From the NCBI GenBank assembly GCA_048938105.1, contig JBHLMN010000012.1, positions 141,158-205,157 of the forward strand: 64,000 nt of DNA, in the 5' to 3' direction. The position numbers were made by a program, and so were the translations under genes. The first letter of the stretch is position 1; every line of letters starts with the position of its first letter. Of the stretch, positions 1 to 64,000 are shown in pieces. The notes below the pieces were generated by a model. That model was not told where the DNA came from, did not search any database, and was given only the letters and a program-made list of their open reading frames with translations. The stretch comes from Promethearchaeota archaeon (GTDB lineage Archaea; Asgardarchaeota; Heimdallarchaeia; Hodarchaeales; Hodarchaeaceae).

Positions 1-198
1 TGAAACAGTTGCTCTGTTTAATTGTGTTAATTTAATTATTTGATTTTGATCAAGTGCGTCCCCTTCCATTAGTAAAGCGAATAGAATCCTTACTAGATTT
101 GAATCAAACCAAGTTAATGTCTGCTCCATAAAGATAAGGTAATTTCTCTTCATATCTAAGAAAGGTGATTGACTAACAACTGTTTTCATTAAATTCAT
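1..198 (-). CDS. Partial winged-HTH transcriptional regulator (GbsR/MarR-like), runs off the window edge
   Basis: Manual translation from ATG at 198: MNLMKTVV...RILFALLMEGDALDQNQIIKLTQLNRATVS, open to position 1; divergent from the ABC operon. Confidence 0.6.
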   Translation of the reverse strand, partial: MNLMKTVVSQSPFLDMKRNYLIFMEQTLTWFDSNLVRILFALLMEGDALDQNQIIKLTQLNRATVS

Positions 199-240
199 GT
201 CCAAAGAGAAGATAAGTAGATAATTTTAAATGTTTTATTT

Positions 241-276
241 TTTCTAGCATTTATGAAATTTCTGGCATTTTCGAAA
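241..276. promoter_or_regulatory. Tandem 18-bp imperfect repeat (TTTC-N10-GAAA x2), putative operator
   Basis: tttctagcatttatgaaa / tttctggcattttcgaaa, 15/18 identical, in the divergent regulator-ABC spacer. Confidence 0.45.
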
Positions 277-347
277 AATATAAAAACACTTGCTTAAGTT
301 CTGTCAATTGCGATAGTCATGCAAAAAAAATTGATTAGGTCTTAAAA

Positions 348-1235
348 ATGAATGAACCAAAAATAAAAATCCAAGATCTAACAAAATATTATGGTAAATC
401 TCGTGGGATTGAAAACTTATCCCTTGAAATCAAGGAAGGTGAAATATTTGGCTTCCTTGGTCCGAATGGGGCCGGTAAAACAACAACGATTCGCTGTATG
501 ATGAGTATTCTCCTACCTACATCAGGAAATATTTGGATCAATGGTAACAAGGTTACTAGAAAGAACCCTGAAATACGGGAGAATATCGGATATATTCCTG
601 GAGAATTTATCCTTCCAGAAAATTATACTGTAAATGAATTTCTCTCCTACATTCAAAACATGCGTAAAAATCCGAGTAAACGACGAAATGAGCTTGTTGA
701 ACGATTCGCATTACCTCCGAAGAAAAAGATAGGAGAGCTCTCTAAAGGAAATAAACAAAAAGTAGGCATTGTGGCTGCGCTTATGCATGATCCAGATGTC
801 TTAATACTAGATGAGCCAACCTCAGGCCTCGATCCACTTCTTCAACAGGAACTTTATGAGCTCCTTTTAGAATCGAAAAAACAAGGAAAAACCATTTTTA
901 TTAGCAGTCACAATCTTTCCGAGGTACAAAGAATTTGTGATAGAGTTGCAATCATCAAAGAAGGTGCTTTAATTAAGGTTGAAGAGATTCACACTCTTAA
1001 TAAAAACGTATCAAGGATATTGGAAGCACAACTTAACAACCCTGATGAAGAACAGCTGAAATCTCTCGGTGCCAATCTTCTTGAAATACAAAAAGATAGA
1101 GTCCGCATATTAATTCCACAATCAGCTTCGATCAAACCTTTTCTTGAGAAACTTCTCTTAATGGAACCTGAAGAACTATCTTACCCTCCTGCAAGTCTTG
1201 AAGACTATTTTATGCAATTTTATAAGACTCAATAA
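348..1235 (+). CDS. ABC-2 type exporter ATP-binding subunit
   Basis: Walker A GPNGAGKTT, signature LSKGNKQ, Walker B ILDEP, H-loop SSH. Confidence 0.95.
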   Translation: MNEPKIKIQDLTKYYGKSRGIENLSLEIKEGEIFGFLGPNGAGKTTTIRCMMSILLPTSGNIWINGNKVTRKNPEIRENIGYIPGEFILPENYTVNEFLSYIQNMRKNPSKRRNELVERFALPPKKKIGELSKGNKQKVGIVAALMHDPDVLILDEPTSGLDPLLQQELYELLLESKKQGKTIFISSHNLSEVQRICDRVAIIKEGALIKVEEIHTLNKNVSRILEAQLNNPDEEQLKSLGANLLEIQKDRVRILIPQSASIKPFLEKLLLMEPEELSYPPASLEDYFMQFYKTQ

Positions 1236-1249
1236 TAGGAGGCAGTAGA

Positions 1250-2950
1250 ATGTACGTTCCTAAATTCGTTGAACTCTATTATCTTCGTTTTTTACGGCAT
1301 AAAACTGTTTTTGGGCTTTCTATTATACTTTTTTCTGCTATCACTCTATTTTTCCCGTTAATTTATCCTGGCGAAGAGTCAATGCAGAATATTGTAATTT
1401 ATTATGAGAGATTTGTCGGAGAACTTGAATATGATAATCCTGGATTTCATATATGGACAATTATTGCAGCAGGTATGGTAATTAGTATTTATTTACCACT
1501 GACAGCCATCCTTCTTGGAGTCAATATTTTGCCAATTGCTGAGAAGGATGGGAAAGAACTCTTATTTTCGACACCTAAATCACTTACAAAGGATTTTCTA
1601 GAGAATTCAATTCTATTAATTAGCTTAATTTGGCTTATTTGCATTCCAAGTTACCTATTATCATTATTTTTTCTTCTCATTAATAATAATGTTGATTCAA
1701 TTGTAAATTTAACAATTAGCTTTGTTATTGGAGGATTTCTTGCCAGTTTTATTGCTTTTCTAACTGCTTTTGGTTGTTCATTTTCCTTCTCTAAAAGAAT
1801 AGGTTATCTTTTTGGTGGAGGTTATACTGTAATGGGATTTTTTTCAGATATGGCTTTAAGAAATAATGAAGATTTTGAGGCCCTGTTGGAATTAAACCTA
1901 TTTTCCAGAGCTAAAAGTACCCAAAATGCGATCATGGGAACTTGGAATGAGGAATTCCTTCTTTTTACACTCCTCCTAATAATCATTTTGATTATTCTGT
2001 CCATTTTATTGATCTATCGAAAGGATTTCATTGAAGGTGGTTATAGAAAATCAATAATTGATGAACCTGGGATAGAAGGTCAAAAGATCACTGAAAAATT
2101 TTCAATAATCAAGCTTCCTCTTGATAAGCTAATTGGAAGTCTCGGATGGAGATTTCCTGCTTTACGTGATCAATTACATTCAATGGTTGGAATAATGACT
2201 GTCTTTTTAATAGTTACAATTGGTCTTACAATTATGCAAGGAGCTACATACGAAGGAGAGGTAAAAACAGCTGCTACTTTTGCTAGCATTGATATCCCCT
2301 TTATTGATGCAGCCTTATTCAATTATAAACTAAAACCAACCCTAGAAGGTTGGTTTACCCTTGAGTTTCTGGCCTGGGCTTGGATGATACCTTTTGGCCC
2401 TTTTATACTAATTGTTATAAACAATATTATTTTCAGAGACAAAAAAGAGCGAATCGCAGAAATCACATGGGTACTCCCACAAAGTGAAACAAAAATAATG
2501 TTCAATAGAACTATTGCTGCATTAATCGGTCTTATAACCTTGTTCATTTTTAGTTTTCTAGCTTTTACTCTTGTGGATTTTGGGCTTGAAAATAATGGTG
2601 ATCTCGTTAATGCAGCTGCAAGCTATTTGATCTTTATGTGGGGGTACTGTGTGTTTTTCATTGCTTTTCTATCCTTAGCACTTCTGGTTCCTTATAGACA
2701 TGCTCAAAAAACGTTATTACTCGGATTTACTATCAGTATTCTTCTTCTTTTAGCTGGATTTATAACTGATAACTTCTTACTGCTGGCTTTAACTCCATTA
2801 AGCTATTTTGACTATATGGGGATATTTTTAGGCGAAAAAACTTTGATAGATGTTCTACCTAATGCTTTGATTTGTTCATCTATTGTTATCGTATTCTATG
2901 TTGTTGTACTAAAGAAAATTGTATCCACGAGAGATAGATTAGTTCAATAG
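1250..2950 (+). CDS. ABC exporter permease with duplicated membrane domain
   Basis: About 12 hydrophobic segments in two halves; directly follows the ATPase; GGAGG upstream. Confidence 0.8.
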   Translation: MYVPKFVELYYLRFLRHKTVFGLSIILFSAITLFFPLIYPGEESMQNIVIYYERFVGELEYDNPGFHIWTIIAAGMVISIYLPLTAILLGVNILPIAEKDGKELLFSTPKSLTKDFLENSILLISLIWLICIPSYLLSLFFLLINNNVDSIVNLTISFVIGGFLASFIAFLTAFGCSFSFSKRIGYLFGGGYTVMGFFSDMALRNNEDFEALLELNLFSRAKSTQNAIMGTWNEEFLLFTLLLIIILIILSILLIYRKDFIEGGYRKSIIDEPGIEGQKITEKFSIIKLPLDKLIGSLGWRFPALRDQLHSMVGIMTVFLIVTIGLTIMQGATYEGEVKTAATFASIDIPFIDAALFNYKLKPTLEGWFTLEFLAWAWMIPFGPFILIVINNIIFRDKKERIAEITWVLPQSETKIMFNRTIAALIGLITLFIFSFLAFTLVDFGLENNGDLVNAAASYLIFMWGYCVFFIAFLSLALLVPYRHAQKTLLLGFTISILLLLAGFITDNFLLLALTPLSYFDYMGIFLGEKTLIDVLPNALICSSIVIVFYVVVLKKIVSTRDRLVQ

Positions 2951-2990
2951 TCTTCTTTCTCTTTTTTTCTTTTATACTAAGAGATAAATA

Positions 2991-3632
2991 TCATATCAAA
3001 GAGAATTGAATCACTACAAAGAGCATGATACTAAATGTAATTACTGAAATCACTGTGTCGAATTTTCCTGTCTTTAGAAATGGGATAAATAATGGAGTTT
3101 TGCTTTTATAACTAGTATAATCAGCGCCAAATTTCTTCAATAGGTACTGATCTTCTATAAGTGCAAGAATAATATAAGCCAGTAGTTGTAAATACCATAG
3201 TATTATTGTTTCTTCCGCTGACAGCCAACTCATACCAAAAAAGAAAGTAATATAAAAATAACTCCACCCTGTCAAGCCAATTGTCAAAAGTAGAAGACCA
3301 GTATACTGGGGATGTCTTATAAATCGATAAGGGCCAGAGGTGACTAATCCCCTTCTCTTTTTTACGCCGAGATAAACAATTGAATAAATTATCAATACAA
3401 CGCTTATCATAATCAAAATTTTCCCAAAGAATACCTCATTAAAATTGAGAAGGCTGGCATAGCCTTCAATGATACTGCTAGAAAGATTGGGAACCAAGGC
3501 ACCCAATAACAGAATTACAGGAGCAGCCATGAGTGGTATCCATACCCAGATTCCTGGAAGTTGCTGAACTAAAAGAAATAAATATCCAGCCGTGCCAAAA
3601 ACAATAGCTTGAGCTCTCTCTAGTTTTTTCAT
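2991..3632 (-). CDS. Isoprenylcysteine carboxyl methyltransferase/PEMT-family membrane methyltransferase
   Basis: LVTSGPYRFIRHPQY motif and E-x-x-L...FG..Y..Y tail. Confidence 0.85.
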   Translation of the reverse strand: MKKLERAQAIVFGTAGYLFLLVQQLPGIWVWIPLMAAPVILLLGALVPNLSSSIIEGYASLLNFNEVFFGKILIMISVVLIIYSIVYLGVKKRRGLVTSGPYRFIRHPQYTGLLLLTIGLTGWSYFYITFFFGMSWLSAEETIILWYLQLLAYIILALIEDQYLLKKFGADYTSYKSKTPLFIPFLKTGKFDTVISVITFSIMLFVVIQFSLI

Positions 3633-3956
3633 TGAACATCATCTCTATCTTATGCAAATTTTCTAGTCTAACCTCATTTCCTACGTTTAAAACCATAAAA
3701 ACTACCTCTTATAAGCCTATAGTTTTCTGCAAGTTGGGAGATAAAAGAGATGAATTAGTACACTTGTCCTAATGGATAGAACAAAGCATTTCACATTGTG
3801 GTTCCTCTGTTCGACTTTTGATACATTTTCATTACATGTATGTTTACGGAATGAAATAAGATCTAACTAAGACATTTGTAATAGAATCTAGTTTTTATTA
3901 CCTAACAGCAATGTTTTTCAGGAGATCTTTACTAGATTTTCTCTTGAGGTAGAAAA

Positions 3957-4541
3957 TTGGATAAAATGCTCTTAGAAATTCCATCAATGATAGAGACCAA
4001 ACAATTAATCATCAGAAAGTACAAAAAAGGTGATGGGATGCCACTTCTTGAATTATTTGAAAGAAACGATAATCGTGAGCATCTAAAAGATCATGTGTAT
4101 GAAGCATCCACTATAATGACCCAAGAAGAGGCAGAAATTAGAGTTAGGCGTTTTATTGCCTCTTGGGTCGCACGAAAGAGATTTGTTTTGGGTGTATGGT
4201 TAAAAGCTTCGAACCTATATATTGGCCAAATCTGGATCGAACCCAAAAAATGGGAAGTTCCCTCATTCGAGCTGGGATGGTTTTTAGACCGATCTTATCA
4301 GGGACAAGGATTAGCAACAGAAGCAGCGAGAAGAGCAATTGAATTTCTTTTTAATGATTTGAAAGCTCATAAAATCATCATTTTAACTCGTGATGACAAT
4401 GTGAGAAGCTATAAACTAGCTGAAAGATGTGGATTTACCAAAGAAGGGTATCTTAAGGATCATGGTATTAAAAATGGTAAAAGATATGGGTTATTTTGCT
4501 ACAGGTTGTTAAAACCCGACTATAAAATCAAAAATGACTGA
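3957..4541 (+). CDS. GNAT acetyltransferase, RimJ/RimL family
   Basis: ELGWFLDRSYQGQGLATEA, N..S..LAERCGF..EG. Confidence 0.9.
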   Translation: MDKMLLEIPSMIETKQLIIRKYKKGDGMPLLELFERNDNREHLKDHVYEASTIMTQEEAEIRVRRFIASWVARKRFVLGVWLKASNLYIGQIWIEPKKWEVPSFELGWFLDRSYQGQGLATEAARRAIEFLFNDLKAHKIIILTRDDNVRSYKLAERCGFTKEGYLKDHGIKNGKRYGLFCYRLLKPDYKIKND

Positions 4542-4604
4542 TTATGGTTTTTCTGCAGTATAAGAGTTAGTATTTAGATTTCAATTCCTTATTCAATCAT
4601 CTTT

Positions 4605-5546
4605 TTAGCTTAATATTTCAATTAATTTGACCAAATCCTCTTTATTGATGGCAACAACATCTGCTTCAGGAAATATATTGCGGTTGTTTTCTGAAATTCC
4701 CTGTCCTCCGATTGCAATACGAATTTGGTTTTTGAAAACATTATGTAAATACTCTAAATTTCGTTTAAGAGTACCAAGATATAACGGAAGGGTAATGGAG
4801 ATAAATATCCAATCAGGTAATTCAGGAAGATCTTTGATATATTTGATTAAGGATTGGATGGGTAAAGCTCGCCCCAGATTAATAATCTTGTAATTTAAAT
4901 CCCGAAGAATATATTCTAAGGCAAATAAACTGAGAACATGTCTTTCACCTTCTACAGGTACTAAAATGATAATTCCTTTTTCCTCTATATTTTCATTTAC
5001 TGGTATTCTTGCAACGATTAGCTCTTCAACGCGATTAGAAATAATGTGTTCTTCCGCAGTTGAAAGATTCGCTTGAGCCCATTGTACACCGACCTCATGC
5101 ATTAGTGGTGTGATAAAATCAACAATAAAGGGTGTACTATTAGGAAACATTGATTCTATGTTTACTGAGAACTCCTCAACATCATAATTTGATGATTTCA
5201 GATATCTGATCATTTCTTGTATGGAGGCTAATTTTAAAACAGAGGGTTTTTCTATTCTTCCTTTCTCCTCAGGCTTCTTCTTTTCTTTTAATATCTCATT
5301 CTCATGTATATATAGTTCTTTGATTAGATCATCAGTTAAATATACAACAGTATACCGCCCCCGTTTAAGTGGGCGTCGTTCGATTTCGATATAACCTTGT
5401 AAATTTAGTTCTTTTATGGCATTAGAAATTGTTGAACGTTTAAGATCTAAATTGGATGCAAGTTCAGAAACAGGGACTTCCCTTCCGCGATTTTGCCTTA
5501 AGTATCGAAAAATACGATCTCTGGCTGGTAATTGGACATTTTCCAT
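4605..5546 (-). CDS. CarH/LitR-like cobalamin-dependent photoreceptor regulator with N-terminal winged HTH
   Basis: wHTH (VSELASNLDLKRSTISNAIKEL); W-x9-EH motif (W-AQANLSTAE-EH); B12-binding GERH..., ISIT, IGGQG; adjacent to crt genes. Confidence 0.85.
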   Translation of the reverse strand: MENVQLPARDRIFRYLRQNRGREVPVSELASNLDLKRSTISNAIKELNLQGYIEIERRPLKRGRYTVVYLTDDLIKELYIHENEILKEKKKPEEKGRIEKPSVLKLASIQEMIRYLKSSNYDVEEFSVNIESMFPNSTPFIVDFITPLMHEVGVQWAQANLSTAEEHIISNRVEELIVARIPVNENIEEKGIIILVPVEGERHVLSLFALEYILRDLNYKIINLGRALPIQSLIKYIKDLPELPDWIFISITLPLYLGTLKRNLEYLHNVFKNQIRIAIGGQGISENNRNIFPEADVVAINKEDLVKLIEILS

Positions 5547-5615
5547 AAGGCATTGTTACCTTCTTATTGATATTCTTATGATTTCTTCATGACTTACTCT
5601 TATTTTATGAACCAG

Positions 5616-6560
5616 CTAAAGTTTACGAAGGTACTCTAAACGTACTTTAGTTGCCAAAATAATCTTTCTTAGTTTAGAAACAACTGCCCGTTGATTTAAT
5701 ATTTGATAATCAATTCTTTTTATCTCATTTAGAATTTCCCCATAGACTCTTGAGGCCACTTTTACAGTATAAGCTCCTGCAGGTGGTAATTCCTCAATAC
5801 CAAGATCAGCTATCTTATAAAGAGCTTTCGCTCGCTCTGATTCGTAACGAATGAGTGATTTGAGGTTCTCATTCACTTTATCACCCCTTAGATCCTCAAT
5901 CGTAACCTGATAATCATTCCGAGTTTCTTCTGGTAGATATATTCGCCCCTTGAGGAAATCCTCTTTGATATCTCTTAATATATTGGTTAATTGCATTGCT
6001 CTACCTAGATCTGCAGCTCGTGCTAGAGTTCGTTTTTCTGGATTTTTGATGAAGATGTGAGTCATCATTAAACCAACAGTACTTGCAACCCGATACATGT
6101 ATAAGTCAAGTTCTTCTTCTGAATAGTACTCGGTTTTTATAAGATCCATTCTCACACCTTCTATAAGCTCATGCATGTAATTAACTGGAATTTGATGTTT
6201 ACGTAACGTATCTCCAAAGGCATGAAGGATAGGATTTGTAGAGCTATATCCATTGGCCAATTTTGTTATAGTACTTTTCAATCGATCAAGTTCAAAATTA
6301 ATCTTATCAATCGTAATCCCCTTAGGGGCTTCATCAACTATATCATCACTTAAACGACATATAGCATAGAGAGCAGCAACGCTTTTACGCTGATCTTCAG
6401 GTAAAAATCGACTAGCGAAATAGAATGACTTGCTATGCTCTATCATCCAGTCTAGACAGATTTGATAGCTTTCTTCAAGTGTTTCATCCATCAAACTATG
6501 TTTAGGTGTCGTACTTTTGGGAAGAAGTTCCCAATCAATTGTTTTGTGAGTTGAATACAT
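5616..6560 (-). CDS. crtB: Phytoene synthase
   Basis: SKSFYFAS, DDIVD, YRVASTVG, LGRAMQLTNILRDIKED..GRIYLP. Confidence 0.92.
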   Translation of the reverse strand: MYSTHKTIDWELLPKSTTPKHSLMDETLEESYQICLDWMIEHSKSFYFASRFLPEDQRKSVAALYAICRLSDDIVDEAPKGITIDKINFELDRLKSTITKLANGYSSTNPILHAFGDTLRKHQIPVNYMHELIEGVRMDLIKTEYYSEEELDLYMYRVASTVGLMMTHIFIKNPEKRTLARAADLGRAMQLTNILRDIKEDFLKGRIYLPEETRNDYQVTIEDLRGDKVNENLKSLIRYESERAKALYKIADLGIEELPPAGAYTVKVASRVYGEILNEIKRIDYQILNQRAVVSKLRKIILATKVRLEYLRKL

Positions 6561-6695
6561 TTTCTAATTCACTTATTAATATTTCATGAATTAGTTCAAC
6601 TTCATGAATAAACATTTAAATATTTTTCGAATGTAGGTAATCAATCAAAAAAGTGTCATTTGTCAAGTAGACATTACTTTTTTGGATAAATAAAA

Positions 6696-8279
6696 GTGAG
6701 AAAAATGAGTAATGGACATAATAAACGTAATATAGCCTTTGATAATAAAAACCCTGAAACGTTTCTCGAATCAGTGGTAATTATAGGCTCTGGGATTGGT
6801 GGACTGGCGGCGGGAATACGCCTTCAGACAACAGGAAAATTTAATGTTACTATTATAGAAAAACTAGACCAAGTTGGTGGTCGGGCCAGAGTCTTTAAAG
6901 ATCAAGGGTTTACTTTTGATGGAGGTCCTACGGTAATAACTGTACCTGACATTTTTAAGGATTTATTTACTTTACCTGGTCGAAAAATGGAGGATTATGT
7001 CGAATTAATACCAGTGGAGCCGTTTTATCGAATCCATTTTAACGATGGGACATTTTTTGATTATTCTACTCCGGAAAAAAATATACCTCAAATTGAAAAA
7101 GTAAATCCTGAAGATGTAGAAGGATATAAACGCATGCTTAAAGCAGTTCGACCGATCTACGAGAAGGGGTTCAAAGAATTATCATTTAAACCTTTTAACA
7201 AGTTTACTTCAATGCTTAAAGTAGCTCCCTCCCTCATCAAGTTACAATCATACCGTTCAAATTATAAATTTGTCTCTAAATATATAAAAAATGAGAATCT
7301 CCGAATGGTATTTAGTTTTCACCCTTTACTTATTGGGGGGAATCCTTTCTCGGTTCCATCAATTTATAGTCTTATTCAATACCTGGAAAAAGAATTTGGA
7401 GTTTGGTTTGTGCGTGGTGGTACAAATGCTTTAGTTCAGGCGTTAGCAAACTTATTTGAGGAGCTTGGGGGTAAAATCATTTTGAATAGTGAGGTTAAAA
7501 AAATTGAAGTTAAAGATAATCAAGTAGAGGGCGTTTTAACTGTTTCGAATGATTTTTATCCAAGTAAAATCGTAATAAGTAATGCTGACCCCGCTTTTAC
7601 ATACACAAAAATGATTGATGCAGAGTGGCGCAGGAAAAACAGTGATAAGCGTTATAAAAAAGCGAAATATTCTATGGGATTAGTTGTAATTTATTTTGGA
7701 ACGAAAAGACAATATCCAAATATGAAACATCACACTATTATTTTGGGTCCCCGGTATAAAGGACTAATAGAAGATATTTTCAAGAAAAAGATTTTAGCAG
7801 AAGATTTTTCGAGCTATTTACATCTCCCCACTCGGACTGATCCAAGTTTAGCTCCTGAAGGACATGAAGCCTTTTATATCCTGATTCCCGTCCCTCATCA
7901 AGATTCTGGTATTAATTGGGAAGAAATGGCTGAACCATTTAAACAACGAATCTTTGATTTTCTGAATGAAAATTATCTCCCTGAACTAAAAGAGAACTTA
8001 GTGACAGAGCGAATTTTTACTCCTCTAGATTTTGAACGAGACTATAATAGCTTTAAAGGATCTGGTTTTTCTGTTGAACCAATTTTTACTCAATCAGCGT
8101 GGTTCCGTCCACATAACAAATCTGAAGATATTGATGGTCTTTATTTAGTGGGTGCTGGAACCCATCCAGGAGCAGGATTGCCTGGAGTTGTCTCCAGTGC
8201 AAAAGTAACCACAGATTTGATCATCAATGGGAAAAATGGATTTTCAAAAAAACCCTCTGGAATAAGTAATGCTAATTAG
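6696..8279 (+). CDS. crtI: Phytoene desaturase
   Basis: GSGIGG FAD motif, GGRA..F..GFTFDGGPTVIT, C-terminal VGAGTHPGAGLPGV; possible ATG start at 6705. Confidence 0.92.
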   Translation: MRKMSNGHNKRNIAFDNKNPETFLESVVIIGSGIGGLAAGIRLQTTGKFNVTIIEKLDQVGGRARVFKDQGFTFDGGPTVITVPDIFKDLFTLPGRKMEDYVELIPVEPFYRIHFNDGTFFDYSTPEKNIPQIEKVNPEDVEGYKRMLKAVRPIYEKGFKELSFKPFNKFTSMLKVAPSLIKLQSYRSNYKFVSKYIKNENLRMVFSFHPLLIGGNPFSVPSIYSLIQYLEKEFGVWFVRGGTNALVQALANLFEELGGKIILNSEVKKIEVKDNQVEGVLTVSNDFYPSKIVISNADPAFTYTKMIDAEWRRKNSDKRYKKAKYSMGLVVIYFGTKRQYPNMKHHTIILGPRYKGLIEDIFKKKILAEDFSSYLHLPTRTDPSLAPEGHEAFYILIPVPHQDSGINWEEMAEPFKQRIFDFLNENYLPELKENLVTERIFTPLDFERDYNSFKGSGFSVEPIFTQSAWFRPHNKSEDIDGLYLVGAGTHPGAGLPGVVSSAKVTTDLIINGKNGFSKKPSGISNAN

Positions 8280-9103
8280 TGGAAGAAATTGTAATGTTAA
8301 CATATTTCATCTTCCTCCTTTTCTTTATTGTTATACCTTTGATGGTAATCAGTTTTTTTTATTATAAGAAATATCGTGGAGGGGAAGAATATCAAAAAAC
8401 GATGATAAAAAAAATCTTAATTGTGTTAGCGATATTAATAATTGTAGCTATTACTTATACTACTCCATGGGATAATTTTCTCGTCGAAAATGGCATTTGG
8501 TATTATGAGACATCGAAAGTTATGGGTATTTTAATTGGTTTTGTACCCATTGAAGAATATGGCTTTTTCGTATTGCAGACTCTCTTTATTGGATTGCTAT
8601 TCGGATGGATTCTGCTTCATAGAAAGAAAATCAGTCATAATCAGAATAATTTTAGAGTTAATTTACGCCTGATTTCAGCGATTGGGCTACTTATTGTTTG
8701 GATTGTAGGATTTCTTGCATTTATTAACAGAATAGAAACTTTAACTTATCTGAATTTAATCCTTTTATGGGGAATACCTCCAATAATGATTCAACTGATC
8801 TATGGCGCTGATATTCTCTGGTTGTACAATCGAGACCTTATCTCAGTCATCTCTCTCTCAACTATTTACTTAGCTATTGCAGATACTATTGCGATTGCAG
8901 ATGGAATCTGGACAATTAGTATAAATACATCAACAGGGATTCTTTTGGCTGGAGTTTTACCTATTGAAGAGTTTGTCTTTTTCTTGGTCACTAATATATT
9001 AATTACTTTTGGATTAACCTTAATGATTGATTCTAGGAGTATTGATAGATTTCATCAATACTTTTCTAGATTAAAAGAACACAAGTGGAGAAATAAGTTA
9101 TGA
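8279..9103 (+). CDS. crtY: Membrane lycopene cyclase, two fused CrtYc/CrtYd-type domains
   Basis: Two repeats of D..I..GIW...G..PIEE..FF (PIEEYGFF, PIEEFVFF); overlaps the crtI stop codon. Confidence 0.85.
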   Translation: MEEIVMLTYFIFLLFFIVIPLMVISFFYYKKYRGGEEYQKTMIKKILIVLAILIIVAITYTTPWDNFLVENGIWYYETSKVMGILIGFVPIEEYGFFVLQTLFIGLLFGWILLHRKKISHNQNNFRVNLRLISAIGLLIVWIVGFLAFINRIETLTYLNLILLWGIPPIMIQLIYGADILWLYNRDLISVISLSTIYLAIADTIAIADGIWTISINTSTGILLAGVLPIEEFVFFLVTNILITFGLTLMIDSRSIDRFHQYFSRLKEHKWRNKL

Positions 9104-9220
9104 CCAGTAGAATTTTTGTACAGGAATTGTATACATGCTTCAAAAATTTAGAAAACTGCAATATGAAGATATATTGGGAATACCTCCCTTTCTTTAACTC
9201 ACACAATTTGAGGTAATTTC

Positions 9221-9673
9221 ATGTTAAATAACGTAATAGAATATCTTAATGAGTCTGTAATACCTTTGCGGCTTTCTGGTACCACTAAATCAGGCTGGCC
9301 ATTTGTAATGAGCCTTTGGTATGTTTATTTAAATGAAAAAATTTACTTAGCAACTATAAAATCAGCTAAAGTCGTTGATTATCTTTCTAATAACCCCAAA
9401 TGTGCTTTTGAAATTGCCAGTGATACTCCACCTTATTGTGGGATTCGAGGACAAGCAATGGCAAAAATTATTGAATCTAAGGGGGATGAAATTCTAAAAA
9501 TCCTTCTAAATCGTTATCTAGGAGGAGAAAATAGTCCTTTAGCCCGAAGACTGTTGAATCAACGTATACCAGAGGTTGCGATTGAGCTTACTCCTGTTAA
9601 AGTGTATCAATGGGATTATAGTAAGCGAATGATTGACTCGATTGAATTTTCTTCAGTTAAAAAGTGTCCATAA
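9221..9673 (+). CDS. Pyridoxamine 5'-phosphate oxidase-like (split-barrel flavin-binding) protein
   Basis: GWPFVMSLWY, K..YL..NPKCAF, RGQA, WDY. Confidence 0.75.
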   Translation: MLNNVIEYLNESVIPLRLSGTTKSGWPFVMSLWYVYLNEKIYLATIKSAKVVDYLSNNPKCAFEIASDTPPYCGIRGQAMAKIIESKGDEILKILLNRYLGGENSPLARRLLNQRIPEVAIELTPVKVYQWDYSKRMIDSIEFSSVKKCP

Positions 9674-9710
9674 ATAAGAACGATAAAAAAACCAGTAAAA
9701 AGGTGATATT

Positions 9711-10130
9711 ATGTCAGATATCAAATATTCTGCTGGAGTATGCAATATCGGTGACGCTGAAATAAAACAAAGACGTCGATTAGGATATATAGGCATTGGT
9801 CTTACTGTGATAGCAATTATTGTATATTTAGGATTGATTTATTCTATAAAATTAGATCCATTCTTTGGAGTGATTATTTTCATACCTGCTGAAATGTCAG
9901 CTATTGGGTTAATTCAAGCTAGGAACAAATTTTGCGCTGCTTATGGATTGATTCACCAACAGAACGTTTCCTCAAGCTTAGGCTTAACTGTGAAAATAGG
10001 CAATAAAAATTCCCAGAGAAAGGATAGGAACAAAGCTCTTAAAATTATTTTTCAATCCCTAGTAATTGCGATTATCATTACTGTTTTTACAGTTATTGGA
10101 GGGATTTTGATAGCTCAAAGTATTATTTAG
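9711..10130 (+). CDS. Small membrane protein with two Cys motifs (GVCNIG, KFCAAYG)
   Basis: Three hydrophobic segments; AGGTGA upstream; function unknown. Confidence 0.6.
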   Translation: MSDIKYSAGVCNIGDAEIKQRRRLGYIGIGLTVIAIIVYLGLIYSIKLDPFFGVIIFIPAEMSAIGLIQARNKFCAAYGLIHQQNVSSSLGLTVKIGNKNSQRKDRNKALKIIFQSLVIAIIITVFTVIGGILIAQSII

Positions 10131-10219
10131 GTTTGAATATAGGTTGAAAAAAAGCATAAGAGATAAATATGAATCAAATCAATATACTCAATCTTAGGGA
10201 GAGGATTTTTCCTACTCCA

Positions 10220-10957
10220 TTAAAAAATTCGTCCTAGTGACGCGTCTAAGATTTTTCCAGTCATTAGAGGAGTAGTTGCAGCAAATTCTATCATTTCATT
10301 CAAATCCTTAGGTAATAATGGGTAATTAAGAAGCTGTTTTGATATTAATTTCGATGATAGAACCTCAATTGTTGTACCATTATCCATAGATTTCTTTTCC
10401 AATTCTCTATTATGTCGATCCGTAAAAACATATGTAGGAGAAACTCCGTTAATTCGAATTTTGGGAGCCAAAACTCTAGCCATTGTACGAATTAAATAGA
10501 CTAATCCAGCTTTCGCAACTCCATAAGGCATTTTATCCAATGAAGGTTCATAAGCAGCAGAACTAACGATATGTACTATAGCTCCGCCTTCTATCATAAG
10601 TTCAGCTGCCATTCTTGTTAATAAGAAAGCAGATGTTAGATTCACATTTATTACACGATTGAAAAATGAAGCATCCACTTCTAATGGATTTTTTGAAGCC
10701 AAGGATCCCCCTATATTATTTATCAGAATGTCTATTGATCCAATTTTAGTCTGTACCCATTTCTTTACCTTTCTAATTCCTTCCTCGGTTGTGCAATCAG
10801 CTGCAATATTATTAATTCCTGGAAAACGATCATTTATCATATTTAGACTGGATATGAGAACCTCATTATTCTGATTAGAAAGTTTTCTCATAATTGCCTC
10901 TCCAATCCCTCCAACAGCAACACCAGTAACTAGAATTTTCTTATTTTCGATGATCAT
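10220..10957 (-). CDS. Short-chain dehydrogenase/reductase
   Basis: TG..VGGIG, NNIG, SS, YGVAK (YxxxK), IRING..P. Confidence 0.85.
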   Translation of the reverse strand: MIIENKKILVTGVAVGGIGEAIMRKLSNQNNEVLISSLNMINDRFPGINNIAADCTTEEGIRKVKKWVQTKIGSIDILINNIGGSLASKNPLEVDASFFNRVINVNLTSAFLLTRMAAELMIEGGAIVHIVSSAAYEPSLDKMPYGVAKAGLVYLIRTMARVLAPKIRINGVSPTYVFTDRHNRELEKKSMDNGTTIEVLSSKLISKQLLNYPLLPKDLNEMIEFAATTPLMTGKILDASLGRIF

Positions 10958-11002
10958 GATTAATTTCCTCAGTTATGTTGTTAATGGTTTAATTTATTAC
11001 AT

Positions 11003-11491
11003 CTAGTCATCTATTTTCAGAGTTTGAGTTTTAAGTAATTTATAATTTTTAGGAAATCCCCAATCTTCAATCTTATTGTAACTTGTTTTTTTTGATCGAA
11101 AATGTACCCATATTGTTGTACTATCAAGAAGTGGATTAGCATGGTAATGCTTTTGATCACCATATCGAAAAGCTTCTAGTACTAGGGGTAATTCCTGACG
11201 AAAAATTCTATCACGAAACTTTAAAGGGCCAATTCCCCCACTTACTTGACAATAGACATGGAGTGAATATACATTTTCGGTTTTCAACCATTCAGCTAAC
11301 ACTTCATCCCGCATTATCCGTGTTTGCCATCCTTTTAGTTGTTTTTTGTTAAACTCATGGGCAATGGTGAGAAATAAATCTCCTGTCCGATCTGAATGGG
11401 TTAATGTATAGCAACGAGGTACTAGAGGAGAATCAATGGTTGTTGGGGGTATAAATGTAACATTTAGTTTATTTGGGTTTAAGCGATTCAA
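11003..11491 (-). CDS. Staygreen-family protein (Mg-dechelatase homolog)
   Basis: PRCYTLTHSDRTGDLFLTI, RDEVLAEW, LHVYC, FRQELPLVLEAFRYGD, WG tail. Confidence 0.88.
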   Translation of the reverse strand: MNRLNPNKLNVTFIPPTTIDSPLVPRCYTLTHSDRTGDLFLTIAHEFNKKQLKGWQTRIMRDEVLAEWLKTENVYSLHVYCQVSGGIGPLKFRDRIFRQELPLVLEAFRYGDQKHYHANPLLDSTTIWVHFRSKKTSYNKIEDWGFPKNYKLLKTQTLKIDD

Positions 11492-11517
11492 GGTAGAAAT
11501 CCTTCTATTTGAAAGAA

Positions 11518-13020
11518 CTAAGTTGTAGATAAATAATAGGGCTTAGGAGTAGAGCTTATTTTAGTATATGTAAGACTATCTCCAGGAATATCCCTACAAA
11601 TTTCCTCTAACAGCTTTTTTGACAGCATGTCGAAAAATGGTTGGATCATAAACCAATAGGCTATCCCAATAAGCCCTTTTGGGACTATTCGAAAAATCTG
11701 ATGAAGTTCAATTTTTTTGTGATTAATACGCCTTAAACGATATCTTAGGATGGTATAACCAGGTAAGATGAAATCTGTATGTAATGTTAATTCTTTCTTT
11801 GGAATTTTATTCTGAATTGAAAGAGGAGTCTTTTTCATCTCTCCCTTGTCCTTAAAACCTTTGAAAAAACCGTTTAGAAAAGCACCAAATTTCCATAAGT
11901 ATAAATTGATCTGAAAATTTCTATATTTCTCAATCTGAAGTAATTTGTTCCACAAATTCTCAGGATTACTAGTTAAAATAGCCTTACGATGATCTTGGAA
12001 GACAAATCCTCCAGACCAGGATGGATCCCCTGGAATGTGCCATTCAACGGGTAAATCATAATAGCTAGAATAACTTCCGTACCTAAGATACTGTTGGGGG
12101 TTTAATGCTAATCGAATTGCTTGTTTATGGTTTAGTAACTTCTGTGGAATCAATTCTCGTATCCTAAAATCATGACAAACAACCTCATTCTTCATTCCAT
12201 CTATTAATGGACGAGCTAAAGATGATTGAATGCCTGTAATCAATCTTATCCAATAGGAGCTTAGGCTAGGAGTGAAGAAAGGGATAGGGAGAATTAAACG
12301 CTTTGGTAGTGCCATAATTTCCACATAACTCTCCATAAACTGTTTATAAGTGATAATATCTGAACCACCAATATCAAAGGTCTCACCGATTGTTTCTGGT
12401 ACATCTAAACAGTCAGTTAGATATTTCAGAACATTTCGAATAGCTATTGGTTGATTTCTTGTTCTAAGCCACTTGGGTGTAATCATAATTGGCAATCTAT
12501 TGACTAGATACCTCATCATCTCAAAAGCTGCGCTTCCACTCCCAATAATAATTGCTGCACGTAACGTTGTAACTGGTACTGAACATGAATTCAGTATTCT
12601 GGAAACTTCGATTCGAGACTGTAGATGCTTACTTAATTTTTCTTTTTCGTCCCCTAATCCCCCAAGATAAATAATTCTTTCAATTGCTGCCTTTTCAGCT
12701 GCAATTATTGTGTTTTGGGCTGCAATTCTATCAGATCTAATAAAATCTTTTATTTTTCCTTCCATAGAATGGATTAAATAGTAAACCGAGGAGACTTCTT
12801 CCATTGCGTCTTCTAAGGTTTTAATATCGAAAACATTAAGATTTACCGTTTTCAAATTCCTATGATGACTCCATAATCTCATATTTAGCTTGTCTTTTGA
12901 CCTAAACCCCACTCGTACAATATATCCTTTCTTTAAGAGTTTTGGTACAAGTCTGGAACCTATGTAACCTGTGGCCCCAAGTACAAGAACTTCTTTTTGT
13001 TTCAAGGGAAATCTACTCAT
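11518..13020 (-). CDS. YbjT-like atypical SDR/NAD(P)-binding protein with C-terminal DUF2867-like domain
   Basis: GATGYIG, YYLIHSM, HLQSR.EV, IIGSGS..FEM, TRNQPIA, PKGLIG.AYW. Confidence 0.8.
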   Translation of the reverse strand: MSRFPLKQKEVLVLGATGYIGSRLVPKLLKKGYIVRVGFRSKDKLNMRLWSHHRNLKTVNLNVFDIKTLEDAMEEVSSVYYLIHSMEGKIKDFIRSDRIAAQNTIIAAEKAAIERIIYLGGLGDEKEKLSKHLQSRIEVSRILNSCSVPVTTLRAAIIIGSGSAAFEMMRYLVNRLPIMITPKWLRTRNQPIAIRNVLKYLTDCLDVPETIGETFDIGGSDIITYKQFMESYVEIMALPKRLILPIPFFTPSLSSYWIRLITGIQSSLARPLIDGMKNEVVCHDFRIRELIPQKLLNHKQAIRLALNPQQYLRYGSYSSYYDLPVEWHIPGDPSWSGGFVFQDHRKAILTSNPENLWNKLLQIEKYRNFQINLYLWKFGAFLNGFFKGFKDKGEMKKTPLSIQNKIPKKELTLHTDFILPGYTILRYRLRRINHKKIELHQIFRIVPKGLIGIAYWFMIQPFFDMLSKKLLEEICRDIPGDSLTYTKISSTPKPYYLSTT

Positions 13021-13032
13021 TCTAAGAGGACA

Positions 13033-13803
13033 TCAATAATCTTGACGAGCTTTCCAGAAATCACCATAAAAGAAAAATCCAATCAGTTGAGAAAATACGA
13101 ATATTATTGATATAACTATTCCTAAATACTGTAATATAAGAATTTGATTACTATGGAAGATATACAGAGGGATAAAGTTCAATAAGAACCAAATCCACGA
13201 AAGAATTGGAGCAGATATGAACATAAGAGATCTTTTCCATTTTGAAACAGATAAGAAGGAACTCAAATCATATTTTATTCCAAAAATAGGAAGTTTCGTT
13301 ATAGGTGTCCAAGCTAGCAAGTTTGATTTACGAAATGTGGATTTGAAAATAAAATAATTTCTAAAGTTTAATCCTAAAAGAAAACCAAATATGCAATGGA
13401 TTACGGTATGAGAGAGCATAAAGTTTACAAAACTGATTAGAAAGAACAAAATAACACTAAACCAAAAATCTACAGAAAAATAAAAGGCTAAAAAATAAAG
13501 AATTTCTGAGATGAGAACACCAACTGAGAATAGTAAAGTTCCGACTTTAATTGAAAATTTTGGAACGTTCCAACTATCGAAGAAGAATTCATCAATTCTC
13601 CCTAAAATATCTATTTCTTCCTCTGTTATTTTTACTTTTCGTGCATATTTTACAGCAGTTTGATATTTTCTCCAATGACTCTTCCGATTTAATGTTCCTG
13701 TTTCATATGAATCCTCTAAATCCTTGATATTCCTACTAAAATTAGTGTTATCCATTTGAGAACCTTCCCTAGAACTGTAGTTCTTATTAGTTATACTTAA
13801 CAT
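13033..13803 (-). CDS. Uncharacterized membrane protein with HxxxH motif (M50/zincin-like layout)
   Basis: Four or more hydrophobic segments; SHTVIH; later SAP and YGDF motifs; start may be at the second Met. Confidence 0.55.
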   Translation of the reverse strand: MLSITNKNYSSREGSQMDNTNFSRNIKDLEDSYETGTLNRKSHWRKYQTAVKYARKVKITEEEIDILGRIDEFFFDSWNVPKFSIKVGTLLFSVGVLISEILYFLAFYFSVDFWFSVILFFLISFVNFMLSHTVIHCIFGFLLGLNFRNYFIFKSTFRKSNLLAWTPITKLPIFGIKYDLSSFLSVSKWKRSLMFISAPILSWIWFLLNFIPLYIFHSNQILILQYLGIVISIIFVFSQLIGFFFYGDFWKARQDY

Positions 13804-13862
13804 TATAATTCTAGTGATCGAGGTTTGAAAATAAAAAGAGGGGAAGGATCATAATGACCCAA

Positions 13863-14675
13863 TTAAGCAAATATTAACCCCATAAATACAATCCAAGCTA
13901 ATGCTGATTTTGCAAAGAGGCTTAATAATTGATAACCTCGTTCTCCATATAGATAATCTTTCCATGGGCCTATTTTCTTATACTGAAGAAACATATTCAA
14001 GGCAAAGCTGTTAAAGAAGACGAAATAAACTACTAAGGCAATATAGACAAAAGTAGGAACTTCTCGTCCAACTGTGTTAATACTCAAGAATGTATCAAGG
14101 ATGACGATCCAGGGCATTATTCCAGCTATCCATCCTAGGATATAAGGAGCCCAGCTTGTTTTTTCAGTATATTGGTTATAAGTCTCCATTAACAACCCAA
14201 ACATGTTCATTAATCCATTAAGCACGAATATCAGAGCAAGAATCCAAAATTCTAGTATTCCAAAAGCTAAAGCAATGAATATGATCATCACTGAACTGGA
14301 AAAAGCATACTCATACCAACGTACTGGATTCATTTCTTTCTTTAAATTGGTAACATATTTGTTATATAATGGAAAAGCAATCAGTAAATGAGCAATAGCT
14401 GACATTAGAAGAAAACTAGCAAGCAGGATACCTGCAATGTTTTCAAAAGTGAAAAAAACTTCGGGGATAGGCTCAAGAACTGGACGAGTACCAGTTAATT
14501 CTTTTATTCCTAAATACGACCTATAAATGTCGATTTTGAAGTTTTTTATTTCATCAATTACTAAACTCAGAGCAAATATAACTGTTGCTTGCACTAAGTG
14601 CAAGATACCCATGGCTATATTGAATTTCCGGAGATAGGAAAATGATATTTTTGACTTTTCAATGTTAGTTGACAT
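13863..14675 (-). CDS. Heliorhodopsin
   Basis: N-terminal LRKFN..MGILHLVQA, AIAH, NPVRWYEYAFSSSVM (counterion Glu), GERGYQLLSLFAKSALAW (retinal-binding Lys, SxxxK). Confidence 0.95.
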   Translation of the reverse strand: MSTNIEKSKISFSYLRKFNIAMGILHLVQATVIFALSLVIDEIKNFKIDIYRSYLGIKELTGTRPVLEPIPEVFFTFENIAGILLASFLLMSAIAHLLIAFPLYNKYVTNLKKEMNPVRWYEYAFSSSVMIIFIALAFGILEFWILALIFVLNGLMNMFGLLMETYNQYTEKTSWAPYILGWIAGIMPWIVILDTFLSINTVGREVPTFVYIALVVYFVFFNSFALNMFLQYKKIGPWKDYLYGERGYQLLSLFAKSALAWIVFMGLIFA

Positions 14676-14894
14676 TAAGCAACCTCCTATGGATTTAGAC
14701 AGAAGAGTCCTTCTTTATATATTCATTATGATAATTAAAACGTAAATCACCAATAAATCTAGATCTAGAATTAATGACTTGAATCAGGATGAAGTTCTAT
14801 TACTGAAAAAATAAAGAATCTATTATAATGTGAACCTAAAACTTGCTGATTGATGAACTAGTACTTCTAAAATCACAAAGAATGGTGAAGGCTG

Positions 14895-15671
14895 ATGTCT
14901 CTTACAAAACAAAAACAATTTTTGATTTATGGTAACATCTTGAGCTTTTTATTAACTATCGTGATGAATTCTTTAGCCAACATCCTTCCTTTGAATGGAA
15001 AAACAACTGCAGAACTCAGTGACTCTTTCCCTAACTTATTTGTCCCCGCTGGGTATGTTTTTAGTATCTGGGGATTGATCTACATTTTATTAGCAATTTT
15101 CACGGTTTCCCAAGCCCTTCCCAAGTATAGAGAGGAGGATGTTATTGAAAAAATCTCCTATTTCTTTATTATAAGCAATCTGGCTAATTCATCATGGATT
15201 GTATTTTGGCACTTTGAAATAATAATCGCATCCTTATTGGTTATGTTGATACTCCTTGTATCTTTAATACTAATCTATACCCGATTAGAAATTGGAAAGA
15301 AGCCCGTGAGTGAAAAAATTAAGATCACTTCTCATATCCCATTTAGTGTTTACCTGGGATGGATTACTGTTGCAACTGTTGCAAATGTTACAGCTTTACT
15401 TGTATCAATAAACTGGGATGGTTTTGGCATAAGTGAAGTCATCTGGACTGCAGTTGTAATAAGTGTTGCAACAATAATTGCACTAGTTATCGTATTCACC
15501 CGGAAAGACTATGCCTACGTTCTTGTCCCCGTCTGGGCTTTTATAGGAATAGCAGTAAAGCAATTAAATACTCAAAACGATGTTGTTATAATTTCTGTTA
15601 TAGCAGCAGTTATTTTAGTCATAACATTGCTTGTTAGACTTTCATTGGATTTAGTTCAGAATCGAAAATGA
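14895..15671 (+). CDS. TspO/MBR-like tryptophan-rich sensory membrane protein
   Basis: FVPAGYVFSIWGLIY, N..WIVFW, PFSVYLGWITVATVAN. Confidence 0.75.
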   Translation: MSLTKQKQFLIYGNILSFLLTIVMNSLANILPLNGKTTAELSDSFPNLFVPAGYVFSIWGLIYILLAIFTVSQALPKYREEDVIEKISYFFIISNLANSSWIVFWHFEIIIASLLVMLILLVSLILIYTRLEIGKKPVSEKIKITSHIPFSVYLGWITVATVANVTALLVSINWDGFGISEVIWTAVVISVATIIALVIVFTRKDYAYVLVPVWAFIGIAVKQLNTQNDVVIISVIAAVILVITLLVRLSLDLVQNRK

Positions 15672-16552
15672 ATGATAATAATTTTAGATCACTAATTACT
15701 TCACTCATAATAATATGCATTGCTGCATGTCTTGCACTCATTGGTAGCCACAGGGGTATAACTGTTTTTGGTGGAATACCAGTATTTGCACTTGGAGTAG
15801 CTATTGCCTTTATAATTCAATGGATTGCGTTTATACCTGCTTATATCAAAAGAACAGAGAAATTTTTCGATTTGACTGGCTCTTTGACTTACAGTATTGT
15901 GATTATTTTTTCAGTTGTTTTGAGTTCTGAAATCAATATACGATCTATTTTACTGATGTTTTTGGTCTTGATCTGGGCGATTCGCCTTGGTATGTTCTTG
16001 TTTAGGAGAATACTGAAAGAGGGTGAGGATAAACGCTTCAAGGAAATCAAAGAATCAGGTTCGCGTTTTCTATTAACTTGGACTCTTCAAGGTTTGTGGG
16101 TTAGCTTTACATTAGCAGCTGCATTGGCTGCGATCACAGTAAAACAGAGGGTAGAATTTGGCGTCTTTGGTTTAATTGGTCTTCTGGTTTGGATCATAGG
16201 CTTTGGATTTGAAGCTGTTGCAGACTATCAGAAGAGTAAATTCAGATCTATTCCTGAAAACAAAGGAAAATTTATTACTACTGGATTATGGTCGATATCA
16301 CGACATCCCAATTACTTTGGAGAGATCCTCCTATGGATCGGTATTGCAATCATTGCACTTCCAACACTTCAAGGTTGGAGATGGCTAACACTAATTTCTC
16401 CTATTTTTGTCACATTATTATTGACCAAGGTTAGTGGTATTCCATTACTTGAGAAACATGCAGATGAAAAGTGGGGTGGTCAGGAGGAATATGAGCAATA
16501 CAAAAGTAAGACTCCAGTATTAATCCCAAGGCCATTCTTCAAATCAAATTAA
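15668..16552 (+). CDS. DUF1295 / steroid 5-alpha-reductase-like membrane protein
   Basis: EDKRF, EAVADYQK, GLWSISRHPNYFGE, SGIPLLE; ATGA overlap with the upstream gene. Confidence 0.88.
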   Translation: MNDNNFRSLITSLIIICIAACLALIGSHRGITVFGGIPVFALGVAIAFIIQWIAFIPAYIKRTEKFFDLTGSLTYSIVIIFSVVLSSEINIRSILLMFLVLIWAIRLGMFLFRRILKEGEDKRFKEIKESGSRFLLTWTLQGLWVSFTLAAALAAITVKQRVEFGVFGLIGLLVWIIGFGFEAVADYQKSKFRSIPENKGKFITTGLWSISRHPNYFGEILLWIGIAIIALPTLQGWRWLTLISPIFVTLLLTKVSGIPLLEKHADEKWGGQEEYEQYKSKTPVLIPRPFFKSN

Positions 16553-16684
16553 GGAATGCTAGTTACCCATGCTGAATAACTCTTCTAACGATTAAACTCT
16601 ATAACATATAAAAGATCAGAGGAAAATATTGATAAAGCTGAATTTCGCAGTTCTTTCCTGATATATGGCTAAAATATTATTTAA

Positions 16685-17023
16685 TCAAACCAATGCATCT
16701 GATGGCCACTCTATATGAATAATAAAGGATTTTGCTGTTGCACGGTAATATTTAAGAAAAAATCCATATTCATTTTGAACCTTTCGAGTAAGAAACGCTA
16801 AATCCTTTGAAACTAGGTCATCAAGATATCTTTTAATGGTACCAGGGTTTAGTTCGGTTTTTTGTTTCAATTCCATTATATTTAACTCCTTCTCGAGTAA
16901 TAAATTGAGTATAATCTGCTTTTTTTGGTGGAATAATACTGGAACTACAGAGGGATCATTGATTACCTTTACTTTAGGAATATCAGAATTCTCATCTGAA
17001 TCTTCAGGTTTATCATAGAACAT
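16685..17023 (-). CDS. ArsR-like winged-HTH protein
   Basis: IILNLLLEKELNIMELKQKTELNPGTIKRYLDDL...KYYRA. Confidence 0.8.
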   Translation of the reverse strand: MFYDKPEDSDENSDIPKVKVINDPSVVPVLFHQKKQIILNLLLEKELNIMELKQKTELNPGTIKRYLDDLVSKDLAFLTRKVQNEYGFFLKYYRATAKSFIIHIEWPSDALV

Positions 17024-17043
17024 TCTAATGTGATCCTAGTAGA

Positions 17044-17886
17044 TCATTCTTTTCCTTCGGTTTTTGTAGTTAATATAGTTGTGTTATAAATTCGTGTTGA
17101 GATCAAGCTAAGAATAGGTATGCCAATGAGGACATTTATAAAAGTAACAATCAAAAAAATCAGATTAAAAAATAAAAATGTCTCCACGCTGGTAACTATT
17201 AGAAGTCGAGTGATATCAACAATAAACATTGTGCCTCGAAAGAGTAGATGATATGTACCAATTGAAAAAAACAGCCGTGAGAAATGATGATTTAATATTA
17301 AAAAATTCTCAGTGAAACTTTTTTTTATTTCTTTAACTACTATAATACTCGGGAATATTTCAATGAAAGTAATATTCAGCATAAAATCGACAAAATAAAC
17401 AATAACCTTGATCAAAACTAAAAAAGTACGATCTCCTCCATTTGACTGAATTAATTCTAACAATGAGAACATACTGAAGAGTTGTTCCAGAACGATAATT
17501 AACGCATAAGGCAATGTCAACAGTGCGAAATACAGCCAAAATTTCTTAAAATAGGAAATAGATCTTCTAAACTCTGTAAATAATTCCCCAGATGTCATAA
17601 TATCAAATGTTAAACCAAAAACAGTCCTTGCGTATGATAGGAGTAAGAAGAATATTAAACAAAAAATTAATAGGATAATTGGCATGAGTATTAATCTAAT
17701 GATCTCATTAAATTGAAAATAGTTCTCTAGTAATACAAATCGTATAATAGAAATACCAGTAAAAACTAATATGATAATTCCAGTTAAGAATAATATAAAT
17801 GTCTTGATATATTCTTTTTTATATTCTAAGTATACTCTAAACGCGATTCTTATATCAGTTATTGACTCCTCAAGCATTCTTATCAT
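17044..17886 (-). CDS. Multi-pass membrane protein, function unknown
   Basis: About 6 hydrophobic segments; co-oriented with the HTH gene. Confidence 0.6.
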   Translation of the reverse strand: MIRMLEESITDIRIAFRVYLEYKKEYIKTFILFLTGIIILVFTGISIIRFVLLENYFQFNEIIRLILMPIILLIFCLIFFLLLSYARTVFGLTFDIMTSGELFTEFRRSISYFKKFWLYFALLTLPYALIIVLEQLFSMFSLLELIQSNGGDRTFLVLIKVIVYFVDFMLNITFIEIFPSIIVVKEIKKSFTENFLILNHHFSRLFFSIGTYHLLFRGTMFIVDITRLLIVTSVETFLFFNLIFLIVTFINVLIGIPILSLISTRIYNTTILTTKTEGKE

Positions 17887-18186
17887 CGTTTCCTTGTCAA
17901 GGTAAAAATTGGTTTGTAAACTCGGGGTTTGTTTTTAATAAAAAGTTTTTTTCTAATTAAGTTTAGAGCACATTTTGGTTTTACAATTTAGATAAGTCGA
18001 TTCATCAGTTGTTCAATACTTCGTATTTAACAAAAATATCTAGACTTTAATAGATTTCCTTTGGTTTTGTTAAAATTGCAAAAAGCAGTAAATTTATAAG
18101 TTCGTTTTGCAGAAAATACAAAACGGGTAAGAATGGATTACCCGACAAATAATCTCTGTTCTACAAAAGTTTAAGGAAAAAGCGCG

Positions 18187-18957
18187 ATGTATATCGAAAA
18201 AGATGAAAATAAAACTCTAGGGGAGGAAATTAGAAGTGAAAACTCCATCAATTTAGTAGTGACAACTTTTCTATTAGGTGTGAGCATTTATGTAGTGGCC
18301 CAGCTTATCGGAATATTTCTTACTACTGAATCATTTGGTCCAATTATCGAAGGAGGAAATGTGTCAAAACTGTTATTAACTCAGTCAATGTTTCTGTTTC
18401 TCTCTCTTGTCACTATATTTTTTCTGACTAAAGGAAAATTAACTCACTATGGATTAAATAAACCTATCGGAGCAGTAAAATGGGGATATATTATTGGATT
18501 AGGATTATTGATTGGTTCAATTGCTACCATCCTCATTATTGTAACAGGAGCAAATGGAAATCCTGCTTTAACAGGTCTAGGTATTAGAGAAAAAATAGTC
18601 TTACTTTGGTTTTTAGCTAGTATAGCAGAAGAAGTTTTCGTTAGAGGTTTATTACAGGGGTATCTGAATCCTCTAGAGGGTATGAAAATTAGTATTGGTA
18701 AGCAAAATTTCTCATATCCAGTTGTTTTCAGTGCTATATTTTTTGGTACCATCCATCTACCGCTAGTATTTTTTGGGGCAGACCTTATCACAATTTGTAT
18801 TATCTTTTCAATGACAATAACTCTGGGTTTCTTTACAGCCTCTTTACGAGAGAAATATCAAAGTATATTACCTTCAATTGGCATTCATATTACAACAAAT
18901 ATTGGAGGAACAATGCTAGGTCCAATAATATATGCAATCTTGGTAGGATCAATTTAA
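18187..18957 (+). CDS. CPBP (Abi/Rce1-like) intramembrane metalloprotease
   Basis: EEVFVRG, FGTIH, IGIHITTN. Confidence 0.9.
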   Translation: MYIEKDENKTLGEEIRSENSINLVVTTFLLGVSIYVVAQLIGIFLTTESFGPIIEGGNVSKLLLTQSMFLFLSLVTIFFLTKGKLTHYGLNKPIGAVKWGYIIGLGLLIGSIATILIIVTGANGNPALTGLGIREKIVLLWFLASIAEEVFVRGLLQGYLNPLEGMKISIGKQNFSYPVVFSAIFFGTIHLPLVFFGADLITICIIFSMTITLGFFTASLREKYQSILPSIGIHITTNIGGTMLGPIIYAILVGSI

Positions 18958-19275
18958 TTGGGATCCCCATCAATAGGTGAATAATTCGTTCTCTTAAGTT
19001 GTTTCAAGGTCAATATGTAGTTTCTGATCCCAAAGGTTAAGCTAGCTCCCAAATTCAATGACATTTATTCCAGTAATCATCCCAATCTCACTGGAATAGA
19101 TCATATTTTTTTTCATTCTATTTCGATAATATAATTTCATATAGGACTCCCAAGGAAACCCATGAATTCATTCAGGGAAGGAATTGGGGATGGAAAAAAG
19201 ATTATTTGCATTATTATTAACAAAACATTATAAATAAAAAAAAACATTAAATGATATTTGTTTGTGCAGTAGGAT

Positions 19276-20460
19276 ATGGAAAATCAAAATAAAGGAAGTA
19301 GTTGGTTTATTTTCTCTACACCAGCTATTCTTGCTGCGGGTTATCTTTCATTGCAATTTTTAATCGAATTCCTTGTAGCATTGCTGCTTTTTATCGTTCA
19401 ATTAACCGATGATATTGTGATAAGTAAGTTTATTGTCTTAATTATTAGTCAGATGCTTCTTACCGTGATAATTATCTTTGTGATAACCCCTTTCCTGAAA
19501 ATTAAAGATGTTGAGTTTACTACTGTTAGCTATACTAGTTTTCTAAAATTTATTGCAGTTTTTTGTCTATTCTGGGCGATTACGATACCTATTACCCTAA
19601 TTTTTTCAGTTTTTTCCACTAATTTCAGTATAGGGGAAGCAATCTATGAAAAAACATTACCACTGTCGATCGGTCATCGTGGAAATCTATTCTCAGTCAT
19701 CATGTGGTTACTAGCTGGTACTCTAAGCTTTGCCATATTTATGGAATATTTATTTCGAAGAACATTGATACCATTATTCGAAAAGCGTGGTTTATCTCCT
19801 TTTGCTGCAGTTATCACTTCAAGTATTGCTTTTGCTTTAGTTAGCATACCAAATTATCTCGGAATCCAACTAACAATTCTTACAGAATCCAACTTATTAA
19901 TTCTATATTTTAGTAGATATGGATTATTAAATTCACTTTTCTGTTCCTTAAACCTTTTTATGACAACATTTATCCTTGGAATGGCTTGTGGAATTGTATA
20001 TATCCTAACAAGAAATGTCATATTTTCAATTATGGTACATTGTCTTGGTATACTTCCCTACTACTTGATAGATTTATTTCATGATAATATTATGTTCGAT
20101 TTATTGTTAGGTATTTTAATTATTGTGATTAACATTTCAGGCCTTCTTGTTGCCTTATTCACGAGTCATACTATTTTTAAAGCTTCATCCCAGACTGACT
20201 GGATTACTATCCTTAAGAAAAAGTCGGAAGTAAACATCAATCGCGGAATAACTGGATTCTTTATTACTTTTTGGGGAATAATTATTAATATTGTGATATT
20301 CATTGGTTTACTTGCCGAACATGCTCCTATTATAGTTGCTCTATTGTTTAATATTATATTTCTTGGATTTTGCACTAAATATTTACGAGAAGATTCAATA
20401 GAGGATAAATCACCCACTGATCATAATGAAATGAAAGAATATGGTGAAATAAGTGAATAG
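19276..20460 (+). CDS. CPBP-family membrane protein with degenerate catalytic motifs
   Basis: MEYLFRR in place of EExxxR, FALVS in place of FxxxH, TRNVIFSIMVH. Confidence 0.65.
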   Translation: MENQNKGSSWFIFSTPAILAAGYLSLQFLIEFLVALLLFIVQLTDDIVISKFIVLIISQMLLTVIIIFVITPFLKIKDVEFTTVSYTSFLKFIAVFCLFWAITIPITLIFSVFSTNFSIGEAIYEKTLPLSIGHRGNLFSVIMWLLAGTLSFAIFMEYLFRRTLIPLFEKRGLSPFAAVITSSIAFALVSIPNYLGIQLTILTESNLLILYFSRYGLLNSLFCSLNLFMTTFILGMACGIVYILTRNVIFSIMVHCLGILPYYLIDLFHDNIMFDLLLGILIIVINISGLLVALFTSHTIFKASSQTDWITILKKKSEVNINRGITGFFITFWGIIINIVIFIGLLAEHAPIIVALLFNIIFLGFCTKYLREDSIEDKSPTDHNEMKEYGEISE

Positions 20461-21538
20461 GAACATCAATTTACCTGTTAGTATCTTATTCATCATCATT
20501 GTTATATGGGGAATTAATAGTGGGATCCTTTGGTTAAATCTGTACAACCAACAGATTCAAGATAAAACATGGTTAAGCTCAACACCAGAGGCTCAGGGGA
20601 TGGATGCAGAAATACTTGAACAAGTAATTGGAGATATTAAACAGGAAAAGATAGGCATTGACTCATTGCTAATAATCCGTCATGGGTATATAGTATTTGA
20701 AAACTACCCGAATTTAGAGGAGTATCTTAGTCATATTATGTCCAATCAGGATAATATGCACTCTTTATATTCAGTTACAAAAAGCTTTACTTCTACCCTC
20801 ATAGGTATAGCAATAAAAGAAGGATACATTGAAAATACCAGTTTAAAAGTGGTTGACTTTTTTCCTGACAAAATGATTGAAAACTTGGACTCCCGAAAGA
20901 AGAACATGACCCTTGACCACCTTTTAACTATGACTTCGGGTTTTGAATGGGATGAGTGGACTGGTGACAGCGCAATTAAGATGTTGGGAAGTGCTAATCC
21001 TATTGAACATATGCTTAATCTACCTATGAAATATGATCCAGGAACTGTATTGGTCTATTGTACTGGAGCATCTCATCTGTTGTCTGCAATCATCCAGAAA
21101 GCAACAGGACACACAACTCTTGAATTCGCTCGTAAATACCTCTTTAAACCACTGGGAGTATCTGAAGTACAATGGACTTATGATCAACAAAATGTTTATC
21201 ATGGGGGTCATGGTTTATCTTTAAGATCCCGAGATATAGCCAAACTTGGTTATTTGTACCTGAATCATGGTATATGGAATGGAAAGCAAATTATATCAAA
21301 AGACTGGGTAAACAAATCAACCCAAACCTATAATTTCTTCCATGAAGATAACGGTTATGGATATCATTGGTGGACATGGCCTCAAAGTAATGTATATTAT
21401 GCAAGTGGTCTATATGGTCAGAGAATTTATGTGGCTCCAGATTATGATCTGGTGGTTGTTTTCACAGCGAATATTTCAAATGAATTGGTGTTAGATGATT
21501 TATTCAATTCCATACTAATTTCTATAACCTCTAAATAA
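20453..21538 (+). CDS. Serine hydrolase, beta-lactamase/class C family, membrane-anchored
   Basis: SVTK (SxxK), LLTMTSG, YCT, YGYHWW, ASGLYGQ; N-terminal TM helix. Confidence 0.88.
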   Translation: MNRNINLPVSILFIIIVIWGINSGILWLNLYNQQIQDKTWLSSTPEAQGMDAEILEQVIGDIKQEKIGIDSLLIIRHGYIVFENYPNLEEYLSHIMSNQDNMHSLYSVTKSFTSTLIGIAIKEGYIENTSLKVVDFFPDKMIENLDSRKKNMTLDHLLTMTSGFEWDEWTGDSAIKMLGSANPIEHMLNLPMKYDPGTVLVYCTGASHLLSAIIQKATGHTTLEFARKYLFKPLGVSEVQWTYDQQNVYHGGHGLSLRSRDIAKLGYLYLNHGIWNGKQIISKDWVNKSTQTYNFFHEDNGYGYHWWTWPQSNVYYASGLYGQRIYVAPDYDLVVVFTANISNELVLDDLFNSILISITSK

Positions 21539-21679
21539 GTGAATTTAATCCTTCAGTTCTTACTTTTTCTATTGATTTTTAAATTTACTATAATCCTAAA
21601 TGGATCTAAGAAAAGGTATTGATAGATCTTTCAGATTCTAAGAAGCTGGGATTAATACTTAAGTAAAAAAAAGAAGATT

Positions 21680-22294
21680 GTGAATGCCATGAATAGTATT
21701 CCTAAATCAGTTCTTGCTTCCCTTGAATACTCCACTGATGGCAAAACATGGTTACAAGGGAAAGGAGAGCGTTTTATTAGAAAATTAGGGATTAAGGAAG
21801 ACCAATCAATACTTGACTTTGGCTGTCGTATTGGTCATTATGTAATACCTAGTGCTGTCGTTGTTGGGCCAACTGGGCGAGTTTATGCTCTTGACAAAGA
21901 CCATGATTCTCTAGATTTTTTAATAGAAAATGCAAAGAAACTCGATTTAATTAATCGCATCATTCCGATTAAGACTACAGGAGAGCTGAATATATCCCTA
22001 GAGAATGATTGTATTGATACCGTCCTTTTATATGATATTATTCATATAATCATTGGTATTGATGGCACTCTTAAACCTCTTCAGTTGTTATTAACCGAAC
22101 TATCTCGGATTCTTAAATCTGGAGGGTTATTATCCGTATTTATATCAGCAAATCACTTAAGCAAAATAAATTACACAAAACAAGATATTATTGATGAAAT
22201 TAACAAAATTTTTACTTATAGGAACATGTTCAAGGAAGAAATGATGCACTGGGATTGGTTAATGGAAGGACAAGTTGAGAATTTTAATCTTTGA
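21680..22294 (+). CDS. Class I SAM-dependent methyltransferase
   Basis: LDFGCRIG, VYALD, RILKSGG. Confidence 0.85.
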   Translation: MNAMNSIPKSVLASLEYSTDGKTWLQGKGERFIRKLGIKEDQSILDFGCRIGHYVIPSAVVVGPTGRVYALDKDHDSLDFLIENAKKLDLINRIIPIKTTGELNISLENDCIDTVLLYDIIHIIIGIDGTLKPLQLLLTELSRILKSGGLLSVFISANHLSKINYTKQDIIDEINKIFTYRNMFKEEMMHWDWLMEGQVENFNL

Positions 22295-22322
22295 GTAAGC
22301 ATACCTTAAATAATAGTTTCTT

Positions 22323-23747
22323 CTATTGATTCATAAAACAACCTAGCACTTGAGTTTGAAATGCTTTTTTGTCTTCAAGCGCCAGAAACCATTCAACTAG
22401 CTTAACTGCCTCAAAAAACACATTGTGCTGTTCAAATTCAAAATTCGCGGTCACTTCGATGGGAGGATTAGTAATTGATTTTACATAGTCGTCTGTAAAC
22501 AGAGTTGCCTTGAATCTTTCCAGATCAGTTAATATTGTAAGCAATTTTGTATAATCATAACCCCTTTTAGCATTTGCGTGAACTAACAGAGCTCCAACAA
22601 TTTCGACAATTTCCTCCCATTTATCTGATTTAAAATCCTTTACTAACATTTCTTTAGAGACATAAAGAGCTTTTCTAACGTATAGTATCTCTGTAAGAGC
22701 TTTTCCTTCTCTTATTCGACGACCAGCTTCAACGATGAGTCCCGCGTTTTTCATAATCTGTAAATAATTGTAAACAGTACTTTTTTTCTTTTTACGAGGA
22801 GTATAGTTTATTTTTTTCCCAACTTTTCTATCCTCTTCAATCCTTGCCAAAACTGCGTTATGATGTTGCTCGTGGATCTCGTTAAGAGTCATGGGTTTTC
22901 TTAATAATAACAAAATAGCCCTGTGATTATAATTCCAAACGACTGTATCCCAAGTTTCTACGTCAAGAGTGTGTACCAACATTGGAGTGTATTCGATATA
23001 ATCAATAGTAGAGGAACCTGAATCTGAAATATTGTTCTGGTTTTCCCTTTTTGAATCACGGATGTTACCAGTTGGTTTACTCTCATTATAACACGAGCTT
23101 AATCTTTCACTAATACAATTGAGATCTTTCTTTTGCATTATCCAATGAAAAAGAGAAAAAAGGTCAAATGACTGAGTGATAGTATCGGGATCTGACATGT
23201 TAAGTTTCTTGATGAATTCATTCTTTTCCTTGTCGGATTTAGAGTCTTCTACTAAATCTTTTAGTGCATTTTTTAAGCCACAATATCGTTCAGTCTCGAA
23301 TTGGTGAAAAAGGTCTTTCAATAGTTGGACTGAAGGTGGTTTATGGTTGAAATGCTTATCAATAACGGTTCCTATACAAAGGGCTATATTCTCCCCAATT
23401 TTATCAGAGGACCATATTTTGATTTCTGGACGTTCAGGGATTATTATTTCTGCTACCAGATCGTAAAGCACTTTTGAGGATGTGTGAGGAGATTGAAATA
23501 ATCGACCAGCCTTAATCAAAATGTCATTATCTAATAAGTCATTCAAGTATCGATAAATTGAACTGACAGATTTCTGAGTATTTTCTCTGTTATTGTACTC
23601 CTTGTGGATTTCATCTATCGATAATGGCTTATCTGATAAAATCTCAATAATGGGGTGGTAATCTGGATTGTGTACGTATTTATGCCAAATATCTCTATCA
23701 ATCCCAATGATAAATTGTCGTTTTTTATTGATAAATGTCTTGACCAT
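22323..23747 (-). CDS. Protein with two tandem winged-HTH-containing repeats, probable regulator
   Basis: Repeat 1 KPLSIDEIH..SSIYRYLNDL..LIKAGR..VLY; repeat 2 KPMTLNEIH..STVYNYLQIM..IVEAGR..ILY; ATG at 23747 preferred over the upstream TTG. Confidence 0.7.
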   Translation of the reverse strand: MVKTFINKKRQFIIGIDRDIWHKYVHNPDYHPIIEILSDKPLSIDEIHKEYNNRENTQKSVSSIYRYLNDLLDNDILIKAGRLFQSPHTSSKVLYDLVAEIIIPERPEIKIWSSDKIGENIALCIGTVIDKHFNHKPPSVQLLKDLFHQFETERYCGLKNALKDLVEDSKSDKEKNEFIKKLNMSDPDTITQSFDLFSLFHWIMQKKDLNCISERLSSCYNESKPTGNIRDSKRENQNNISDSGSSTIDYIEYTPMLVHTLDVETWDTVVWNYNHRAILLLLRKPMTLNEIHEQHHNAVLARIEEDRKVGKKINYTPRKKKKSTVYNYLQIMKNAGLIVEAGRRIREGKALTEILYVRKALYVSKEMLVKDFKSDKWEEIVEIVGALLVHANAKRGYDYTKLLTILTDLERFKATLFTDDYVKSITNPPIEVTANFEFEQHNVFFEAVKLVEWFLALEDKKAFQTQVLGCFMNQ

Positions 23748-24008
23748 AATTTTTCCACAAAAATTGAATCTTGGAATAGATTTTCTCAAATTGGATAATA
23801 AAATTTTTGCATGTTTTCAAATTATTTTTAGCCAATATCATAAGATTTAAAAAAAGCTGAGGAACATCTGGTTTTTCATAGAATATATTTGAAAAAAGAT
23901 GAAAAATATAATAGAATTCGTATTTCTAGAGAAATATCGATTTTCAATAGTTTAATCTCTAAAAATAATATTCTTAATGCATTTAAATTCTCTTAGGTGT
24001 AGGAATGA

Positions 24009-25355
24009 ATGGTAATTCGTCGCTATTTAGGTATTGAGAGTTTACCAGAGGAAGCAAAATCAATGGTTAAGAATTTTTTAACAATCGAATTGTTAAATTC
24101 GTTTTTATTTAGCTTATCTAGCACATTCTATATTCTCAATGCCATTGACAAAATTGGATTTACTTTGGCTGCAGTCATCACTTCAGTGATGTTAATGATT
24201 CAGCTCATGTGTGATTTTCCCTCTGGATCATTAGGCGATTATATTGGCCAGAAGTGGGTGATGACACTTGCTTATATCTGTTATAGTATGGCCTTCTTTT
24301 TATTATCAATAGCTCAGACATTTCCAATTTTTCTATTGATAGCATTATTCAATGGCTTAGGAAATGCTCAATCTTCTGGAACAATTGAATCTTGGTTCGA
24401 CTCAAACTATAAAAGAACATCAAAACAGTTTGACCCTGAAAGGAAGGTTTATGGTTTTGTAAGAGATCGTGTAGGTCTTGCCACCAATATTTCTCTTGCC
24501 ATTTCATTCATGATAGGTGGGACTCTAGCTACCGTTTTTTCACGTCAACTTGTTTTTTTTCTCCAGGTTTTTTTGACCATTTTTCTGATTGTGTATACTT
24601 TGAAAAATCTTAATGATATAGATTTCGATGGTGATCTCTCTGGTGAGAGCGAATCCCAAAAACGGTCTTACGTCCAATATCTTAAAGGAGGAATCAAGTT
24701 TATGTTTCTAAGTAAAGCCACGTTTTTCCTCATACTTGGTCTAGCAATCTATCAAGTAACTTGGTTGATTTGGGGCAATTTAATTCTTTTTCCTCTCTAT
24801 TTTGGTTATACAGGCTCAGATTTCGGAACAAGTGTTATTAGGACAATTATCTTTCTCTTAGAAATCCCTGCAAGGTTGTATGTCGCTAAATGGAGTACCC
24901 GCTTTAAAAATGCCCAGTTCCCCTTCTTCCTTTTTCTTCATCTGTCTATCTTCTTTCCTGCTTATCTCATATTGTTCTTGTTATTACCTCCCCAAAATAG
25001 TTTCAATTTGATTGGATTTCTAGCCACTATAATTATAATGAATGTATCCAACAGTTTCATTGTAAGGATAGCATACATTCTGCGAGATCGAATTATTATT
25101 GATTTAGTTCCTTCAGAGGTTAGAAATTCGGTTTATTCACTAATCCCAACAATAATCTCTGTTTTTGGAATTCCACTGCTTGTTATTGTTGGTCAATTGG
25201 TGGAATATTTTGGATTGATCGCTGGGGTTGTATTTGCTTTTGGGATTTGCATCACTGGTTCTTCAATTCTGCTTATTTCCTTGAAACTAGGCCCTATTAC
25301 TAAATTAGCTGAAGATATCCAGCTTACGAGTTCAAAGACTATTATAGGGGGATGA
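24009..25355 (+). CDS. MFS transporter
   Basis: DFPSGSLGDYIGQK motif A, about 12 TM, VPSEVRNSVYS. Confidence 0.88.
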   Translation: MVIRRYLGIESLPEEAKSMVKNFLTIELLNSFLFSLSSTFYILNAIDKIGFTLAAVITSVMLMIQLMCDFPSGSLGDYIGQKWVMTLAYICYSMAFFLLSIAQTFPIFLLIALFNGLGNAQSSGTIESWFDSNYKRTSKQFDPERKVYGFVRDRVGLATNISLAISFMIGGTLATVFSRQLVFFLQVFLTIFLIVYTLKNLNDIDFDGDLSGESESQKRSYVQYLKGGIKFMFLSKATFFLILGLAIYQVTWLIWGNLILFPLYFGYTGSDFGTSVIRTIIFLLEIPARLYVAKWSTRFKNAQFPFFLFLHLSIFFPAYLILFLLLPPQNSFNLIGFLATIIIMNVSNSFIVRIAYILRDRIIIDLVPSEVRNSVYSLIPTIISVFGIPLLVIVGQLVEYFGLIAGVVFAFGICITGSSILLISLKLGPITKLAEDIQLTSSKTIIGG

Positions 25356-25455
25356 ATAAGGAGTCTTTAAGTGGTTCTCAGAAATGGACCTAGGATGATA
25401 GGCTTGATTACGACTTAATCCTTGATGTGGTTTAAATACGATCCAAATTATGCCT

Positions 25456-25806
25456 TTATATGTTAGTCTTTCCTTCATCAGTCAACATATTTTGTAGGAC
25501 TGAAGAAAGGTTGGATGCATATTCAACAATGGATTTCCTTCCCTCTATACTTAGATATAAAACAGTTGTGGGCTTTAGGTCTATAAACTTTTTTTTAACC
25601 TCAATAAATCCTTTATTCTGGAGTTTTTTTATGTGAGACGATAAATTTCCACTTGTCAAACCTAAAGCCTTTTGTATAATAGTAAAAGGGGCCCTACCTC
25701 GCGGTAGGAGGAACATTAGAATAGAAAGCCGTGTTGGATTATGGAGATCTACATCTAATTCCAAGACAGTTTGAATATCATCCTTCTGAGAATCTGCAGC
25801 ATTCAA
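25456..25806 (-). CDS. Winged-HTH transcriptional regulator (HTH_34/MarR-like)
   Basis: LHNPTRLSIL, LTSGNLSSHIKKL..GFI..K. Confidence 0.88.
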   Translation of the reverse strand: MNAADSQKDDIQTVLELDVDLHNPTRLSILMFLLPRGRAPFTIIQKALGLTSGNLSSHIKKLQNKGFIEVKKKFIDLKPTTVLYLSIEGRKSIVEYASNLSSVLQNMLTDEGKTNI

Positions 25807-25926
25807 CTGGATCGTGAGGTATAGAAAACAATAATTTTTATGTTTTTGGAATGTCTAGGCAACACGCTTCTCCTTCCCCATAATCTTTATTCCAGTAAAA
25901 AATAAACTTATTTTTGCGATCGTGGT

Positions 25927-26598
25927 TCATTCAGGAATATCTATCTTCTCTATATAAGTATCTATATATCTTCGATTCCAAAAAGCACCGAAGCAGAAAC
26001 TAGTTCCAAAAGTGAAGCCAAAAATTAAGCCTCCATAGAGGAAAAATTCGGGATCAATAAAATTCCCAAGTAACATGATTATTGCAGCAGAAAATGATAC
26101 TATTGGAACCATGAGATAACCCTGTTTAGGTAAAATCTCTTCATATTTCAAATAATATTTTTTATCTTGTACTAATGCTGTAAATCCACTTATAAGGGCA
26201 ATCGTTGGAAAAGTTAGATATTGTAATTTAGCAAAGCTGAAAAAGATTACAGCTACTCCCATTATAAAGAAACTTCCAATTAGAAATAGGTTATTACTAT
26301 TAATTCCTTTTTCTTGAGTTTTTCGACTGTATATGTTCGTGAGATGACGATCAGAAAAACTTTGGATAATTAAACCTGAAACCATCGCTAGTATCCATGG
26401 TGTAATACTTGCAAGTCCAAAGAATTGCAAACTTGAAAACACGCCATCTAAGATCCCTGCACCTACCAAAAGTAATCCCCAGATAAGACGAGCCATACTA
26501 TCCTTTTGAATCATAAATGTTTTCTCAAAAGCCTTTACTCGGTTCATATAATAGAGTAATTGTTTAATATCTGCAGGTGAAATTATGCTATTTTCCAT
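25927..26598 (-). CDS. Membrane protein associated with the HTH_34 regulator
   Basis: About 6 hydrophobic segments after a short soluble N-terminus. Confidence 0.6.
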   Translation of the reverse strand: MENSIISPADIKQLLYYMNRVKAFEKTFMIQKDSMARLIWGLLLVGAGILDGVFSSLQFFGLASITPWILAMVSGLIIQSFSDRHLTNIYSRKTQEKGINSNNLFLIGSFFIMGVAVIFFSFAKLQYLTFPTIALISGFTALVQDKKYYLKYEEILPKQGYLMVPIVSFSAAIIMLLGNFIDPEFFLYGGLIFGFTFGTSFCFGAFWNRRYIDTYIEKIDIPE

Positions 26599-26638
26599 AG
26601 GAACATATATTCATTCTAAGTTTATATATGACCTACTA

Positions 26639-26655
26639 ACTTTGAACCACAAAGT
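26639..26655. promoter_or_regulatory. Palindrome ACTTTG-N5-CAAAGT, putative operator
   Basis: Perfect 6-bp arms in the divergent spacer between the regulator unit and the ABC unit. Confidence 0.55.
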
Positions 26656-26761
26656 GGCTTGTTATTCAAACTTCTTGGCGTTACGGCTATTATTGCTATT
26701 ATTTAAGGAGGGAAAAATTAGTACCAATCAGATTAAACAATTAGAAAAAACAAAATGAAAA

Positions 26762-27721
26762 ATGGGAATGAAACAGATGTCAATAATTATCGAAACAAAT
26801 GGGCTTAGTAAAACCTTCAATGGTGTCCAAGCCCTAAAACCATTAAATCTAAAGGTACGAAAAAACTCAATTTTTGGATTTCTTGGTCCAAACGGTGCTG
26901 GTAAGACCACCACGATGAAATTATTACTTGGACTTATCAAACCTACAAATGGTGGTGGTACTATCTTTGGTCATGATATTGTACAAGATAATATCAACAT
27001 TCGAGCTCGTATTGGTTACTTACCACAAGATCTTAACATTAAAACCCTTGAACATTTGAGTGCACGTGAATTACTCCGTTTTGCAGCCAAATTCTATTTT
27101 AAGGGTCCTAAAAAGATGATTGAAGATCGAGTACAAGAAATGCTTGATCTGGTAGGTCTAGCGGAGAAAGCTGATAGGCCAATTGCAGGTTTTTCTGGTG
27201 GAGAAGTTCAGCGTTTGGGGATCGCTCAAGCCCAAATCAATTACCCTGATTTACTAATATTAGATGAACCAGCTGCTTCCCTTGACCCGATTGGTCGTCG
27301 TGATGTGCTTGAGGTTATGGAAAGGCTTCGTAAGTATACAACTATTTTCTATAGCACTCATATTCTCGACGATGTGCAGAAAGTTAGTGATAGTGTTGCT
27401 ATTCTTAACAAAGGGGAACTGATTGCTCAAGGATCTATTGAGGAGTTATTAGCTGGAAGTGAGGGGTTAATCTATAACATTAAAATCAGAGGTGACACTA
27501 CTAAAGCTTACAATTACATTTCTGGCGAGCCTTGGATAAAAGATATCAATATTCTTGAGAAGAATGGCTATACAACTTGGCAGATAGGAGTAACCGATGC
27601 TTCTCTTGCTGAACAAAATTTACTCAGACTCTTGCTCAAAGATGAGCAATTAAGAGTCGTTGAATTTCAACAAAAGAGCTTTGAACTAGAAGATGTTTTC
27701 CTGAACTTAGTAGAAGGTTAA
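26762..27721 (+). CDS. ABC-2 type exporter ATP-binding subunit
   Basis: GPNGAGKTT, FSGGE, ILDEP, STH. Confidence 0.95.
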   Translation: MGMKQMSIIIETNGLSKTFNGVQALKPLNLKVRKNSIFGFLGPNGAGKTTTMKLLLGLIKPTNGGGTIFGHDIVQDNINIRARIGYLPQDLNIKTLEHLSARELLRFAAKFYFKGPKKMIEDRVQEMLDLVGLAEKADRPIAGFSGGEVQRLGIAQAQINYPDLLILDEPAASLDPIGRRDVLEVMERLRKYTTIFYSTHILDDVQKVSDSVAILNKGELIAQGSIEELLAGSEGLIYNIKIRGDTTKAYNYISGEPWIKDINILEKNGYTTWQIGVTDASLAEQNLLRLLLKDEQLRVVEFQQKSFELEDVFLNLVEG

Positions 27722-27725
27722 GAAA

Positions 27726-28505
27726 ATGGTAACAAACTCAGAATTTAATTTAAGAACAGTAAAAGGGTGGAGAACTGGTTTAAATAACCTATTATCTGCG
27801 GAATTTGGTCGTTGGGGAACCAAAGATTGGTATATTGCGATGGCCCTTTGGGTGGGGATTATTAACCTATCCCTTCTTGGGATGCTTTCTGGAATAGAAG
27901 ATGTACCAGCTGCATTAATGGTACTAGGATTACTTGCTGGAATGTTTCCAGTAATAAATGTCGTCATCTTATTGCAAGATGTTATTATTGGAGAAAAAGA
28001 AACTGGAACTGCTGGATGGATCCTTTCTAAGCCCGTTTCGCGTTCTGCATATATTCTTTCTAAACTAATAGGTAATGTTATCGGAATCGTTGTGAGCTTA
28101 GCCATAGTCCCTGGAATTGTAGCATATGCAATTTTCTATCTAGTTGGAGGAGTGTTACTACCTGTTGGTTCCTTCATTTTGGCAATTGCACTTCTCGCTC
28201 TCAGTTTGGTCTTCTTTTTAACCATGACCCTAATGTTAGGTACTTTATTGGATAATAGAGGAGGAGTCATTGGGATTCCAATGTTACTTGGTCCTGGGTA
28301 CATGTTATATTATAGTCTGCCTTTCTTATCAGTGATTCATCCGTTAGCCATGTTTTTTCCTTCAGGGAATGTCGATATTACTTTTTTTGGTGCTGTTGCA
28401 TTAGGAAAGCCAGTAGGATCTTTGCTTCCGTTGTTTACGACCATTCTAGGTATCGTTGTATTTACAATTGTAGCTCTGTGGCGTTTTAATCGTGAAGAGT
28501 TGTAA
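27726..28505 (+). CDS. ABC-2 permease
   Basis: EKETGTAGWILSKPVSR..YILSK; 6 TM; C-terminal FNREEL. Confidence 0.9.
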   Translation: MVTNSEFNLRTVKGWRTGLNNLLSAEFGRWGTKDWYIAMALWVGIINLSLLGMLSGIEDVPAALMVLGLLAGMFPVINVVILLQDVIIGEKETGTAGWILSKPVSRSAYILSKLIGNVIGIVVSLAIVPGIVAYAIFYLVGGVLLPVGSFILAIALLALSLVFFLTMTLMLGTLLDNRGGVIGIPMLLGPGYMLYYSLPFLSVIHPLAMFFPSGNVDITFFGAVALGKPVGSLLPLFTTILGIVVFTIVALWRFNREEL

Positions 28506-28555
28506 TTACCTTTACCACCTCCTTCCTTTTTTATTAAAATCTTGGTGAAAGAAAA

Positions 28556-28846
28556 TTGATACAATCAATCAAAATCCTTCGACCTAATCAAAAAATAAAA
28601 CTAGTGCTTCTTTTCTGTTCATTAGGGTTTTCATCATTATTATTTGCGATTTTTCTAAACGTCTTCAAGATTGGATTTATTTTTTCTGTGTTGTGTTGGA
28701 TGATCACTGGTGTTATAGAATCGTCCTACAATCAAAAGGAGCTAGAGAATCCAGTATTATCTTTCTCCCCACAGAATTTTATTGTCATGAGTTCAGTTGG
28801 AATTGTGATTATTAGTCTTTTTACTATTCTTCTCTTTCTTCATTAG
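28556..28846 (+). CDS. Small membrane protein
   Basis: Three hydrophobic segments; TTG start after GGTGA. Confidence 0.45.
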   Translation: MIQSIKILRPNQKIKLVLLFCSLGFSSLLFAIFLNVFKIGFIFSVLCWMITGVIESSYNQKELENPVLSFSPQNFIVMSSVGIVIISLFTILLFLH

Positions 28847-28907
28847 CTGGTATATTTTTTACCTGTTATTGGCTCTTTTTATGGCAGATAGAAAGAGATA
28901 TATTGCG

Positions 28908-29615
28908 CTAAATTGAAAATTTTGTTGTTTTGAATCTTTCTGGAACAATGACTTCTATTTCAGGTAACACTTTTTCCATAAGAACTTTGAACTGTTTAAT
29001 ATCTTGTTTGTTACCATGAATAGGTACTGTTATTTTTGGCTGCAAGTTCATGACCATTGCTAGTGCTACTGCTGGAGAGCATGTCGTGGCTGTACCAGTT
29101 GGAACAAATGTTATGTCAGCTGAGACGTCTTTATGTCGCCAATAACCCGAATCACCCCCATGGAAGACTTTTATTCCCCCGAGATTCACAAGGTATTGGG
29201 TTATAGGACCTACATGAATTCCTCGAAGAGCTACTATTTCAAGATTTGCCACTCGATATGTCTTTGCAGATGATCCTGAATCAGCCACAGTAATCATATT
29301 TGGAGGAACACTTGCTTTGAGTTCTTCTGAAGTAAGAATATCTGCCACAACATGAGTTCCAGTCTGTTTGATTATTTCTAAGGCTTCTTTATTTAGATAA
29401 TGGTCCCAATGATTGTGAGTGAAAAAAAGAAGATCAAGCTGTTTAAGTACTGACACCTCTGGTTTTCCTAGACTCCTACTTGGGTCAAATGCGATTGTAA
29501 TGTCTTTTGATCTTAAGATAACTCCGCTATATCCTAAAAAAATGAATACAAATTCGTTTACATCTAATCCAAGCGAATATAATGTTTTTATTGCTTCAAC
29601 TTTGCTCTGTACCAC
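28908..29615 (-). CDS. MBL-fold metallohydrolase
   Basis: THNHWDH, FHGGDS, PIHG. Confidence 0.88.
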   Translation of the reverse strand: MVQSKVEAIKTLYSLGLDVNEFVFIFLGYSGVILRSKDITIAFDPSRSLGKPEVSVLKQLDLLFFTHNHWDHYLNKEALEIIKQTGTHVVADILTSEELKASVPPNMITVADSGSSAKTYRVANLEIVALRGIHVGPITQYLVNLGGIKVFHGGDSGYWRHKDVSADITFVPTGTATTCSPAVALAMVMNLQPKITVPIHGNKQDIKQFKVLMEKVLPEIEVIVPERFKTTKFSI

Positions 29616-29778
29616 TACTAATCCCTTGTTATTCTATAATCAATATGGCTGTAAATTTTTGTTTGACTTTATTCATAAATACCTCTATTTCTTTATGATA
29701 TTTCATTTACTGAGAAAGTGGAATAATTTCAAGAAAGTAAACTTAATATCTTTAGTATTTTTCTTAGAAAACTCCCAG

Positions 29779-30621
29779 TTATTGCTTTTGGCAACTAGGA
29801 CACAAATAAATTTGTCCCCCACCAAAGCTCATTTTCTCAATTCCTGTTCCGCATTCAGGGCAATTTTTTCCTTTCATGTTTGGCCCCATTGCTGGAATAT
29901 ATTTTCCTTTCTTGGCATATATATCAATAAATTGGTTTTTACCTCCAAGTTTCATTCTCTCATGAATTAAGGCCTTAATAGCTTCATATAATGCTTTTGT
30001 CTCGTCCATATTTAGCTCTGATCCTTTCCTTTTTGGAAATAGTTTTGCTCTATAGATAATGTCCTGAAATGCACTGTTTGATATACCAACCAGGATAGCA
30101 TCCTTTCCAACTAGAATTCCCTTTAAATTCCTATTTAGAGCGCTTAATTCTTTAGAAAAACGTTCAAATGTGAATTCATTTTCAATTGGTGATATACCTC
30201 GTAAAAAGTCTCTTTTATACATGTAAGAGTTAACCAGTTCATCATTCTTAAGCGCAAGAATACATCCCATGCTTTTTATTCGCACTGTCAATGATGTATC
30301 ATCACTGAATTGAATTTTCAGGTGATAATTCTTTGATATTCCTTTTTCATCCTTATGGTATAGAATTTCTCCTCCGTATTCAGGAGCAATTAGTAAATTT
30401 ATGTTATTTTCTAATTCAACATGAATCACATTCCCCCTCGCTTTGATTGATGTGATTTTTCCCTTTAATAACTGATCAAAATCTTTAATATTCTTATTCA
30501 GAAAACCGACCTTTTGCATTCGTTCATAATTCTGTAAGTGGTAAGATTCTATTTGTTTTCCGATTAAAAGCTCTTTCATCTGGTCAGCAAGAATTAAAGC
30601 CTCTACTAGTTCAATACTCAT
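29779..30621 (-). CDS. Fpg/Nei-family DNA glycosylase homolog with atypical active site
   Basis: N-terminus MSIELVE, H2TH-like VGISNSAFQDIIYRAKLFP, zinc finger CPECG...LCPSCQ. Confidence 0.8.
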   Translation of the reverse strand: MSIELVEALILADQMKELLIGKQIESYHLQNYERMQKVGFLNKNIKDFDQLLKGKITSIKARGNVIHVELENNINLLIAPEYGGEILYHKDEKGISKNYHLKIQFSDDTSLTVRIKSMGCILALKNDELVNSYMYKRDFLRGISPIENEFTFERFSKELSALNRNLKGILVGKDAILVGISNSAFQDIIYRAKLFPKRKGSELNMDETKALYEAIKALIHERMKLGGKNQFIDIYAKKGKYIPAMGPNMKGKNCPECGTGIEKMSFGGGQIYLCPSCQKQ

Positions 30622-30769
30622 AATTAAATTGACCCTCTGTTAATTGAAGCTGTTCATCTTTTGCTATTGCAGCTGGACCTGCTAATTTAAATGATAAATA
30701 TGTCTTTTGAAGGTATAGAATGAGAGATAATTGACTTGAAAAATATTTCTTTTAGGATGTTTTTAGGAG

Positions 30770-31426
30770 ATGCAAGTACACATAACACCTGATTTAAAAA
30801 GAGTATATCCAGAATCGTCATTCGGGAGTCTAATCGTAAGAAATATACCGAATAGGAAGATTCATGAAGCATTGGAAGAGATTAAGCGAGACTTAGAGAG
30901 AAGTATAAGAGAAGAATATGAAGAAGTGGACAATGACAGCATGATACAGAATTACAATTCTTATTTCAAGAAGTGGAACAAAATATATCCCATAGAGTAC
31001 CAGATTAAAACAATAAGAAGTGGGGGAAAGTTTCCTCAAGTTTCTGTGCTAGTTGATAGCATGTTTGTTGCAGAGCTGTTTAATAGAATTTTAACCTCAG
31101 GACATGATCTTGAAGAAATCCACGGGGATTTAACATTCGATATCTCAAGAGAAGGGGAACGTTATCTTAAGTTAAATGGTCAGGAACAGAAATTGAAGAA
31201 GAATGATGTGGTTCTTAGAGATAACGAGGGACTACTTGCATGTATTCTGTATGGACCAGCAAGAAGAACATCTATAACGCTCAAGACCAAGGATGCTCTT
31301 TATTTCGCTTGGTGCCCCTATATGACCGATGAAGAGCTTATCATGTCTCATTTGAAGAAAATCTACGAAAATTTGAGTAGTGTGTTTGAATCTGTATTCT
31401 CTGAAAGTCAATTGATTCGATCCTAA
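30770..31426 (+). CDS. B3/4 domain protein (PheRS beta-related, tRNA-editing-like)
   Basis: FPQVSVLVD, GHDL..I.GDL, D.EG....ILYGP..RT.IT. Confidence 0.78.
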   Translation: MQVHITPDLKRVYPESSFGSLIVRNIPNRKIHEALEEIKRDLERSIREEYEEVDNDSMIQNYNSYFKKWNKIYPIEYQIKTIRSGGKFPQVSVLVDSMFVAELFNRILTSGHDLEEIHGDLTFDISREGERYLKLNGQEQKLKKNDVVLRDNEGLLACILYGPARRTSITLKTKDALYFAWCPYMTDEELIMSHLKKIYENLSSVFESVFSESQLIRS

Positions 31427-31584
31427 TTGAACTCTTTCTGCTATGTGATTGAACGATCTTTACTGGCACTATTTCAAGTTATAATATTCCAATATAGGGC
31501 AGAAGTAACTGTCATCTAAAGCTATATAATCGAGATATTCTGTTATGACATAATAGTTACCAAAATTTTCCCAGACGGATTGAG

Positions 31585-32403
31585 ATGGAATCCTATATTG
31601 TCTGTAAATTGTGTGGGGAAAAAAATAGTACAAATTTTTCTTTTTGTAAAAAATGTGGTTCAGAACTTCCCATAACGGAAATTTTCCGCCCTTTTCCTGA
31701 TCAAGAACTTCCAGATGTGCTCGATCGTGAGGAGAGAGAGTTTACTGAAATTTCTTTTAATATTGAGAAGTCAGGTTCTATTGAGGAGATCTATAGAATC
31801 ACCTATCCTGATGATCGTGTTTTCATCATTGCACGAAGATCTGCTCGTAATCGAATTGGAATTTATGCTTTCTTTGGAATTACTTTTGTAGTAATTGCAT
31901 TATGGGGGATATTCTATAGCTTCGTTGACTCTCCTGACTTTGGTGAAGCTTTTGTTAATTACTTGATCTCAGGTGTAATTCAAATTTTTCTCATTCTCAG
32001 TTTAATGGTAATAATTAATTTTTATAGAGGTTTACGTCGTATTACTGTTTATAACGAAAACGAAATGGTGATTGGAAGAATTAGAGGCAATCTTTTTTTC
32101 ACTCGATGGCGGGTCTCAGAATTATCGAGAATAAACAATGCAACATTTCGATTTGGTCTCTTTCGTTCAACAGGGGAAATGAAAACATCTTTTGGATCTT
32201 TCTCCGTGGATGTAACTAGAGAAACCACTTCTGTGAATGATATGAATGGTGAGCTTTGTTTTTCTGTCCGTTCTCTAGATTCTATCTATGTACGGAGGAG
32301 ATTTCAGATTGATTCAAAAGCCAAATTAGATCCTTTATTGATCTGTTTAGCGTCAATCTGTATTATTGAACGGATGTTTCGACCAAAAGCTGAACCTGAC
32401 TGA
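31585..32403 (+). CDS. Zinc-ribbon plus TM hairpin plus LURP/scramblase-like beta domain protein
   Basis: CKLCG..FCKKCG; two TM helices; RITVYNEN..VIGRIR; C-terminal helix DPLLICLASICII. Confidence 0.55.
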   Translation: MESYIVCKLCGEKNSTNFSFCKKCGSELPITEIFRPFPDQELPDVLDREEREFTEISFNIEKSGSIEEIYRITYPDDRVFIIARRSARNRIGIYAFFGITFVVIALWGIFYSFVDSPDFGEAFVNYLISGVIQIFLILSLMVIINFYRGLRRITVYNENEMVIGRIRGNLFFTRWRVSELSRINNATFRFGLFRSTGEMKTSFGSFSVDVTRETTSVNDMNGELCFSVRSLDSIYVRRRFQIDSKAKLDPLLICLASICIIERMFRPKAEPD

Positions 32404-32567
32404 TGATCTTATTTTCAAGTGGGAACTGGTAAAGGTAACAATACGAAAGTAGTTGCAGAGCAGGTTAAACCTGATGAAAAAGTTTTATCTTATCATATGA
32501 ATTATAGAAAAGATTTGGAAATCTAATTTCCAGTCATCTAGAAAGTCTAAAGCACTACACTCATCTT

Positions 32568-33323
32568 TCATTCTATTAATGGAAAAATCTCGTATAATTC
32601 TTTTGCTCTTGCGATATTATTTAATATATCAGTCTTATTGGGGGGTGTTGTTTCTTCTTTTGCTGCAATTCGTGTTAACCGCTTATGTAATTCGTCTGGG
32701 TCGCTTTTTGCTAGTTTCTCTACTCCCGTTATACCTGCTTCATGATATTTCATTGCTAATATTTTTCCAATATACATTAATCGCATTAAATCAGCATATT
32801 CTACTAGTGTTTGCAGAGTTTCTGAATCTATCCCTATTTTTTGAGTTAATGTCTCTCTTGCTTCTCTAGAAGCAGTTCTGTCCAATAAATTCCATGTATT
32901 TTTTATATTCACGTTTTTTAGTTTTTCTATCAAGTTATCATCAATTATATGGTCTGGTAATTTTTTGAATGAATGCTTCTGTGGATGAAGGGATCGTATT
33001 TTACGCATAAATCCTAATAATTGCCTAGAAGAATCTTCATGGCGTTCTAGTATTGGTTGAACTTTCTTTCGAGTCCTTACAACTTGTAATATTTGAGTTG
33101 TATTGATTAATCCTTCCCTCTGCAAAATACGTAAGATTTCATTCAAATGAGGGGTAAAAAGTTGATATTCTTCTCTTCTCATTCGTTGAAACATCGCATT
33201 TAGGTCTTCAAGGGTGTATTCTACTTCAGAATGGAATTTTTTACGCAATAGACAACACTCAGTGAAAAATTGGAATTCATTACCAAAAAATCTGTGAGAT
33301 TGGAATACAGTCTCATTCCTCAA
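32568..33323 (-). CDS. DUF4332 (HhH-like) domain protein; start uncertain
   Basis: LVEYADLMRLMYIG....Y.EAGI..VEKLA..DP..L; the track start (33404) would run through the neighbouring operator, so a later start is assumed. Confidence 0.65.
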   Translation of the reverse strand: MRNETVFQSHRFFGNEFQFFTECCLLRKKFHSEVEYTLEDLNAMFQRMRREEYQLFTPHLNEILRILQREGLINTTQILQVVRTRKKVQPILERHEDSSRQLLGFMRKIRSLHPQKHSFKKLPDHIIDDNLIEKLKNVNIKNTWNLLDRTASREARETLTQKIGIDSETLQTLVEYADLMRLMYIGKILAMKYHEAGITGVEKLAKSDPDELHKRLTRIAAKEETTPPNKTDILNNIARAKELYEIFPLIE

Positions 33324-33343
33324 TCTTAAGTTTTTTAAAGGGA

Positions 33344-33382
33344 TGTTAGAAATATATAACATAATGTTAGAAATAATTAACA
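33344..33382. promoter_or_regulatory. Two tandem TGTTA-N8-TAACA palindromes, putative XRE operator
   Basis: 33344-33361 and 33365-33382, 21-bp period, directly before an ABC operon that ends in an XRE gene. Confidence 0.7.
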
Positions 33383-33392
33383 AATCATCCTG

Positions 33393-34130
33393 GTGAACAT
33401 ACAATTGATTGAAGCCATTGACCTCACTCGAAAATATAATGGTTTCACTGCTCTAAAAGATATCAACTTTCATGTTGGAGTCGGTGAAGTTTTTGCCTAT
33501 CTAGGCCCTAATGGTGCTGGTAAAACTACTACTGTAAATATATTTGTTACATTGTTAACACCTACATATGGTAAGGCGACTGTTGCAGGCTATAATGTTG
33601 CGACAGAGGGAGAAAAGATTAGGCCATTGATAGGTTATGTCCCCGAGGATTTCGGTCTTTATCCTAGTTTAACAATTAGTGAAAATCTCGATTTTACTGG
33701 ACGTTTGTATAAAATCACTAAAGCTAAAAGGAAAGGGACAATTGAGGAATTAATCGATTTTTTCGACCTTTGGGAAAAAAAAGACACTCCTATTTCAACT
33801 CTCTCAAAAGGTACGAAACAAAAAGTAAATCTAGCTAGAGCCTTAATGCATAATCCAAAGATTCTCTTTTTAGATGAACCTACATCAGGCCTTGATCCTC
33901 TCATGGCAAAGGAAGTCCTAAATTTAATCCGTAAACTAAAAAAAGAGAATAGAACTATATTAATGACGACTCATCTTTTGAATCGGGCAGAAAAAGTCTG
34001 TGATTCGGTCGCGCTCATTTCTAAAGGTGAGATTCTCTGTGAGGGGAAAATTCCCCAAGTCAAAAGTAAATTAAAAACCTCTTCACTAGAAGATGTATAT
34101 TTCGCAATAGTAGGTGAGAATCATGATTGA
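33393..34130 (+). CDS. ABC-2 type exporter ATP-binding subunit
   Basis: GPNGAGKTT, LSKGTKQ, FLDEP, TTH. Confidence 0.95.
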   Translation: MNIQLIEAIDLTRKYNGFTALKDINFHVGVGEVFAYLGPNGAGKTTTVNIFVTLLTPTYGKATVAGYNVATEGEKIRPLIGYVPEDFGLYPSLTISENLDFTGRLYKITKAKRKGTIEELIDFFDLWEKKDTPISTLSKGTKQKVNLARALMHNPKILFLDEPTSGLDPLMAKEVLNLIRKLKKENRTILMTTHLLNRAEKVCDSVALISKGEILCEGKIPQVKSKLKTSSLEDVYFAIVGENHD

Positions 34131-34806
34131 TATGGCAGTAACAATTTGTAAGAAGGAATTAAAAATCCGTTTCGGGTCAAAACGAGTTCTTCTACCAATG
34201 TTGTTCTCGATTGGACTACCAATGTTAGTATTTCTCCCTAGATTACAAGAATCTTTTTCTCAAATTGGACCTGAGAGTGAATATTTCCGCTTTTTATTCT
34301 TCTTGATCCTTCCTGTTATGGTGACGACTCTAGTTGGTATCAATACCTTCATCAATGAAATAAGGTGGAAAACAATTAAACCTCTGCTTGTGGCTCCAAT
34401 CTCTGAGGAAGAGATTTTTTTAGGGAAAAGTATGGCTTGTATCGTTGTAGGATTAGTTACAGAAGCGTTATTGTCAGGGGTGATTCTTTTCTCTCTAAAC
34501 TCGGTAGATGAATCAGTAATCTTTTTGTTAATCGCAATTGGGCCTCTTTCAGTGATTTTTACTACTTTCATTTTCACAATCGGAACATCAAGGTTTCCTG
34601 CGATTGCAGAAGGAGGTGGAGCTATCTTGATGCCTATGGGCGGATTATTAATTATTTTTATAATATTTTTATTACTAGGGTTTTTTCATATAAGTACAAT
34701 CTATGTTTATACCATTTTAACATTGATCCTAGCAACCTTTGTCGTCGTGGGCTATTTTTTAGCAAAGAGATGGTTTAGTCGGGAGCTATTAGTTCTTAGT
34801 GTATAA
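34114..34806 (+). CDS. ABC-2 permease
   Basis: EIRWKTIKPLLVAPIS..EIFLGK; 6 TM. Confidence 0.85.
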   Translation: MRIMIDMAVTICKKELKIRFGSKRVLLPMLFSIGLPMLVFLPRLQESFSQIGPESEYFRFLFFLILPVMVTTLVGINTFINEIRWKTIKPLLVAPISEEEIFLGKSMACIVVGLVTEALLSGVILFSLNSVDESVIFLLIAIGPLSVIFTTFIFTIGTSRFPAIAEGGGAILMPMGGLLIIFIIFLLLGFFHISTIYVYTILTLILATFVVVGYFLAKRWFSRELLVLSV

Positions 34807-34818
34807 GAGGTTGAAAAT

Positions 34819-35238
34819 ATGTCAATGAAAGCTCAAAAGCAAAAATCGTTTCGTTTAATAGTTCCTGCATTGATAGGGATCACTATTATTTCGATAGCTG
34901 TCTTAGGGATTTTTACACAAGATGATATATTTTATCAGTTGTTGAGTGGTTTTCTTGTCATTCCTGGTGCGATAATCCTACTCTATTCGTTAAGGGAGTT
35001 CAAAAATCGACTACTAGGAAAAGCTATTATCAAACACGATGAGAGATCTGAACGAAACAGATTAAAAGCCGCTGATTTAGGATTTAGATTTCTTCTTGTC
35101 TCTCTACTGATCTTGATTCTTCTTGATGCTATGAATGTGATTAATGAAATTATCTTTATTGCTGTGACGGGGCCTATAATTGCTGTCGGAGTTACACTGT
35201 ATTATATTGGTTATTATTGGTTCGAACAGAGAGGCTGA
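34819..35238 (+). CDS. DUF2178-like membrane protein
   Basis: DER...NRLKA motif between TM pairs; precedes the XRE gene. Confidence 0.7.
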
Positions 35239-35249
35239 GAGGAACTCTC

Positions 35250-35450
35250 ATGAAAACACGAATTAAAGAGTATAGAGCACGTGATGATTTAACTCAGAAG
35301 GAACTCGCTGACAAAGTAGGTGTGAGAAGAGAAACTATTGTGTTTCTAGAGAAAGGAAAATATAATCCTTCTCTTAAACTCGCATATAAAATTGCAAAGG
35401 TTTTTAATGCGTCAATTGAGACTTTATTTGTCTTTGAAAACGAAGAATGA
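35250..35450 (+). CDS. XRE-family HTH transcriptional regulator
   Basis: [41 protein letters not shown]; ATG at 35250 after GAGG. Confidence 0.92.
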
Positions 35451-35612
35451 GGTTTATATTCAGAAAGGAATTTAACAGTTTTCAGATCTTTCTTCTTTAG
35501 ATTGAAACAAAATCCAAGAATCTTAAATATCTTTGGAAGGTTCTTGCATGCATCTAAAGGATTTTTATTGACACCCAACAGACATTTTCTAAAAGACTGA
35601 GATGATGTATCT

Positions 35613-36077
35613 TTGGTCGGAGATGTCGGTAATAAAAAGGAAAATGTAGATGCAGCTAGAACTAAATTTCAAACCTTTTTCATTTCAACTGGATTATCGT
35701 GTCTCATCATATGTATTCTTCTTTTAATTAGTACCGTTTTCATGCGGAATTTCAATGAATTCTTTATTACTACTTTAATGAGTGCAATTTTGTTTGGTTT
35801 TGCATTGTTTTTTGAATGGCATGGTTATTATCTTCTCCCCAAAGGTTCTGACGTGAAACGTGCCTTTTTTGGCAATCCTCTTTTATTTCAGGTTATAAGA
35901 ATAATTTACTCTGTCCCCTATCTCCTATTATGCTATAATGGGTTGATTATCGCTGGTGGGTTCAATATCAATCTCTTTATCGTATTTTTTCTCTTATTTT
36001 TCCCCTATGTTATTAGTAGAGCTACTTGGAGATGGACACGGTTACAAAATTGGCTAAGAAGTCTTGATACGTTTTAA
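35613..36077 (+). CDS. Hypothetical membrane protein
   Basis: Four hydrophobic segments. Confidence 0.5.
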   Translation: MVGDVGNKKENVDAARTKFQTFFISTGLSCLIICILLLISTVFMRNFNEFFITTLMSAILFGFALFFEWHGYYLLPKGSDVKRAFFGNPLLFQVIRIIYSVPYLLLCYNGLIIAGGFNINLFIVFFLLFFPYVISRATWRWTRLQNWLRSLDTF

Positions 36078-36182
36078 TTACAGATTTAATAAAGTTGATA
36101 TGCTCTGATCCAATCTTCTAAATTACGAAACGAACATCAAAACATTAATGAACAATTGTTAACTAAATTAATTTGAAGAAAA

Positions 36183-37268
36183 ATGAAATACTCCTATAAA
36201 ATTCTAAGTATAAATGGTATAGACCTAGAATTGCACATTACATTCATTGGCCTATTTGTATTATTGTTTATATTTACTTTTCCCCAAATCTACGCCATTG
36301 TACTCTTTGGTTTACTCTTTTTATCAGTAACAATTCATGAATTAGCTCATTCACTTCTCGCTAAACGAAATTCCTTAACCGTCAATAGAATTGTCCTTTA
36401 CCCAATCGGGGGAGCAGCACAGATTGAGGATATTCCCGATGACCCCTCTGTTGAATGGAAAGTTGCAGCAATAGGTCCTCTTTCTAGTCTTGTTATTGGT
36501 GTCTTTTTTCTTTTGATTCACTTTTTATACCCAATTCAGTTGTCTGTAACGCCGTTTTTCATTGGAACTGGATTTATTTTTCTTGACATTGGATTTCTTA
36601 ACATTATCTTAGCCATTTTTAATTTAATTCCCGCCTTTCCAATGGATGGTGGACGTGTACTTAGAGCTACTCTTACTATCTGGAAAAAAGATTTAATCGA
36701 GGCAACTCAAACCGCTGTTAGTATTGGGCGATTTTTTGCATTAATAATGTTACTCGTTGGATTGTTTAGCAACTTATGGCTTGTAATCATTGGATTTTTC
36801 ATTTATTGGGGTGCTGCTCAAGAATTAGAAGCTACAAAACTATCAGCCCTCCTCAAACCTTTGCGTGTTGGAGATGTAATGCTTTCATTCGACAATAACA
36901 TGACCGTGGCTCCTACAGTCCCATTAAATGAGGCGTTGGAAGTGATGTTCAATGCCAGAATCAGCGATCTTGTTGTTTGCAATGAAGGTGAACTTTTAGG
37001 GGTCATCACATGGGATGATATTATTAAAATACCTCCTGAATCCAGATCAAATGCAATTGTTGCTGATTTCATGATTAAACCATTGTCCATCAGTCCTGAT
37101 CGGTCAGTTTTTGATGCTTATAAGTTAATGGCAAAGAAAAAGGTACAATTAATCCCTGTTCTTGATAGTAACGCTCCTTGTAGTATTATGGGAGTGATTA
37201 CTAATCAATCTATTGCCTATGGAATTGCATTGGCCCAATCTTTTCAAAATCAGGCCCTAGGGTACTGA
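36183..37268 (+). CDS. Site-2 protease (M50) with CBS domain pair
   Basis: HELAH, AIGP, FNLIPAFPMDGG, two C-terminal CBS repeats. Confidence 0.93.
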   Translation: MKYSYKILSINGIDLELHITFIGLFVLLFIFTFPQIYAIVLFGLLFLSVTIHELAHSLLAKRNSLTVNRIVLYPIGGAAQIEDIPDDPSVEWKVAAIGPLSSLVIGVFFLLIHFLYPIQLSVTPFFIGTGFIFLDIGFLNIILAIFNLIPAFPMDGGRVLRATLTIWKKDLIEATQTAVSIGRFFALIMLLVGLFSNLWLVIIGFFIYWGAAQELEATKLSALLKPLRVGDVMLSFDNNMTVAPTVPLNEALEVMFNARISDLVVCNEGELLGVITWDDIIKIPPESRSNAIVADFMIKPLSISPDRSVFDAYKLMAKKKVQLIPVLDSNAPCSIMGVITNQSIAYGIALAQSFQNQALGY

Positions 37269-37372
37269 TCATTCATTCTCTTCTTTTTTAATCCTCTATG
37301 CGGATAAGTAAGATTTTAAGTGAAAAAATACTCTAGTAAAAATTAACTAAAGAAAAATGGAAGTTAAATTAG

Positions 37373-37771
37373 ATGACAGATTACGAAATCAGCGTTGTTT
37401 TGAAAGAAAACTTTGACACAGTAGTTATAAAAACTATTGAAGCCTTAAAAAAGGAAGGTTTTGGAGTTCTAACGGAAATTGACGTGAAAAAGACCCTTAA
37501 AGAAAAACTAAATGTTGAATTCGAACGTTATGTGATTTTAGGGGCCTGCAATCCCCCATTTTCTAAAAGAGTTCTTGATATTGAACGAGAAATTGGGCTT
37601 CTCTTACCTTGTAACATCATTGTTCAGGAATTGCAGAAGAAAAAAACAACAAAAGTTGCTGCAATAGATCCAGAACGAATGTTCAAGATGATTGGGAATC
37701 CTCAAATGGAACCTATTGCTAAAGAAGTGAAAACTAAACTTCAGCGGGTCATTAGCTCATTAATTGAATAA
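37373..37771 (+). CDS. DUF302 domain protein
   Basis: EGFGVLTEID, ILGACNP, IGLLLPCN. Confidence 0.88.
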   Translation: MTDYEISVVLKENFDTVVIKTIEALKKEGFGVLTEIDVKKTLKEKLNVEFERYVILGACNPPFSKRVLDIEREIGLLLPCNIIVQELQKKKTTKVAAIDPERMFKMIGNPQMEPIAKEVKTKLQRVISSLIE

Positions 37772-38105
37772 TTAACCTTTTGTTTATCTGATCTCTTTAT
37801 TTTTTCTATTTTTTATTATCCCGACAAGAATCTATTCGTTAAAAAAGGTTTAGCCTCGTTAATGTGGTTTTACTGGACTTATAGAAATAAATGACATTAT
37901 TTCTCAACATTAGCTATTTCTATATCAAATCAATTATGTCACTTGTTGGTGGAATATGTCACATTTAAATATCATACTTCTTTATTAAATAGTGTGTTTG
38001 ATGATTATTTGTTGGTAATACCAATATAAACTGGGAAGAATTAAGAATTTCTTCTTCCTATTTTCTCCCGACAAAATCTAATGTTCTAAATAGAGAGATT
38101 AAAAA

Positions 38106-38687
38106 ATGACGGTATTTAAGATAGCATTAATTGGTGATGGTGGGGTTGGTAAAACATCGATCCGTGAGCGCTATTTAGGGAATGGATTTAAGACGCAATA
38201 TCTTCTGACTGTTGGCGCTGATTTTGCCATGCGGGATGATCATATTAATGGATATCAAGTCCGATACCAAATATGGGACTTAGCTGGGCAACAACGCTTC
38301 GATGGTGTCAGAGAAGCCTATTACACTGGCTGTGTTGGAGCTTTATTAGTGTATGATGTCTCCCGTCCCGATTCGTTCTTCAACATGCCTAAATGGATTA
38401 ATGAGCTATGGACAAATAATGGTCGAGGCCGTGTCCCTATTGTTGTCGTGGCTAATAAGATCGATTTGTGTGATACTTTAGATAACACCGTCTCTCCTCT
38501 TCAGGGCCGAACTTTTACAAAAAATCTTAGTAATCTCACTGAACCTGATGGTTTTATGTGCCATTTTATTGAGACTTCCGCTAAGACTGGGATAAATGTA
38601 CCTCAAGCTTTTTCTGTTCTTGGTGTAAATATTCTGAAATTCATAGAAAATCACCGAATGACTCCATTATTGACATTGTATTCATAA
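38106..38687 (+). CDS. Rab-like small GTPase
   Basis: G1 GDGGVGKT, switch I TVGADF, G3 WDLAGQ, G4 NKID, G5 ETSAK. Confidence 0.93.
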   Translation: MTVFKIALIGDGGVGKTSIRERYLGNGFKTQYLLTVGADFAMRDDHINGYQVRYQIWDLAGQQRFDGVREAYYTGCVGALLVYDVSRPDSFFNMPKWINELWTNNGRGRVPIVVVANKIDLCDTLDNTVSPLQGRTFTKNLSNLTEPDGFMCHFIETSAKTGINVPQAFSVLGVNILKFIENHRMTPLLTLYS

Positions 38688-38840
38688 AAGTCGGAATACA
38701 TTTGTTAGAATAAAAATATTAGGGCACAAAAACACATTTGCTTCATTCGTGACAGAGTAACATTCATTCTTGTGACTAGAAAAAACTCTTTATGAGTTTG
38801 AATTGAGTCTTTTCAAATATCATATCCCTTCAAAGGGAAG

Positions 38841-39455
38841 TTGAAAAAACTTCACCGAATAAAAAGAGGAAATTTGATATCAATGAAACACCAATGTATT
38901 TGTCCTCATTGTGGAAGGAGACATTCTTATCATGAGTCTATTCCTAAGAATCAGAAGAACAATCGGATTGCGTTATTCATTGATGGAGGGAATTTATATC
39001 ACGCAGCTAAACTCCTCGGATTTAAAGTCGATTTTTTACGGTTAAAAACTTATTTTGTTTCTAAGGAAATGAATTTATTCCAGGCATTCTATTATTCTGC
39101 TTATGATCCCTCTGAAGGGTTTATTATGAAGATCCTCGATTGGTTGAGGTATAATGGATTCACAGTTGTAACCAAAGAAGTAAAAAAAATAACCCATTCT
39201 TATATAAAGGGGAATATGGATGTAGAACTTGTTGTTGATATGTTGCTTAATTTAGACAGATATGATATCGCTGTCCTGTTTTCTGGAGATGGTGATTTTA
39301 CTCGATGTGTTTCAGAACTCCAAAAAAATAGTAAACATATCTGGGTGGTAAGTACGGAAAAATCTGATCCTCCATTGTTAGCTCATGAATTGAGAGTCCA
39401 AGCTGACACTTTTATTGAATTAGCTGATATAATTCCCCATATAAGTCAGAATTAA
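38841..39455 (+). CDS. NYN domain (LabA/DUF88, PIN-like) protein with N-terminal CxCxxC..H motif
   Basis: FIDGGN, KGNMDVELVVD, SGDGDF, LRVQADTFI; start may be the ATG near 38883. Confidence 0.88.
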   Translation: MKKLHRIKRGNLISMKHQCICPHCGRRHSYHESIPKNQKNNRIALFIDGGNLYHAAKLLGFKVDFLRLKTYFVSKEMNLFQAFYYSAYDPSEGFIMKILDWLRYNGFTVVTKEVKKITHSYIKGNMDVELVVDMLLNLDRYDIAVLFSGDGDFTRCVSELQKNSKHIWVVSTEKSDPPLLAHELRVQADTFIELADIIPHISQN

Positions 39456-39618
39456 CTTGTTTTTCTGTTCTATGCACTAATTGGCCATTTTTCCCAATAT
39501 AAATAAACGACAGATGACTCTTATGTCTTAATCGTCTCTTGAAAATTGAATCAATCTAAGTACTAATAATGGAAATCATAAGCGAACTTTGATATTAACC
39601 GTTAGAAAGTGATTAGAA

Positions 39619-40191
39619 ATGAATTTAAAGACCTTTGCTATTGAAACTTTTGAGATTGCAGAATGGAATGTTTTAAAATCTATATTCCGATTGAAATCCA
39701 AAGATTTTGAGGTGCAAATAAAACCATATTTTAATCCTATTAGGTGGATTATTGGGCACCTTACAATGCACATGGACACCATTTTCAACCACTTATGTCT
39801 TGGAGAAAGAAAGCTCAGTCAAGAATTCCGAGATTATTTCAATTTGGGTCCAGAAAGAGAGAAAGAGAAAGAGTTCCCTATTTCTTACAGGGAGTTAATT
39901 GATACATTTCTTGAATTTTCTCAAATAAGTTTGAACTATCTTTATAATTTGCCAGAAGAAAAATTCACCGATTTACCAGAAAAAAATGATGAAAAAAATA
40001 CTGAAACTGTATGTGAGTTAATTCAAAGGATTTCTTTACATTTTTTAGGACATACTGGACAAATTTATATGATTAAAAGGGAACTAGGTAAGGGAGGGTA
40101 TTTTGTTACAGGTGTAAAGAAGGACAATCGGGATACAAGTAGGATTAAGTGGATAAAGTGGTGGAATGCAAATAAAGATAATTATCAGTAG
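39619..40191 (+). CDS. DinB/YfiT-family protein
   Basis: NPIRWIIGHL, HFLGHTGQI. Confidence 0.8.
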   Translation: MNLKTFAIETFEIAEWNVLKSIFRLKSKDFEVQIKPYFNPIRWIIGHLTMHMDTIFNHLCLGERKLSQEFRDYFNLGPEREKEKEFPISYRELIDTFLEFSQISLNYLYNLPEEKFTDLPEKNDEKNTETVCELIQRISLHFLGHTGQIYMIKRELGKGGYFVTGVKKDNRDTSRIKWIKWWNANKDNYQ

Positions 40192-40205
40192 TTTTCAGAA
40201 GGTTA

Positions 40206-41021
40206 CTAAAGTTTCTTTCCCACAAAGAGCCCATAACCCATATATTTCGGAAGTTCTTTTGGAGCAGATTTCACTTCCTTTACAAATTCACGATATCTTT
40301 TAGATCTAAGAGCCGAGATTAGAGATCGAGTTATGTTTCTAAAAAAGTGTCGCCACCCATAGCGTTTGATATGTTCCCAAAATTCACTCCTAGTTTTGAT
40401 GGAATGAGTCTGTTTGATTAAAATTTCAAGATTAGCATTGTTTAGAAGGGTAATCCAATCATTGGTTATCATTATTTCACCCCTGAACCATTGACTTTTT
40501 ACCAAAGTATCCATTATTTCCTTGGGGGGTGATTCGCCTAATAATAATGATTCGTTTAACCCTATATAGCCACCTGTTTTTGTAACACGCACAAATTCGT
40601 TTATAGCTTTTTGTTTATTCTCAACGAAGGAAAGAACAGATTCAGTCATTACAATATCAAATAAATTGTCTTCAAAAGGCAGATCAACTGCATCAGCAAC
40701 TTTTAATTTGACAAAATCCATTACTTTTTTTTGTGCTACTCGCTTCGTTGCCTGTTGAATCATTCGTTCTGATATGTCTATACCTGTTATCTGAACCTTG
40801 TATTTTTTAGCAATATGACTAGCAGTTGCCCCAACACCACAACCCACATCGAGAATTTTTGAATTATCAGTTATGTGACACATTTCCAGCAGTTCATCAG
40901 TAGATTTGATACCTCCCATGTGTTTGGAAACATCAAAAAAGGCCTGCATCTCAAATAGCGGAAATTCTAAGTTAAATATTTCATCTAACTCAGATTTCTT
41001 AATGCCTTTTTCTTCAATCAT
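40206..41021 (-). CDS. Class I SAM-dependent methyltransferase
   Basis: LDVGCGVG, GIDIS, ADA..LPF.DN.FD, RVTKTGG. Confidence 0.92.
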   Translation of the reverse strand: MIEEKGIKKSELDEIFNLEFPLFEMQAFFDVSKHMGGIKSTDELLEMCHITDNSKILDVGCGVGATASHIAKKYKVQITGIDISERMIQQATKRVAQKKVMDFVKLKVADAVDLPFEDNLFDIVMTESVLSFVENKQKAINEFVRVTKTGGYIGLNESLLLGESPPKEIMDTLVKSQWFRGEIMITNDWITLLNNANLEILIKQTHSIKTRSEFWEHIKRYGWRHFFRNITRSLISALRSKRYREFVKEVKSAPKELPKYMGYGLFVGKKL

Positions 41022-41179
41022 GGCTTTCTGGCTTCCTACATAAGTTTAGTCTTATTAATTCAAATAATGTTCACATATGAAACCAATGGGTTTTAACAGT
41101 ATTTGAACCTTTCTCCCTCAAACTAAGCCAGAAGATTCTGAGAATCCTGATAAATAATCGGTTTTTTTAGATCCATATT

Positions 41180-41608
41180 TTAAATAAGTTCTTCTGCTCG
41201 AATTGTTGATCTTAAAATATCCAACAGAGTTTTATCATAGGTTCCTGTTAATAAAAATGCTTGGAATATTCCTAGTAGTAGATGGCCCAAGATATCACTC
41301 CAAGGCAGGAACGGGGTAATGATTAATACCCATATAATTCCGAATAGTAATCCAATCTTTACAAAAAGCTCTTTACTAAGAATAAGCACAGCTACAATAA
41401 ATTCAAATACGACAATCAGGAAGACAATTAATTTTTCATTTGGGATGACAATTTGTACAAGAAATTCCTTATAAATAGAAAGATGAACATTTTCAAGGCA
41501 TACAGTCCATAAATATTGAGTATTGTGAATTGTATGGAAAAGATTGGCAAAACATGAAATTAAGTAAAATATTCCTAAACCTATTCTGCCTGTATTATGT
41601 GCGATCAT
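41180..41608 (-). CDS. DoxX-like membrane protein, hypothetical
   Basis: Four hydrophobic segments; FEFIVAVLIL. Confidence 0.5.
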   Translation of the reverse strand: MIAHNTGRIGLGIFYLISCFANLFHTIHNTQYLWTVCLENVHLSIYKEFLVQIVIPNEKLIVFLIVVFEFIVAVLILSKELFVKIGLLFGIIWVLIITPFLPWSDILGHLLLGIFQAFLLTGTYDKTLLDILRSTIRAEELI

Positions 41609-42061
41609 TTCAGACTCATTTATACAGTAATGGTTTTAAGGAAATTAGACTCTAGATATTCTGCATTCCAAATATTTATTAAACTCAACAAGTATAAATA
41701 ATTACCGTCTACGTTGTAAACAATTTTAAAGATAAAATAATTAGTTTCTAGATCTGTAATATTCATTGATATCTTTAGGATCAAATTACTTAAATTTTTA
41801 CCCTTCGTTTCCAGTTTTAATCGTATGCAATATTTTCTTTGTATACTTTGATTATTTGTTTTGAACGATTATTATGGTAACCGGATAATTTTGTATTGTC
41901 TCCTTAAGATGATGTCTCTATTCTTCTTAACTCAAGAAAACTGTTAAGAGCTTATGATCTACTGAAATAGGTGACCCTTATGATAAAAGATTATCTAGTA
42001 ACATATTAAGGAATGGTTTACTGGCGGTCGTATTTTTAGATGTCTTTTAGTTTTTTGAGGT

Positions 42062-42751
42062 TTATTTTTGATAAATACAGTTTTCTGCATCGTGTAATGA
42101 AAATGTTATTTTATTTGCGATTTCTTTTATAATACCATATGATAAGGATTGATTGTGTCCTTCTACATTGAAACACCCTAATGATGCAACTTTACTCTCT
42201 TTTATTATGCAGGGAAGATGTATGTGGCCAGTTATTAACCAATGTTGGACGGAGAACTTATAAATCTTCTTAAGACTTATAATAAAATCTGGAACCTCTG
42301 ATTTATCAAGCCAATAAGGATTGTTCCCATCATGAGTAAACCAAACCTTCTCTTGGTTGGCTTCATATAGTAAGAAAGAATCAGAATAAATATGAAAATT
42401 ATTTTTTGACCAGTCCTTGATTTGATTTTCAATTAATTCTTTATCATGATTTCCCCCAATCATAAAAATCTCTTTATCCAATTCACTAAAAAAGCTCATT
42501 ATTTGAAAAACAAATTGGTTGTTCTGTTGGCCGTAATGAAATAAATCGCCTAATATCAAGATTTGGTCAGGTTTGACCTTTGTGATCAATCTTTGTAAAC
42601 AAGCCATCGTTGGTGCTATAGATTCGATACTAAAGTAGCTTTGATTACTATCTGAAAAATGCTGATCACTAATCAACAGGGCATTTAAGGGCTTTGATAG
42701 AATAATTTGTTCAATTGTTCCATCTGTGTTGATTAAATCCATACATTTCAA
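42062..42751 (-). CDS. Calcineurin-like metallophosphoesterase
   Basis: SDQH, GDLF, GNHD, THDG, GHIH. Confidence 0.88.
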   Translation of the reverse strand: MKCMDLINTDGTIEQIILSKPLNALLISDQHFSDSNQSYFSIESIAPTMACLQRLITKVKPDQILILGDLFHYGQQNNQFVFQIMSFFSELDKEIFMIGGNHDKELIENQIKDWSKNNFHIYSDSFLLYEANQEKVWFTHDGNNPYWLDKSEVPDFIISLKKIYKFSVQHWLITGHIHLPCIIKESKVASLGCFNVEGHNQSLSYGIIKEIANKITFSLHDAENCIYQK

Positions 42752-43094
42752 TTGTATTTATTATGTTATAATCCTTTTCTGATACCCGTGTTTAAATCCA
42801 GCTATCGTTATATTCCACTAAAGGAGAATCTAAAGGCATAGAAGACTATAAAAAGGTCAGAGTAAGACGTCTGAAGCCTAAATTGGGGAAATTCAAGCCT
42901 GATTCAAGAATTGACTTTTCTGGAGTATAATTCTATATTGATTTTTGTTAATAGTGTAGATCTTAGGAAAAACCTTTAGTTATTGTAACACTTTTTCGGA
43001 TAATCTATTCAGAGTTTCTTAAGAATGAAAATACCTAACATCTATTTGACAAGAGTATTACAGATGTTTTGGATAATAAAAGACGTGAATAATC

Positions 43095-43253
43095 ATGGTA
43101 CTAGAAGAAGAAGGTCAAGTGTCTCTTGAAAGAAGGAGAAAAGTTCGAGAAACACTAGAATTTTTAAAATATGATGGACAACTAGTACTAGAACCCCAGT
43201 GGTATTCAAAGACATCTAATGATAAGAGTAAACGGTTCAAAGATAAGCTCTGA
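43095..43253 (+). CDS. Small 52-aa hypothetical protein (not in the ORF track)
   Basis: MVLEEEGQVSLERRRKVRETLEFLKYDGQLVLEPQWYSKTSNDKSKRFKDKL; purine-rich coding-like composition. Confidence 0.4.
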   Translation: MVLEEEGQVSLERRRKVRETLEFLKYDGQLVLEPQWYSKTSNDKSKRFKDKL

Positions 43254-43453
43254 GAAATATCAACTAATAAAATCCTTTTCTCCATAAATAACTGAGACTG
43301 ACTCTCTTTTGTATATTTCAAATGCGGGGTATCTATGCCTCTCAATTATTATAGTATCTGTTGGAAATTTATTCTAAGAAAAATACAGAATTAAATTCAT
43401 GTTCATTCATAAATTTATTAAGAAAAAGTCTTGATTTGAGAATAATCTCTTTA

Positions 43454-44176
43454 TTAGCTTATAGGAAAAGCTTCGAGCAGGATCGGTTTTACAACTGAAC
43501 TTAAAATCATATAACCTTTCTCATTTAGGTGAATTCCATCCCATTTAAAGACATCAGTTCGGGGATTCTTGTTCTGATCTAATAGAGCTGGAACAACATC
43601 AATGTAGTCGAGTCTTTCATCTTGTGTACAGAATTCCTGTATCAGTTCGTTAGCCTTCTGCATCTCTGGCCAGAACTTCTTTCGCCTCTTGGGAGGTTTG
43701 ATGGAAATGAAGAAGATTGGAACATCAGGTTGAGATGTATGAATCTTCTCACAAAAAATTCGGAAAGAATTCAGTACTTCTTCTGGTGATTTTTTCTTGG
43801 AAAAAACTAACCCAGTGATATCATTCTCACCAGCATAAAAGACTATACCTTGGGGTCTGTAATGTAATACGACACGATCAGCATAATGGATTACATCAGG
43901 AATTCTTGAACCTCCAAAACCTCGGCCAATGACGGGAAGAGGCGCCATGTCTTCCTTGAGTGTCTTCCAGTAAACTATACTGGAACTACCAGTGAATACA
44001 ATTGTTCTTTGGGTTGGTGGGCTTAAACGGTCTTGTTTTTCAAACTTACGAATACTTTTTTCCCAAATAGTTGGGTCTTCCTTGCTTATTCGTACGATAT
44101 ATCTCAAAACATAGATTAAGGCTGTAATTATACAAAATGTGAGAGCTATAATAAAAAAGATTAAGAAAACATCCAT
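43454..44176 (-). CDS. SGNH/GDSL-family hydrolase, membrane-anchored
   Basis: FTGSSS, RGFGGS, YAGEND, DGIHL. Confidence 0.88.
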   Translation of the reverse strand: MDVFLIFFIIALTFCIITALIYVLRYIVRISKEDPTIWEKSIRKFEKQDRLSPPTQRTIVFTGSSSIVYWKTLKEDMAPLPVIGRGFGGSRIPDVIHYADRVVLHYRPQGIVFYAGENDITGLVFSKKKSPEEVLNSFRIFCEKIHTSQPDVPIFFISIKPPKRRKKFWPEMQKANELIQEFCTQDERLDYIDVVPALLDQNKNPRTDVFKWDGIHLNEKGYMILSSVVKPILLEAFPIS

Positions 44177-44531
44177 AGAAATTCAACCATATTTGGGAAT
44201 AGGCTTGTATTATAAGTTTTTCTGCTTCTAAAAGCTTAGAATGAAAAGAATTTTATTATTTCTGCCAATAATTCATTAGAATTATCTGGAAAAGCGTGTT
44301 CTAAGCCAGAAATTTTATAAAACTTTTAACTAACATTTCCTTGCTTTAAAAGGGTTGATAATTCCTTTATTTTGTCATAATCCAGATCCTCTATCCCTGC
44401 TAGTATGTAACATTTAATCCTCTCCTTTATAGCTCTCTCAAAATTCTTAGAAATAACATCAGGTTGGATAAGAGGAGAATTAACAGCAATTTATCCGTTT
44501 AAGGGGAACTTGGGCTTTCAATGAAAAGCTA

Positions 44532-45155
44532 TTATTGCACCTGTTTAATCACTGATTGACTCGCTACAGCTTGGATCTTCTGACTTGTTTTCTGCGAGAT
44601 CATATTCCGCTTTTCTGCATATTTCATGATGGTCTCCCCGAGAAGTGAGAATGCATCATTAATTTTCACCCCTGTTTTAGCGGATGTTTCGATATAATGG
44701 CAGGCGAACCCTTCGCGTGAGGTCATCTTGGTGAGTTTTTCAGAGAATAGTCTCCCTTGTTCAGCACTTATTGTTTCTGTTTTAGACCCACGCATATCAA
44801 TCTTGTTTGCTACTATGACAATGGGCAATTTATCCCGACCATTATTCGCCCACAGTTCTTTAACCCATTTAGGGACGTTGAAATATGAGTCTGGTCTTGT
44901 TACATCAAAAACAAGAAGTGCTCCCAACGCTCCTCTATAATAAACCCCTCTTACCCCGTCAAAACGTTCCTGTCCAGCTAAGTCCCATATCTGATATCTA
45001 ATAGGTGTACCATATATGACATCATCCTTTGTGGCAAAATCTGCGCCAATTGTCAACACATATTGGGAATCAAAGCCTTTTCCGAGGTATCGTTCACGAA
45101 TAGCCGTCTTTCCAACACCGCCATCACCAATTAATACGACCTTAAGAACGATCAC
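44532..45155 (-). CDS. Rab-like small GTPase, paralog of 38106..38687
   Basis: GDGGVGKT, TIGADF, WDLAGQERF, NKID, ETSAK. Confidence 0.93.
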   Translation of the reverse strand: MIVLKVVLIGDGGVGKTAIRERYLGKGFDSQYVLTIGADFATKDDVIYGTPIRYQIWDLAGQERFDGVRGVYYRGALGALLVFDVTRPDSYFNVPKWVKELWANNGRDKLPIVIVANKIDMRGSKTETISAEQGRLFSEKLTKMTSREGFACHYIETSAKTGVKINDAFSLLGETIMKYAEKRNMISQKTSQKIQAVASQSVIKQVQ

Positions 45156-45473
45156 AATAAGTCTCTCTTTCTAGATTACTCTTATTTATTCACCCTCCTA
45201 AAATAAATGATAACTTTTTCTGAATAATTTATCCGGATATTTGCCCACTAATCAGATTTTTCCTTCGAAAATCAGAAAACTAAAAGTATTCATAATTATT
45301 ATTCTCCTGCTTCCAGATAAAGGGAGATAAAGGGTTTAATAAGAATTTGTCGGGTTTATTTCTAAAAATAGAAGAATTATACTAAAAAACGCGACAAAAA
45401 CTGTCACTACAACAACATTGATTTGTGATTCTTAGGATTCTACTGAGAGAGAAAAGAAGAATGGGGAAAATGA

Positions 45474-45671
45474 TTATCTTAAGATATTAATGCCTCTTTT
45501 CTTTAATTCTTCAAGAAATGGTATCATTGATTCAGAAAGCGGATTTCCCGTTAAATCTATATTTTTAAGATTGGGAATCTCTTTTAAATTGCGGGGGAGG
45601 GTCATCAATTGATTATTGCTTACATTTAAGTATACAAGATGAGATGCTTCAATAATCTCTTCTGGAGAACT
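45474..45671 (-). pseudogene. Leucine-rich-repeat gene remnant (last two LRRs and C-cap)
   Basis: Manual translation PEEIIEASHLVYLNVSNNQLMTLPRNLKEIPNLKNIDLTGNPLS...LEELKKRGINILR*; in-frame stop at 45672-45674 and apparent frameshift upstream. Confidence 0.7.
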
Positions 45672-45900
45672 TCAAATTTAGAATTGGTAATTACGTTAAA
45701 TAATCTCATTGCCTTCTTAATATCCCCTAAATGTTATTTTTTTTTGAAGACAATCAGTTCTTGTTTCAATGAATTGATTTGAAGGATGTTCTAGATAGTG
45801 GGGAAGGAACCACTAAGTAAAATCTAGTATTTTCCAATCATCTAATGACCAAAAATAGGATAATTGAAATAAATGTGGAAGACACTCTCTTACCTTAGTA

Positions 45901-46320
45901 TTACTTTAACCAAGAATATAGCATCATTTTTTCTAGTAATGAATCATTTCCAATTCCCAATAAAGGAAGCAATTCAGGTTTGATTTGAAATAGTATATCT
46001 GTTAAAGGTGTCGTATCAGGGATGTTTAACATGTCTCTGACTGCTGTTATTTCAACCAATAGCTCATTTAATTGACCATAATCGCGTGTCGAAAGGTTAA
46101 ACGCTATTCGAATTTCTTCTAGCTGTTTAAAAATCCGAATTAAGTCATCTATTGGAGTTTGATGAGATAATCCTAGCTCTACCTTCATCTGTTTTAAAGA
46201 ACACCAAACTTCATCAACTGCATGATCAAATAAGCGGTCATCAAGTTTTAGTACAATCCTAAGCTTTTTCAACTCTTCCAATTTTCTTAATTCGTTTGAT
46301 AATAAATTATTTAGGAACAT
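45901..46320 (-). CDS. Hypothetical helical protein
   Basis: 139-aa ORF with weak internal repeat (LGLSHQTPIDDL / LNIPDTTPLTDI). Confidence 0.55.
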   Translation of the reverse strand: MFLNNLLSNELRKLEELKKLRIVLKLDDRLFDHAVDEVWCSLKQMKVELGLSHQTPIDDLIRIFKQLEEIRIAFNLSTRDYGQLNELLVEITAVRDMLNIPDTTPLTDILFQIKPELLPLLGIGNDSLLEKMMLYSWLK

Positions 46321-46716
46321 TCTTATCCAACCATCTCTTTTTTATTCCTAACCAGACAATTATACATATTTTGATTTCATTATTCTTTTCAAGACAAATT
46401 ATGTCTCTGATTAGGAAAGACTCAATCATAATAGATATAGTAATAACATATTCAGAAGTGACAGTTTTCAATAAACAATGTCAGAAATTACTAAAGCAAT
46501 AACCTGGTAAGACTTCAGAAAAAGGAATTTAGCTTGTTTTTATAGATAAGAAAGGAGAAAAATAAATTATTTTGTTTCACTAATGAAACGAGTTCAAGAA
46601 TTTTCATAATTCCGTATTTAGGGAATATAGAGGAGAGTATCAAATATAAAATGCTTGGAAAGAACCCTATAAGGAATTCTAGCGTATAATGAATCCTCAA
46701 TCCTAAAGATTAAAGA

Positions 46717-47412
46717 TCATAGCTTAACCTTTTTTAGATCTTTAAAGGTGTCCTTGTGAATTGATTCAAGCTTCTGATTAGTTTTTAATAGGATTTTCAA
46801 GCTTTTTTCAATTTTTTCAAGTTTTTTCCCAATTTCTTTGAAGTTATTTTCAAATTTTTTCGCTTGAGAGTCATATTGCTCTTGTTTAGACCTTATCTCT
46901 TTGAACTGAGAGTCAGACTGGTTAAATTGTTTGCTAATATCATCAATAGAAATAGTTGCTTCCGATAGATCTTTAGAATCAGCTATAAATGATTCAGATG
47001 GAGTTGGAGGGGGAACTTGATTTATCTTCTGCTCGACGTTGAAAATAGGAGTTTGAGGTGATTTTTCAATAGGGGTAGGTGTGGGAGGTAATGATTCTGA
47101 AATTGTTGGAGGTGGTGTTTTTTGAGGAGGCGAAATTGGAGGAGAAGGAGGGGGAGGAGGAACATGAGAGGTAGGTACTGGAACAGTATTTGGTTCAGTC
47201 GTAGAAGACAGATAAGGTGGGATATTCGATGGTTCTGATATTGGTGTTGGTGGTGGAGGTTCTTCAAAAGATTCTTGAAGATCTAAAGGGATTATTGGTT
47301 TTATTTCATTTGGTTCTCGATCTGTAAGTGCTTTAGCAGCCCCACAATGAGGGCATGGGAAGTTCATCACATAATTCCTGCATTTTTTACAAACGGGACT
47401 CATATGAGTCAT
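46717..47412 (-). CDS. Zinc-ribbon, polyproline and coiled-coil protein
   Basis: CKKC..CPHC; PPPP, PPPPPSPPISPP, PPPTP; C-terminal heptad-rich K/E segment. Confidence 0.65.
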   Translation of the reverse strand: MTHMSPVCKKCRNYVMNFPCPHCGAAKALTDREPNEIKPIIPLDLQESFEEPPPPTPISEPSNIPPYLSSTTEPNTVPVPTSHVPPPPPSPPISPPQKTPPPTISESLPPTPTPIEKSPQTPIFNVEQKINQVPPPTPSESFIADSKDLSEATISIDDISKQFNQSDSQFKEIRSKQEQYDSQAKKFENNFKEIGKKLEKIEKSLKILLKTNQKLESIHKDTFKDLKKVKL

Positions 47413-47955
47413 TTCCTTTTCTAATATTTTTAATTCAATTCTAGTTACTTATCTTTTAATACTACATTCTTATTATTCAATTGTTTAACTGAAATAAAAT
47501 GGAGGTATGGAGTCACACTGAGTCGTTTAGAGATTTTGTCGGATTTATCAGCATTAATCCTTTTGTTTTTATTTTAGCGACTCTTTTGATGTAAATTACT
47601 CTGTTTTAGTTATTTAAATATTTCACATGTCTCTAGGATAATGAAAAACTAATTATTCTACCTGAGGAGGAAATGACTCATAACCTCTCGAATGGTAATA
47701 ATATTCATCAACATGATTGTAAACTATACTTTGATAGATTTTGAAAGAATAATATTAAGAGATCAACGAAAGTGGAGTAGATGATGACCAAAACTTTGAA
47801 ATAGCTTGATAACCATCATTAAGATAGGAGTAATAGGGTTTTAACCTTTTGAACATGTAAACGATAGCCTTTATTGAATTCATGGATGTTTTAGCTATTT
47901 GGGAAGGAACTATAAAGATAATTCCAGCGTATTTGGTATTACTATTCTCCTCTAT

Positions 47956-49326
47956 TTACTCTCCGTCTTTTCTTCTATAGAAAAGTAATACAGCAATCAA
48001 TAAAGTGGAAAATGTCAACCCTGAAGATGTTCGTGGAGTTGATGATGTACTTGTTTGATCAGTTGAAGTTGACACTGAGGTGCTGCCGTCTTCTACCTCA
48101 AGATTAATAATGATTATCCTTAAATCATCATCCAATTGACCATAATCATTCCATCCAGTAATCATACCCAGTAATACGTATTTACCATCACTTGTTTGTA
48201 TCATTGATGCAATCAAAGTCATATGTGAACCTCTAAATGTGACATTGAATTGTATATTACCAGATATATCAGTCTTTAGAAACCACATATCACATACTCC
48301 GCTTCCAGGATTAAAAGCACCTACAACTGCAAATCCATTATCTGATGTTTGAAGGAGAGAAAGTGCCATATCAATACCAGACTTTCCATAAGTTTGATTC
48401 CACTGAATTAATCCTGCTTCATTAGTTTTCACGAGCCATATATCACTCGAGCCCGCACCAAAAGAAATTGTATAACCTGTAAGTGCATAACCCCCATCAG
48501 AAGTTTGAATTAGTTCAAAGGCCTCATCACCTTCTACCCCTCCATAGGTTTCATTCCATAAAACTCCTCCAGAAGTATTTATTTTTAGAAGCCACATATC
48601 TATATAACCTGCTCCAAAGGATTGTGTGGTTCCTGCTAAAGCAAAATCTCCACTAGATGTTTGTATTGCAGATGTTGCTCGATCATCTTTTTCCCCTCCA
48701 TACGTTTTATTCCAGATAGCAACTCCTGAAGCATCGGTTTTCACAATCCACATATCATAATCAGCATTAGCTATAGATGGCCGGGTACTGCCAGTAAGTA
48801 GGAATCCTTTATCTGATGTATAAATTAGTGCACTAGCGTCTTGATATCCATTGTCTCCATATGTTTCATTCCACTCCATGTTTCCATCGCTATCCGTTTT
48901 CACAAGCCACATATCATCTTGACCCTCTCCAAAAGATTCTGTATAACCAACTAAAGCAAATCCTCCATCCGATGTTGAGACAATAGAATGAGCTACATCA
49001 TCCTCCTCTCCTCCAAAAGTTTTGTTCCATAAGATTACCCCAGATGCGTCAGTTCTCACAAACCAGAAATCTTTTTTGTTAAAGCTATACGATTCACTAT
49101 AACCAGCAATTGCAAATCCCCCACCAGCAGTTTGGATAATTGAAGTTCCACAATCCGACCGTGTCCCCCCATAAGTATGATTCCCCTCAATTATTAGAGT
49201 ATATTCTTTATTATTGTTCCTCGAATTCTGTTCTCGACTAGGATGCGAAACAGCAATCATTAAACTAGTCAGTGATGAGAATAATAAGGAAAAAAAGATT
49301 ATTAGGAATATTTCCTTTTTTATCAA
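47956..49326 (-). CDS. Secreted beta-propeller-repeat surface protein with C-terminal anchor
   Basis: Signal-like N-terminus; about 7 repeats of WNxTYGG..D.A....QTSDGG.AL.G.T.SFG.G..DMWLVKTD..G; S/T linker, TM helix, RRK. Confidence 0.8.
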   Translation of the reverse strand: MIKKEIFLIIFFSLLFSSLTSLMIAVSHPSREQNSRNNNKEYTLIIEGNHTYGGTRSDCGTSIIQTAGGGFAIAGYSESYSFNKKDFWFVRTDASGVILWNKTFGGEEDDVAHSIVSTSDGGFALVGYTESFGEGQDDMWLVKTDSDGNMEWNETYGDNGYQDASALIYTSDKGFLLTGSTRPSIANADYDMWIVKTDASGVAIWNKTYGGEKDDRATSAIQTSSGDFALAGTTQSFGAGYIDMWLLKINTSGGVLWNETYGGVEGDEAFELIQTSDGGYALTGYTISFGAGSSDIWLVKTNEAGLIQWNQTYGKSGIDMALSLLQTSDNGFAVVGAFNPGSGVCDMWFLKTDISGNIQFNVTFRGSHMTLIASMIQTSDGKYVLLGMITGWNDYGQLDDDLRIIIINLEVEDGSTSVSTSTDQTSTSSTPRTSSGLTFSTLLIAVLLFYRRKDGE

Positions 49327-49477
49327 CTATTAATCCGACCAAAATTTTTGTTAATCCAAAATTTAAAGGTGTATTATAATGTAATGGGTTAACAGCTGGG
49401 ATATTTCCTTAAAAGAAACAGAAAAAAAATCATTGAACTTAATGATTTTAACTATACAATTCATACCAAAAAAAGGC

Positions 49478-49870
49478 TTAATTCATTAGTACTCTGTAAA
49501 ATTTCTTTCTTAAATTCTTTTTCATTTGTTCTAATAAATATTCATTTCTTTGTGCTTCTTCTAAGTCTTGTTTCATTGTTTTTTCTCTTATCCTCTTTCT
49601 TATTTTCTTTCTTATTGATTTTAAGCCTTCTTCCTCAAAAAGTCGTTGTAAATATTGTTCGTTTTTGGAGGGTTCCTTTCTCTTATAACCGGAGCATAAG
49701 AAATAATAATAAGGATGACCTAGTGGAATCTCTTTCAATGTGGCTTTGTGATAATTCAAATATCTCCTTATTTGCTTTTGATTATTCCAGAAATCGGGAT
49801 TGAATATATATAATCCGTTATGTAATCTTAACGTACTCTCGAATAGATCTTCAATCTCGTTACTCTTCAC
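49478..49870 (-). CDS. Hypothetical basic protein
   Basis: 130-aa ORF, K/R/E-rich C-terminal helix. Confidence 0.5.
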   Translation of the reverse strand: MKSNEIEDLFESTLRLHNGLYIFNPDFWNNQKQIRRYLNYHKATLKEIPLGHPYYYFLCSGYKRKEPSKNEQYLQRLFEEEGLKSIRKKIRKRIREKTMKQDLEEAQRNEYLLEQMKKNLRKKFYRVLMN

Positions 49871-49996
49871 TCATCTTCACTTATTCTTCTAGGGGCCACT
49901 TCAGTAGTTTTCTAATTAGAACTAAAAAGATACAAGTTAATATTTTTTCTAGAGAAATTCTCCGGATTTAACAATGAAAATTAATTAGGAAAAATA

Positions 49997-50953
49997 TCAT
50001 CCAAACAATTCGTTGTATCTCTTTGTGATTTCTTCTTTGAAGGGCATCGAACTTTGAGCTCCCGTTCTTGTGACTGCAATAGAAGCTGATACATTTGCAT
50101 AACTTGTAGCTGTTTTTAAAGTATCACCCTGACATAATCTACTTGCTAAAACACCGTTAAAACAATCACCCGCTCCAACTGTATCAACAGCAGTGACATT
50201 GATAGCTGGAACATGATATTGGTTCCCACTTTTCTTTTCGGAGACAAAACATCCTCTATCCCCTAATGTAACAATCATTGTCTGTATTCCGATGTTATGG
50301 AGATCATTCGTTATTTCCAATAAGATATCATTTTTTCCCTCGTGTTTTCCTTGAAAACCAAGTGAGGAATATAATTGAAAAAGTTCATTTTCATTTGGTG
50401 TTATTATATTAACTTGTTCCAGAACCTCCATCGAGATTTCTTTAAATGGTGCTGGATTTAGGATTTTAATCGTGTTTTTCTTAGTAATGTGAAAGATTTC
50501 TCGAATAACTTTTGTTGAGATTTCCATTTGCACTACTATTACAGAAGCGTTTTGTATTATATCTGTGGCTTTTTTTAAATCACTCGATGTTAACTTCGCG
50601 TTTGCTCCAGGCGCTACACTGATCATATTCTGACCATTTGAGTCTATTAAGATAAATGCGACACCACTTGCATTTTTTGGATCTATTATAACATGTGTTG
50701 TGTCTATACCTTCATGTGCCAGATTTTCAAGCATTTGAGTACCAAAAGCATCATGGCCTAATTTACCAATAAAGATTGTTTTGGCTCCTGATCGGATGGA
50801 TGCAACCGCCTGATTGGCACCCTTTCCTCCAAAAGATTGAGTAAAAGTTCCCTCAGTAACTGTTTCTCCAGGTTTGGGAAATCTTTTTGAATAAATATTA
50901 AGATCCATGTTACTAGAACCAATGATAAGGACGTAATTTCCATTAGATGTCAT
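49997..50953 (-). CDS. rbsK: Ribokinase
   Basis: GSSNMD, GGKGANQA, NPAP, PNENE, DTVGAGDCF. Confidence 0.93.
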   Translation of the reverse strand: MTSNGNYVLIIGSSNMDLNIYSKRFPKPGETVTEGTFTQSFGGKGANQAVASIRSGAKTIFIGKLGHDAFGTQMLENLAHEGIDTTHVIIDPKNASGVAFILIDSNGQNMISVAPGANAKLTSSDLKKATDIIQNASVIVVQMEISTKVIREIFHITKKNTIKILNPAPFKEISMEVLEQVNIITPNENELFQLYSSLGFQGKHEGKNDILLEITNDLHNIGIQTMIVTLGDRGCFVSEKKSGNQYHVPAINVTAVDTVGAGDCFNGVLASRLCQGDTLKTATSYANVSASIAVTRTGAQSSMPFKEEITKRYNELFG

Positions 50954-51180
50954 TCAAGAACCTCTAATTGTAATCTGACTAGTTTATCCCTTAAGTCAAA
51001 ATTCCATGATAAAATGATTGACTTAATGAAGGTTTTTATAATTTAGTTTTGTGATTTCTGTTCTATAAAGTAATTCTCAAACAGGCTGGAGGAATAGCTT
51101 TAATTTATTCTCAATCCAATCATAGATTAAACATAATTACTGATCAATGGGTTCACTGCCATAATTTTGAGGCGGTTGTA

Positions 51181-52284
51181 ATGAATTATGAAGATTATTA
51201 TGACAAAGTATTTGGTGGGTGGTTAGGTCGGGTTACTGGAAGCCATTTTGGAGCCCCTTTTGAATTTCGTCCGTATTGGTACATCAAAAGGAAGTACTGT
51301 GCTGGTGGAAAAAAGGAAATAACAGGTTACACTAGAGTTGTCAATCCACAAAGTGTAAATGATGATGAAATCTATGAAATTTGTGGCTTATTGGCATTAG
51401 AAGAAAAAGGAGTTAAAATTACTGCTTATGATATTGCAGATCAGTGGAACCGACGTCTTTATAAAAAGCAATATACCGCAGAAAAGATAGCTCTGAAAAA
51501 CATCAAGAAAGGGATTATGCCTCCTGATTCAGCTAGTGAATCAAATGGAAATTACTGGTTCGATGCTATTGGAGGACAGATGAAGGGAGATATTTGGGGA
51601 TTAATTGCTCCAAATCATCCCAGAATCGCTGCTCATTATGCACAGATAGACGGTTCAGTGGCTCACCAAGGTGTCGGTATTGATGGTGAAGTTTTTATTG
51701 CAGCCATGATTGCGAATGCTTTTGGAGAATCCAATATTCAAGAAATAATTCATAAATCACTTGATGTATTATCCACAGAGAGTGTTTATCGAGAATTTGT
51801 AGAAACAACTGAGAAAATATTTGAGAGACATGAAGAATGGAGACCTGCAAGGGAGGAAATGATGCATGAATGGCACCTCATCAGAAAAAGTCTACGAAAA
51901 ACAGCATCATCCTTTAAGAGAGCCAGAATTTTCCTGAAGTACATGCATTGGCTCCACGTTTTACCAAACGCTGGAATCATTGTTTTGAGCTTGTTATATG
52001 GATCAGAAGATAAGATTGATCCTTTTGGTAGACCCATTTGTATTGCTGGAATGATGGGTTTCGATACTGATTGCAATTGTGGTAATATTGGCACCATAAT
52101 GGGTACCATATTCGGTGCTGAAAAAATCCCCTCATCATGGAAAGATCCGCTGGAAGATACTTTCAATACATTTGTTGAGAATTATAGTCAATGGAAAATT
52201 TCTGAACTGGCTAAGAGGATTTGTGATCTTGGTGTAAAGGTCATTGCCTCTAAAGATTCTATTTTAGGGAAAGATATATCATGA
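51181..52284 (+). CDS. ADP-ribosylglycohydrolase-family protein
   Basis: G...GAPFE, NDDE, TAE, GFDTDCNCGNIG..MG...G...IP..W. Confidence 0.85.
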   Translation: MNYEDYYDKVFGGWLGRVTGSHFGAPFEFRPYWYIKRKYCAGGKKEITGYTRVVNPQSVNDDEIYEICGLLALEEKGVKITAYDIADQWNRRLYKKQYTAEKIALKNIKKGIMPPDSASESNGNYWFDAIGGQMKGDIWGLIAPNHPRIAAHYAQIDGSVAHQGVGIDGEVFIAAMIANAFGESNIQEIIHKSLDVLSTESVYREFVETTEKIFERHEEWRPAREEMMHEWHLIRKSLRKTASSFKRARIFLKYMHWLHVLPNAGIIVLSLLYGSEDKIDPFGRPICIAGMMGFDTDCNCGNIGTIMGTIFGAEKIPSSWKDPLEDTFNTFVENYSQWKISELAKRICDLGVKVIASKDSILGKDIS

Positions 52285-52396
52285 ATCAAAAGCAAGAACA
52301 GATGAAATTATTAACAGACATGTTATTAGGAGAAAGAAAAAGTCAGGATACTTCAATAGAATATCCTGGTTTCCTTTAAATTTAATATTTGCGTTG

Positions 52397-55300
52397 CTAC
52401 TTACTTCTTCTCCTAATAAGAGTGATTACTCCTAGAATAACCAACAAGCTATAACCAGTCCATCCAGGGGTACTCCCATCTTGTGTTGTGGAAGAATCTG
52501 TACTTGTTTTGATTGTAGTTTCACTGGATGACTCTGTTGGAGGTGTTGTAGTAGGAGTCGTAGGTGTTGTAGTGGGAGTGGTTGGGTGTGTTGTTGTTTG
52601 GGGCTCTATATTTAGAATAGTAAAGGACGAGTCGGAACTATCTTCATTAGTAAAGCCCAGTTCATCGGTTACAATAACCTTAATAACGTAATTCTCGCCG
52701 TCAGAGACTGTAGTTGTGTCCCACTCAATGTTAGTAACCTCTAGACCTTCTGCTATTGGAGTCCAAGATCCTCCTCCATCAGATGAATAATAAACTGAAT
52801 AATTCAATGAATGACCTAGTGAATCGATAGACGCTGACCATTGAATATTGATTAGTCCGCCTATAACCTCTCCACCAGAAGGATAAAGCACGATAGGTTC
52901 TGAGAGGAGGTGATTTTGAATGATGAATACTTCAGAGATTGCTGTTCTTTCTAGACCTTCATTATTCCATGCTCTTACCATTATTTGATAAGTTAATCCA
53001 TCAGTAACCTTACTTGTATTCCATAAATATCCAGGGGAAGATAAAGTACCCAAAGATGTCCAAGATGTACCCAAATCATTAGAATAATACAGATCATATG
53101 ATATTGGAAACTTATAATTCCAGCTATCAGTTGAAGCAGCCCATTGAATGGAAATAACACCTGATACACTATCCCCTCCTATTGGTTTTGTTATCACAGG
53201 AACAGTAAGGTAATGTCCAACATTCTCAGTTGTAAAAAAGTCATCAGAGATGTCCTCAAGAATGATTCTGACCTCCTTATATGTTACTTCCTGATAGAAT
53301 GCTGTTATTTTGAGTAAATAGTTTGAACTGTTTGTTAAGGTCAATGTATTCCATAAATAAGAGGTTACGTCTAAATCCTTAGCAATCTCTATCCAAGATA
53401 CTCCATTGTTAAGTGAATAGTATAAATTATATGTGAATAGGTTATTTAGAGGATCACTAGCGGCAGTCCATTGAATGGTGACATTTCCAGATAAGGTCTC
53501 TTCCCCATTTGGGAATAATATCGTCGGAAATGTGGGTAAATAGTGATTTGCTAGGAGTAATGGATCAAAATTCGCACCGCCATCAAGAGAATAGGTTTTT
53601 CCATCAAGATACCCGTCTTCATCTGCATCTATTCCAAGTTCATCATTCCAATAATTCTTTTTAAAAACGTTATAAGATCCTGAATCATAAGCCTGTGGAT
53701 TGCCCATGCTATTATTTAAAAAATTGTTAAACATAACAACATTCCAATTGGAGTTAAAAATGTAAACTCCATATTGTGTATTATTAGTGAACTCATTAGT
53801 AAATACTGAATTGTTACTTCCGTAAACTATTTGGATTCCTTTTTCGCTACAATTTGATATAGAGTTCCAATAAACTGTCGTATTAACTTGATATTGTAAT
53901 AATATTCCAGAGCCGCTAGATTGATTATGAATAATATTTGATTTAAGGGTGTTTTCGAATCCATTAAAAATGGCGATAGCAAATCTCATATTGTCATAAA
54001 ATTCATTTTCAGATATCTTTGAATTATTTATTTCATGAAGATCAATGATTCCATTCGTTGATCCACTGTTCCGTAAAAAGAAGTTACCTGAAATAGTAAG
54101 ATTCTCCATGACGGTTCCACAAATAACTTGGCCAGTGTCAGAGAAGATGTTATTGGTTATTCTCGAATTATTGGTAGAATAAATATCCAAAGCAGTATAA
54201 GTACAGGAACTAATTGTATTGTCGTGAATACTCACATTATTGCTAGAATGAATTATAATTCCGCTATAAACGTCTGATAAATGTAAACCTGTTATCTCGA
54301 TGTTTGTACAATTAAAAATAAATACTTGTTCTGTGTATGAAGGGACAGTTAATGGACCAGTCAAATCTTTCCAAAAAATCAGCGGGTTGCCGTTTAATAG
54401 ATTATTTGAAACCTCAGCTTGAGCAAATTGAGCATAGATAGACCCATCAATCAATATATCATTGTTATTTAATATATTGTCTTTAATAGTTGTTCTCTGT
54501 GTATAGTATATTCTAATGCCATTGCTGCCACTATTTTCTATAGTGTTATGGACTAATGTAGTGTCAAACGCCGAATAAAGTTCAATTCCATATGTTGTGC
54601 TATTATAAATTTTATTATGTGACAAGGAATTATGCGTATCCTCAATATATATCCCACGACTATTATTGAACAAAGTATTATTATTGGCGGTGTTCCAAGA
54701 ATTTAGATAAATACCATAATCTATACTATTATTAATGGTGTTATTAATAATAACATGCCAATCATTCGCTTGTATGCCATAATTATTATCATAAAGGACG
54801 TTATTGGTTATAGTACTGTTATAAGCAGTATCCCAGTGTAAAATCCCAGATGATCCAGAGTTCTTGGTATGGTTATAAATTTCATTATCATCAATAGTAG
54901 TATTATAAGTATTCGTAGTGACAATAATTCCACTCCCTACATTACCATGAACAGTATTCTTAGATATAGATGTATTTACGGAATTAACTATGCGCATTCC
55001 ATTGCCATAAGTCCCTGATTGATAATACCAAGAAGAATTGATAGTATTATCCGAAATTGTATTGTAGTATGCAAAATTAGTATATATGCCATTATTCCTA
55101 TTCTTTTGAATAGTATTACCTTCTACACGCGTATGATTTGAACTAGAAAGAACAACACCATCACCATTTGAAGATATTGTATTTCCTGAAATTAATACAT
55201 GAGACGAGGCACTAACACTTACACCACGATTAGTTAAGGTACTGGTAATAGTATTCCCGGTAACATTGATGTTTGATGATCCACCTGAGATTCGAATTCC

Positions 55301-55735
55301 GTAAGTGGCTGAATCTTCAATAAAACTATCTCGAATAAGGATATTTTTAACATTATCAAGGTAAATACCGTAATCGTCCCCCGACAGAGTACAAAAATAT
55401 ATATCAATATATAAATTAGTGTTCAGGATGGAAATTAATCTCCCTGATATCCCAGTTGTTATATTTTGCGCCCAAATACCAAATGGTTTTTCAGCACTAC
55501 CGTCTCGACCGTCAAAAGCCCAGCCATTAGGACCTGCCTGAGAAACTAAATCTGCATCTCCATCTACTGATATAGCCGAGTCAGCCTGTATGGAGCTAAT
55601 TGATTGTGATACAGAAAATAAATCAATTTGCTTATTCTTCGTCTGTTGAAGAAGTGTATATTGACCCCATCCCCACACTACTGATAATGTGATCAAAATA
55701 ATGACAATAACTATTTTTATTAATCGCCACTTCAT
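52397..55735 (-). CDS. Large surface protein: right-handed beta-helix (NosD-like) repeats, three FN3-like domains and a PG-type C-terminal sorting signal
   Basis: Many GI.L..S..N.I..N repeats; three P.GGE..SG...IQW.AS.D...Y..YYS..G.SW...Y.W.T repeats; Thr-rich linker; STPGW-TM-RRRSK. Confidence 0.85.
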   Translation of the reverse strand: MKWRLIKIVIVIILITLSVVWGWGQYTLLQQTKNKQIDLFSVSQSISSIQADSAISVDGDADLVSQAGPNGWAFDGRDGSAEKPFGIWAQNITTGISGRLISILNTNLYIDIYFCTLSGDDYGIYLDNVKNILIRDSFIEDSATYGIRISGGSSNINVTGNTITSTLTNRGVSVSASSHVLISGNTISSNGDGVVLSSSNHTRVEGNTIQKNRNNGIYTNFAYYNTISDNTINSSWYYQSGTYGNGMRIVNSVNTSISKNTVHGNVGSGIIVTTNTYNTTIDDNEIYNHTKNSGSSGILHWDTAYNSTITNNVLYDNNYGIQANDWHVIINNTINNSIDYGIYLNSWNTANNNTLFNNSRGIYIEDTHNSLSHNKIYNSTTYGIELYSAFDTTLVHNTIENSGSNGIRIYYTQRTTIKDNILNNNDILIDGSIYAQFAQAEVSNNLLNGNPLIFWKDLTGPLTVPSYTEQVFIFNCTNIEITGLHLSDVYSGIIIHSSNNVSIHDNTISSCTYTALDIYSTNNSRITNNIFSDTGQVICGTVMENLTISGNFFLRNSGSTNGIIDLHEINNSKISENEFYDNMRFAIAIFNGFENTLKSNIIHNQSSGSGILLQYQVNTTVYWNSISNCSEKGIQIVYGSNNSVFTNEFTNNTQYGVYIFNSNWNVVMFNNFLNNSMGNPQAYDSGSYNVFKKNYWNDELGIDADEDGYLDGKTYSLDGGANFDPLLLANHYLPTFPTILFPNGEETLSGNVTIQWTAASDPLNNLFTYNLYYSLNNGVSWIEIAKDLDVTSYLWNTLTLTNSSNYLLKITAFYQEVTYKEVRIILEDISDDFFTTENVGHYLTVPVITKPIGGDSVSGVISIQWAASTDSWNYKFPISYDLYYSNDLGTSWTSLGTLSSPGYLWNTSKVTDGLTYQIMVRAWNNEGLERTAISEVFIIQNHLLSEPIVLYPSGGEVIGGLINIQWSASIDSLGHSLNYSVYYSSDGGGSWTPIAEGLEVTNIEWDTTTVSDGENYVIKVIVTDELGFTNEDSSDSSFTILNIEPQTTTHPTTPTTTPTTPTTTPPTESSSETTIKTSTDSSTTQDGSTPGWTGYSLLVILGVITLIRRRSK

Positions 55736-56079
55736 TTATTATTCACCTGGTCATTCTAAAGATAATAAAATTCTATCCTGTAAGTTTTGACCTCACCCCT
55801 CCTTATTTTTAAAGCTTTTCCTAACTTTTTCAAAATTAAGAAAAATGTAGATAAAACTTTGAGGATTATAAGCATCGGTTAATCAGTTAGATTTACAACG
55901 AAATTTTATTTGCTTTTAACTGACTTAATCTGCTTCAACCAATTCTTAAGTTGAATTGAGAGAAATTAAAGTGAGATTAATAAAATAAGTATGGTTAATA
56001 ATGTCTTTGAAAGGACTCATTTTTTATTAGTTGATTATATAAACTAATTTAAATCAAAAAAATTTATCAGTCAGAACAA

Positions 56080-56613
56080 GTGATGTTTTTGAATACAGGA
56101 AAAAAAGAAACAAAGAAACCTTTCAGTAAAATTGAAACAATAAATGTTACAATAATGAGTTTAGCCTTCATTTCATTGTTCTTTTCTGGTTTTATCTCTC
56201 AGAATCCATCTTATAATCAAATAGTGGGTATTATGGGTTGGGGTATTTGGATGTTTGGCCTATTATTGGCATTTTCTCCGAATGTTGCTCTTAAAAGAAG
56301 GGGAGGTGTTCCAAAAGGTAAATCATATATTCATACAACAAAATTAGTCAATGATGGAATTTTTGGAATAATACGCCATCCACAGTATATGGGTGGATTA
56401 GTGATCGCTTTTTCAATGTGTTTAATTGTTCAAACACCTCTTACATACGTTTTGGCTGTCATCGCGATGATCACAGCTTATTTATCGATGGTTTTCGAAG
56501 AACAACGGCTAGTTATTAAATTTGGTTCTGCGTATGAGATATATAAGACTGAAGTTCCAAGAGCTAATTTTATCATTGGGGTAATAAGACAATTGAGGAA
56601 ATCAAAAGTGTAG
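56080..56613 (+). CDS. ICMT/PEMT-family membrane methyltransferase
   Basis: LVNDGIFGIIRHPQY, EEQRL..KFG..Y..YK..VP. Confidence 0.85.
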   Translation: MMFLNTGKKETKKPFSKIETINVTIMSLAFISLFFSGFISQNPSYNQIVGIMGWGIWMFGLLLAFSPNVALKRRGGVPKGKSYIHTTKLVNDGIFGIIRHPQYMGGLVIAFSMCLIVQTPLTYVLAVIAMITAYLSMVFEEQRLVIKFGSAYEIYKTEVPRANFIIGVIRQLRKSKV

Positions 56614-56673
56614 ATCCAAATCCCTTTAGACAATGCTTTTTTTTAGATTATAATTGAGCAAAAAGCTAGGGAA

Positions 56674-57363
56674 TTACGTTTCAGAAAATGGTATTTTCCC
56701 TGCCTTTTTCCAAGCTCTTTTCATAACAGGATTTTTGTTTAGAAATACAGTTACAATATTTGATGGTGTTTTATTCATAGCACACGAAAAATTGGGACAT
56801 CTTTGACAAGCATAACCAAGTAAAACTTTGCTGAAGTAGATCATTAATGCAATAAAAACAAATGTAAAGATTATCAGTAGAATTCCTAGTAATAGATTGT
56901 CAAGGGGATTTAAAATAAACGCTAGAAGTCCCCCAACTATTCCGATAAATGGAAATAGGTCAATAAACGCTCCTAAGGAAAGCATTGCTATCTTTTCAAT
57001 CCTTGTAATGGGACCTGGGTGATAATTCCATAACTTTGGCATTCCACGAAGAGCCCAGCATTTTAGGACCTTCCCCTTTTTCTCATAAAAAGGACAGTGA
57101 CTACATAGTAATCTTGGCTCTAAAATAAAGAACACAAGAATAATTCCTCCCAAATAAATCGGCATTAACCAGAATTGATCTAATATAACACCAGCCAAGT
57201 ATAATATTACTAATGCTACCACACGATACGCTGTATTTCCCAAGAGAAATTTATGTGAAAATGAATCATCAAATCTACATATTAAATGATCTTTCAATTC
57301 GCACTCCGAGCAATTGGAATCCTCATTAGCAATACAATTCATCTTTTGATTTATGATAGTCAT
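56674..57363 (-). CDS. Cys-rich membrane protein, probable metal binding
   Basis: C..CSEC..C, LLCSHCPFY..C, CQRCPNFSC separated by TM pairs. Confidence 0.6.
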   Translation of the reverse strand: MTIINQKMNCIANEDSNCSECELKDHLICRFDDSFSHKFLLGNTAYRVVALVILYLAGVILDQFWLMPIYLGGIILVFFILEPRLLCSHCPFYEKKGKVLKCWALRGMPKLWNYHPGPITRIEKIAMLSLGAFIDLFPFIGIVGGLLAFILNPLDNLLLGILLIIFTFVFIALMIYFSKVLLGYACQRCPNFSCAMNKTPSNIVTVFLNKNPVMKRAWKKAGKIPFSET

Positions 57364-57470
57364 TCTATAATATAACCTTCAAGGAAAATTATGCTAAAGT
57401 TGGTTTGTAATGGAATTTAAAACTAAAGTATACTAAGCAGCTAAATTTAGGCTAATTTTGAGATTTTTGA

Positions 57471-58151
57471 TCATTTCGGTTTCTTTGCTTTCAACTTGGT
57501 TTTGGGGATTTTAGCCTTTATATCCTCAAAAATAGGTGGTGGAGTAATTTTTTTCTTCACAGGGGTTTTCATGTGAATTTTTGGGGGTGGAGGTTGGTTA
57601 ATTGAAGTTTTATTTTCCTTTTTTCCTCCCATTATGGGATGTTTATTTGAGCCTTTTTTTGGTATTTTCCTTTGAATTTTTGGGGGTGGTCTATTGACTG
57701 TGTTTGATAAGGCTTTTTTTGAATGAACTACTCCTGTTGACCGAGGTATCGTATTAATTTTGTTAATCTGTTTAGGAACTGGTGTTTTCTTATTTAGAGC
57801 TGACTTTTTACTAGTACTATTTGGAATTAATCCTTTATTTGAGGGAGATTTCGCTTCATAAGGAACAGATTCCTTTATTGGAGGAAGAGTAGATTTAAAA
57901 GAATCTTTTTTATTTTGGTCAAAACTCCCATGGTCTGAGGGTAGTTTTACCTCATCCTTTGCGATTCCTCCTCTCTGCTTCGGTGGAGGAAGTTCAAATG
58001 ATTCAACATCATATTTTTCAGGTGTCTTCTGTTTGATTTCTTGTTCTCTAGAACTCACGGGAATTTTACTCTTGATTTTGTCACTAGGTTTTTTCTCGCG
58101 TATTTTTTGTCTGGCCAATGTATTCTCAGAATCCTTGACTGGGTTTATCAA
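57471..58151 (-). CDS. Lys/Pro-rich low-complexity protein
   Basis: Repeated PPPK/PPPI motifs; no hydrophobic core; TTG start; last gene of the co-directional ubiquitin cluster. Confidence 0.55.
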   Translation of the reverse strand: MINPVKDSENTLARQKIREKKPSDKIKSKIPVSSREQEIKQKTPEKYDVESFELPPPKQRGGIAKDEVKLPSDHGSFDQNKKDSFKSTLPPIKESVPYEAKSPSNKGLIPNSTSKKSALNKKTPVPKQINKINTIPRSTGVVHSKKALSNTVNRPPPKIQRKIPKKGSNKHPIMGGKKENKTSINQPPPPKIHMKTPVKKKITPPPIFEDIKAKIPKTKLKAKKPK

Positions 58152-58222
58152 TAGTCTCGATCTATTTGTTAGTAATACACTAACTGGATCTTATAATATT
58201 AACGAATTGAATGGGAACAACC

Positions 58223-58822
58223 TTATCGACTTAATAAAAATCCTATTCCTGAAAAAAGAAAGAATAATCCATATAGAACTCCAATTAAATCAAAAATGAT
58301 AAATCCTGTTAATAGGAATAAGATACCAAATACAAAAAATGTGAAAAGTGCTGTCCATTCAGCAGATGGTCCTCTCTCCGATTGGGAGGTTAATCTAATG
58401 AATTTATATCGTGTGAAACTTCTTATCAAAAGTGCTGTGGATACTGCAAGGTAAGGAAATGCTAAAATTGATGCGAGTGTTATTCGAAGCTGAATAAAAT
58501 CCTCAGCTGGTAAAATCTCGATATTAAATGTTAATAATGCTTCTTGTCCAGGAGGGAAAAGAGGACTAGTGAGTAATACGCATAATGGAATGATATTTGC
58601 CAATGAAAAGAAGTATATTTCATTTAACGTAGCTTTTACGTCTATATAGTATAATAGTCTTAGGAAATAAAAGATTGTGATCGTTGTATAGAATGTTAAA
58701 AATACTAGACTTAATGCGATATTATCCTCATCTCTAATGAAAAAGAATATACTTGCAGCGAGACCCATGAGGAATACAAAATACGCAATTGAATGTCGTG
58801 AAACGATCCTGATTACCTCCAA
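58223..58822 (-). CDS. About 6-TM membrane protein overlapping the RING gene
   Basis: Six hydrophobic segments; start overlaps the RING gene end by 10 nt. Confidence 0.7.
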   Translation of the reverse strand: MEVIRIVSRHSIAYFVFLMGLAASIFFFIRDEDNIALSLVFLTFYTTITIFYFLRLLYYIDVKATLNEIYFFSLANIIPLCVLLTSPLFPPGQEALLTFNIEILPAEDFIQLRITLASILAFPYLAVSTALLIRSFTRYKFIRLTSQSERGPSAEWTALFTFFVFGILFLLTGFIIFDLIGVLYGLFFLFSGIGFLLSR

Positions 58823-59967
58823 CGACTGTTTAGATGATTATTTTGATACATTTTAATTAATTTCTCATAACTTTTCCCCGAAAGCCGATACATTTTCTCT
58901 GTTGAAAGTGGTTTATTGCAGCGGGAGCAGATATTCGCCACACTCAACCATTTCTCCAGTTCATGTGAATGTGCTGGGTGTCCGCAGTGGGGGCATATGA
59001 CAACTCGTTTGTTTGCCTCTGTAGGAAATTCATAACAAAAAATACAACGAAAATCATCATCTGTTAAATGTTGTCCTGCAGGTATGAGTTTTGAAAGAAT
59101 TGCTGGAGGTATTTTTTCAATACGAGTGATATTAACCCCTGTATCTATTCCTGGAACAATATTCACTAAATTATGAGTTGTAGGGCGTGTTCTGATTATT
59201 GTTTGAGCTGAAGTTGGTCGCACTACTGTTGATAGACCACTTCGAGAAGGTTCTAGTTGTCTACTTGGTGAAGAAGGTGTTTGGGGTGCTCTGCTTCGAC
59301 TAGTTTGTCTAGTTAAAGAACGTTGGGGTCTCCTCACAGGTATTCGACGGATTGGGACTAAGATAATCTTTAGTACATAATGTTGCAGAAATAAAATAAA
59401 ACTTATTGATACAAATCCTAATCCACTGAGCTCTATGGATCCTGTTTCGATCCAATAGAAGCTTAAAATTAAAATCATCCCAAAATTATATATAATAACT
59501 AATTCATTTTGATACTTCTTTCTAAAGACGAATATTACTGGATAACGACCAGAATAATATTTTCGGATGAGTAATAATAGGAAAATGAAGGGTGGTAATA
59601 CAAAAACTATACTGAATAGATTTAGAAATAAAAAAAATCTATCTATGTTGAGAAAATTAATGTTAAGTGTCATTTCAAGAAGAGATGTTTGAAAAAAACC
59701 TTCTTCTCCTAATGATGCGTGTTGAGTGAGAAATGTTCCCCCTAATGCAACTAATGATGGAATTAAGATGAATAATGCAGAGGCGATTGGTGCATTAAAA
59801 CGTTGAAAGTATTGCCACTCATCAAGAAATTTAATGGATAATACGATTACTAAAGTAATATAAAGAATGGTTAGGGCTACTTCTGTTTGTTGTTCAGTAA
59901 TTAATGTGAGTACCACGAAAACGAATCCTACTACACAAATGGAAAGATAAACATTTCGTCTATCCAA
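58813..59967 (-). CDS. Polytopic membrane protein with C-terminal RING-type zinc finger (putative E3 ligase)
   Basis: About 6 TM, R/P/S/T-rich linker, CIFC-x13-CPHCGHPAHSHELEKW-x6-CSRC; in an operon with E1/E2. Confidence 0.8.
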   Translation of the reverse strand: MDRRNVYLSICVVGFVFVVLTLITEQQTEVALTILYITLVIVLSIKFLDEWQYFQRFNAPIASALFILIPSLVALGGTFLTQHASLGEEGFFQTSLLEMTLNINFLNIDRFFLFLNLFSIVFVLPPFIFLLLLIRKYYSGRYPVIFVFRKKYQNELVIIYNFGMILILSFYWIETGSIELSGLGFVSISFILFLQHYVLKIILVPIRRIPVRRPQRSLTRQTSRSRAPQTPSSPSRQLEPSRSGLSTVVRPTSAQTIIRTRPTTHNLVNIVPGIDTGVNITRIEKIPPAILSKLIPAGQHLTDDDFRCIFCYEFPTEANKRVVICPHCGHPAHSHELEKWLSVANICSRCNKPLSTEKMYRLSGKSYEKLIKMYQNNHLNSRWR

Positions 59968-59985
59968 CTAGATTTCAACCTCACA

Positions 59986-60894
59986 TTATTTTTCATGGTC
60001 ATATTCTAGAAACATACGGCCTTTCTCCCTTGTGAGGGGAAGTAGCGTATTGATCATTTCAGGAAGACTTTCTAAGGGACAATTCAATACTCTATAATGA
60101 GGTTCTTCCCATGTCTTCATATCTTCCTTTAAACGAAAGATCTTGAACCCATAAGAACTACTGGATATCTTTGTAGGGTCAATAACCAAAGCAATGGGGG
60201 CAGTAATTTGTGAATTCCGTGCCCCAAGCCGTTGATATCGAACTTGAGTCTTATAATCCGTTTGACTCATGAATGCTCCATATGAAGGATGAGAATGGTA
60301 CCATCCAAGAATAATCTGGTTTTTATTATGAGATTTAATCTCATTATATACTCTAACCATGGATTGTGGGTCGTGAATTTGAGTATTCACATTTGTTCCA
60401 TGCCCTATAGGAAAAGCATCTTCAATAACTAAACAGGCTAATGGAGTATCATTACTTTCTATATGGCCTGTAAGAAGTCCAATCACTTCTATCCAATCTC
60501 TTTGGGGTACATCTGGATTTGCATACTTCAACGCATGTAAGGCTAGTTTAATATAAGCTTTAAGATGAATTTTCACTCGAGAAGGTTCTGATTCTGGATT
60601 TAAATCATTCAAACTTAAATCAACACTTTCTAAGTCCTCTAAAATTCCATTCTGTTCCTCTCTTTGAGTAAGTTCGGATTTAGGAATAATATTTTCATCT
60701 AGTCTTAAAGAAATTAGATCAGAAGGTTTTATCTTTATTTTTTTGTCTCTTAAAGTTTCAAACCCTGTATTAGGCTGATAATTGAAAGCAGGGAATTTTA
60801 ATGTAAAAGAGAAAGTCTCAGGATCAAAGGTTAACGCAAGGTCTCTAAGTAATATCTCGAAAATATTTTGCAGATCCTTTTTCTCTTTTGACAT
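59986..60894 (-). CDS. JAMM/MPN+ metalloisopeptidase (Rpn11-like deconjugase)
   Basis: EVIGLL...GWYHSHPSYGAFMSQTD, ALVIDP; N-terminal extension of about 100 aa. Confidence 0.92.
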   Translation of the reverse strand: MSKEKKDLQNIFEILLRDLALTFDPETFSFTLKFPAFNYQPNTGFETLRDKKIKIKPSDLISLRLDENIIPKSELTQREEQNGILEDLESVDLSLNDLNPESEPSRVKIHLKAYIKLALHALKYANPDVPQRDWIEVIGLLTGHIESNDTPLACLVIEDAFPIGHGTNVNTQIHDPQSMVRVYNEIKSHNKNQIILGWYHSHPSYGAFMSQTDYKTQVRYQRLGARNSQITAPIALVIDPTKISSSSYGFKIFRLKEDMKTWEEPHYRVLNCPLESLPEMINTLLPLTREKGRMFLEYDHEK

Positions 60895-60925
60895 CTTCTA
60901 AACCATCACTTATGAATCCTGACTC

Positions 60926-61453
60926 TCACCACTTCTTATTTGCATATTTTTTGGTAATTTTGTGAGCCTTTTTAATGAAATTCTTCCTGTTGCTCAAATA
61001 TTCTTGAGCTGCCTTTTTGTTGAATACATCATGAGGATTTGTATAAGCCGTATCAACATTAAACATAGCAAGGATGGAATAGATTATTGTACCAATGTTT
61101 TTTGATGGAGACCAACCATCTGGTCTTCCAATTAGATCAGGGTCAACAAGCGCTAAGCAAATATTCCGTTTTCCCTTATATTCATCAGGTTTCGGCCAAA
61201 AGTTCGGATGCCAGATGGGTGTATGTAAACGAACAAAAGGGGGAGAATAGGGATAATTTGGGCCAAATTTTATTTCTAATTTGAATTTTCCTTTCTCGTA
61301 CGGAGTTCCTTTAGGCCCCTCAAGAAGGACTGCAAGGTGCTCTACCGATTTTTTCCCGCCTGGGAATGCTTTTAGTTGTTTGATGGTTTTTTGCTTATAT
61401 AACTTCTTTAATTGATTATAATCATCAGCAATCCTTTTAATGCGTATTGACAT
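60926..61453 (-). CDS. Ubiquitin-conjugating enzyme E2
   Basis: GPKGTPYEKGKF, YPYSPP, WHPN...ICL, WSPS, N..AA. Confidence 0.93.
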   Translation of the reverse strand: MSIRIKRIADDYNQLKKLYKQKTIKQLKAFPGGKKSVEHLAVLLEGPKGTPYEKGKFKLEIKFGPNYPYSPPFVRLHTPIWHPNFWPKPDEYKGKRNICLALVDPDLIGRPDGWSPSKNIGTIIYSILAMFNVDTAYTNPHDVFNKKAAQEYLSNRKNFIKKAHKITKKYANKKW

Positions 61454-61469
61454 GTAAGTGCACCTCTTT

Positions 61470-62720
61470 TTAGTTAATTTTTAGTGTTAAATAGATCTGA
61501 GTACCATCCTCAAACCCTGTGATTAAAATTGTCTCGTGGTTTCGAATTTTAGCCTCAAAAAGGCTTAAGTTCCAATCAACCTCACTAACCTCTGAAGAGT
61601 CAATACGAAAGACACTCGGAGGGAATTCTGGGTCGATTTGGAGTTTTTTTCCTTGAGCTAATTTCGTAATGATTTTCTTCAATTGAAATTTTGATTTTAC
61701 CTTTATTTTGTAAAGAGGGGTACGAGTATTACCACACATGGTACAATCTGGATTCCGTGGTTTTTCCATCTCATAGAATTTTCCAGTTAGTCCATTATAA
61801 ATTACATAATTAAGTTGAAGAGAACCTAATTTCTTTTCATTTTCGGGAGTGTGTAGATGGTGAAGGATTTTCACAGCTTCTTGAGATTGTAATGAGGCCA
61901 TTACGCAATTAATGGTGATTACAGTAGCTTCATGATTATCAACTATTTGAATAACCTGATCTGTCGAGAATGGTTGAGATACTGGAAAATGGACTTTAAG
62001 TAAGGTATTTGCGTGTTCCTTAACTTCATTGATTTCATTCGGTTTCAATATATCAACTGGCCGGCCATGATTCTGTTCAAATTGTAGTTGCCCTTTTAAT
62101 ATACAATGTGCAGGTTTACGTGGCACACCAACTAATGTACAAGCTCCTAACTGATCTTGTTCGCGTTCTGTTAATGGATCGCATTCTAAACAAGCGTTAC
62201 TGAAAGGAAAAACGCAGTAGACGTGGCCATTATAAGCTGCTGTTCCTGCATCAATTAAAGGTTTATGATTGTGAACAGCTCTTCGATTTAGTTCCGATCG
62301 GGCCTCAATTGAGTCTAAACCTGCGATATAGAGATCCGCTTCATGATAGAGATGGGGTGGAAGGTCTTGCAGAGCACAATTATATGCTTCAACTGTAATA
62401 AAAGGATTCATTTCTTGAAGTCGTTTAGCAGCGAATTTCGCCTTAGAAATTCCTTCTGATGCTCCAATAAATAGTATTTGTCGGTTAAGATTGGAATATT
62501 CGACCGTATCAAGATCCACTAAGATTAATTTTCCAACACTGACCATTGCTAAATTTTTCGCAACTTCTACGCCAAGTCCACCAATCCCAGCAATTAGAAT
62601 AGTACTTTCTTTTAATGTTTCTTGTCGCCATCCTGGGAGGCGAAATTGGCGATCAAAACGTCGCTTTTCTTCGTCAGTAAATTTTCCACTCGTGAAATCT
62701 GATACACTTGACATTTTCAC
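61470..62720 (-). CDS. Ubiquitin-like activating enzyme E1 (Uba2/Uba3-type catalytic-Cys insert)
   Basis: RFDRQ, GIGGLG, DLDTVEYSNLNRQ, CLEC and CTMC zinc pairs, GACTLVGVPRKPAHCI catalytic motif, C-terminal UFD-like segment. Confidence 0.92.
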   Translation of the reverse strand: MKMSSVSDFTSGKFTDEEKRRFDRQFRLPGWRQETLKESTILIAGIGGLGVEVAKNLAMVSVGKLILVDLDTVEYSNLNRQILFIGASEGISKAKFAAKRLQEMNPFITVEAYNCALQDLPPHLYHEADLYIAGLDSIEARSELNRRAVHNHKPLIDAGTAAYNGHVYCVFPFSNACLECDPLTEREQDQLGACTLVGVPRKPAHCILKGQLQFEQNHGRPVDILKPNEINEVKEHANTLLKVHFPVSQPFSTDQVIQIVDNHEATVITINCVMASLQSQEAVKILHHLHTPENEKKLGSLQLNYVIYNGLTGKFYEMEKPRNPDCTMCGNTRTPLYKIKVKSKFQLKKIITKLAQGKKLQIDPEFPPSVFRIDSSEVSEVDWNLSLFEAKIRNHETILITGFEDGTQIYLTLKIN

Positions 62721-62735
62721 TCAACTTCAATATCT

Positions 62736-63074
62736 CTATCCAGCTGTTGAAACAGGGATGATCAAGCACTCTAAACCATTCTCAATATCATAATTAGATA
62801 ACACATCATCTCTATCTAGGGTACGACCACTGATAGAGATGTGAAAATCCTGTGGATCAAGACCGAAAATTCCTCCAAGTGTTTCTTTTAATTCTGAAAC
62901 GCCCATTTCAGGATCAACTGTGAGTTTTTCTAGCTTTTCACCTGGACCTATTGTCGATCTAAAGAACAGTGTTATATGGGTTCCACTAGGTACTTTAGTT
63001 CTCATTTGTGTTTCTACGATCTCTTCTTCTTCTTCTTCGATTTCCAATTCATCAAAATCCTCATTTTCAGACAT
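62736..63074 (-). CDS. Ubiquitin-like protein 2 (acidic N-tail, C-terminus STAG)
   Basis: Beta-grasp pattern VSELKETL...SGRTLD...LSNYDI.NG; ATG at 63074 with GGAGG 8 nt upstream; terminal Gly then TAG. Confidence 0.88.
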   Translation of the reverse strand: MSENEDFDELEIEEEEEEIVETQMRTKVPSGTHITLFFRSTIGPGEKLEKLTVDPEMGVSELKETLGGIFGLDPQDFHISISGRTLDRDDVLSNYDIENGLECLIIPVSTAG

Positions 63075-63250
63075 TGAATAATCCTCCATTCCAATTTCTT
63101 CTGTTGGAAGCATTTTAGTACATTTAATGTAGTAAAAAAGCTTTATAGGACGGTTTTTTACTGGTAAATAAATATCTGTTTCAATCATTTTAATTATTCC
63201 TAATTAATGTATGATTTCATTTTCAAGGAATTTTGAAAGTAGAAATCGTG

Positions 63251-63454
63251 CTAGACATAAATTTCATTGGGGGAAATAGCTTCAAGGGACTGAAGAATCC
63301 AAAGATTTGCCCGTATATAATAATCGATTGACGAGATAATAATGTCTAGATCATTTCTAGACCCTTGGTGTATTTTTTGATTCTTCTTTACCTTTTCACG
63401 TTCATACATTGCATTAACTATTGACTTGACGAGACTCTCATTTATAGCTGTCAT
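63251..63454 (-). CDS. Small 67-aa hypothetical protein between the two Ubl genes
   Basis: MTAINESLVKSIV...; ATG at 63454 preceded by AGAGGGG. Confidence 0.45.
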   Translation of the reverse strand: MTAINESLVKSIVNAMYEREKVKKNQKIHQGSRNDLDIIISSIDYYIRANLWILQSLEAISPNEIYV

Positions 63455-63532
63455 TCGATAACCCCTCTTAGGAAATGAGAAAGAAAGGATGAGAATTTTC
63501 TCTCTGTTTAAAAACATGAGAAAGAAAATCGT

Positions 63533-63880
63533 TCATCCTGCTGTACTGTGGGGAATCAAAAGAATTTCGTCACCATTATCGATTCCATAGTCACCAATTG
63601 GAGCTGACTCATCTAAAGTGCGACCAGCGTGGCTTAAGTGGAAATCATTGGGATTCAAGCCAAATATATTGGCTAAGGTGTCTCTGACATCTCTAACTGG
63701 TGTATTTTCACCTACACTGAGTTTTTCGGTTCGTTCAGGTCCAACGGTAGATTTAAAAAATACATTCTTTTTTGGTCCTGAAGCAATGCCTGATACTGGG
63801 GTTTTAGATTGTGTAGGGGTTTTAGATTGGATTGTTGTCTGTTCTTCTACATCGAAGTCTAAATCTTCAAAATCACTCAT
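63533..63880 (-). CDS. Ubiquitin-like protein 1 (acidic N-tail, C-terminus STAG)
   Basis: PVRDVRDTL...HAGRTLD...IGDYGIDNGD.ILLI; terminal Gly then TGA. Confidence 0.88.
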   Translation of the reverse strand: MSDFEDLDFDVEEQTTIQSKTPTQSKTPVSGIASGPKKNVFFKSTVGPERTEKLSVGENTPVRDVRDTLANIFGLNPNDFHLSHAGRTLDESAPIGDYGIDNGDEILLIPHSTAG

Positions 63881-64000
63881 TTTTTATCACTTTTTTTCTT
63901 TTTTCGTGAGTTTTTTCAATATAAGAAACTCATGTAATATACGTACCACATGCACTATTTAAAGCTTACGAAATACCCGTAACACCCGAAACCTATATAA

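Follow-up and report, generated by a model that had tools for sequence, protein, structure and literature searches.

A light-response gene set in a Hodarchaeales genome: a carotenoid module with a B12-type regulator beside a heliorhodopsin-Staygreen cluster

The window analyzed here, a single stretch of 64,000 nucleotides, derives from a Hodarchaeales (Asgard) genome that is 99% complete and 5.85 Mb in size. Its nearest relatives are Candidatus Hodarchaeota, Heimdallarchaeota and Hermodarchaeota, in agreement with the Asgard-type origin proposed in an earlier note on this DNA. The island at positions 4605-16552 is a real light-response gene set, and every gene that the note had named there is present; its list was nevertheless incomplete, having missed an ORF for a 139-residue membrane protein. 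The clustering exceeds chance: elsewhere in the genus, and in Chloroflexota, these families are again found together.

The left part of the island carries the carotenoid (crt) genes. A regulator gene (4605-5546, minus strand; winged-helix Pfam HTH_11/MarR_2 plus B12-binding_2/B12-binding) and the phytoene synthase gene crtB (5616-6560, minus; PF00494 SQS_PSY, 248 bits) are divergent from the phytoene desaturase gene crtI (6696-8279, plus; TIGR02734, 604 bits) and from a fused CrtYc/Yd-type lycopene cyclase (8279-9103, plus; TIGR03462 in two stretches, 111 bits), whose start overlaps the crtI stop at 8279. Downstream on the plus strand are a PNPOx-like split-barrel protein of flavin/F420 type (9221-9673; a weak match below the cut-off, E 5e-4, with which Atlas concurs) and the overlooked 139-residue membrane protein (unk139; 9711-10130), which has no family assignment and is encoded by the partner gene of the PNPOx-like gene in relatives. 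CrtB, CrtI and CrtYcd thus all have family-level matches within one cluster. The CrtB scores lie under the equivalog cut-offs of the NCBIfam CrtB and HpnD models, and because cut-offs at this level are not reached, we can only infer that the product is beta-carotene rather than another cyclic carotenoid.

In the right part, five co-directional genes on the minus strand, with gaps of 59, 12, 26 and 45 bp, are headed by a heliorhodopsin (HeR; 13863-14675; PF18761, 286 bits, profile positions 1-241 of 242). It is followed by a 256-residue membrane protein with zero Pfam matches (TM256; 13033-13803), an NmrA/YbjT-like, NAD(P)-binding reductase that ends in a DUF2867 domain (11518-13020; NAD_binding_10/NmrA plus DUF2867), a homologue of the Mg-dechelatase Staygreen (SGR; 11003-11491; PF12638, 166 bits) and a classical SDR (10220-10957; PF00106, 110 bits). 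As a lead only, Atlas suggests that TM256 may be akin to M50/DUF3267-like membrane zincins; HxxxH is present and the Glu absent. Divergent from HeR, on the plus strand, are a TspO/MBR-like membrane protein (14895-15671; PF03073, 27.9 bits against a gathering cut-off of 24, positions 32-143 of 145 covered, about 100 residues longer than typical) and a steroid-5-alpha-reductase-like DUF1295 membrane reductase (15668-16552; PF06966, 237 bits), the two genes overlapping by 4 bp. HeR matches TaHeR (6IS6) with E 3e-61 and has an intact Schiff-base lysine, K256 (TM7, SLFAKSALAW), and counterion glutamate, E122 (TM3, RWYEY); a comparison of 25 distinct HeRs showed both residues conserved throughout, except that one sequence ends before the lysine.

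The regulator consists of an N-terminal winged helix-turn-helix (wHTH), a charged disordered linker and a CarH-type cobalamin module (four-helix bundle plus Rossmann fold). Its Pfam B12 scores are under the cut-offs, and the module is confirmed by motifs and fold. The AF2 model (mean pLDDT 85) has the helix bundle and Rossmann fold of TtCarH; its best Foldseek matches are photocobilin 8J2W, the MerR-B12 domain 8JBS and TtCarH 5C8D, and the cobalamin-domain fold matches these and 3WHP with probability 1.00 (TM by target 0.5-0.7). The Wx9EH cap, which separates the AdoCbl photoreceptor CarH from the B12-independent CarA and is missing from MetH (PMC9304148, PMC8156234), is present as WAQANLSTAEEH at residue 156 and is invariant across 11 orthologues. 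The E-x-H lower-ligand His, SxT and GG of the B12 motif are all found (ERHVLS ... SIT ... GG). The strict expression D/ExHx2G/P-x41-SxT/V-x22-27-GG is unmatched, with Ser for Gly/Pro and spacings of x43 and x27; at the G/P position the orthologues vary among G, P, A and S. A profile search of the N-terminus gave zero matches to MerR, the matching domains being HTH_11, MarR_2 and ArsR-type wHTH instead, and three helices plus a beta-hairpin make up the wHTH of the model. The earlier description of the protein as CarH-like applies to its cobalamin module, by cap and fold, and does not extend to strict membership of the CarH/LitR family, since a wHTH takes the place of the MerR domain. Proteins with the full-length architecture are uncommon, with about 14 cluster representatives out of 1.84 billion. 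The genome also encodes a CobA adenosyltransferase, and we consider the regulator likely to be AdoCbl- and light-dependent.

The divergent crtB/crtI control region contains a tandem operator, TTCATGAA-N10-TTCATGAA (6583-6608), 6 bp from a TATA-like box, TTTAAATA (6615-6622), read from the sequence as a putative promoter element. The operator with its TATA-like neighbor (as TTCATGAA-N10/11-TTCATGAA) accompanies the regulator-crt unit in all relatives that have this unit, the box standing beside the operator in most relatives. The tandem is kept in 11 of 11 crt control regions, and this extends to a second family of the class, where regulator identity is just 31-38%. In the whole 5.85-Mb genome, 6583-6608 is the sole N10/11 tandem with both halves exact, and with 354 half-sites about 0.04 such tandems are calculated to occur by chance. 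All 16 tandem matches in 517 kb of Hodarchaeales loci fall within crt control regions and none outside them; mononucleotide shuffles give 0.15 matches per 64 kb. A second, weaker operator-like tandem with two mismatches lies in the crtB/regulator gap (5586-5611), and loci L025, L027, L032 and L034 have one at the equivalent position. The unit of regulator-crtB and divergent crtI-lycopene cyclase is kept in 10 of 10 relatives, and together with the conserved operator this upholds the earlier proposal that a B12-type regulator is tied to the crt genes. A B12-controlled crt module is well supported, and repression of crt by the regulator through the tandem operator is, from the sequence evidence, very probable.

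The same note had joined HeR and crt in one coordinated module, to be abandoned if the genes proved unlinked in relatives, and unlinked they are. The 11 HeR loci fetched from relatives are free of crt genes for 10 kb around HeR, 0.99 Mb separates HeR and crt in the closed genome G009, and they are on separate contigs in G011, G001 and G016, so that among relatives the adjacency is peculiar to this genome. The operator is also missing upstream of every HeR examined. Because of this lack of an operator and of linkage in every relative examined, co-regulation of the two blocks in this genome is at most a possibility.

Eight accessory families (TspO-like, PNPOx-like, unk139, SDR, SGR, NmrA/DUF2867, TM256 and DUF1295) are crt-adjacent in some relatives and HeR-adjacent in others. 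In G009, TspO-like, TM256 and NmrA/DUF2867 genes follow crtI-cyclase on the same strand, while a PNPOx-like gene and an SGR remnant lie downstream of crtB-regulator; TspO-like orthologues are found within the crt operons of G001 and G016 as well as G009. The same accessory families flank HeR in G011, G004, G019 and G017. The gene order is crt-PNPOx-unk139 in G018, G010 and G012 and PNPOx-unk139...SDR...SGR-HeR in G011, G004 and G019, the PNPOx-like gene, accompanied by unk139, acting as a "bridge" that adjoins the crt or the HeR block depending on the relative. Of 80 loci, 11 have DUF1295 in the vicinity of SGR, and NmrA/DUF2867 homologues are close to SGR at 7 loci besides the island.

HeR and SGR are immediate same-strand neighbors in at least 10 loci from Hodarchaeales and Chloroflexota (gap of at most 123 bp or overlapping ORF calls). 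In raw counts ignoring kinship, HeR is present in 12 of 13 sampled SGR-bearing Heimdallarchaeia genomes and, within a 201-genome sample, in 8 of 9 SGR-bearing Anaerolineae vs. a HeR background of 16%. The pairing is lineage-restricted and one-sided, because only 8 of 32 HeR-bearing Anaerolineae have SGR and no HeR lies within 10 kb of SGR at about 25 Thorarchaeota and Bathyarchaeia loci. SGRs linked to HeR belong to two distant SGR clades. A search for HeR-SGR fusion proteins, of weak evidential value, found none, and a coupling of HeR with SGR is absent from the literature searched. One Anaerolineae locus (L053) has the order HeR-SGR-DegV-DUF1295-CarH, the last a MerR+B12 protein with Wx9EH, and another (L111) reads crtI-crtB-cyclase-x-YbgA-HeR-SGR; in nine Chloroflexota loci SGR has a MerR-B12 regulator no more than 10 kb away. 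The association of two photoreceptor chemistries, also suggested earlier, has thus gained ground: a B12 photoreceptor, HeR, SGR and DUF1295, with or without crt, recur together independently in Anaerolineae, where the MerR-type CarH is not orthologous to the Hodarchaeales regulator.

H32, D34 and D62 of SGR are invariant columns in our alignment (A1) and coincide with residues reported as essential in the Anaerolineae homologue AbSGR-h, in which mutations showed D34 and D62 to be essential and H32 important (PMC8531759). The island protein is a Mg-dechelatase homologue for which dechelation of chlorophyll a is predicted. HeR and SGR are probably coupled in function; tetrapyrrole detoxification as that function is a tentative suggestion that we hold to be somewhat doubtful.

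Our preferred reading, to which we give a probability of roughly 0.6, is that the island is a photoprotection/light-response set of two photoreceptor-headed modules, at 4605-10130 and 10220-16552. It builds on the observed gene identities, receptor motifs, conservation and specificity of the operator, HeR-SGR pairing in two domains and swapping of accessory genes. In the dark, the regulator, probably AdoCbl-bound and presumably oligomeric, would occupy the tandem operator of the crtB/crtI control region, beside the TATA-like box, as well as the weaker site ahead of its own gene, and would block transcription of crtB-regulator and crtI-cyclase (possibly with PNPOx-like-unk139). Light would photolyze the cofactor, the oligomer would dissociate and beta-carotene synthesis would be switched on, a CarH logic with another type of DNA-binding domain, acting at an archaeal promoter. 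In the second module, made up of the HeR-headed cluster and the divergent TspO-like-DUF1295 pair, HeR may serve as the membrane light sensor for the SGR homologue and its companion reductases, through a putative physical or regulatory link, and the likely job would be the handling of photosensitizing tetrapyrroles or lipids in light as presumed substrates. A bolder version, possible and in our view rather unlikely, makes HeR the light-sensing partner of prokaryotic SGR in Asgard archaea and Chloroflexota, a sensor-effector pair switching on light-time dechelation/detoxification of tetrapyrroles (chlorophyll derivatives) or other SGR chemistry, with client genes alternatively wired to the B12 photoreceptor. 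If true, HeR would for the first time have an enzyme partner shared by two domains of life, and SGR homologues of non-phototrophs their first physiological context. The recurrence of HeR-SGR in archaea and bacteria is a testable clue to heliorhodopsin function.

One alternative is that a recent rearrangement set two unrelated blocks of pigment and membrane genes side by side by coincidence. A rearrangement clearly occurred, since ArsR-unk280-CAAX flanks the crt block in the nearest relative, G011 (HeR 94% identical), where the two blocks are on separate contigs, and here flanks the island on its right side. Pure coincidence is nonetheless quite improbable in view of the eight families that adjoin crt in some genomes and HeR in others, the SGR remnant inside the G009 crt operon, the gene order of this genome (G000), which is the overlapping union of the G018/G010/G012 and G011/G004/G019 orders, and the reappearance of the combination in Chloroflexota with a different type of regulator. 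Still less credible is a regulator that senses cobalamin or redox state instead of light, i.e. a B12-responsive repressor (CarA-/AerR-like or corrinoid-status) acting on isoprenoid pigment genes in an island outside light control. B12 modules do occur in non-photoreceptors (MetH and corrinoid proteins are examples, and both are seen among the sequence and fold matches), and the lower-ligand motif is slightly non-canonical; the invariant Wx9EH cap, a hallmark of photoreceptor CarH, the photoreceptors that are its top structural matches and the classic light-induced crt set under its control all argue for light.

Alternatively, crt could lie beside HeR for chromophore supply, making its retinal precursor beta-carotene and/or a bound carotenoid as second antenna. 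The two flank each other in this genome and in L111, crt genes are found beside Znf-HeRs (Bulzu et al., PMC8612252), and a carotenoid-binding fenestration has been proposed for 91% of HeRs, defined by an opposed aromatic pair, a Gly and non-bulky residues at two gate positions (preprint 10.1101/2025.11.27.691015). SGR-linked Anaerolineae HeRs carry the canonical site motif F-C-G-F-N-A. That proposal, however, comes from docking rather than measurement, and the island HeR has Y178, G185, F221, N222 and A225 but a bulky W182 at the TaHeR C168 position, as do all HeRs of the genus and one same-class relative, whereas Anaerolineae HeRs have Cys. The earlier note had cast beta-carotene as the retinal precursor, yet the final 15,15'-cleaving enzyme was not found: RPE65-type carotenoid oxygenases (PF03055) gave zero matches in the 99%-complete genome with a working positive control; a search for Blh/Brp with PF15461 and TIGR03753 also gave zero, neither of these two models having a valid positive control. 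With crt and HeR also unlinked in relatives, we consider chromophore supply improbable.

The two-module reading places the left part closest to the CarH/LitR systems of Thermus, Myxococcus and Bacillus megaterium, with which it shares the cobalamin module with Wx9EH cap, a His-on B12 motif (in slightly deviating form) and the fold, the targets crtB and crtI, and a regulator gene inside the crt cluster. Autoregulation and a multi-copy operator overlapping the promoter, predicted here from sequence, would be common to both. In contrast to the MerR domain and 11-bp direct repeats of CarH/LitR, the island has an archaeal-type wHTH (HTH_11/MarR/ArsR-like), a tandem 8-bp palindrome with an 18-19 bp period and a putative TATA/BRE-type promoter. 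The Rhodobacter crt cluster contains TspO (CrtK), and non-phototrophs have light- or singlet-oxygen-induced regulons. The island resembles the former in having a TspO-family gene in or beside a crt cluster, although its TspO-like protein is archaeal, of about 258 residues and weakly matched in Pfam, and the latter in co-locating membrane reductases and SDRs with photoprotective genes, although no sigma/anti-sigma system is involved here.

Gene neighborhoods have led to proposals of HeR-glutamine synthetase and HeR-photolyase partner systems. These systems and the island have in common an intact HeR heading an operon with soluble enzymes in a light/oxidative-stress context; in the island the conserved neighbor is an SGR homologue, and the Znf/MORN fusion and two-component genes are absent. 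Nearby crt genes are shared with the Znf-HeRs, on whose flanks Bulzu et al. (2021; PMC8612252) reported crt as well as photolyase genes. AbSGR-h is active as a Mg-dechelatase in vitro (PMC8531759, PMC11006732); the island SGR is 52-58% identical to Chloroflexota SGR homologues, has H32, D34 and D62 at the same numbering and likewise belongs to a non-photosynthetic host. A photoreceptor context is unmentioned in the SGR literature searched ("rhodopsin" has 0 occurrences in PMC8531759), whereas the island SGR gene is embedded in one, with HeR here and also CarH in Anaerolineae.

The genes named in the earlier note were all found at window positions 4605-16552, in a genome (G000) of 5.85 Mb and 99% completeness, and make up a real, non-random light-response island. 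They encode a regulator with a winged helix-turn-helix (wHTH) and a B12-binding module (4605-5546, minus strand), CrtB, CrtI, a two-domain lycopene cyclase, a PNPOx-like protein (weak match), an SDR, a Staygreen (Mg-dechelatase) homologue (SGR), a reductase with NmrA/NAD_binding_10 and DUF2867 domains, an unannotated 256-aa membrane protein (TM256; 13033-13803, minus strand), heliorhodopsin (HeR), a TspO-like protein and a DUF1295 protein; the ORF of a 139-aa membrane protein (unk139, 9711-10130) had been overlooked. The Asgard label also stands, the closest relatives being Candidatus Hodarchaeota, Heimdallarchaeota or Hermodarchaeota. GC content is uniform at about 0.33 throughout the window, and there is no sign of misassembly, because gene orders found in relatives overlap and together make up the local one.

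Two of the gene groups diverge from a 135-bp control region, crtB followed by the regulator gene on the minus strand and crtI overlapping the cyclase gene (start/stop) on the plus strand, the latter pair being followed after a 117-bp gap by the PNPOx-like and unk139 genes. From a 219-bp region diverge HeR, TM256, NmrA/DUF2867, SGR and SDR on the minus strand (gaps of 59, 12, 26 and 45 bp) and TspO-like and DUF1295 on the plus strand (4-bp overlap). The island may extend leftwards to a GNAT acetyltransferase gene (3957-4541, plus strand), 64 bp from the regulator gene, since SGR loci of Thorarchaeota, Hermodarchaeota and Bathyarchaeia (L052, L057, L067, L082 and L101) carry a homologue with 56-67% identity 1-4 kb upstream of SGR. 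The flanks carry an ICMT/PEMT-like membrane methyltransferase (2991-3632, minus strand) and two Rce1-like CAAX protease genes (18187-18957 and 19276-20460, plus strand), families of the prenyl-protein-processing type, here in an Asgard genome; in the closest relative, G011, the crt cluster is bordered instead by genes for ArsR (112 aa), unk280 and CAAX. Further along the window, a 1112-aa protein with repeated right-handed beta-helix/NosD domains (52397-55735, minus strand) is probably a surface protein.

B12-type control of the crt genes is well supported computationally. Relatives have the unit of regulator-crtB diverging from crtI-cyclase at 10/10 crt loci, two of the genomes concerned belonging to another family, and alignment of their control regions revealed one common element, the tandem TTCATGAA-N10/11-TTCATGAA, at times with a third copy, which in most relatives adjoins TTTAAATA. 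In the window the predicted operator lies at 6583-6608 and the TATA-like box TTTAAATA at 6615-6622. G000 contains 354 exact half-sites, and the crt site is the sole N10/11 tandem with both halves exact, against a calculated chance expectation of about 0.04. With up to two mismatches allowed, all 16 tandem matches in 517 kb of Hodarchaeales loci fell in crt control regions and none outside crt. The tandem arrangement alone is informative: as a single 8-mer, TTCATGAA is not over-represented in the window (5 observed vs. 3.8 expected), and such enrichment was rejected as a signal. Judged by the geometry, a bound repressor would flank the crtI TATA box on its BRE side and would cover the predicted crtB start site. 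The 16 matches include a second, weaker operator-like site (5586-5611), kept in four relatives, between crtB and the regulator gene, which suggests autoregulation.

The linkage of HeR to crt genes claimed in the earlier note was not upheld in relatives. A search of 20 other genomes of the genus detected HeR in 13, and in the 11 HeR loci retrieved from relatives no crt gene lies within 10 kb, the very observation set beforehand as refuting such linkage; the crtI orthologue is 0.99 Mb from HeR in the closed genome G009 and on a separate contig in G011, G001 and G016. HeR beside crt genes has been reported before, for Znf-HeRs (PMC8612252). Nor is the B12-type regulator supported as a direct controller of HeR, a reading rejected because the operator is missing upstream of HeR in G000 and 14 relatives. 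As to beta-carotene as the precursor of HeR retinal, the final enzyme was not found in G000, neither an RPE65-type oxygenase (positive control worked) nor BCD/Blh and TIGR03753 (models without a valid positive control), and neither of the unannotated membrane proteins had a Blh-like match with E values up to 10 allowed. HeR may obtain its retinal by scavenging, or an enzyme not yet recognised may produce it. A search of G000 for type-1 rhodopsin, with a silent control, found none. Most HeRs have been proposed, in a preprint (10.1101/2025.11.27.691015), to possess a site for a carotenoid antenna; the HeRs of this genus all have Trp at a gate position expected to be small, which disfavours an antenna reading for the G000 protein, and Anaerolineae HeRs are canonical at the site.

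The partner that recurs with HeR is SGR, and the co-occurrence is strong but one-sided. An SGR alignment scan of species-representative genomes returned 80 loci, 15 with HeR within 10 kb and at least 10 with HeR as the immediate same-strand neighbour, in Hodarchaeales and Chloroflexota; no HeR was seen within 10 kb in the Thorarchaeota and Bathyarchaeia SGR loci. Uncorrected for phylogeny, HeR is present in 12 of 13 SGR-bearing genomes in a Heimdallarchaeia sample (16/40 with HeR) and in 8/9 SGR-bearing genomes vs. 32/201 overall in an evenly drawn Anaerolineae-class sample, two of the 201 having been picked for the feature. The two genes are adjacent in six of the eight Anaerolineae genomes carrying both. 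In the SGR tree (FastTree, midpoint root) Thor/Hermod forms the sister group of the Hodarchaeales clade, which stands well apart from the Chloroflexota clade, so that the link does not stem from recent transfer of the pair between Hodarchaeales and Chloroflexota. Longer proteins containing SGR included no HeR-SGR fusion, a weak line of evidence. The window SGR retains H32, D34 and D62; an Anaerolineae SGR with in vitro dechelating activity on chlorophyll a cannot do without D34 or D62, and H32 is important to it (PMC8531759). Comparative genomics across two domains thus supports a putative HeR-SGR coupling. Our literature search found no paper treating heliorhodopsin together with Staygreen or Mg-dechelatase, nor did it turn up the conserved pairing or the association of that pairing with CarH-type regulators. 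G000 also holds a degraded second SGR fragment (G000:C39:223437-223589; 64% identity over 50 aa, two in-frame TAG codons).

Several accessory genes are shared between crt and HeR neighbourhoods. Adjacent to crt are PNPOx-like (G009, G010, G012, G018), TspO-like (G001, G009, G010, G012, G016), unk139 (G010, G018) and SDR (G010) genes; in G009, crtI-cyclase is followed co-directionally by TspO-like, TM256 and NmrA/DUF2867, and crtB-regulator by PNPOx-like and a 59-aa SGR remnant. Adjacent to HeR are SGR, SDR, unk139, PNPOx-like and DUF1295 in G011, G004 and G019, with subsets in G009 and G017, and in G011 additionally TspO-like, TM256 and NmrA/DUF2867. The two lists overlap, and client genes are therefore tied, genome by genome, either to B12/operator-controlled operons or to a HeR-headed cluster; in G000 the two stand next to each other. 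The SGR remnant in G009 (closed Heimdallarchaeota genome CP070695.1; locus L026, G009:C1:1530000-1549900), at 13057-13233 of the locus in the crtB-regulator operon, marks a former crt-SGR linkage, and a second crtI/crtB pair follows it (13433-15896). TM256 directly follows HeR in G000 and G011 and lies in the crtI operon in G009; it has an HxxxH motif (SHTVIHC) without the catalytic Glu of HExxH, and its Atlas likeness to M50/DUF3267 membrane zincins is a lead only.

The earlier note's idea of a single gene set with two receptor types loses the HeR-crt link in relatives; in Chloroflexota, recurrence of the combination with a non-orthologous DNA-binding domain gives the idea independent support. 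On one strand of an Anaerolineae contig (L053) lie HeR, SGR, DegV, DUF1295 and a MerR regulator with B12-binding_2 and B12-binding domains and Wx9EH, with gaps of at most 69 bp, and another locus (L111) reads crtI-crtB-cyclase-x-YbgA-HeR-SGR. Within 10 kb of SGR, a MerR-B12 regulator occurs in nine Chloroflexota loci and YbgA/DUF1722 genes in seven loci. The DUF523 plus DUF1722 (YbgA-type) gene recurs beside HeR-SGR in Chloroflexota (L111:3648-4622, also L070, L073, L078, L090, L099 and L114); in E. coli, ybgA is co-operonic with photolyase. An Anaerolineae-class HeR match (G205:C74:4875-5606) lies inside a 788-aa open frame that may represent HeR fused to another domain.

For HeR function, the same-strand HeR-SGR pair in two domains, together with the published Anaerolineae enzyme assay, yields one directly testable hypothesis, and for Staygreen homologues of non-phototrophs a light-response gene set is the first physiological context to emerge. 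For archaeal B12 photoregulation, the regulator combines a CarH-type photosensory module with an archaeal wHTH, and its predicted operator sits at a TATA-type promoter. The arrangement suggests light control of pigment synthesis in Asgard archaea of sunlit sediments, and the regulator may be of use as a compact light switch of archaeal or eukaryote-like type.

In the regulator, Wx9EH occurs at residue 156 and is unchanged across 11 orthologues, and the C-terminal module also has E-x-H, SxT and GG; sequence matches are to photocobilins, a MerR-B12 domain and CarH, and the AF2 model (mean pLDDT 85) gave 8J2W, 8JBS and 5C8D as best Foldseek matches. Motifs, matches and model identify the module as a predicted CarH-type photosensory cobalamin domain. 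In the CarH literature, Wx9EH plus the B12 motif is the signature of AdoCbl photoreceptors, and family members are described as bacterial proteins that bind DNA through a MerR-type domain (PMC9304148, PMC8156234). G000 encodes a CobA-type adenosyltransferase; a PduO-type enzyme was absent in the genome search. Few proteins share the full-length architecture (about 14 end-to-end matching representatives among 1.84 billion), other matches having the cobalamin module only, fused to MerR, XRE, ArsR-type, HD or no recognised domain. The DNA-binding domain is wHTH rather than MerR, and for that reason we do not assign the regulator to the CarH family, even though it plausibly works like CarH. Being like CarH/LitR in its presumed working yet without MerR, the crt module is a new variant of the CarH/LitR system.

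What the first reader, a model, noticed from the sequence alone, without database searches (positions are those of the whole stretch)
62736..63880. Two paralogous Ubls ending in -STAG lack the Ile44, Lys48 and Lys63 equivalents
Seen: both align gap-free with ubiquitin from Gly47 to Gly76. Position 44 is Ser, 48 is Arg, 63 is Asn and 75 is Ala in both proteins. The stop codon follows the terminal Gly, so no maturation is needed. Known: GG is the norm, single-Gly ends occur in UFM1, Atg8 and Atg12, and Ile44/Lys48 drive proteasomal recognition. Inference: these are a separate modifier class, probably non-degradative or mono-conjugated and orthogonal to GG-ubiquitin. The pair may be used sequentially or on different substrates.
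Basis: partly seen in the sequence, partly recalled or inferred. Interest (0 to 1): 0.82.

Follow-up and report, generated by a model that had tools for sequence, protein, structure and literature searches.

The report
Asgard ubiquitin-like tags ending Ala-Gly
Two neighbouring genes of a Hodarchaeales-type Asgard archaeon encode ubiquitin-family protein tags whose reactive tail always ends Ala-Gly instead of Gly-Gly; they head their own E1-E2-protease-membrane-ligase operon, beside two ordinary Gly-Gly ubiquitin systems in the same genome.

Summary
Both genes encode beta-grasp ubiquitin-family proteins that end ...P[H/V]STAG followed by a stop codon. Their ubiquitin-equivalent positions are 44 = Ser, 48 = Arg, 63 = Asn and 75 = Ala.

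They belong to a large family found only in Asgard records:
- I collected 112 proteins, and the family was found in 123 of 300 Asgard genomes scanned.
- Ala-Gly is invariant and no Gly-Gly variant occurs.
- About 60% of members carry short, unconserved tails after the Gly.
- Four members are head-to-tail polyproteins joined exactly at STAG, so that Gly is the processed, reactive end.

The pair heads a conserved operon: Uba1/Uba3-like E1, HPN-type E2, Rpn11-like JAMM and a membrane RING protein. The E1's distribution mirrors the tags' (118 genomes have both, 5 only the tag, 1 only the E1). The genome also holds a canonical Gly-Gly ubiquitin/ESCRT cassette and a third Gly-Gly Ubl cassette. All three lie on one chromosome in closed relatives.

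A separate, dedicated modifier class is therefore well supported. "Mono-conjugated or non-degradative" is not: several lysines are conserved. No conjugation has been shown.

This scan has already met the family in at least 8 other genomes. I found no paper describing it. It is a new variant of a known kind.

The parts
63533..63880 (-). Ubl2, 115 aa. It has a disordered acidic N-terminal tail (MSDFEDLDFD...KSKTP), a beta-grasp domain and the C-terminus LLIPHSTAG followed by a stop. It belongs to the 'H-type' clade.
   Evidence: ORF. PF00240 scores 32.4 bits against a cut-off of 25.4. In the AF2 model residues 37-110 have pLDDT above 90 and residues 1-31 below 50. Fold matches are Caldiarchaeum Ub, NEDD8, ISG15, SUMO and Ub. 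Clade support is 96/99.
63251..63517 (-). Small ORF between the two Ubl genes (88 aa; the conserved part is about 67 aa from MTAINE). It is probably not a core part of the system.
   Evidence: No Pfam hit. It is open and 41-67% identical in four same-genus genomes, largely deleted in one and absent in the Heimdall locus L015/L016.
62736..63074 (-). Ubl1, 112 aa from the conserved start MSENEDF. It has an acidic tail, a beta-grasp domain and the C-terminus LIIPVSTAG followed by a stop. It is a paralog of Ubl2 (49% identity over 94 aa).
   Evidence: Translation. The start is conserved across the genus while the upstream ORF extension is not. PF00240 scores 22.4 bits, below the cut-off. BLASTP to Ubl2 gives 9e-28. 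It sits in its own clade with 100/98 support.
61470..62720 (-). E1-like activating enzyme, 416 aa. It has a ThiF adenylation domain, an invariant A-C-T motif (candidate catalytic Cys194), two CxxC zinc motifs and a C-terminal domain of about 90 aa.
   Evidence: PF00899 at 1e-52. The nearest solved chains are UBA1 (4e-33), UBA3 over nearly its full length (3e-28) and SAE2; UBA5 reaches only 1e-13. The phyletic profile matches the Ubl's.
60926..61453 (-). E2-like conjugating enzyme, 175 aa, with an HPN motif and a Cys in ...RNICLAL.
   Evidence: PF00179 at 6e-27. The nearest solved chains are UBE2T, UBE2L3 and UBE2R2. The motifs are read from the translation.
59986..60894 (-). Rpn11-like JAMM metalloprotease, 302 aa, with an HSHPSYGAFMSQTD motif and an N-terminal extension of about 100 aa without a known family.
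   Evidence: PF01398 at 3e-15. The nearest solved chains are the Caldiarchaeum Rpn11 homolog (3e-13), Rpn11 and CSN5.
58813..59967 (-). Polytopic membrane protein with a C-terminal RING-like zinc finger (CIFC...CPHCGHPAH...CSRC), the probable E3.
   Evidence: Only sub-threshold RING Pfam hits, E 0.016-0.05. Orthologs with the same motif follow the JAMM gene in Heimdall (L015) and Loki (L012) loci.
58223..58822 (-). Membrane protein of 199 aa that overlaps the RING gene's end. It is conserved downstream in the Heimdall relative.
   Evidence: The ortholog is at L015 13652-14236. No Pfam hit.
57471..58151 (-). Lys/Pro-rich basic protein of 226 aa, conserved at the operon's end in the Heimdall relative. 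Its role is unknown.
   Evidence: The ortholog is at L015 14374-15030. No Pfam hit.

Best explanation
Ubl1 and Ubl2 are two old paralogs of an Asgard-specific subfamily of ubiquitin-family modifiers. The subfamily is defined by the tail [LI]-I-P-x-S-T-A-G and by a disordered acidic N-terminal extension (DFEDLDF...KSKTP).

Proposed mechanism (inferred, not shown):
1. The terminal Gly of -STAG is the reactive end.
2. In relatives that encode extra tail residues or head-to-tail polyproteins, the operon's Rpn11-like JAMM protease exposes that Gly. Here it is encoded ready-made, and the JAMM would serve mainly to remove the tag.
3. The operon's single Uba1/Uba3-like E1 adenylates the Gly and takes it onto Cys194.
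4. The E1 passes it to the HPN-type E2.
5. The membrane-embedded RING protein directs transfer to lysines of targets at the cell membrane.

The neutral P-x-S-T-A-G tail replaces ubiquitin's basic LRLRGG. A conserved Ser replaces the Ile44-patch residue that the Asgard ESCRT-I UEV domain needs. Together these would keep the pathway apart from the genome's canonical Gly-Gly ubiquitin/ESCRT cassette and from a third Gly-Gly Ubl cassette.
For: Fold and family:
- The AF2 model is a beta-grasp with pLDDT above 90.
- Foldseek's top hits are Caldiarchaeum ubiquitin, NEDD8, ISG15, SUMO and Ub.
- VIA-align gives Z 14.9 (rmsd 1.3, 77 aligned) to the ISG15 C-terminal domain and Z 13.0 to Ub.
- PF00240 is hit by 60 of 60 family members.

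The Gly is the reactive end:
- A and G are invariant.
- None of the 112 members collected, which were picked by the AG motif, also carries the GG form of it.
- 69 of 112 have unconserved tails of 1-12 residues, which differ even within the genus (none, YY, SIN, IYY, I, FDF, WR, WN).
- Four proteins are tandem polyproteins joined exactly after STAG (P0083 with 3 units, P0084, P0002, P0016).
- One fused pair sits directly upstream of E1 and E2.

Dedicated enzymes:
- The Ubl-E1-E2-JAMM-membrane RING order is conserved in Heimdall and Loki contigs.
- Of 300 Asgard genomes, 123 have the Ubl and 119 the E1. By my count of the listed genomes, 118 have both, 5 only the Ubl and 1 only the E1. Family-level tallies are nearly identical, and there is one E1 even where there are 3-5 Ubl copies.
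- The E1 is nearest to UBA1/UBA3/SAE2, the E2 to UBE2T/L3 and the JAMM to CsRpn11/Rpn11.

Parallel systems:
- The own genome has a ...RTTGG+ST ubiquitin with E1, E2, small RING and UEV/Vps28, and a ...IKGG Ubl with E1, E2 and JAMM.
- The E1s are 31-39% identical to each other and the E2s about 30%.
- All three Ubl types lie on the single contig of the one-contig same-genus genome G255, and are likewise all matched in one-contig G240.

UEV patch: Hatano et al. 2022 (PMC9192718) showed that Heimdall ubiquitin binds UEV through V45, the Ile44 equivalent. The canonical Ub here keeps Val at that site; the STAG family has Ser in 93%.

Predicted E1-Ubl complex: weak support only.
- The score is 0.56 against a best control of 0.00.
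- The mark was reached by 58 of 80 solved complexes and 2 of 110 mismatched pairs. At 0.60 or under it was reached by only 7 of those 80 and by both mismatches.
- The runs agree in at least 77% of contacts and the partner's pLDDT is at least 86.
- E1-Ubl complexes are solved, so the pass may come from memory.
Against:
- Ubl1 alone scores below Pfam's ubiquitin cut-off (22.4 against 25.4 bits).
- The RING assignment rests on sub-threshold Pfam hits.
- Orthogonality between the three cassettes is inferred from sequence divergence and tail chemistry, not tested.
- In ubiquitin itself, changes at Gly75 impair E1 and DUB use (my own knowledge). An Uba1/Uba3-like E1 accepting Ala-Gly is therefore plausible only if its pocket has adapted, and I could not examine that.
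Confidence: 0.75

Rival explanations
1. These are simply this lineage's ordinary ubiquitin orthologs. Ala-Gly is a neutral variant of Gly-Gly, and the three cassettes share E1s, E2s and targets rather than forming insulated pathways.
For: The proteins fall in PF00240, and their nearest structures are ubiquitin-type. The enzymes are canonical E1, E2 and Rpn11 types. NCBI already labels relatives 'ubiquitin-like domain-containing protein'.
Against: - None of the 112 family members has GG in place of AG, which is not what a neutral variant would show.
- The canonical Ub with Gly-Gly, Val44 and Lys48 equivalents exists separately, next to ESCRT-I genes.
- The STAG Ubl and its E1 co-occur genome by genome and lie adjacent.
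- The E1 paralogs are only 31-39% identical.
Confidence: 0.12
2. The family is the archaeal counterpart of a eukaryotic single-Gly modifier such as UFM1. It may be the 'Ufm1 homologues' reported from structure searches in nine Asgard clades (PMC12962969).
For: - The end is a single Gly preceded by a non-Gly residue.
- The tail form I-P-x4-G and the longer beta1-beta2 loop resemble UFM1 as I recall its sequence; this is memory, not a test.
- The ligase is membrane-anchored, as the UFM1 ligase is at the ER.
- That paper notes hits with 'multiple hit regions' and partial-length hits, which would fit the tandem and fused forms seen here.
Against: - Pfam Ufm1 (PF03671) matches 0 of 60 family members at E up to 10, nothing in the own genome and 0 of 200 Asgard genomes.
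- No UFM1 chain is among the 50 best Foldseek or VIA-align matches.
- The E1 is far closer to UBA1/UBA3 (1e-33 to 1e-28) than to UBA5 (1e-13).
- The E2 is a UQ_con enzyme with an HPN motif, unlike UFC1.
- The protease is a JAMM, not a UFSP-type cysteine protease.
Confidence: 0.05
3. The proteins are not conjugated. They act as sulfur carriers of the ThiS/MoaD type, or as non-covalent ubiquitin-like adaptor domains.
For: The E1 has the ThiF fold shared with MoeB and ThiF. Three of 60 members give weak ThiS hits. Some relatives carry the domain at the end of larger proteins: a HerA-like ATPase and a CDC48_N plus VWA protein.
Against: - Sulfur carriers end in Gly-Gly; here the end is Ala-Gly.
- The operon carries an E2, a JAMM and a RING protein, which sulfur transfer does not need.
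- No rhodanese domain was found on the E1.
- Polyprotein and tail-bearing precursors point to a processed, reactive C-terminus.
- Even the fused forms keep the domain at the very C-terminus, ending in xAG.
Confidence: 0.05

Closest known systems
Candidatus Caldiarchaeum subterraneum ubiquitin operon (CsUb, E1-like, E2-like, small RING finger protein, CsRpn11), reconstituted in vitro (PMC5654768, PMC6043591)
   Same: - The gene set is the same: a ubiquitin-family tag, a single-chain E1, an HPN-type E2, a RING protein and an Rpn11-like JAMM in one cluster.
- CsUb and the CsRpn11 homolog are the best structural or sequence matches of Ubl2 and of the JAMM.
- Precursors with C-terminal tails are removed by the JAMM in Caldiarchaeum, and tails are present in most STAG relatives.
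   Different: - The tail ends Ala-Gly, not Gly-Gly.
- Ser sits at the Ile44 position.
- There is a conserved acidic N-terminal extension.
- There are two paralogous tags per operon, and 3-5 per genome in Loki-type relatives.
- The RING sits on a polytopic membrane protein rather than being a small soluble protein.
- Tandem polyprotein precursors exist.
Canonical Asgard ubiquitin linked to ESCRT-I (Heimdall AB125 ubiquitin; Hatano et al. 2022, PMC9192718)
   Same: It occurs in the same genome and has the same fold. It likewise has its own E1, E2 and RING nearby.
   Different: - The canonical protein ends ...GG plus 2 residues.
- It keeps the Val44 and Lys48 equivalents.
- It lies next to UEV/Vps28 genes.
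- The STAG tags lack the patch residue that UEV binding needs, and they sit with a membrane RING and a JAMM instead.
Eukaryotic SUMO
   Same: - Both have a disordered N-terminal extension carrying lysines.
- Neither has an Ile44-type patch.
- Thr sits three residues from the end (SUMO ...QTGG against ...STAG).
- The Rad60-SLD profile is hit by 50 of 60 members.
- SUMO chains are among the fold matches at Z about 12-13.
   Different: - SUMO ends Gly-Gly.
- SUMO uses a heterodimeric E1 and Ubc9.
- Ubl2's Rad60-SLD score (23.3) is just under the cut-off (23.8).
- No specific orthology is shown.
Single-Gly eukaryotic modifiers UFM1, Atg8 and Atg12
   Same: The reactive Gly is preceded by a non-Gly residue, and each modifier has a dedicated cascade.
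   Different: Those modifiers use non-canonical E1s (UBA5, ATG7) and E2s without HPN. Here the E1, E2 and protease are of the canonical ubiquitin type. The Ufm1 profile does not match.
Eukaryotic polyubiquitin genes
   Same: Some relatives encode 2-3 head-to-tail units with a short cap after the last one (P0083, P0084, P0016).
   Different: - The units are diverged paralogs (about 60% identical), not identical repeats.
- Each unit keeps its own N-terminal extension.
- This genome encodes the two units as separate genes.

Membership tests
Ubiquitin family (Pfam PF00240, beta-grasp) | Beta-grasp fold | tested here: met
   In the AF2 model residues 37-110 have pLDDT above 90 with the element order beta-beta-alpha-beta-(short helix)-beta. 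Foldseek probability is 1.00 to CsUb, NEDD8, ISG15, SUMO and Ub. VIA-align gives Z 13-14.9.
Ubiquitin family (Pfam PF00240, beta-grasp) | Profile score over Pfam's gathering cut-off (25.4 bits) | tested here: met
   Ubl2 scores 32.4 bits. Ubl1 alone scores 22.4 bits, which is below the cut-off, but it is 49% identical to Ubl2. All 60 aligned family members hit PF00240 at E up to 10 (best 3.5e-10).
Conjugated (type I) ubiquitin-like modifiers | C-terminal Gly that is free or exposed by processing | tested here: met
   A stop codon follows the Gly in both genes. The Gly is invariant in the family, and tails and polyprotein junctions begin right after it.
Conjugated (type I) ubiquitin-like modifiers | Di-glycine end (ubiquitin, NEDD8, SUMO, ISG15, SAMPs, CsUb) | tested here: not met
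   Ala precedes the Gly in all 60 aligned members, and the GG form of the motif occurs in none of the collected proteins.
Conjugated (type I) ubiquitin-like modifiers | Covalent attachment to targets through E1 and E2 thioesters | not testable with these tools
   Only context is available: adjacent E1, E2, JAMM and RING genes, and a weak-support E1-Ubl complex prediction (0.56 against 0.00).
Archaeal eukaryote-like ubiquitylation operon (Caldiarchaeum/Asgard type) | Clustered Ub-like tag, E1-like, E2-like, RING and Rpn11-like JAMM genes | tested here: met
   All five lie co-directionally at 58813-63880. The same order is seen in Heimdall and Loki loci. The RING is identified by motif and by sub-threshold Pfam hits only.
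UFM1 system | Match to the Ufm1 profile (PF03671) | tested here: not met
   It matches 0 of 60 family members at E up to 10, nothing in the own genome and 0 of 200 Asgard genomes.
UFM1 system | UBA5-type E1 and UFC1-type E2 (no HPN motif) | tested here: not met
   The E1 is nearest to UBA1/UBA3/SAE2 at 1e-33 to 1e-27, against 1e-13 for UBA5. The E2 is PF00179 with an HPN motif.
UFM1 system | Closest structural neighbour is UFM1 | tested here: inconclusive
   No UFM1 chain is among the 50 best rows of Foldseek or VIA-align. A family that is not listed is not thereby excluded.
SUMO family | Rad60-SLD/SUMO profile over the cut-off, and a TGG end | tested here: not met
   Ubl2 scores 23.3 bits against a cut-off of 23.8 and Ubl1 scores 17.0. 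The end is TAG, not TGG.
ThiS/MoaD sulfur carriers | Gly-Gly end, partner E1 with sulfur-transfer context, no E2 or E3 | tested here: not met
   The end is Ala-Gly. E2, JAMM and RING genes are in the operon. There is no rhodanese hit on the E1. ThiS profile hits are weak, in 3 of 60 members only.

The most novel reading that the evidence does not exclude
The Ala-Gly tail is itself the specificity code of a third, membrane-directed modifier pathway. That pathway was already separate from Gly-Gly ubiquitin before eukaryotes arose. One E1 loads several paralogous tags, and these build mixed chains through the conserved lysines of their N-terminal KSKTP tails, in a SUMO-like manner. Tags are made either singly or from polyubiquitin-like precursors cut by the Rpn11-like JAMM. 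If so, multi-modifier complexity, polyprotein precursors and membrane-bound RING ligases would be archaeal inventions rather than eukaryotic ones.
Probability: 0.3. Interest if true: 0.75.

Novelty: new variant of a known kind. Interest (0 to 1): 0.6.

Why it matters
[quoted passage not shown] The published work I could search treats 'the' archaeal ubiquitin as a single Gly-Gly modifier.

This genome, and closed genomes of the same genus, carry three parallel cassettes. One of them is built on an invariant Ala-Gly tag that is widespread in Heimdall-, Hod- and Loki-type lineages. This bears on two questions:
- When did the split into several non-cross-reacting modifiers happen?
- Do membrane-bound RING ligases and polyprotein precursors predate eukaryotes?

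There is also a practical point. The last Arg or Lys lies 28 residues before the end of both tags. Standard tryptic K-epsilon-GG remnant proteomics would therefore never see these conjugates.

Tried and rejected
- UFM1 link. The Pfam Ufm1 profile found nothing in the own genome, in 200 Asgard genomes or in 60 family members. No UFM1 chain appears in the top 50 fold matches. I did not type a UFM1 sequence from memory for a profile-profile test. The 2026 paper reporting Asgard 'Ufm1 homologues' has no supplements held, so I could not tell whether it means this family.
- ESM Atlas look-up. It returned only archaeal ubiquitin-like clusters and added nothing new.
- Longer Ubl1 ORF (150 aa). I considered it the true gene and rejected it. 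The extension is not conserved beyond the closest relatives, and a stop sits directly upstream of MSENEDF in one same-genus genome.
- Polyprotein context. P0083 and P0084 lie on contigs of about 1.2 kb, so their neighbours are unknown. Only P0016 could be placed next to an E1 and an E2.
- Literature. Five full-text searches found no paper describing Ala-Gly-ended Asgard Ubls, their polyproteins or the membrane RING. The library is incomplete, so this is not proof of absence.
Full report
**What is there**

On the minus strand at the very end of the contig lie nine co-directional genes:
- Ubl2 (63533-63880)
- a small ORF (63251-63517)
- Ubl1 (62736-63074)
- an E1 (ThiF, 1e-52)
- an E2 (UQ_con, 6e-27)
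- a JAMM protease (JAB, 3e-15)
- a polytopic membrane protein with a C-terminal RING-like finger
- a second membrane protein
- a Lys/Pro-rich protein

The window is G000:C63:141158-205157, and the locus fetched from this contig stops at 205157. Only 120 bases upstream of Ubl2 are therefore available. Names given to close relatives place the organism among Heimdall/Hodarchaeales-type Asgard archaea.

**Checking the observation**

Both proteins end ...IP[H/V]STAG directly followed by a stop codon. A global alignment to a ubiquitin unit taken from a database polyubiquitin needs only one 2-3-residue insertion, in the beta1-beta2 loop. It is gap-free from Ub residue 11 to 76. It gives 44=Ser, 48=Arg, 63=Asn, 75=Ala and 76=Gly in both proteins, and HMMER's own alignment agrees.

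The longest Ubl1 ORF (150 aa) over-reads. The start conserved across the genus is MSENEDF at 63074 (112 aa), and the upstream extension is not conserved beyond the nearest relatives.

**Fold**

With a 60-sequence alignment, AlphaFold2 gives a confident beta-grasp for residues 37-110 (pLDDT above 90) and a disordered N-terminal 31 residues. Foldseek's best matches are Caldiarchaeum ubiquitin (6fno, 6fnn, 6fj7), NEDD8, ISG15, SUMO1 and ubiquitin. An exhaustive VIA-align search gives Z 14.9 (rmsd 1.3, 77 aligned) to the ISG15 C-terminal domain, Z 13.0 to ubiquitin and Z 12.8 to a plant SUMO.

**The family**

A word-indexed search and an exhaustive HMMER search returned many relatives. Every relative that a source names comes from an Asgard archaeon. 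Among the proteins fetched:
- 112 carry [LIVM][LIVM]Px[ST]xAG, and the GG form of that motif occurs in none of the proteins collected.
- 43 stop at the Gly, and 69 go on for 1-12 unconserved residues, most often two.
- Within the genus the tail differs from genome to genome (none, YY, SIN, IYY, I, FDF, IK, WR, WN), while STAG never changes.
- Four proteins are head-to-tail polyproteins whose units join exactly after the Gly. P0083 has three diverged units plus a VL cap.
- One such fused pair lies directly upstream of an E1 and an E2 in a public assembly.

Conservation that stops dead at one Gly, variable caps and polyprotein junctions are the signature of a processed, reactive C-terminus, as in ubiquitin precursors.

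In the family alignment L75, G86, L107, I109, P110, A114 and G115 are invariant. Ser at the Ile44 position is 93% conserved. Position 48 is Arg in 82% and never Lys. Position 63 is Asn or Asp.

Lysines are nevertheless conserved at three places:
- K53, in 95% of members
- the Ub-K27 equivalent, in 82%
- the N-terminal KSKTP motif, in 82-83%

Loss of the Lys48 and Lys63 equivalents therefore does not argue for mono-conjugation.

**The pair**

Ubl1 and Ubl2 are 49% identical. They fall in separate, well-supported clades: 96/99 for the PHSTAG group and 100/98 for the Ubl1 group. A third group comes from Loki-type archaea. The tree has few columns, so only these starred branches are used. Sixteen of the 17 same-genus genomes with a match in the scan hold at least two copies, and the pair is tandem in all 13 same-genus loci read that show both genes. 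A neighbouring family has one copy, and Loki-type genomes have 3-5.

**The enzymes**

- E1. The nearest solved relatives are UBA1 (4e-33), UBA3 over almost its full length (3e-28) and SAE2. UBA5 (1e-13) and ATG7 (4e-6) are far behind. Its orthologs keep the GxGGxG motif, an A-C-T motif with Cys194 and two CxxC pairs invariant.
- E2. It has an HPN motif and a Cys (in ...RNICLAL) 13 residues after it. It is nearest to UBE2T, UBE2L3 and UBE2R2.
- JAMM. It has the HxHx7Sx2D motif and is nearest to the Caldiarchaeum Rpn11 homolog and to Rpn11/CSN5.

The gene order Ubl(s)-E1-E2-JAMM-membrane RING recurs in a Heimdall assembly and in a Loki-type contig. In the Loki contig an insertion sequence has split it.

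Across 300 Asgard genomes the tag was found in 123 and this E1 type in 119. By my count of the listed genomes, 118 have both, 5 only the tag and 1 only the E1. Neither was found in several large families (0 of 76, 0 of 19 and 0 of 11 of those searched). There is one E1 per genome even where there are several tags. Related genomes are not independent, so this is a pattern and not a statistic.

A predicted E1-Ubl complex gave weak support only:
- The score was 0.56 against a best control of 0.00.
- The mark was reached by 58 of 80 solved complexes and 2 of 110 mismatches. At 0.60 or under it was reached by only 7 of the 80 and by both mismatches.
- The runs agree in at least 77% of contacts and the partner's pLDDT is at least 86.
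- Similar complexes are solved, so the pass may reflect memory.

**Parallel systems**

The same genome holds two further cassettes:
- A canonical ubiquitin (...RTTGG plus ST, with Val and Lys at the 44 and 48 equivalents). It lies beside an E1, and an E2, a small RING protein and UEV/Vps28 genes are nearby.
- A Ubl ending ...IKGG, with its own E1, E2 and JAMM.

The three E1s are 31-39% identical and the E2s about 30%. In G255, a one-contig genome of the same genus, all three tag types lie on that one contig, and all three are also matched in one-contig G240; bin contamination does not explain the coexistence.

Hatano et al. showed that Heimdall ubiquitin binds the ESCRT-I UEV domain through V45, the Ile44 equivalent (PMC9192718). 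A conserved Ser at that site predicts that the STAG tags do not use that route. This is inference.

**Comparison with known systems**

The closest known system is the Caldiarchaeum Ub/E1/E2/small-RING/Rpn11 operon, which was reconstituted in vitro and whose Rpn11 trims a Gly-Gly precursor (PMC5654768, PMC6043591). The differences here are:
- the Ala-Gly end
- Ser at the Ile44 position
- the acidic, Lys-bearing N-terminal extension
- two or more paralogous tags per E1
- the membrane-embedded RING
- polyprotein precursors

A UFM1 link was considered because of the single-Gly end, and because a 2026 paper reports structure-based 'Ufm1 homologues' in nine Asgard clades (PMC12962969). Every test I could run spoke against membership. 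Whether that paper means this family could not be settled, because no supplements are held. SUMO-like traits are resemblances only: the disordered Lys-bearing N-terminus, Thr at position -3 and Rad60-SLD hits in 50 of 60 members.

**Novelty and verdict**

Five full-text searches found no description of these features. Earlier notes of this scan describe the same family in at least 8 other genomes, and my results agree with them.

It is a real, conserved feature and a new variant of a known kind of system. Its function as a conjugated modifier is well supported by context but not demonstrated.

Noticed in passing
window 63251-63517 (-): A small ORF lies between the two Ubl genes (88 aa; the conserved part is about 67 aa from MTAINE). 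It has no Pfam family. It is open and 41-67% identical in four same-genus genomes, mostly deleted in another and absent from the Heimdall locus L015/L016. Nucleotide identity (about 75-77%) exceeds protein identity, so constraint on it looks weak.
   Followed up: partly
L050 2383-3129 (GCA_046703885.1 contig): A fused Ubl-Ubl gene (...PQSTAG|AGDDFEDF...PHSTAG+LN) sits directly upstream of E1 and E2. Its first unit carries an in-frame TGA at the position equivalent to Ub Lys6 (NVYF*STIG). This could be a sequencing error, a pseudogene or read-through.
   Followed up: partly
P0116, P0167, P0183, P0089 (database proteins): The same Ubl domain, ending ...SRAG, ...SHAG+5 residues, ...STAG+1 residue and ...STAG respectively, occurs at the very C-terminus of larger proteins. 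These are a HerA-like ATPase (564 aa), CDC48_N plus VWA proteins (about 570 aa) and a protein with a weak Roadblock-like hit. Whole proteins may be attached as tags, or the gene calls may be fused.
   Followed up: partly
L012 4116-6681 (Loki-type contig): The operon is interrupted between E1 and E2 by a 443-aa gene and a DDE transposase fragment. The E2 is split into pieces of 110 and 46 aa.
   Followed up: no
G000:C11 (L010 6330-18602) and G000:C38 (L011 3767-9816): The genome has two further ubiquitin-type cassettes. On C11: a Gly-Gly ubiquitin with E1, E2, a small RING protein, UEV/Vps23-like and Vps28-like genes, and small GTPases. On C38: a ...IKGG Ubl, E1, E2, JAMM, a 264-aa zinc-ribbon protein and a 588-aa multi-zinc-finger protein.
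   Followed up: partly
window 59986-60894 (-) and 60926-61453 (-): The JAMM protease has an N-terminal extension of about 100 aa with no known family. The E2 has 13 residues between HPN and the presumed catalytic Cys, more than the roughly 7-9 I recall for typical E2s.
   Followed up: no
window 63533-63880 and 62736-63074 (-): The last Arg or Lys lies 28 residues before the C-terminus in both tags (R87 in Ubl2, R84 in Ubl1). Trypsin would leave a very long remnant on modified lysines, and standard di-Gly remnant proteomics would miss these conjugates.
   Followed up: no
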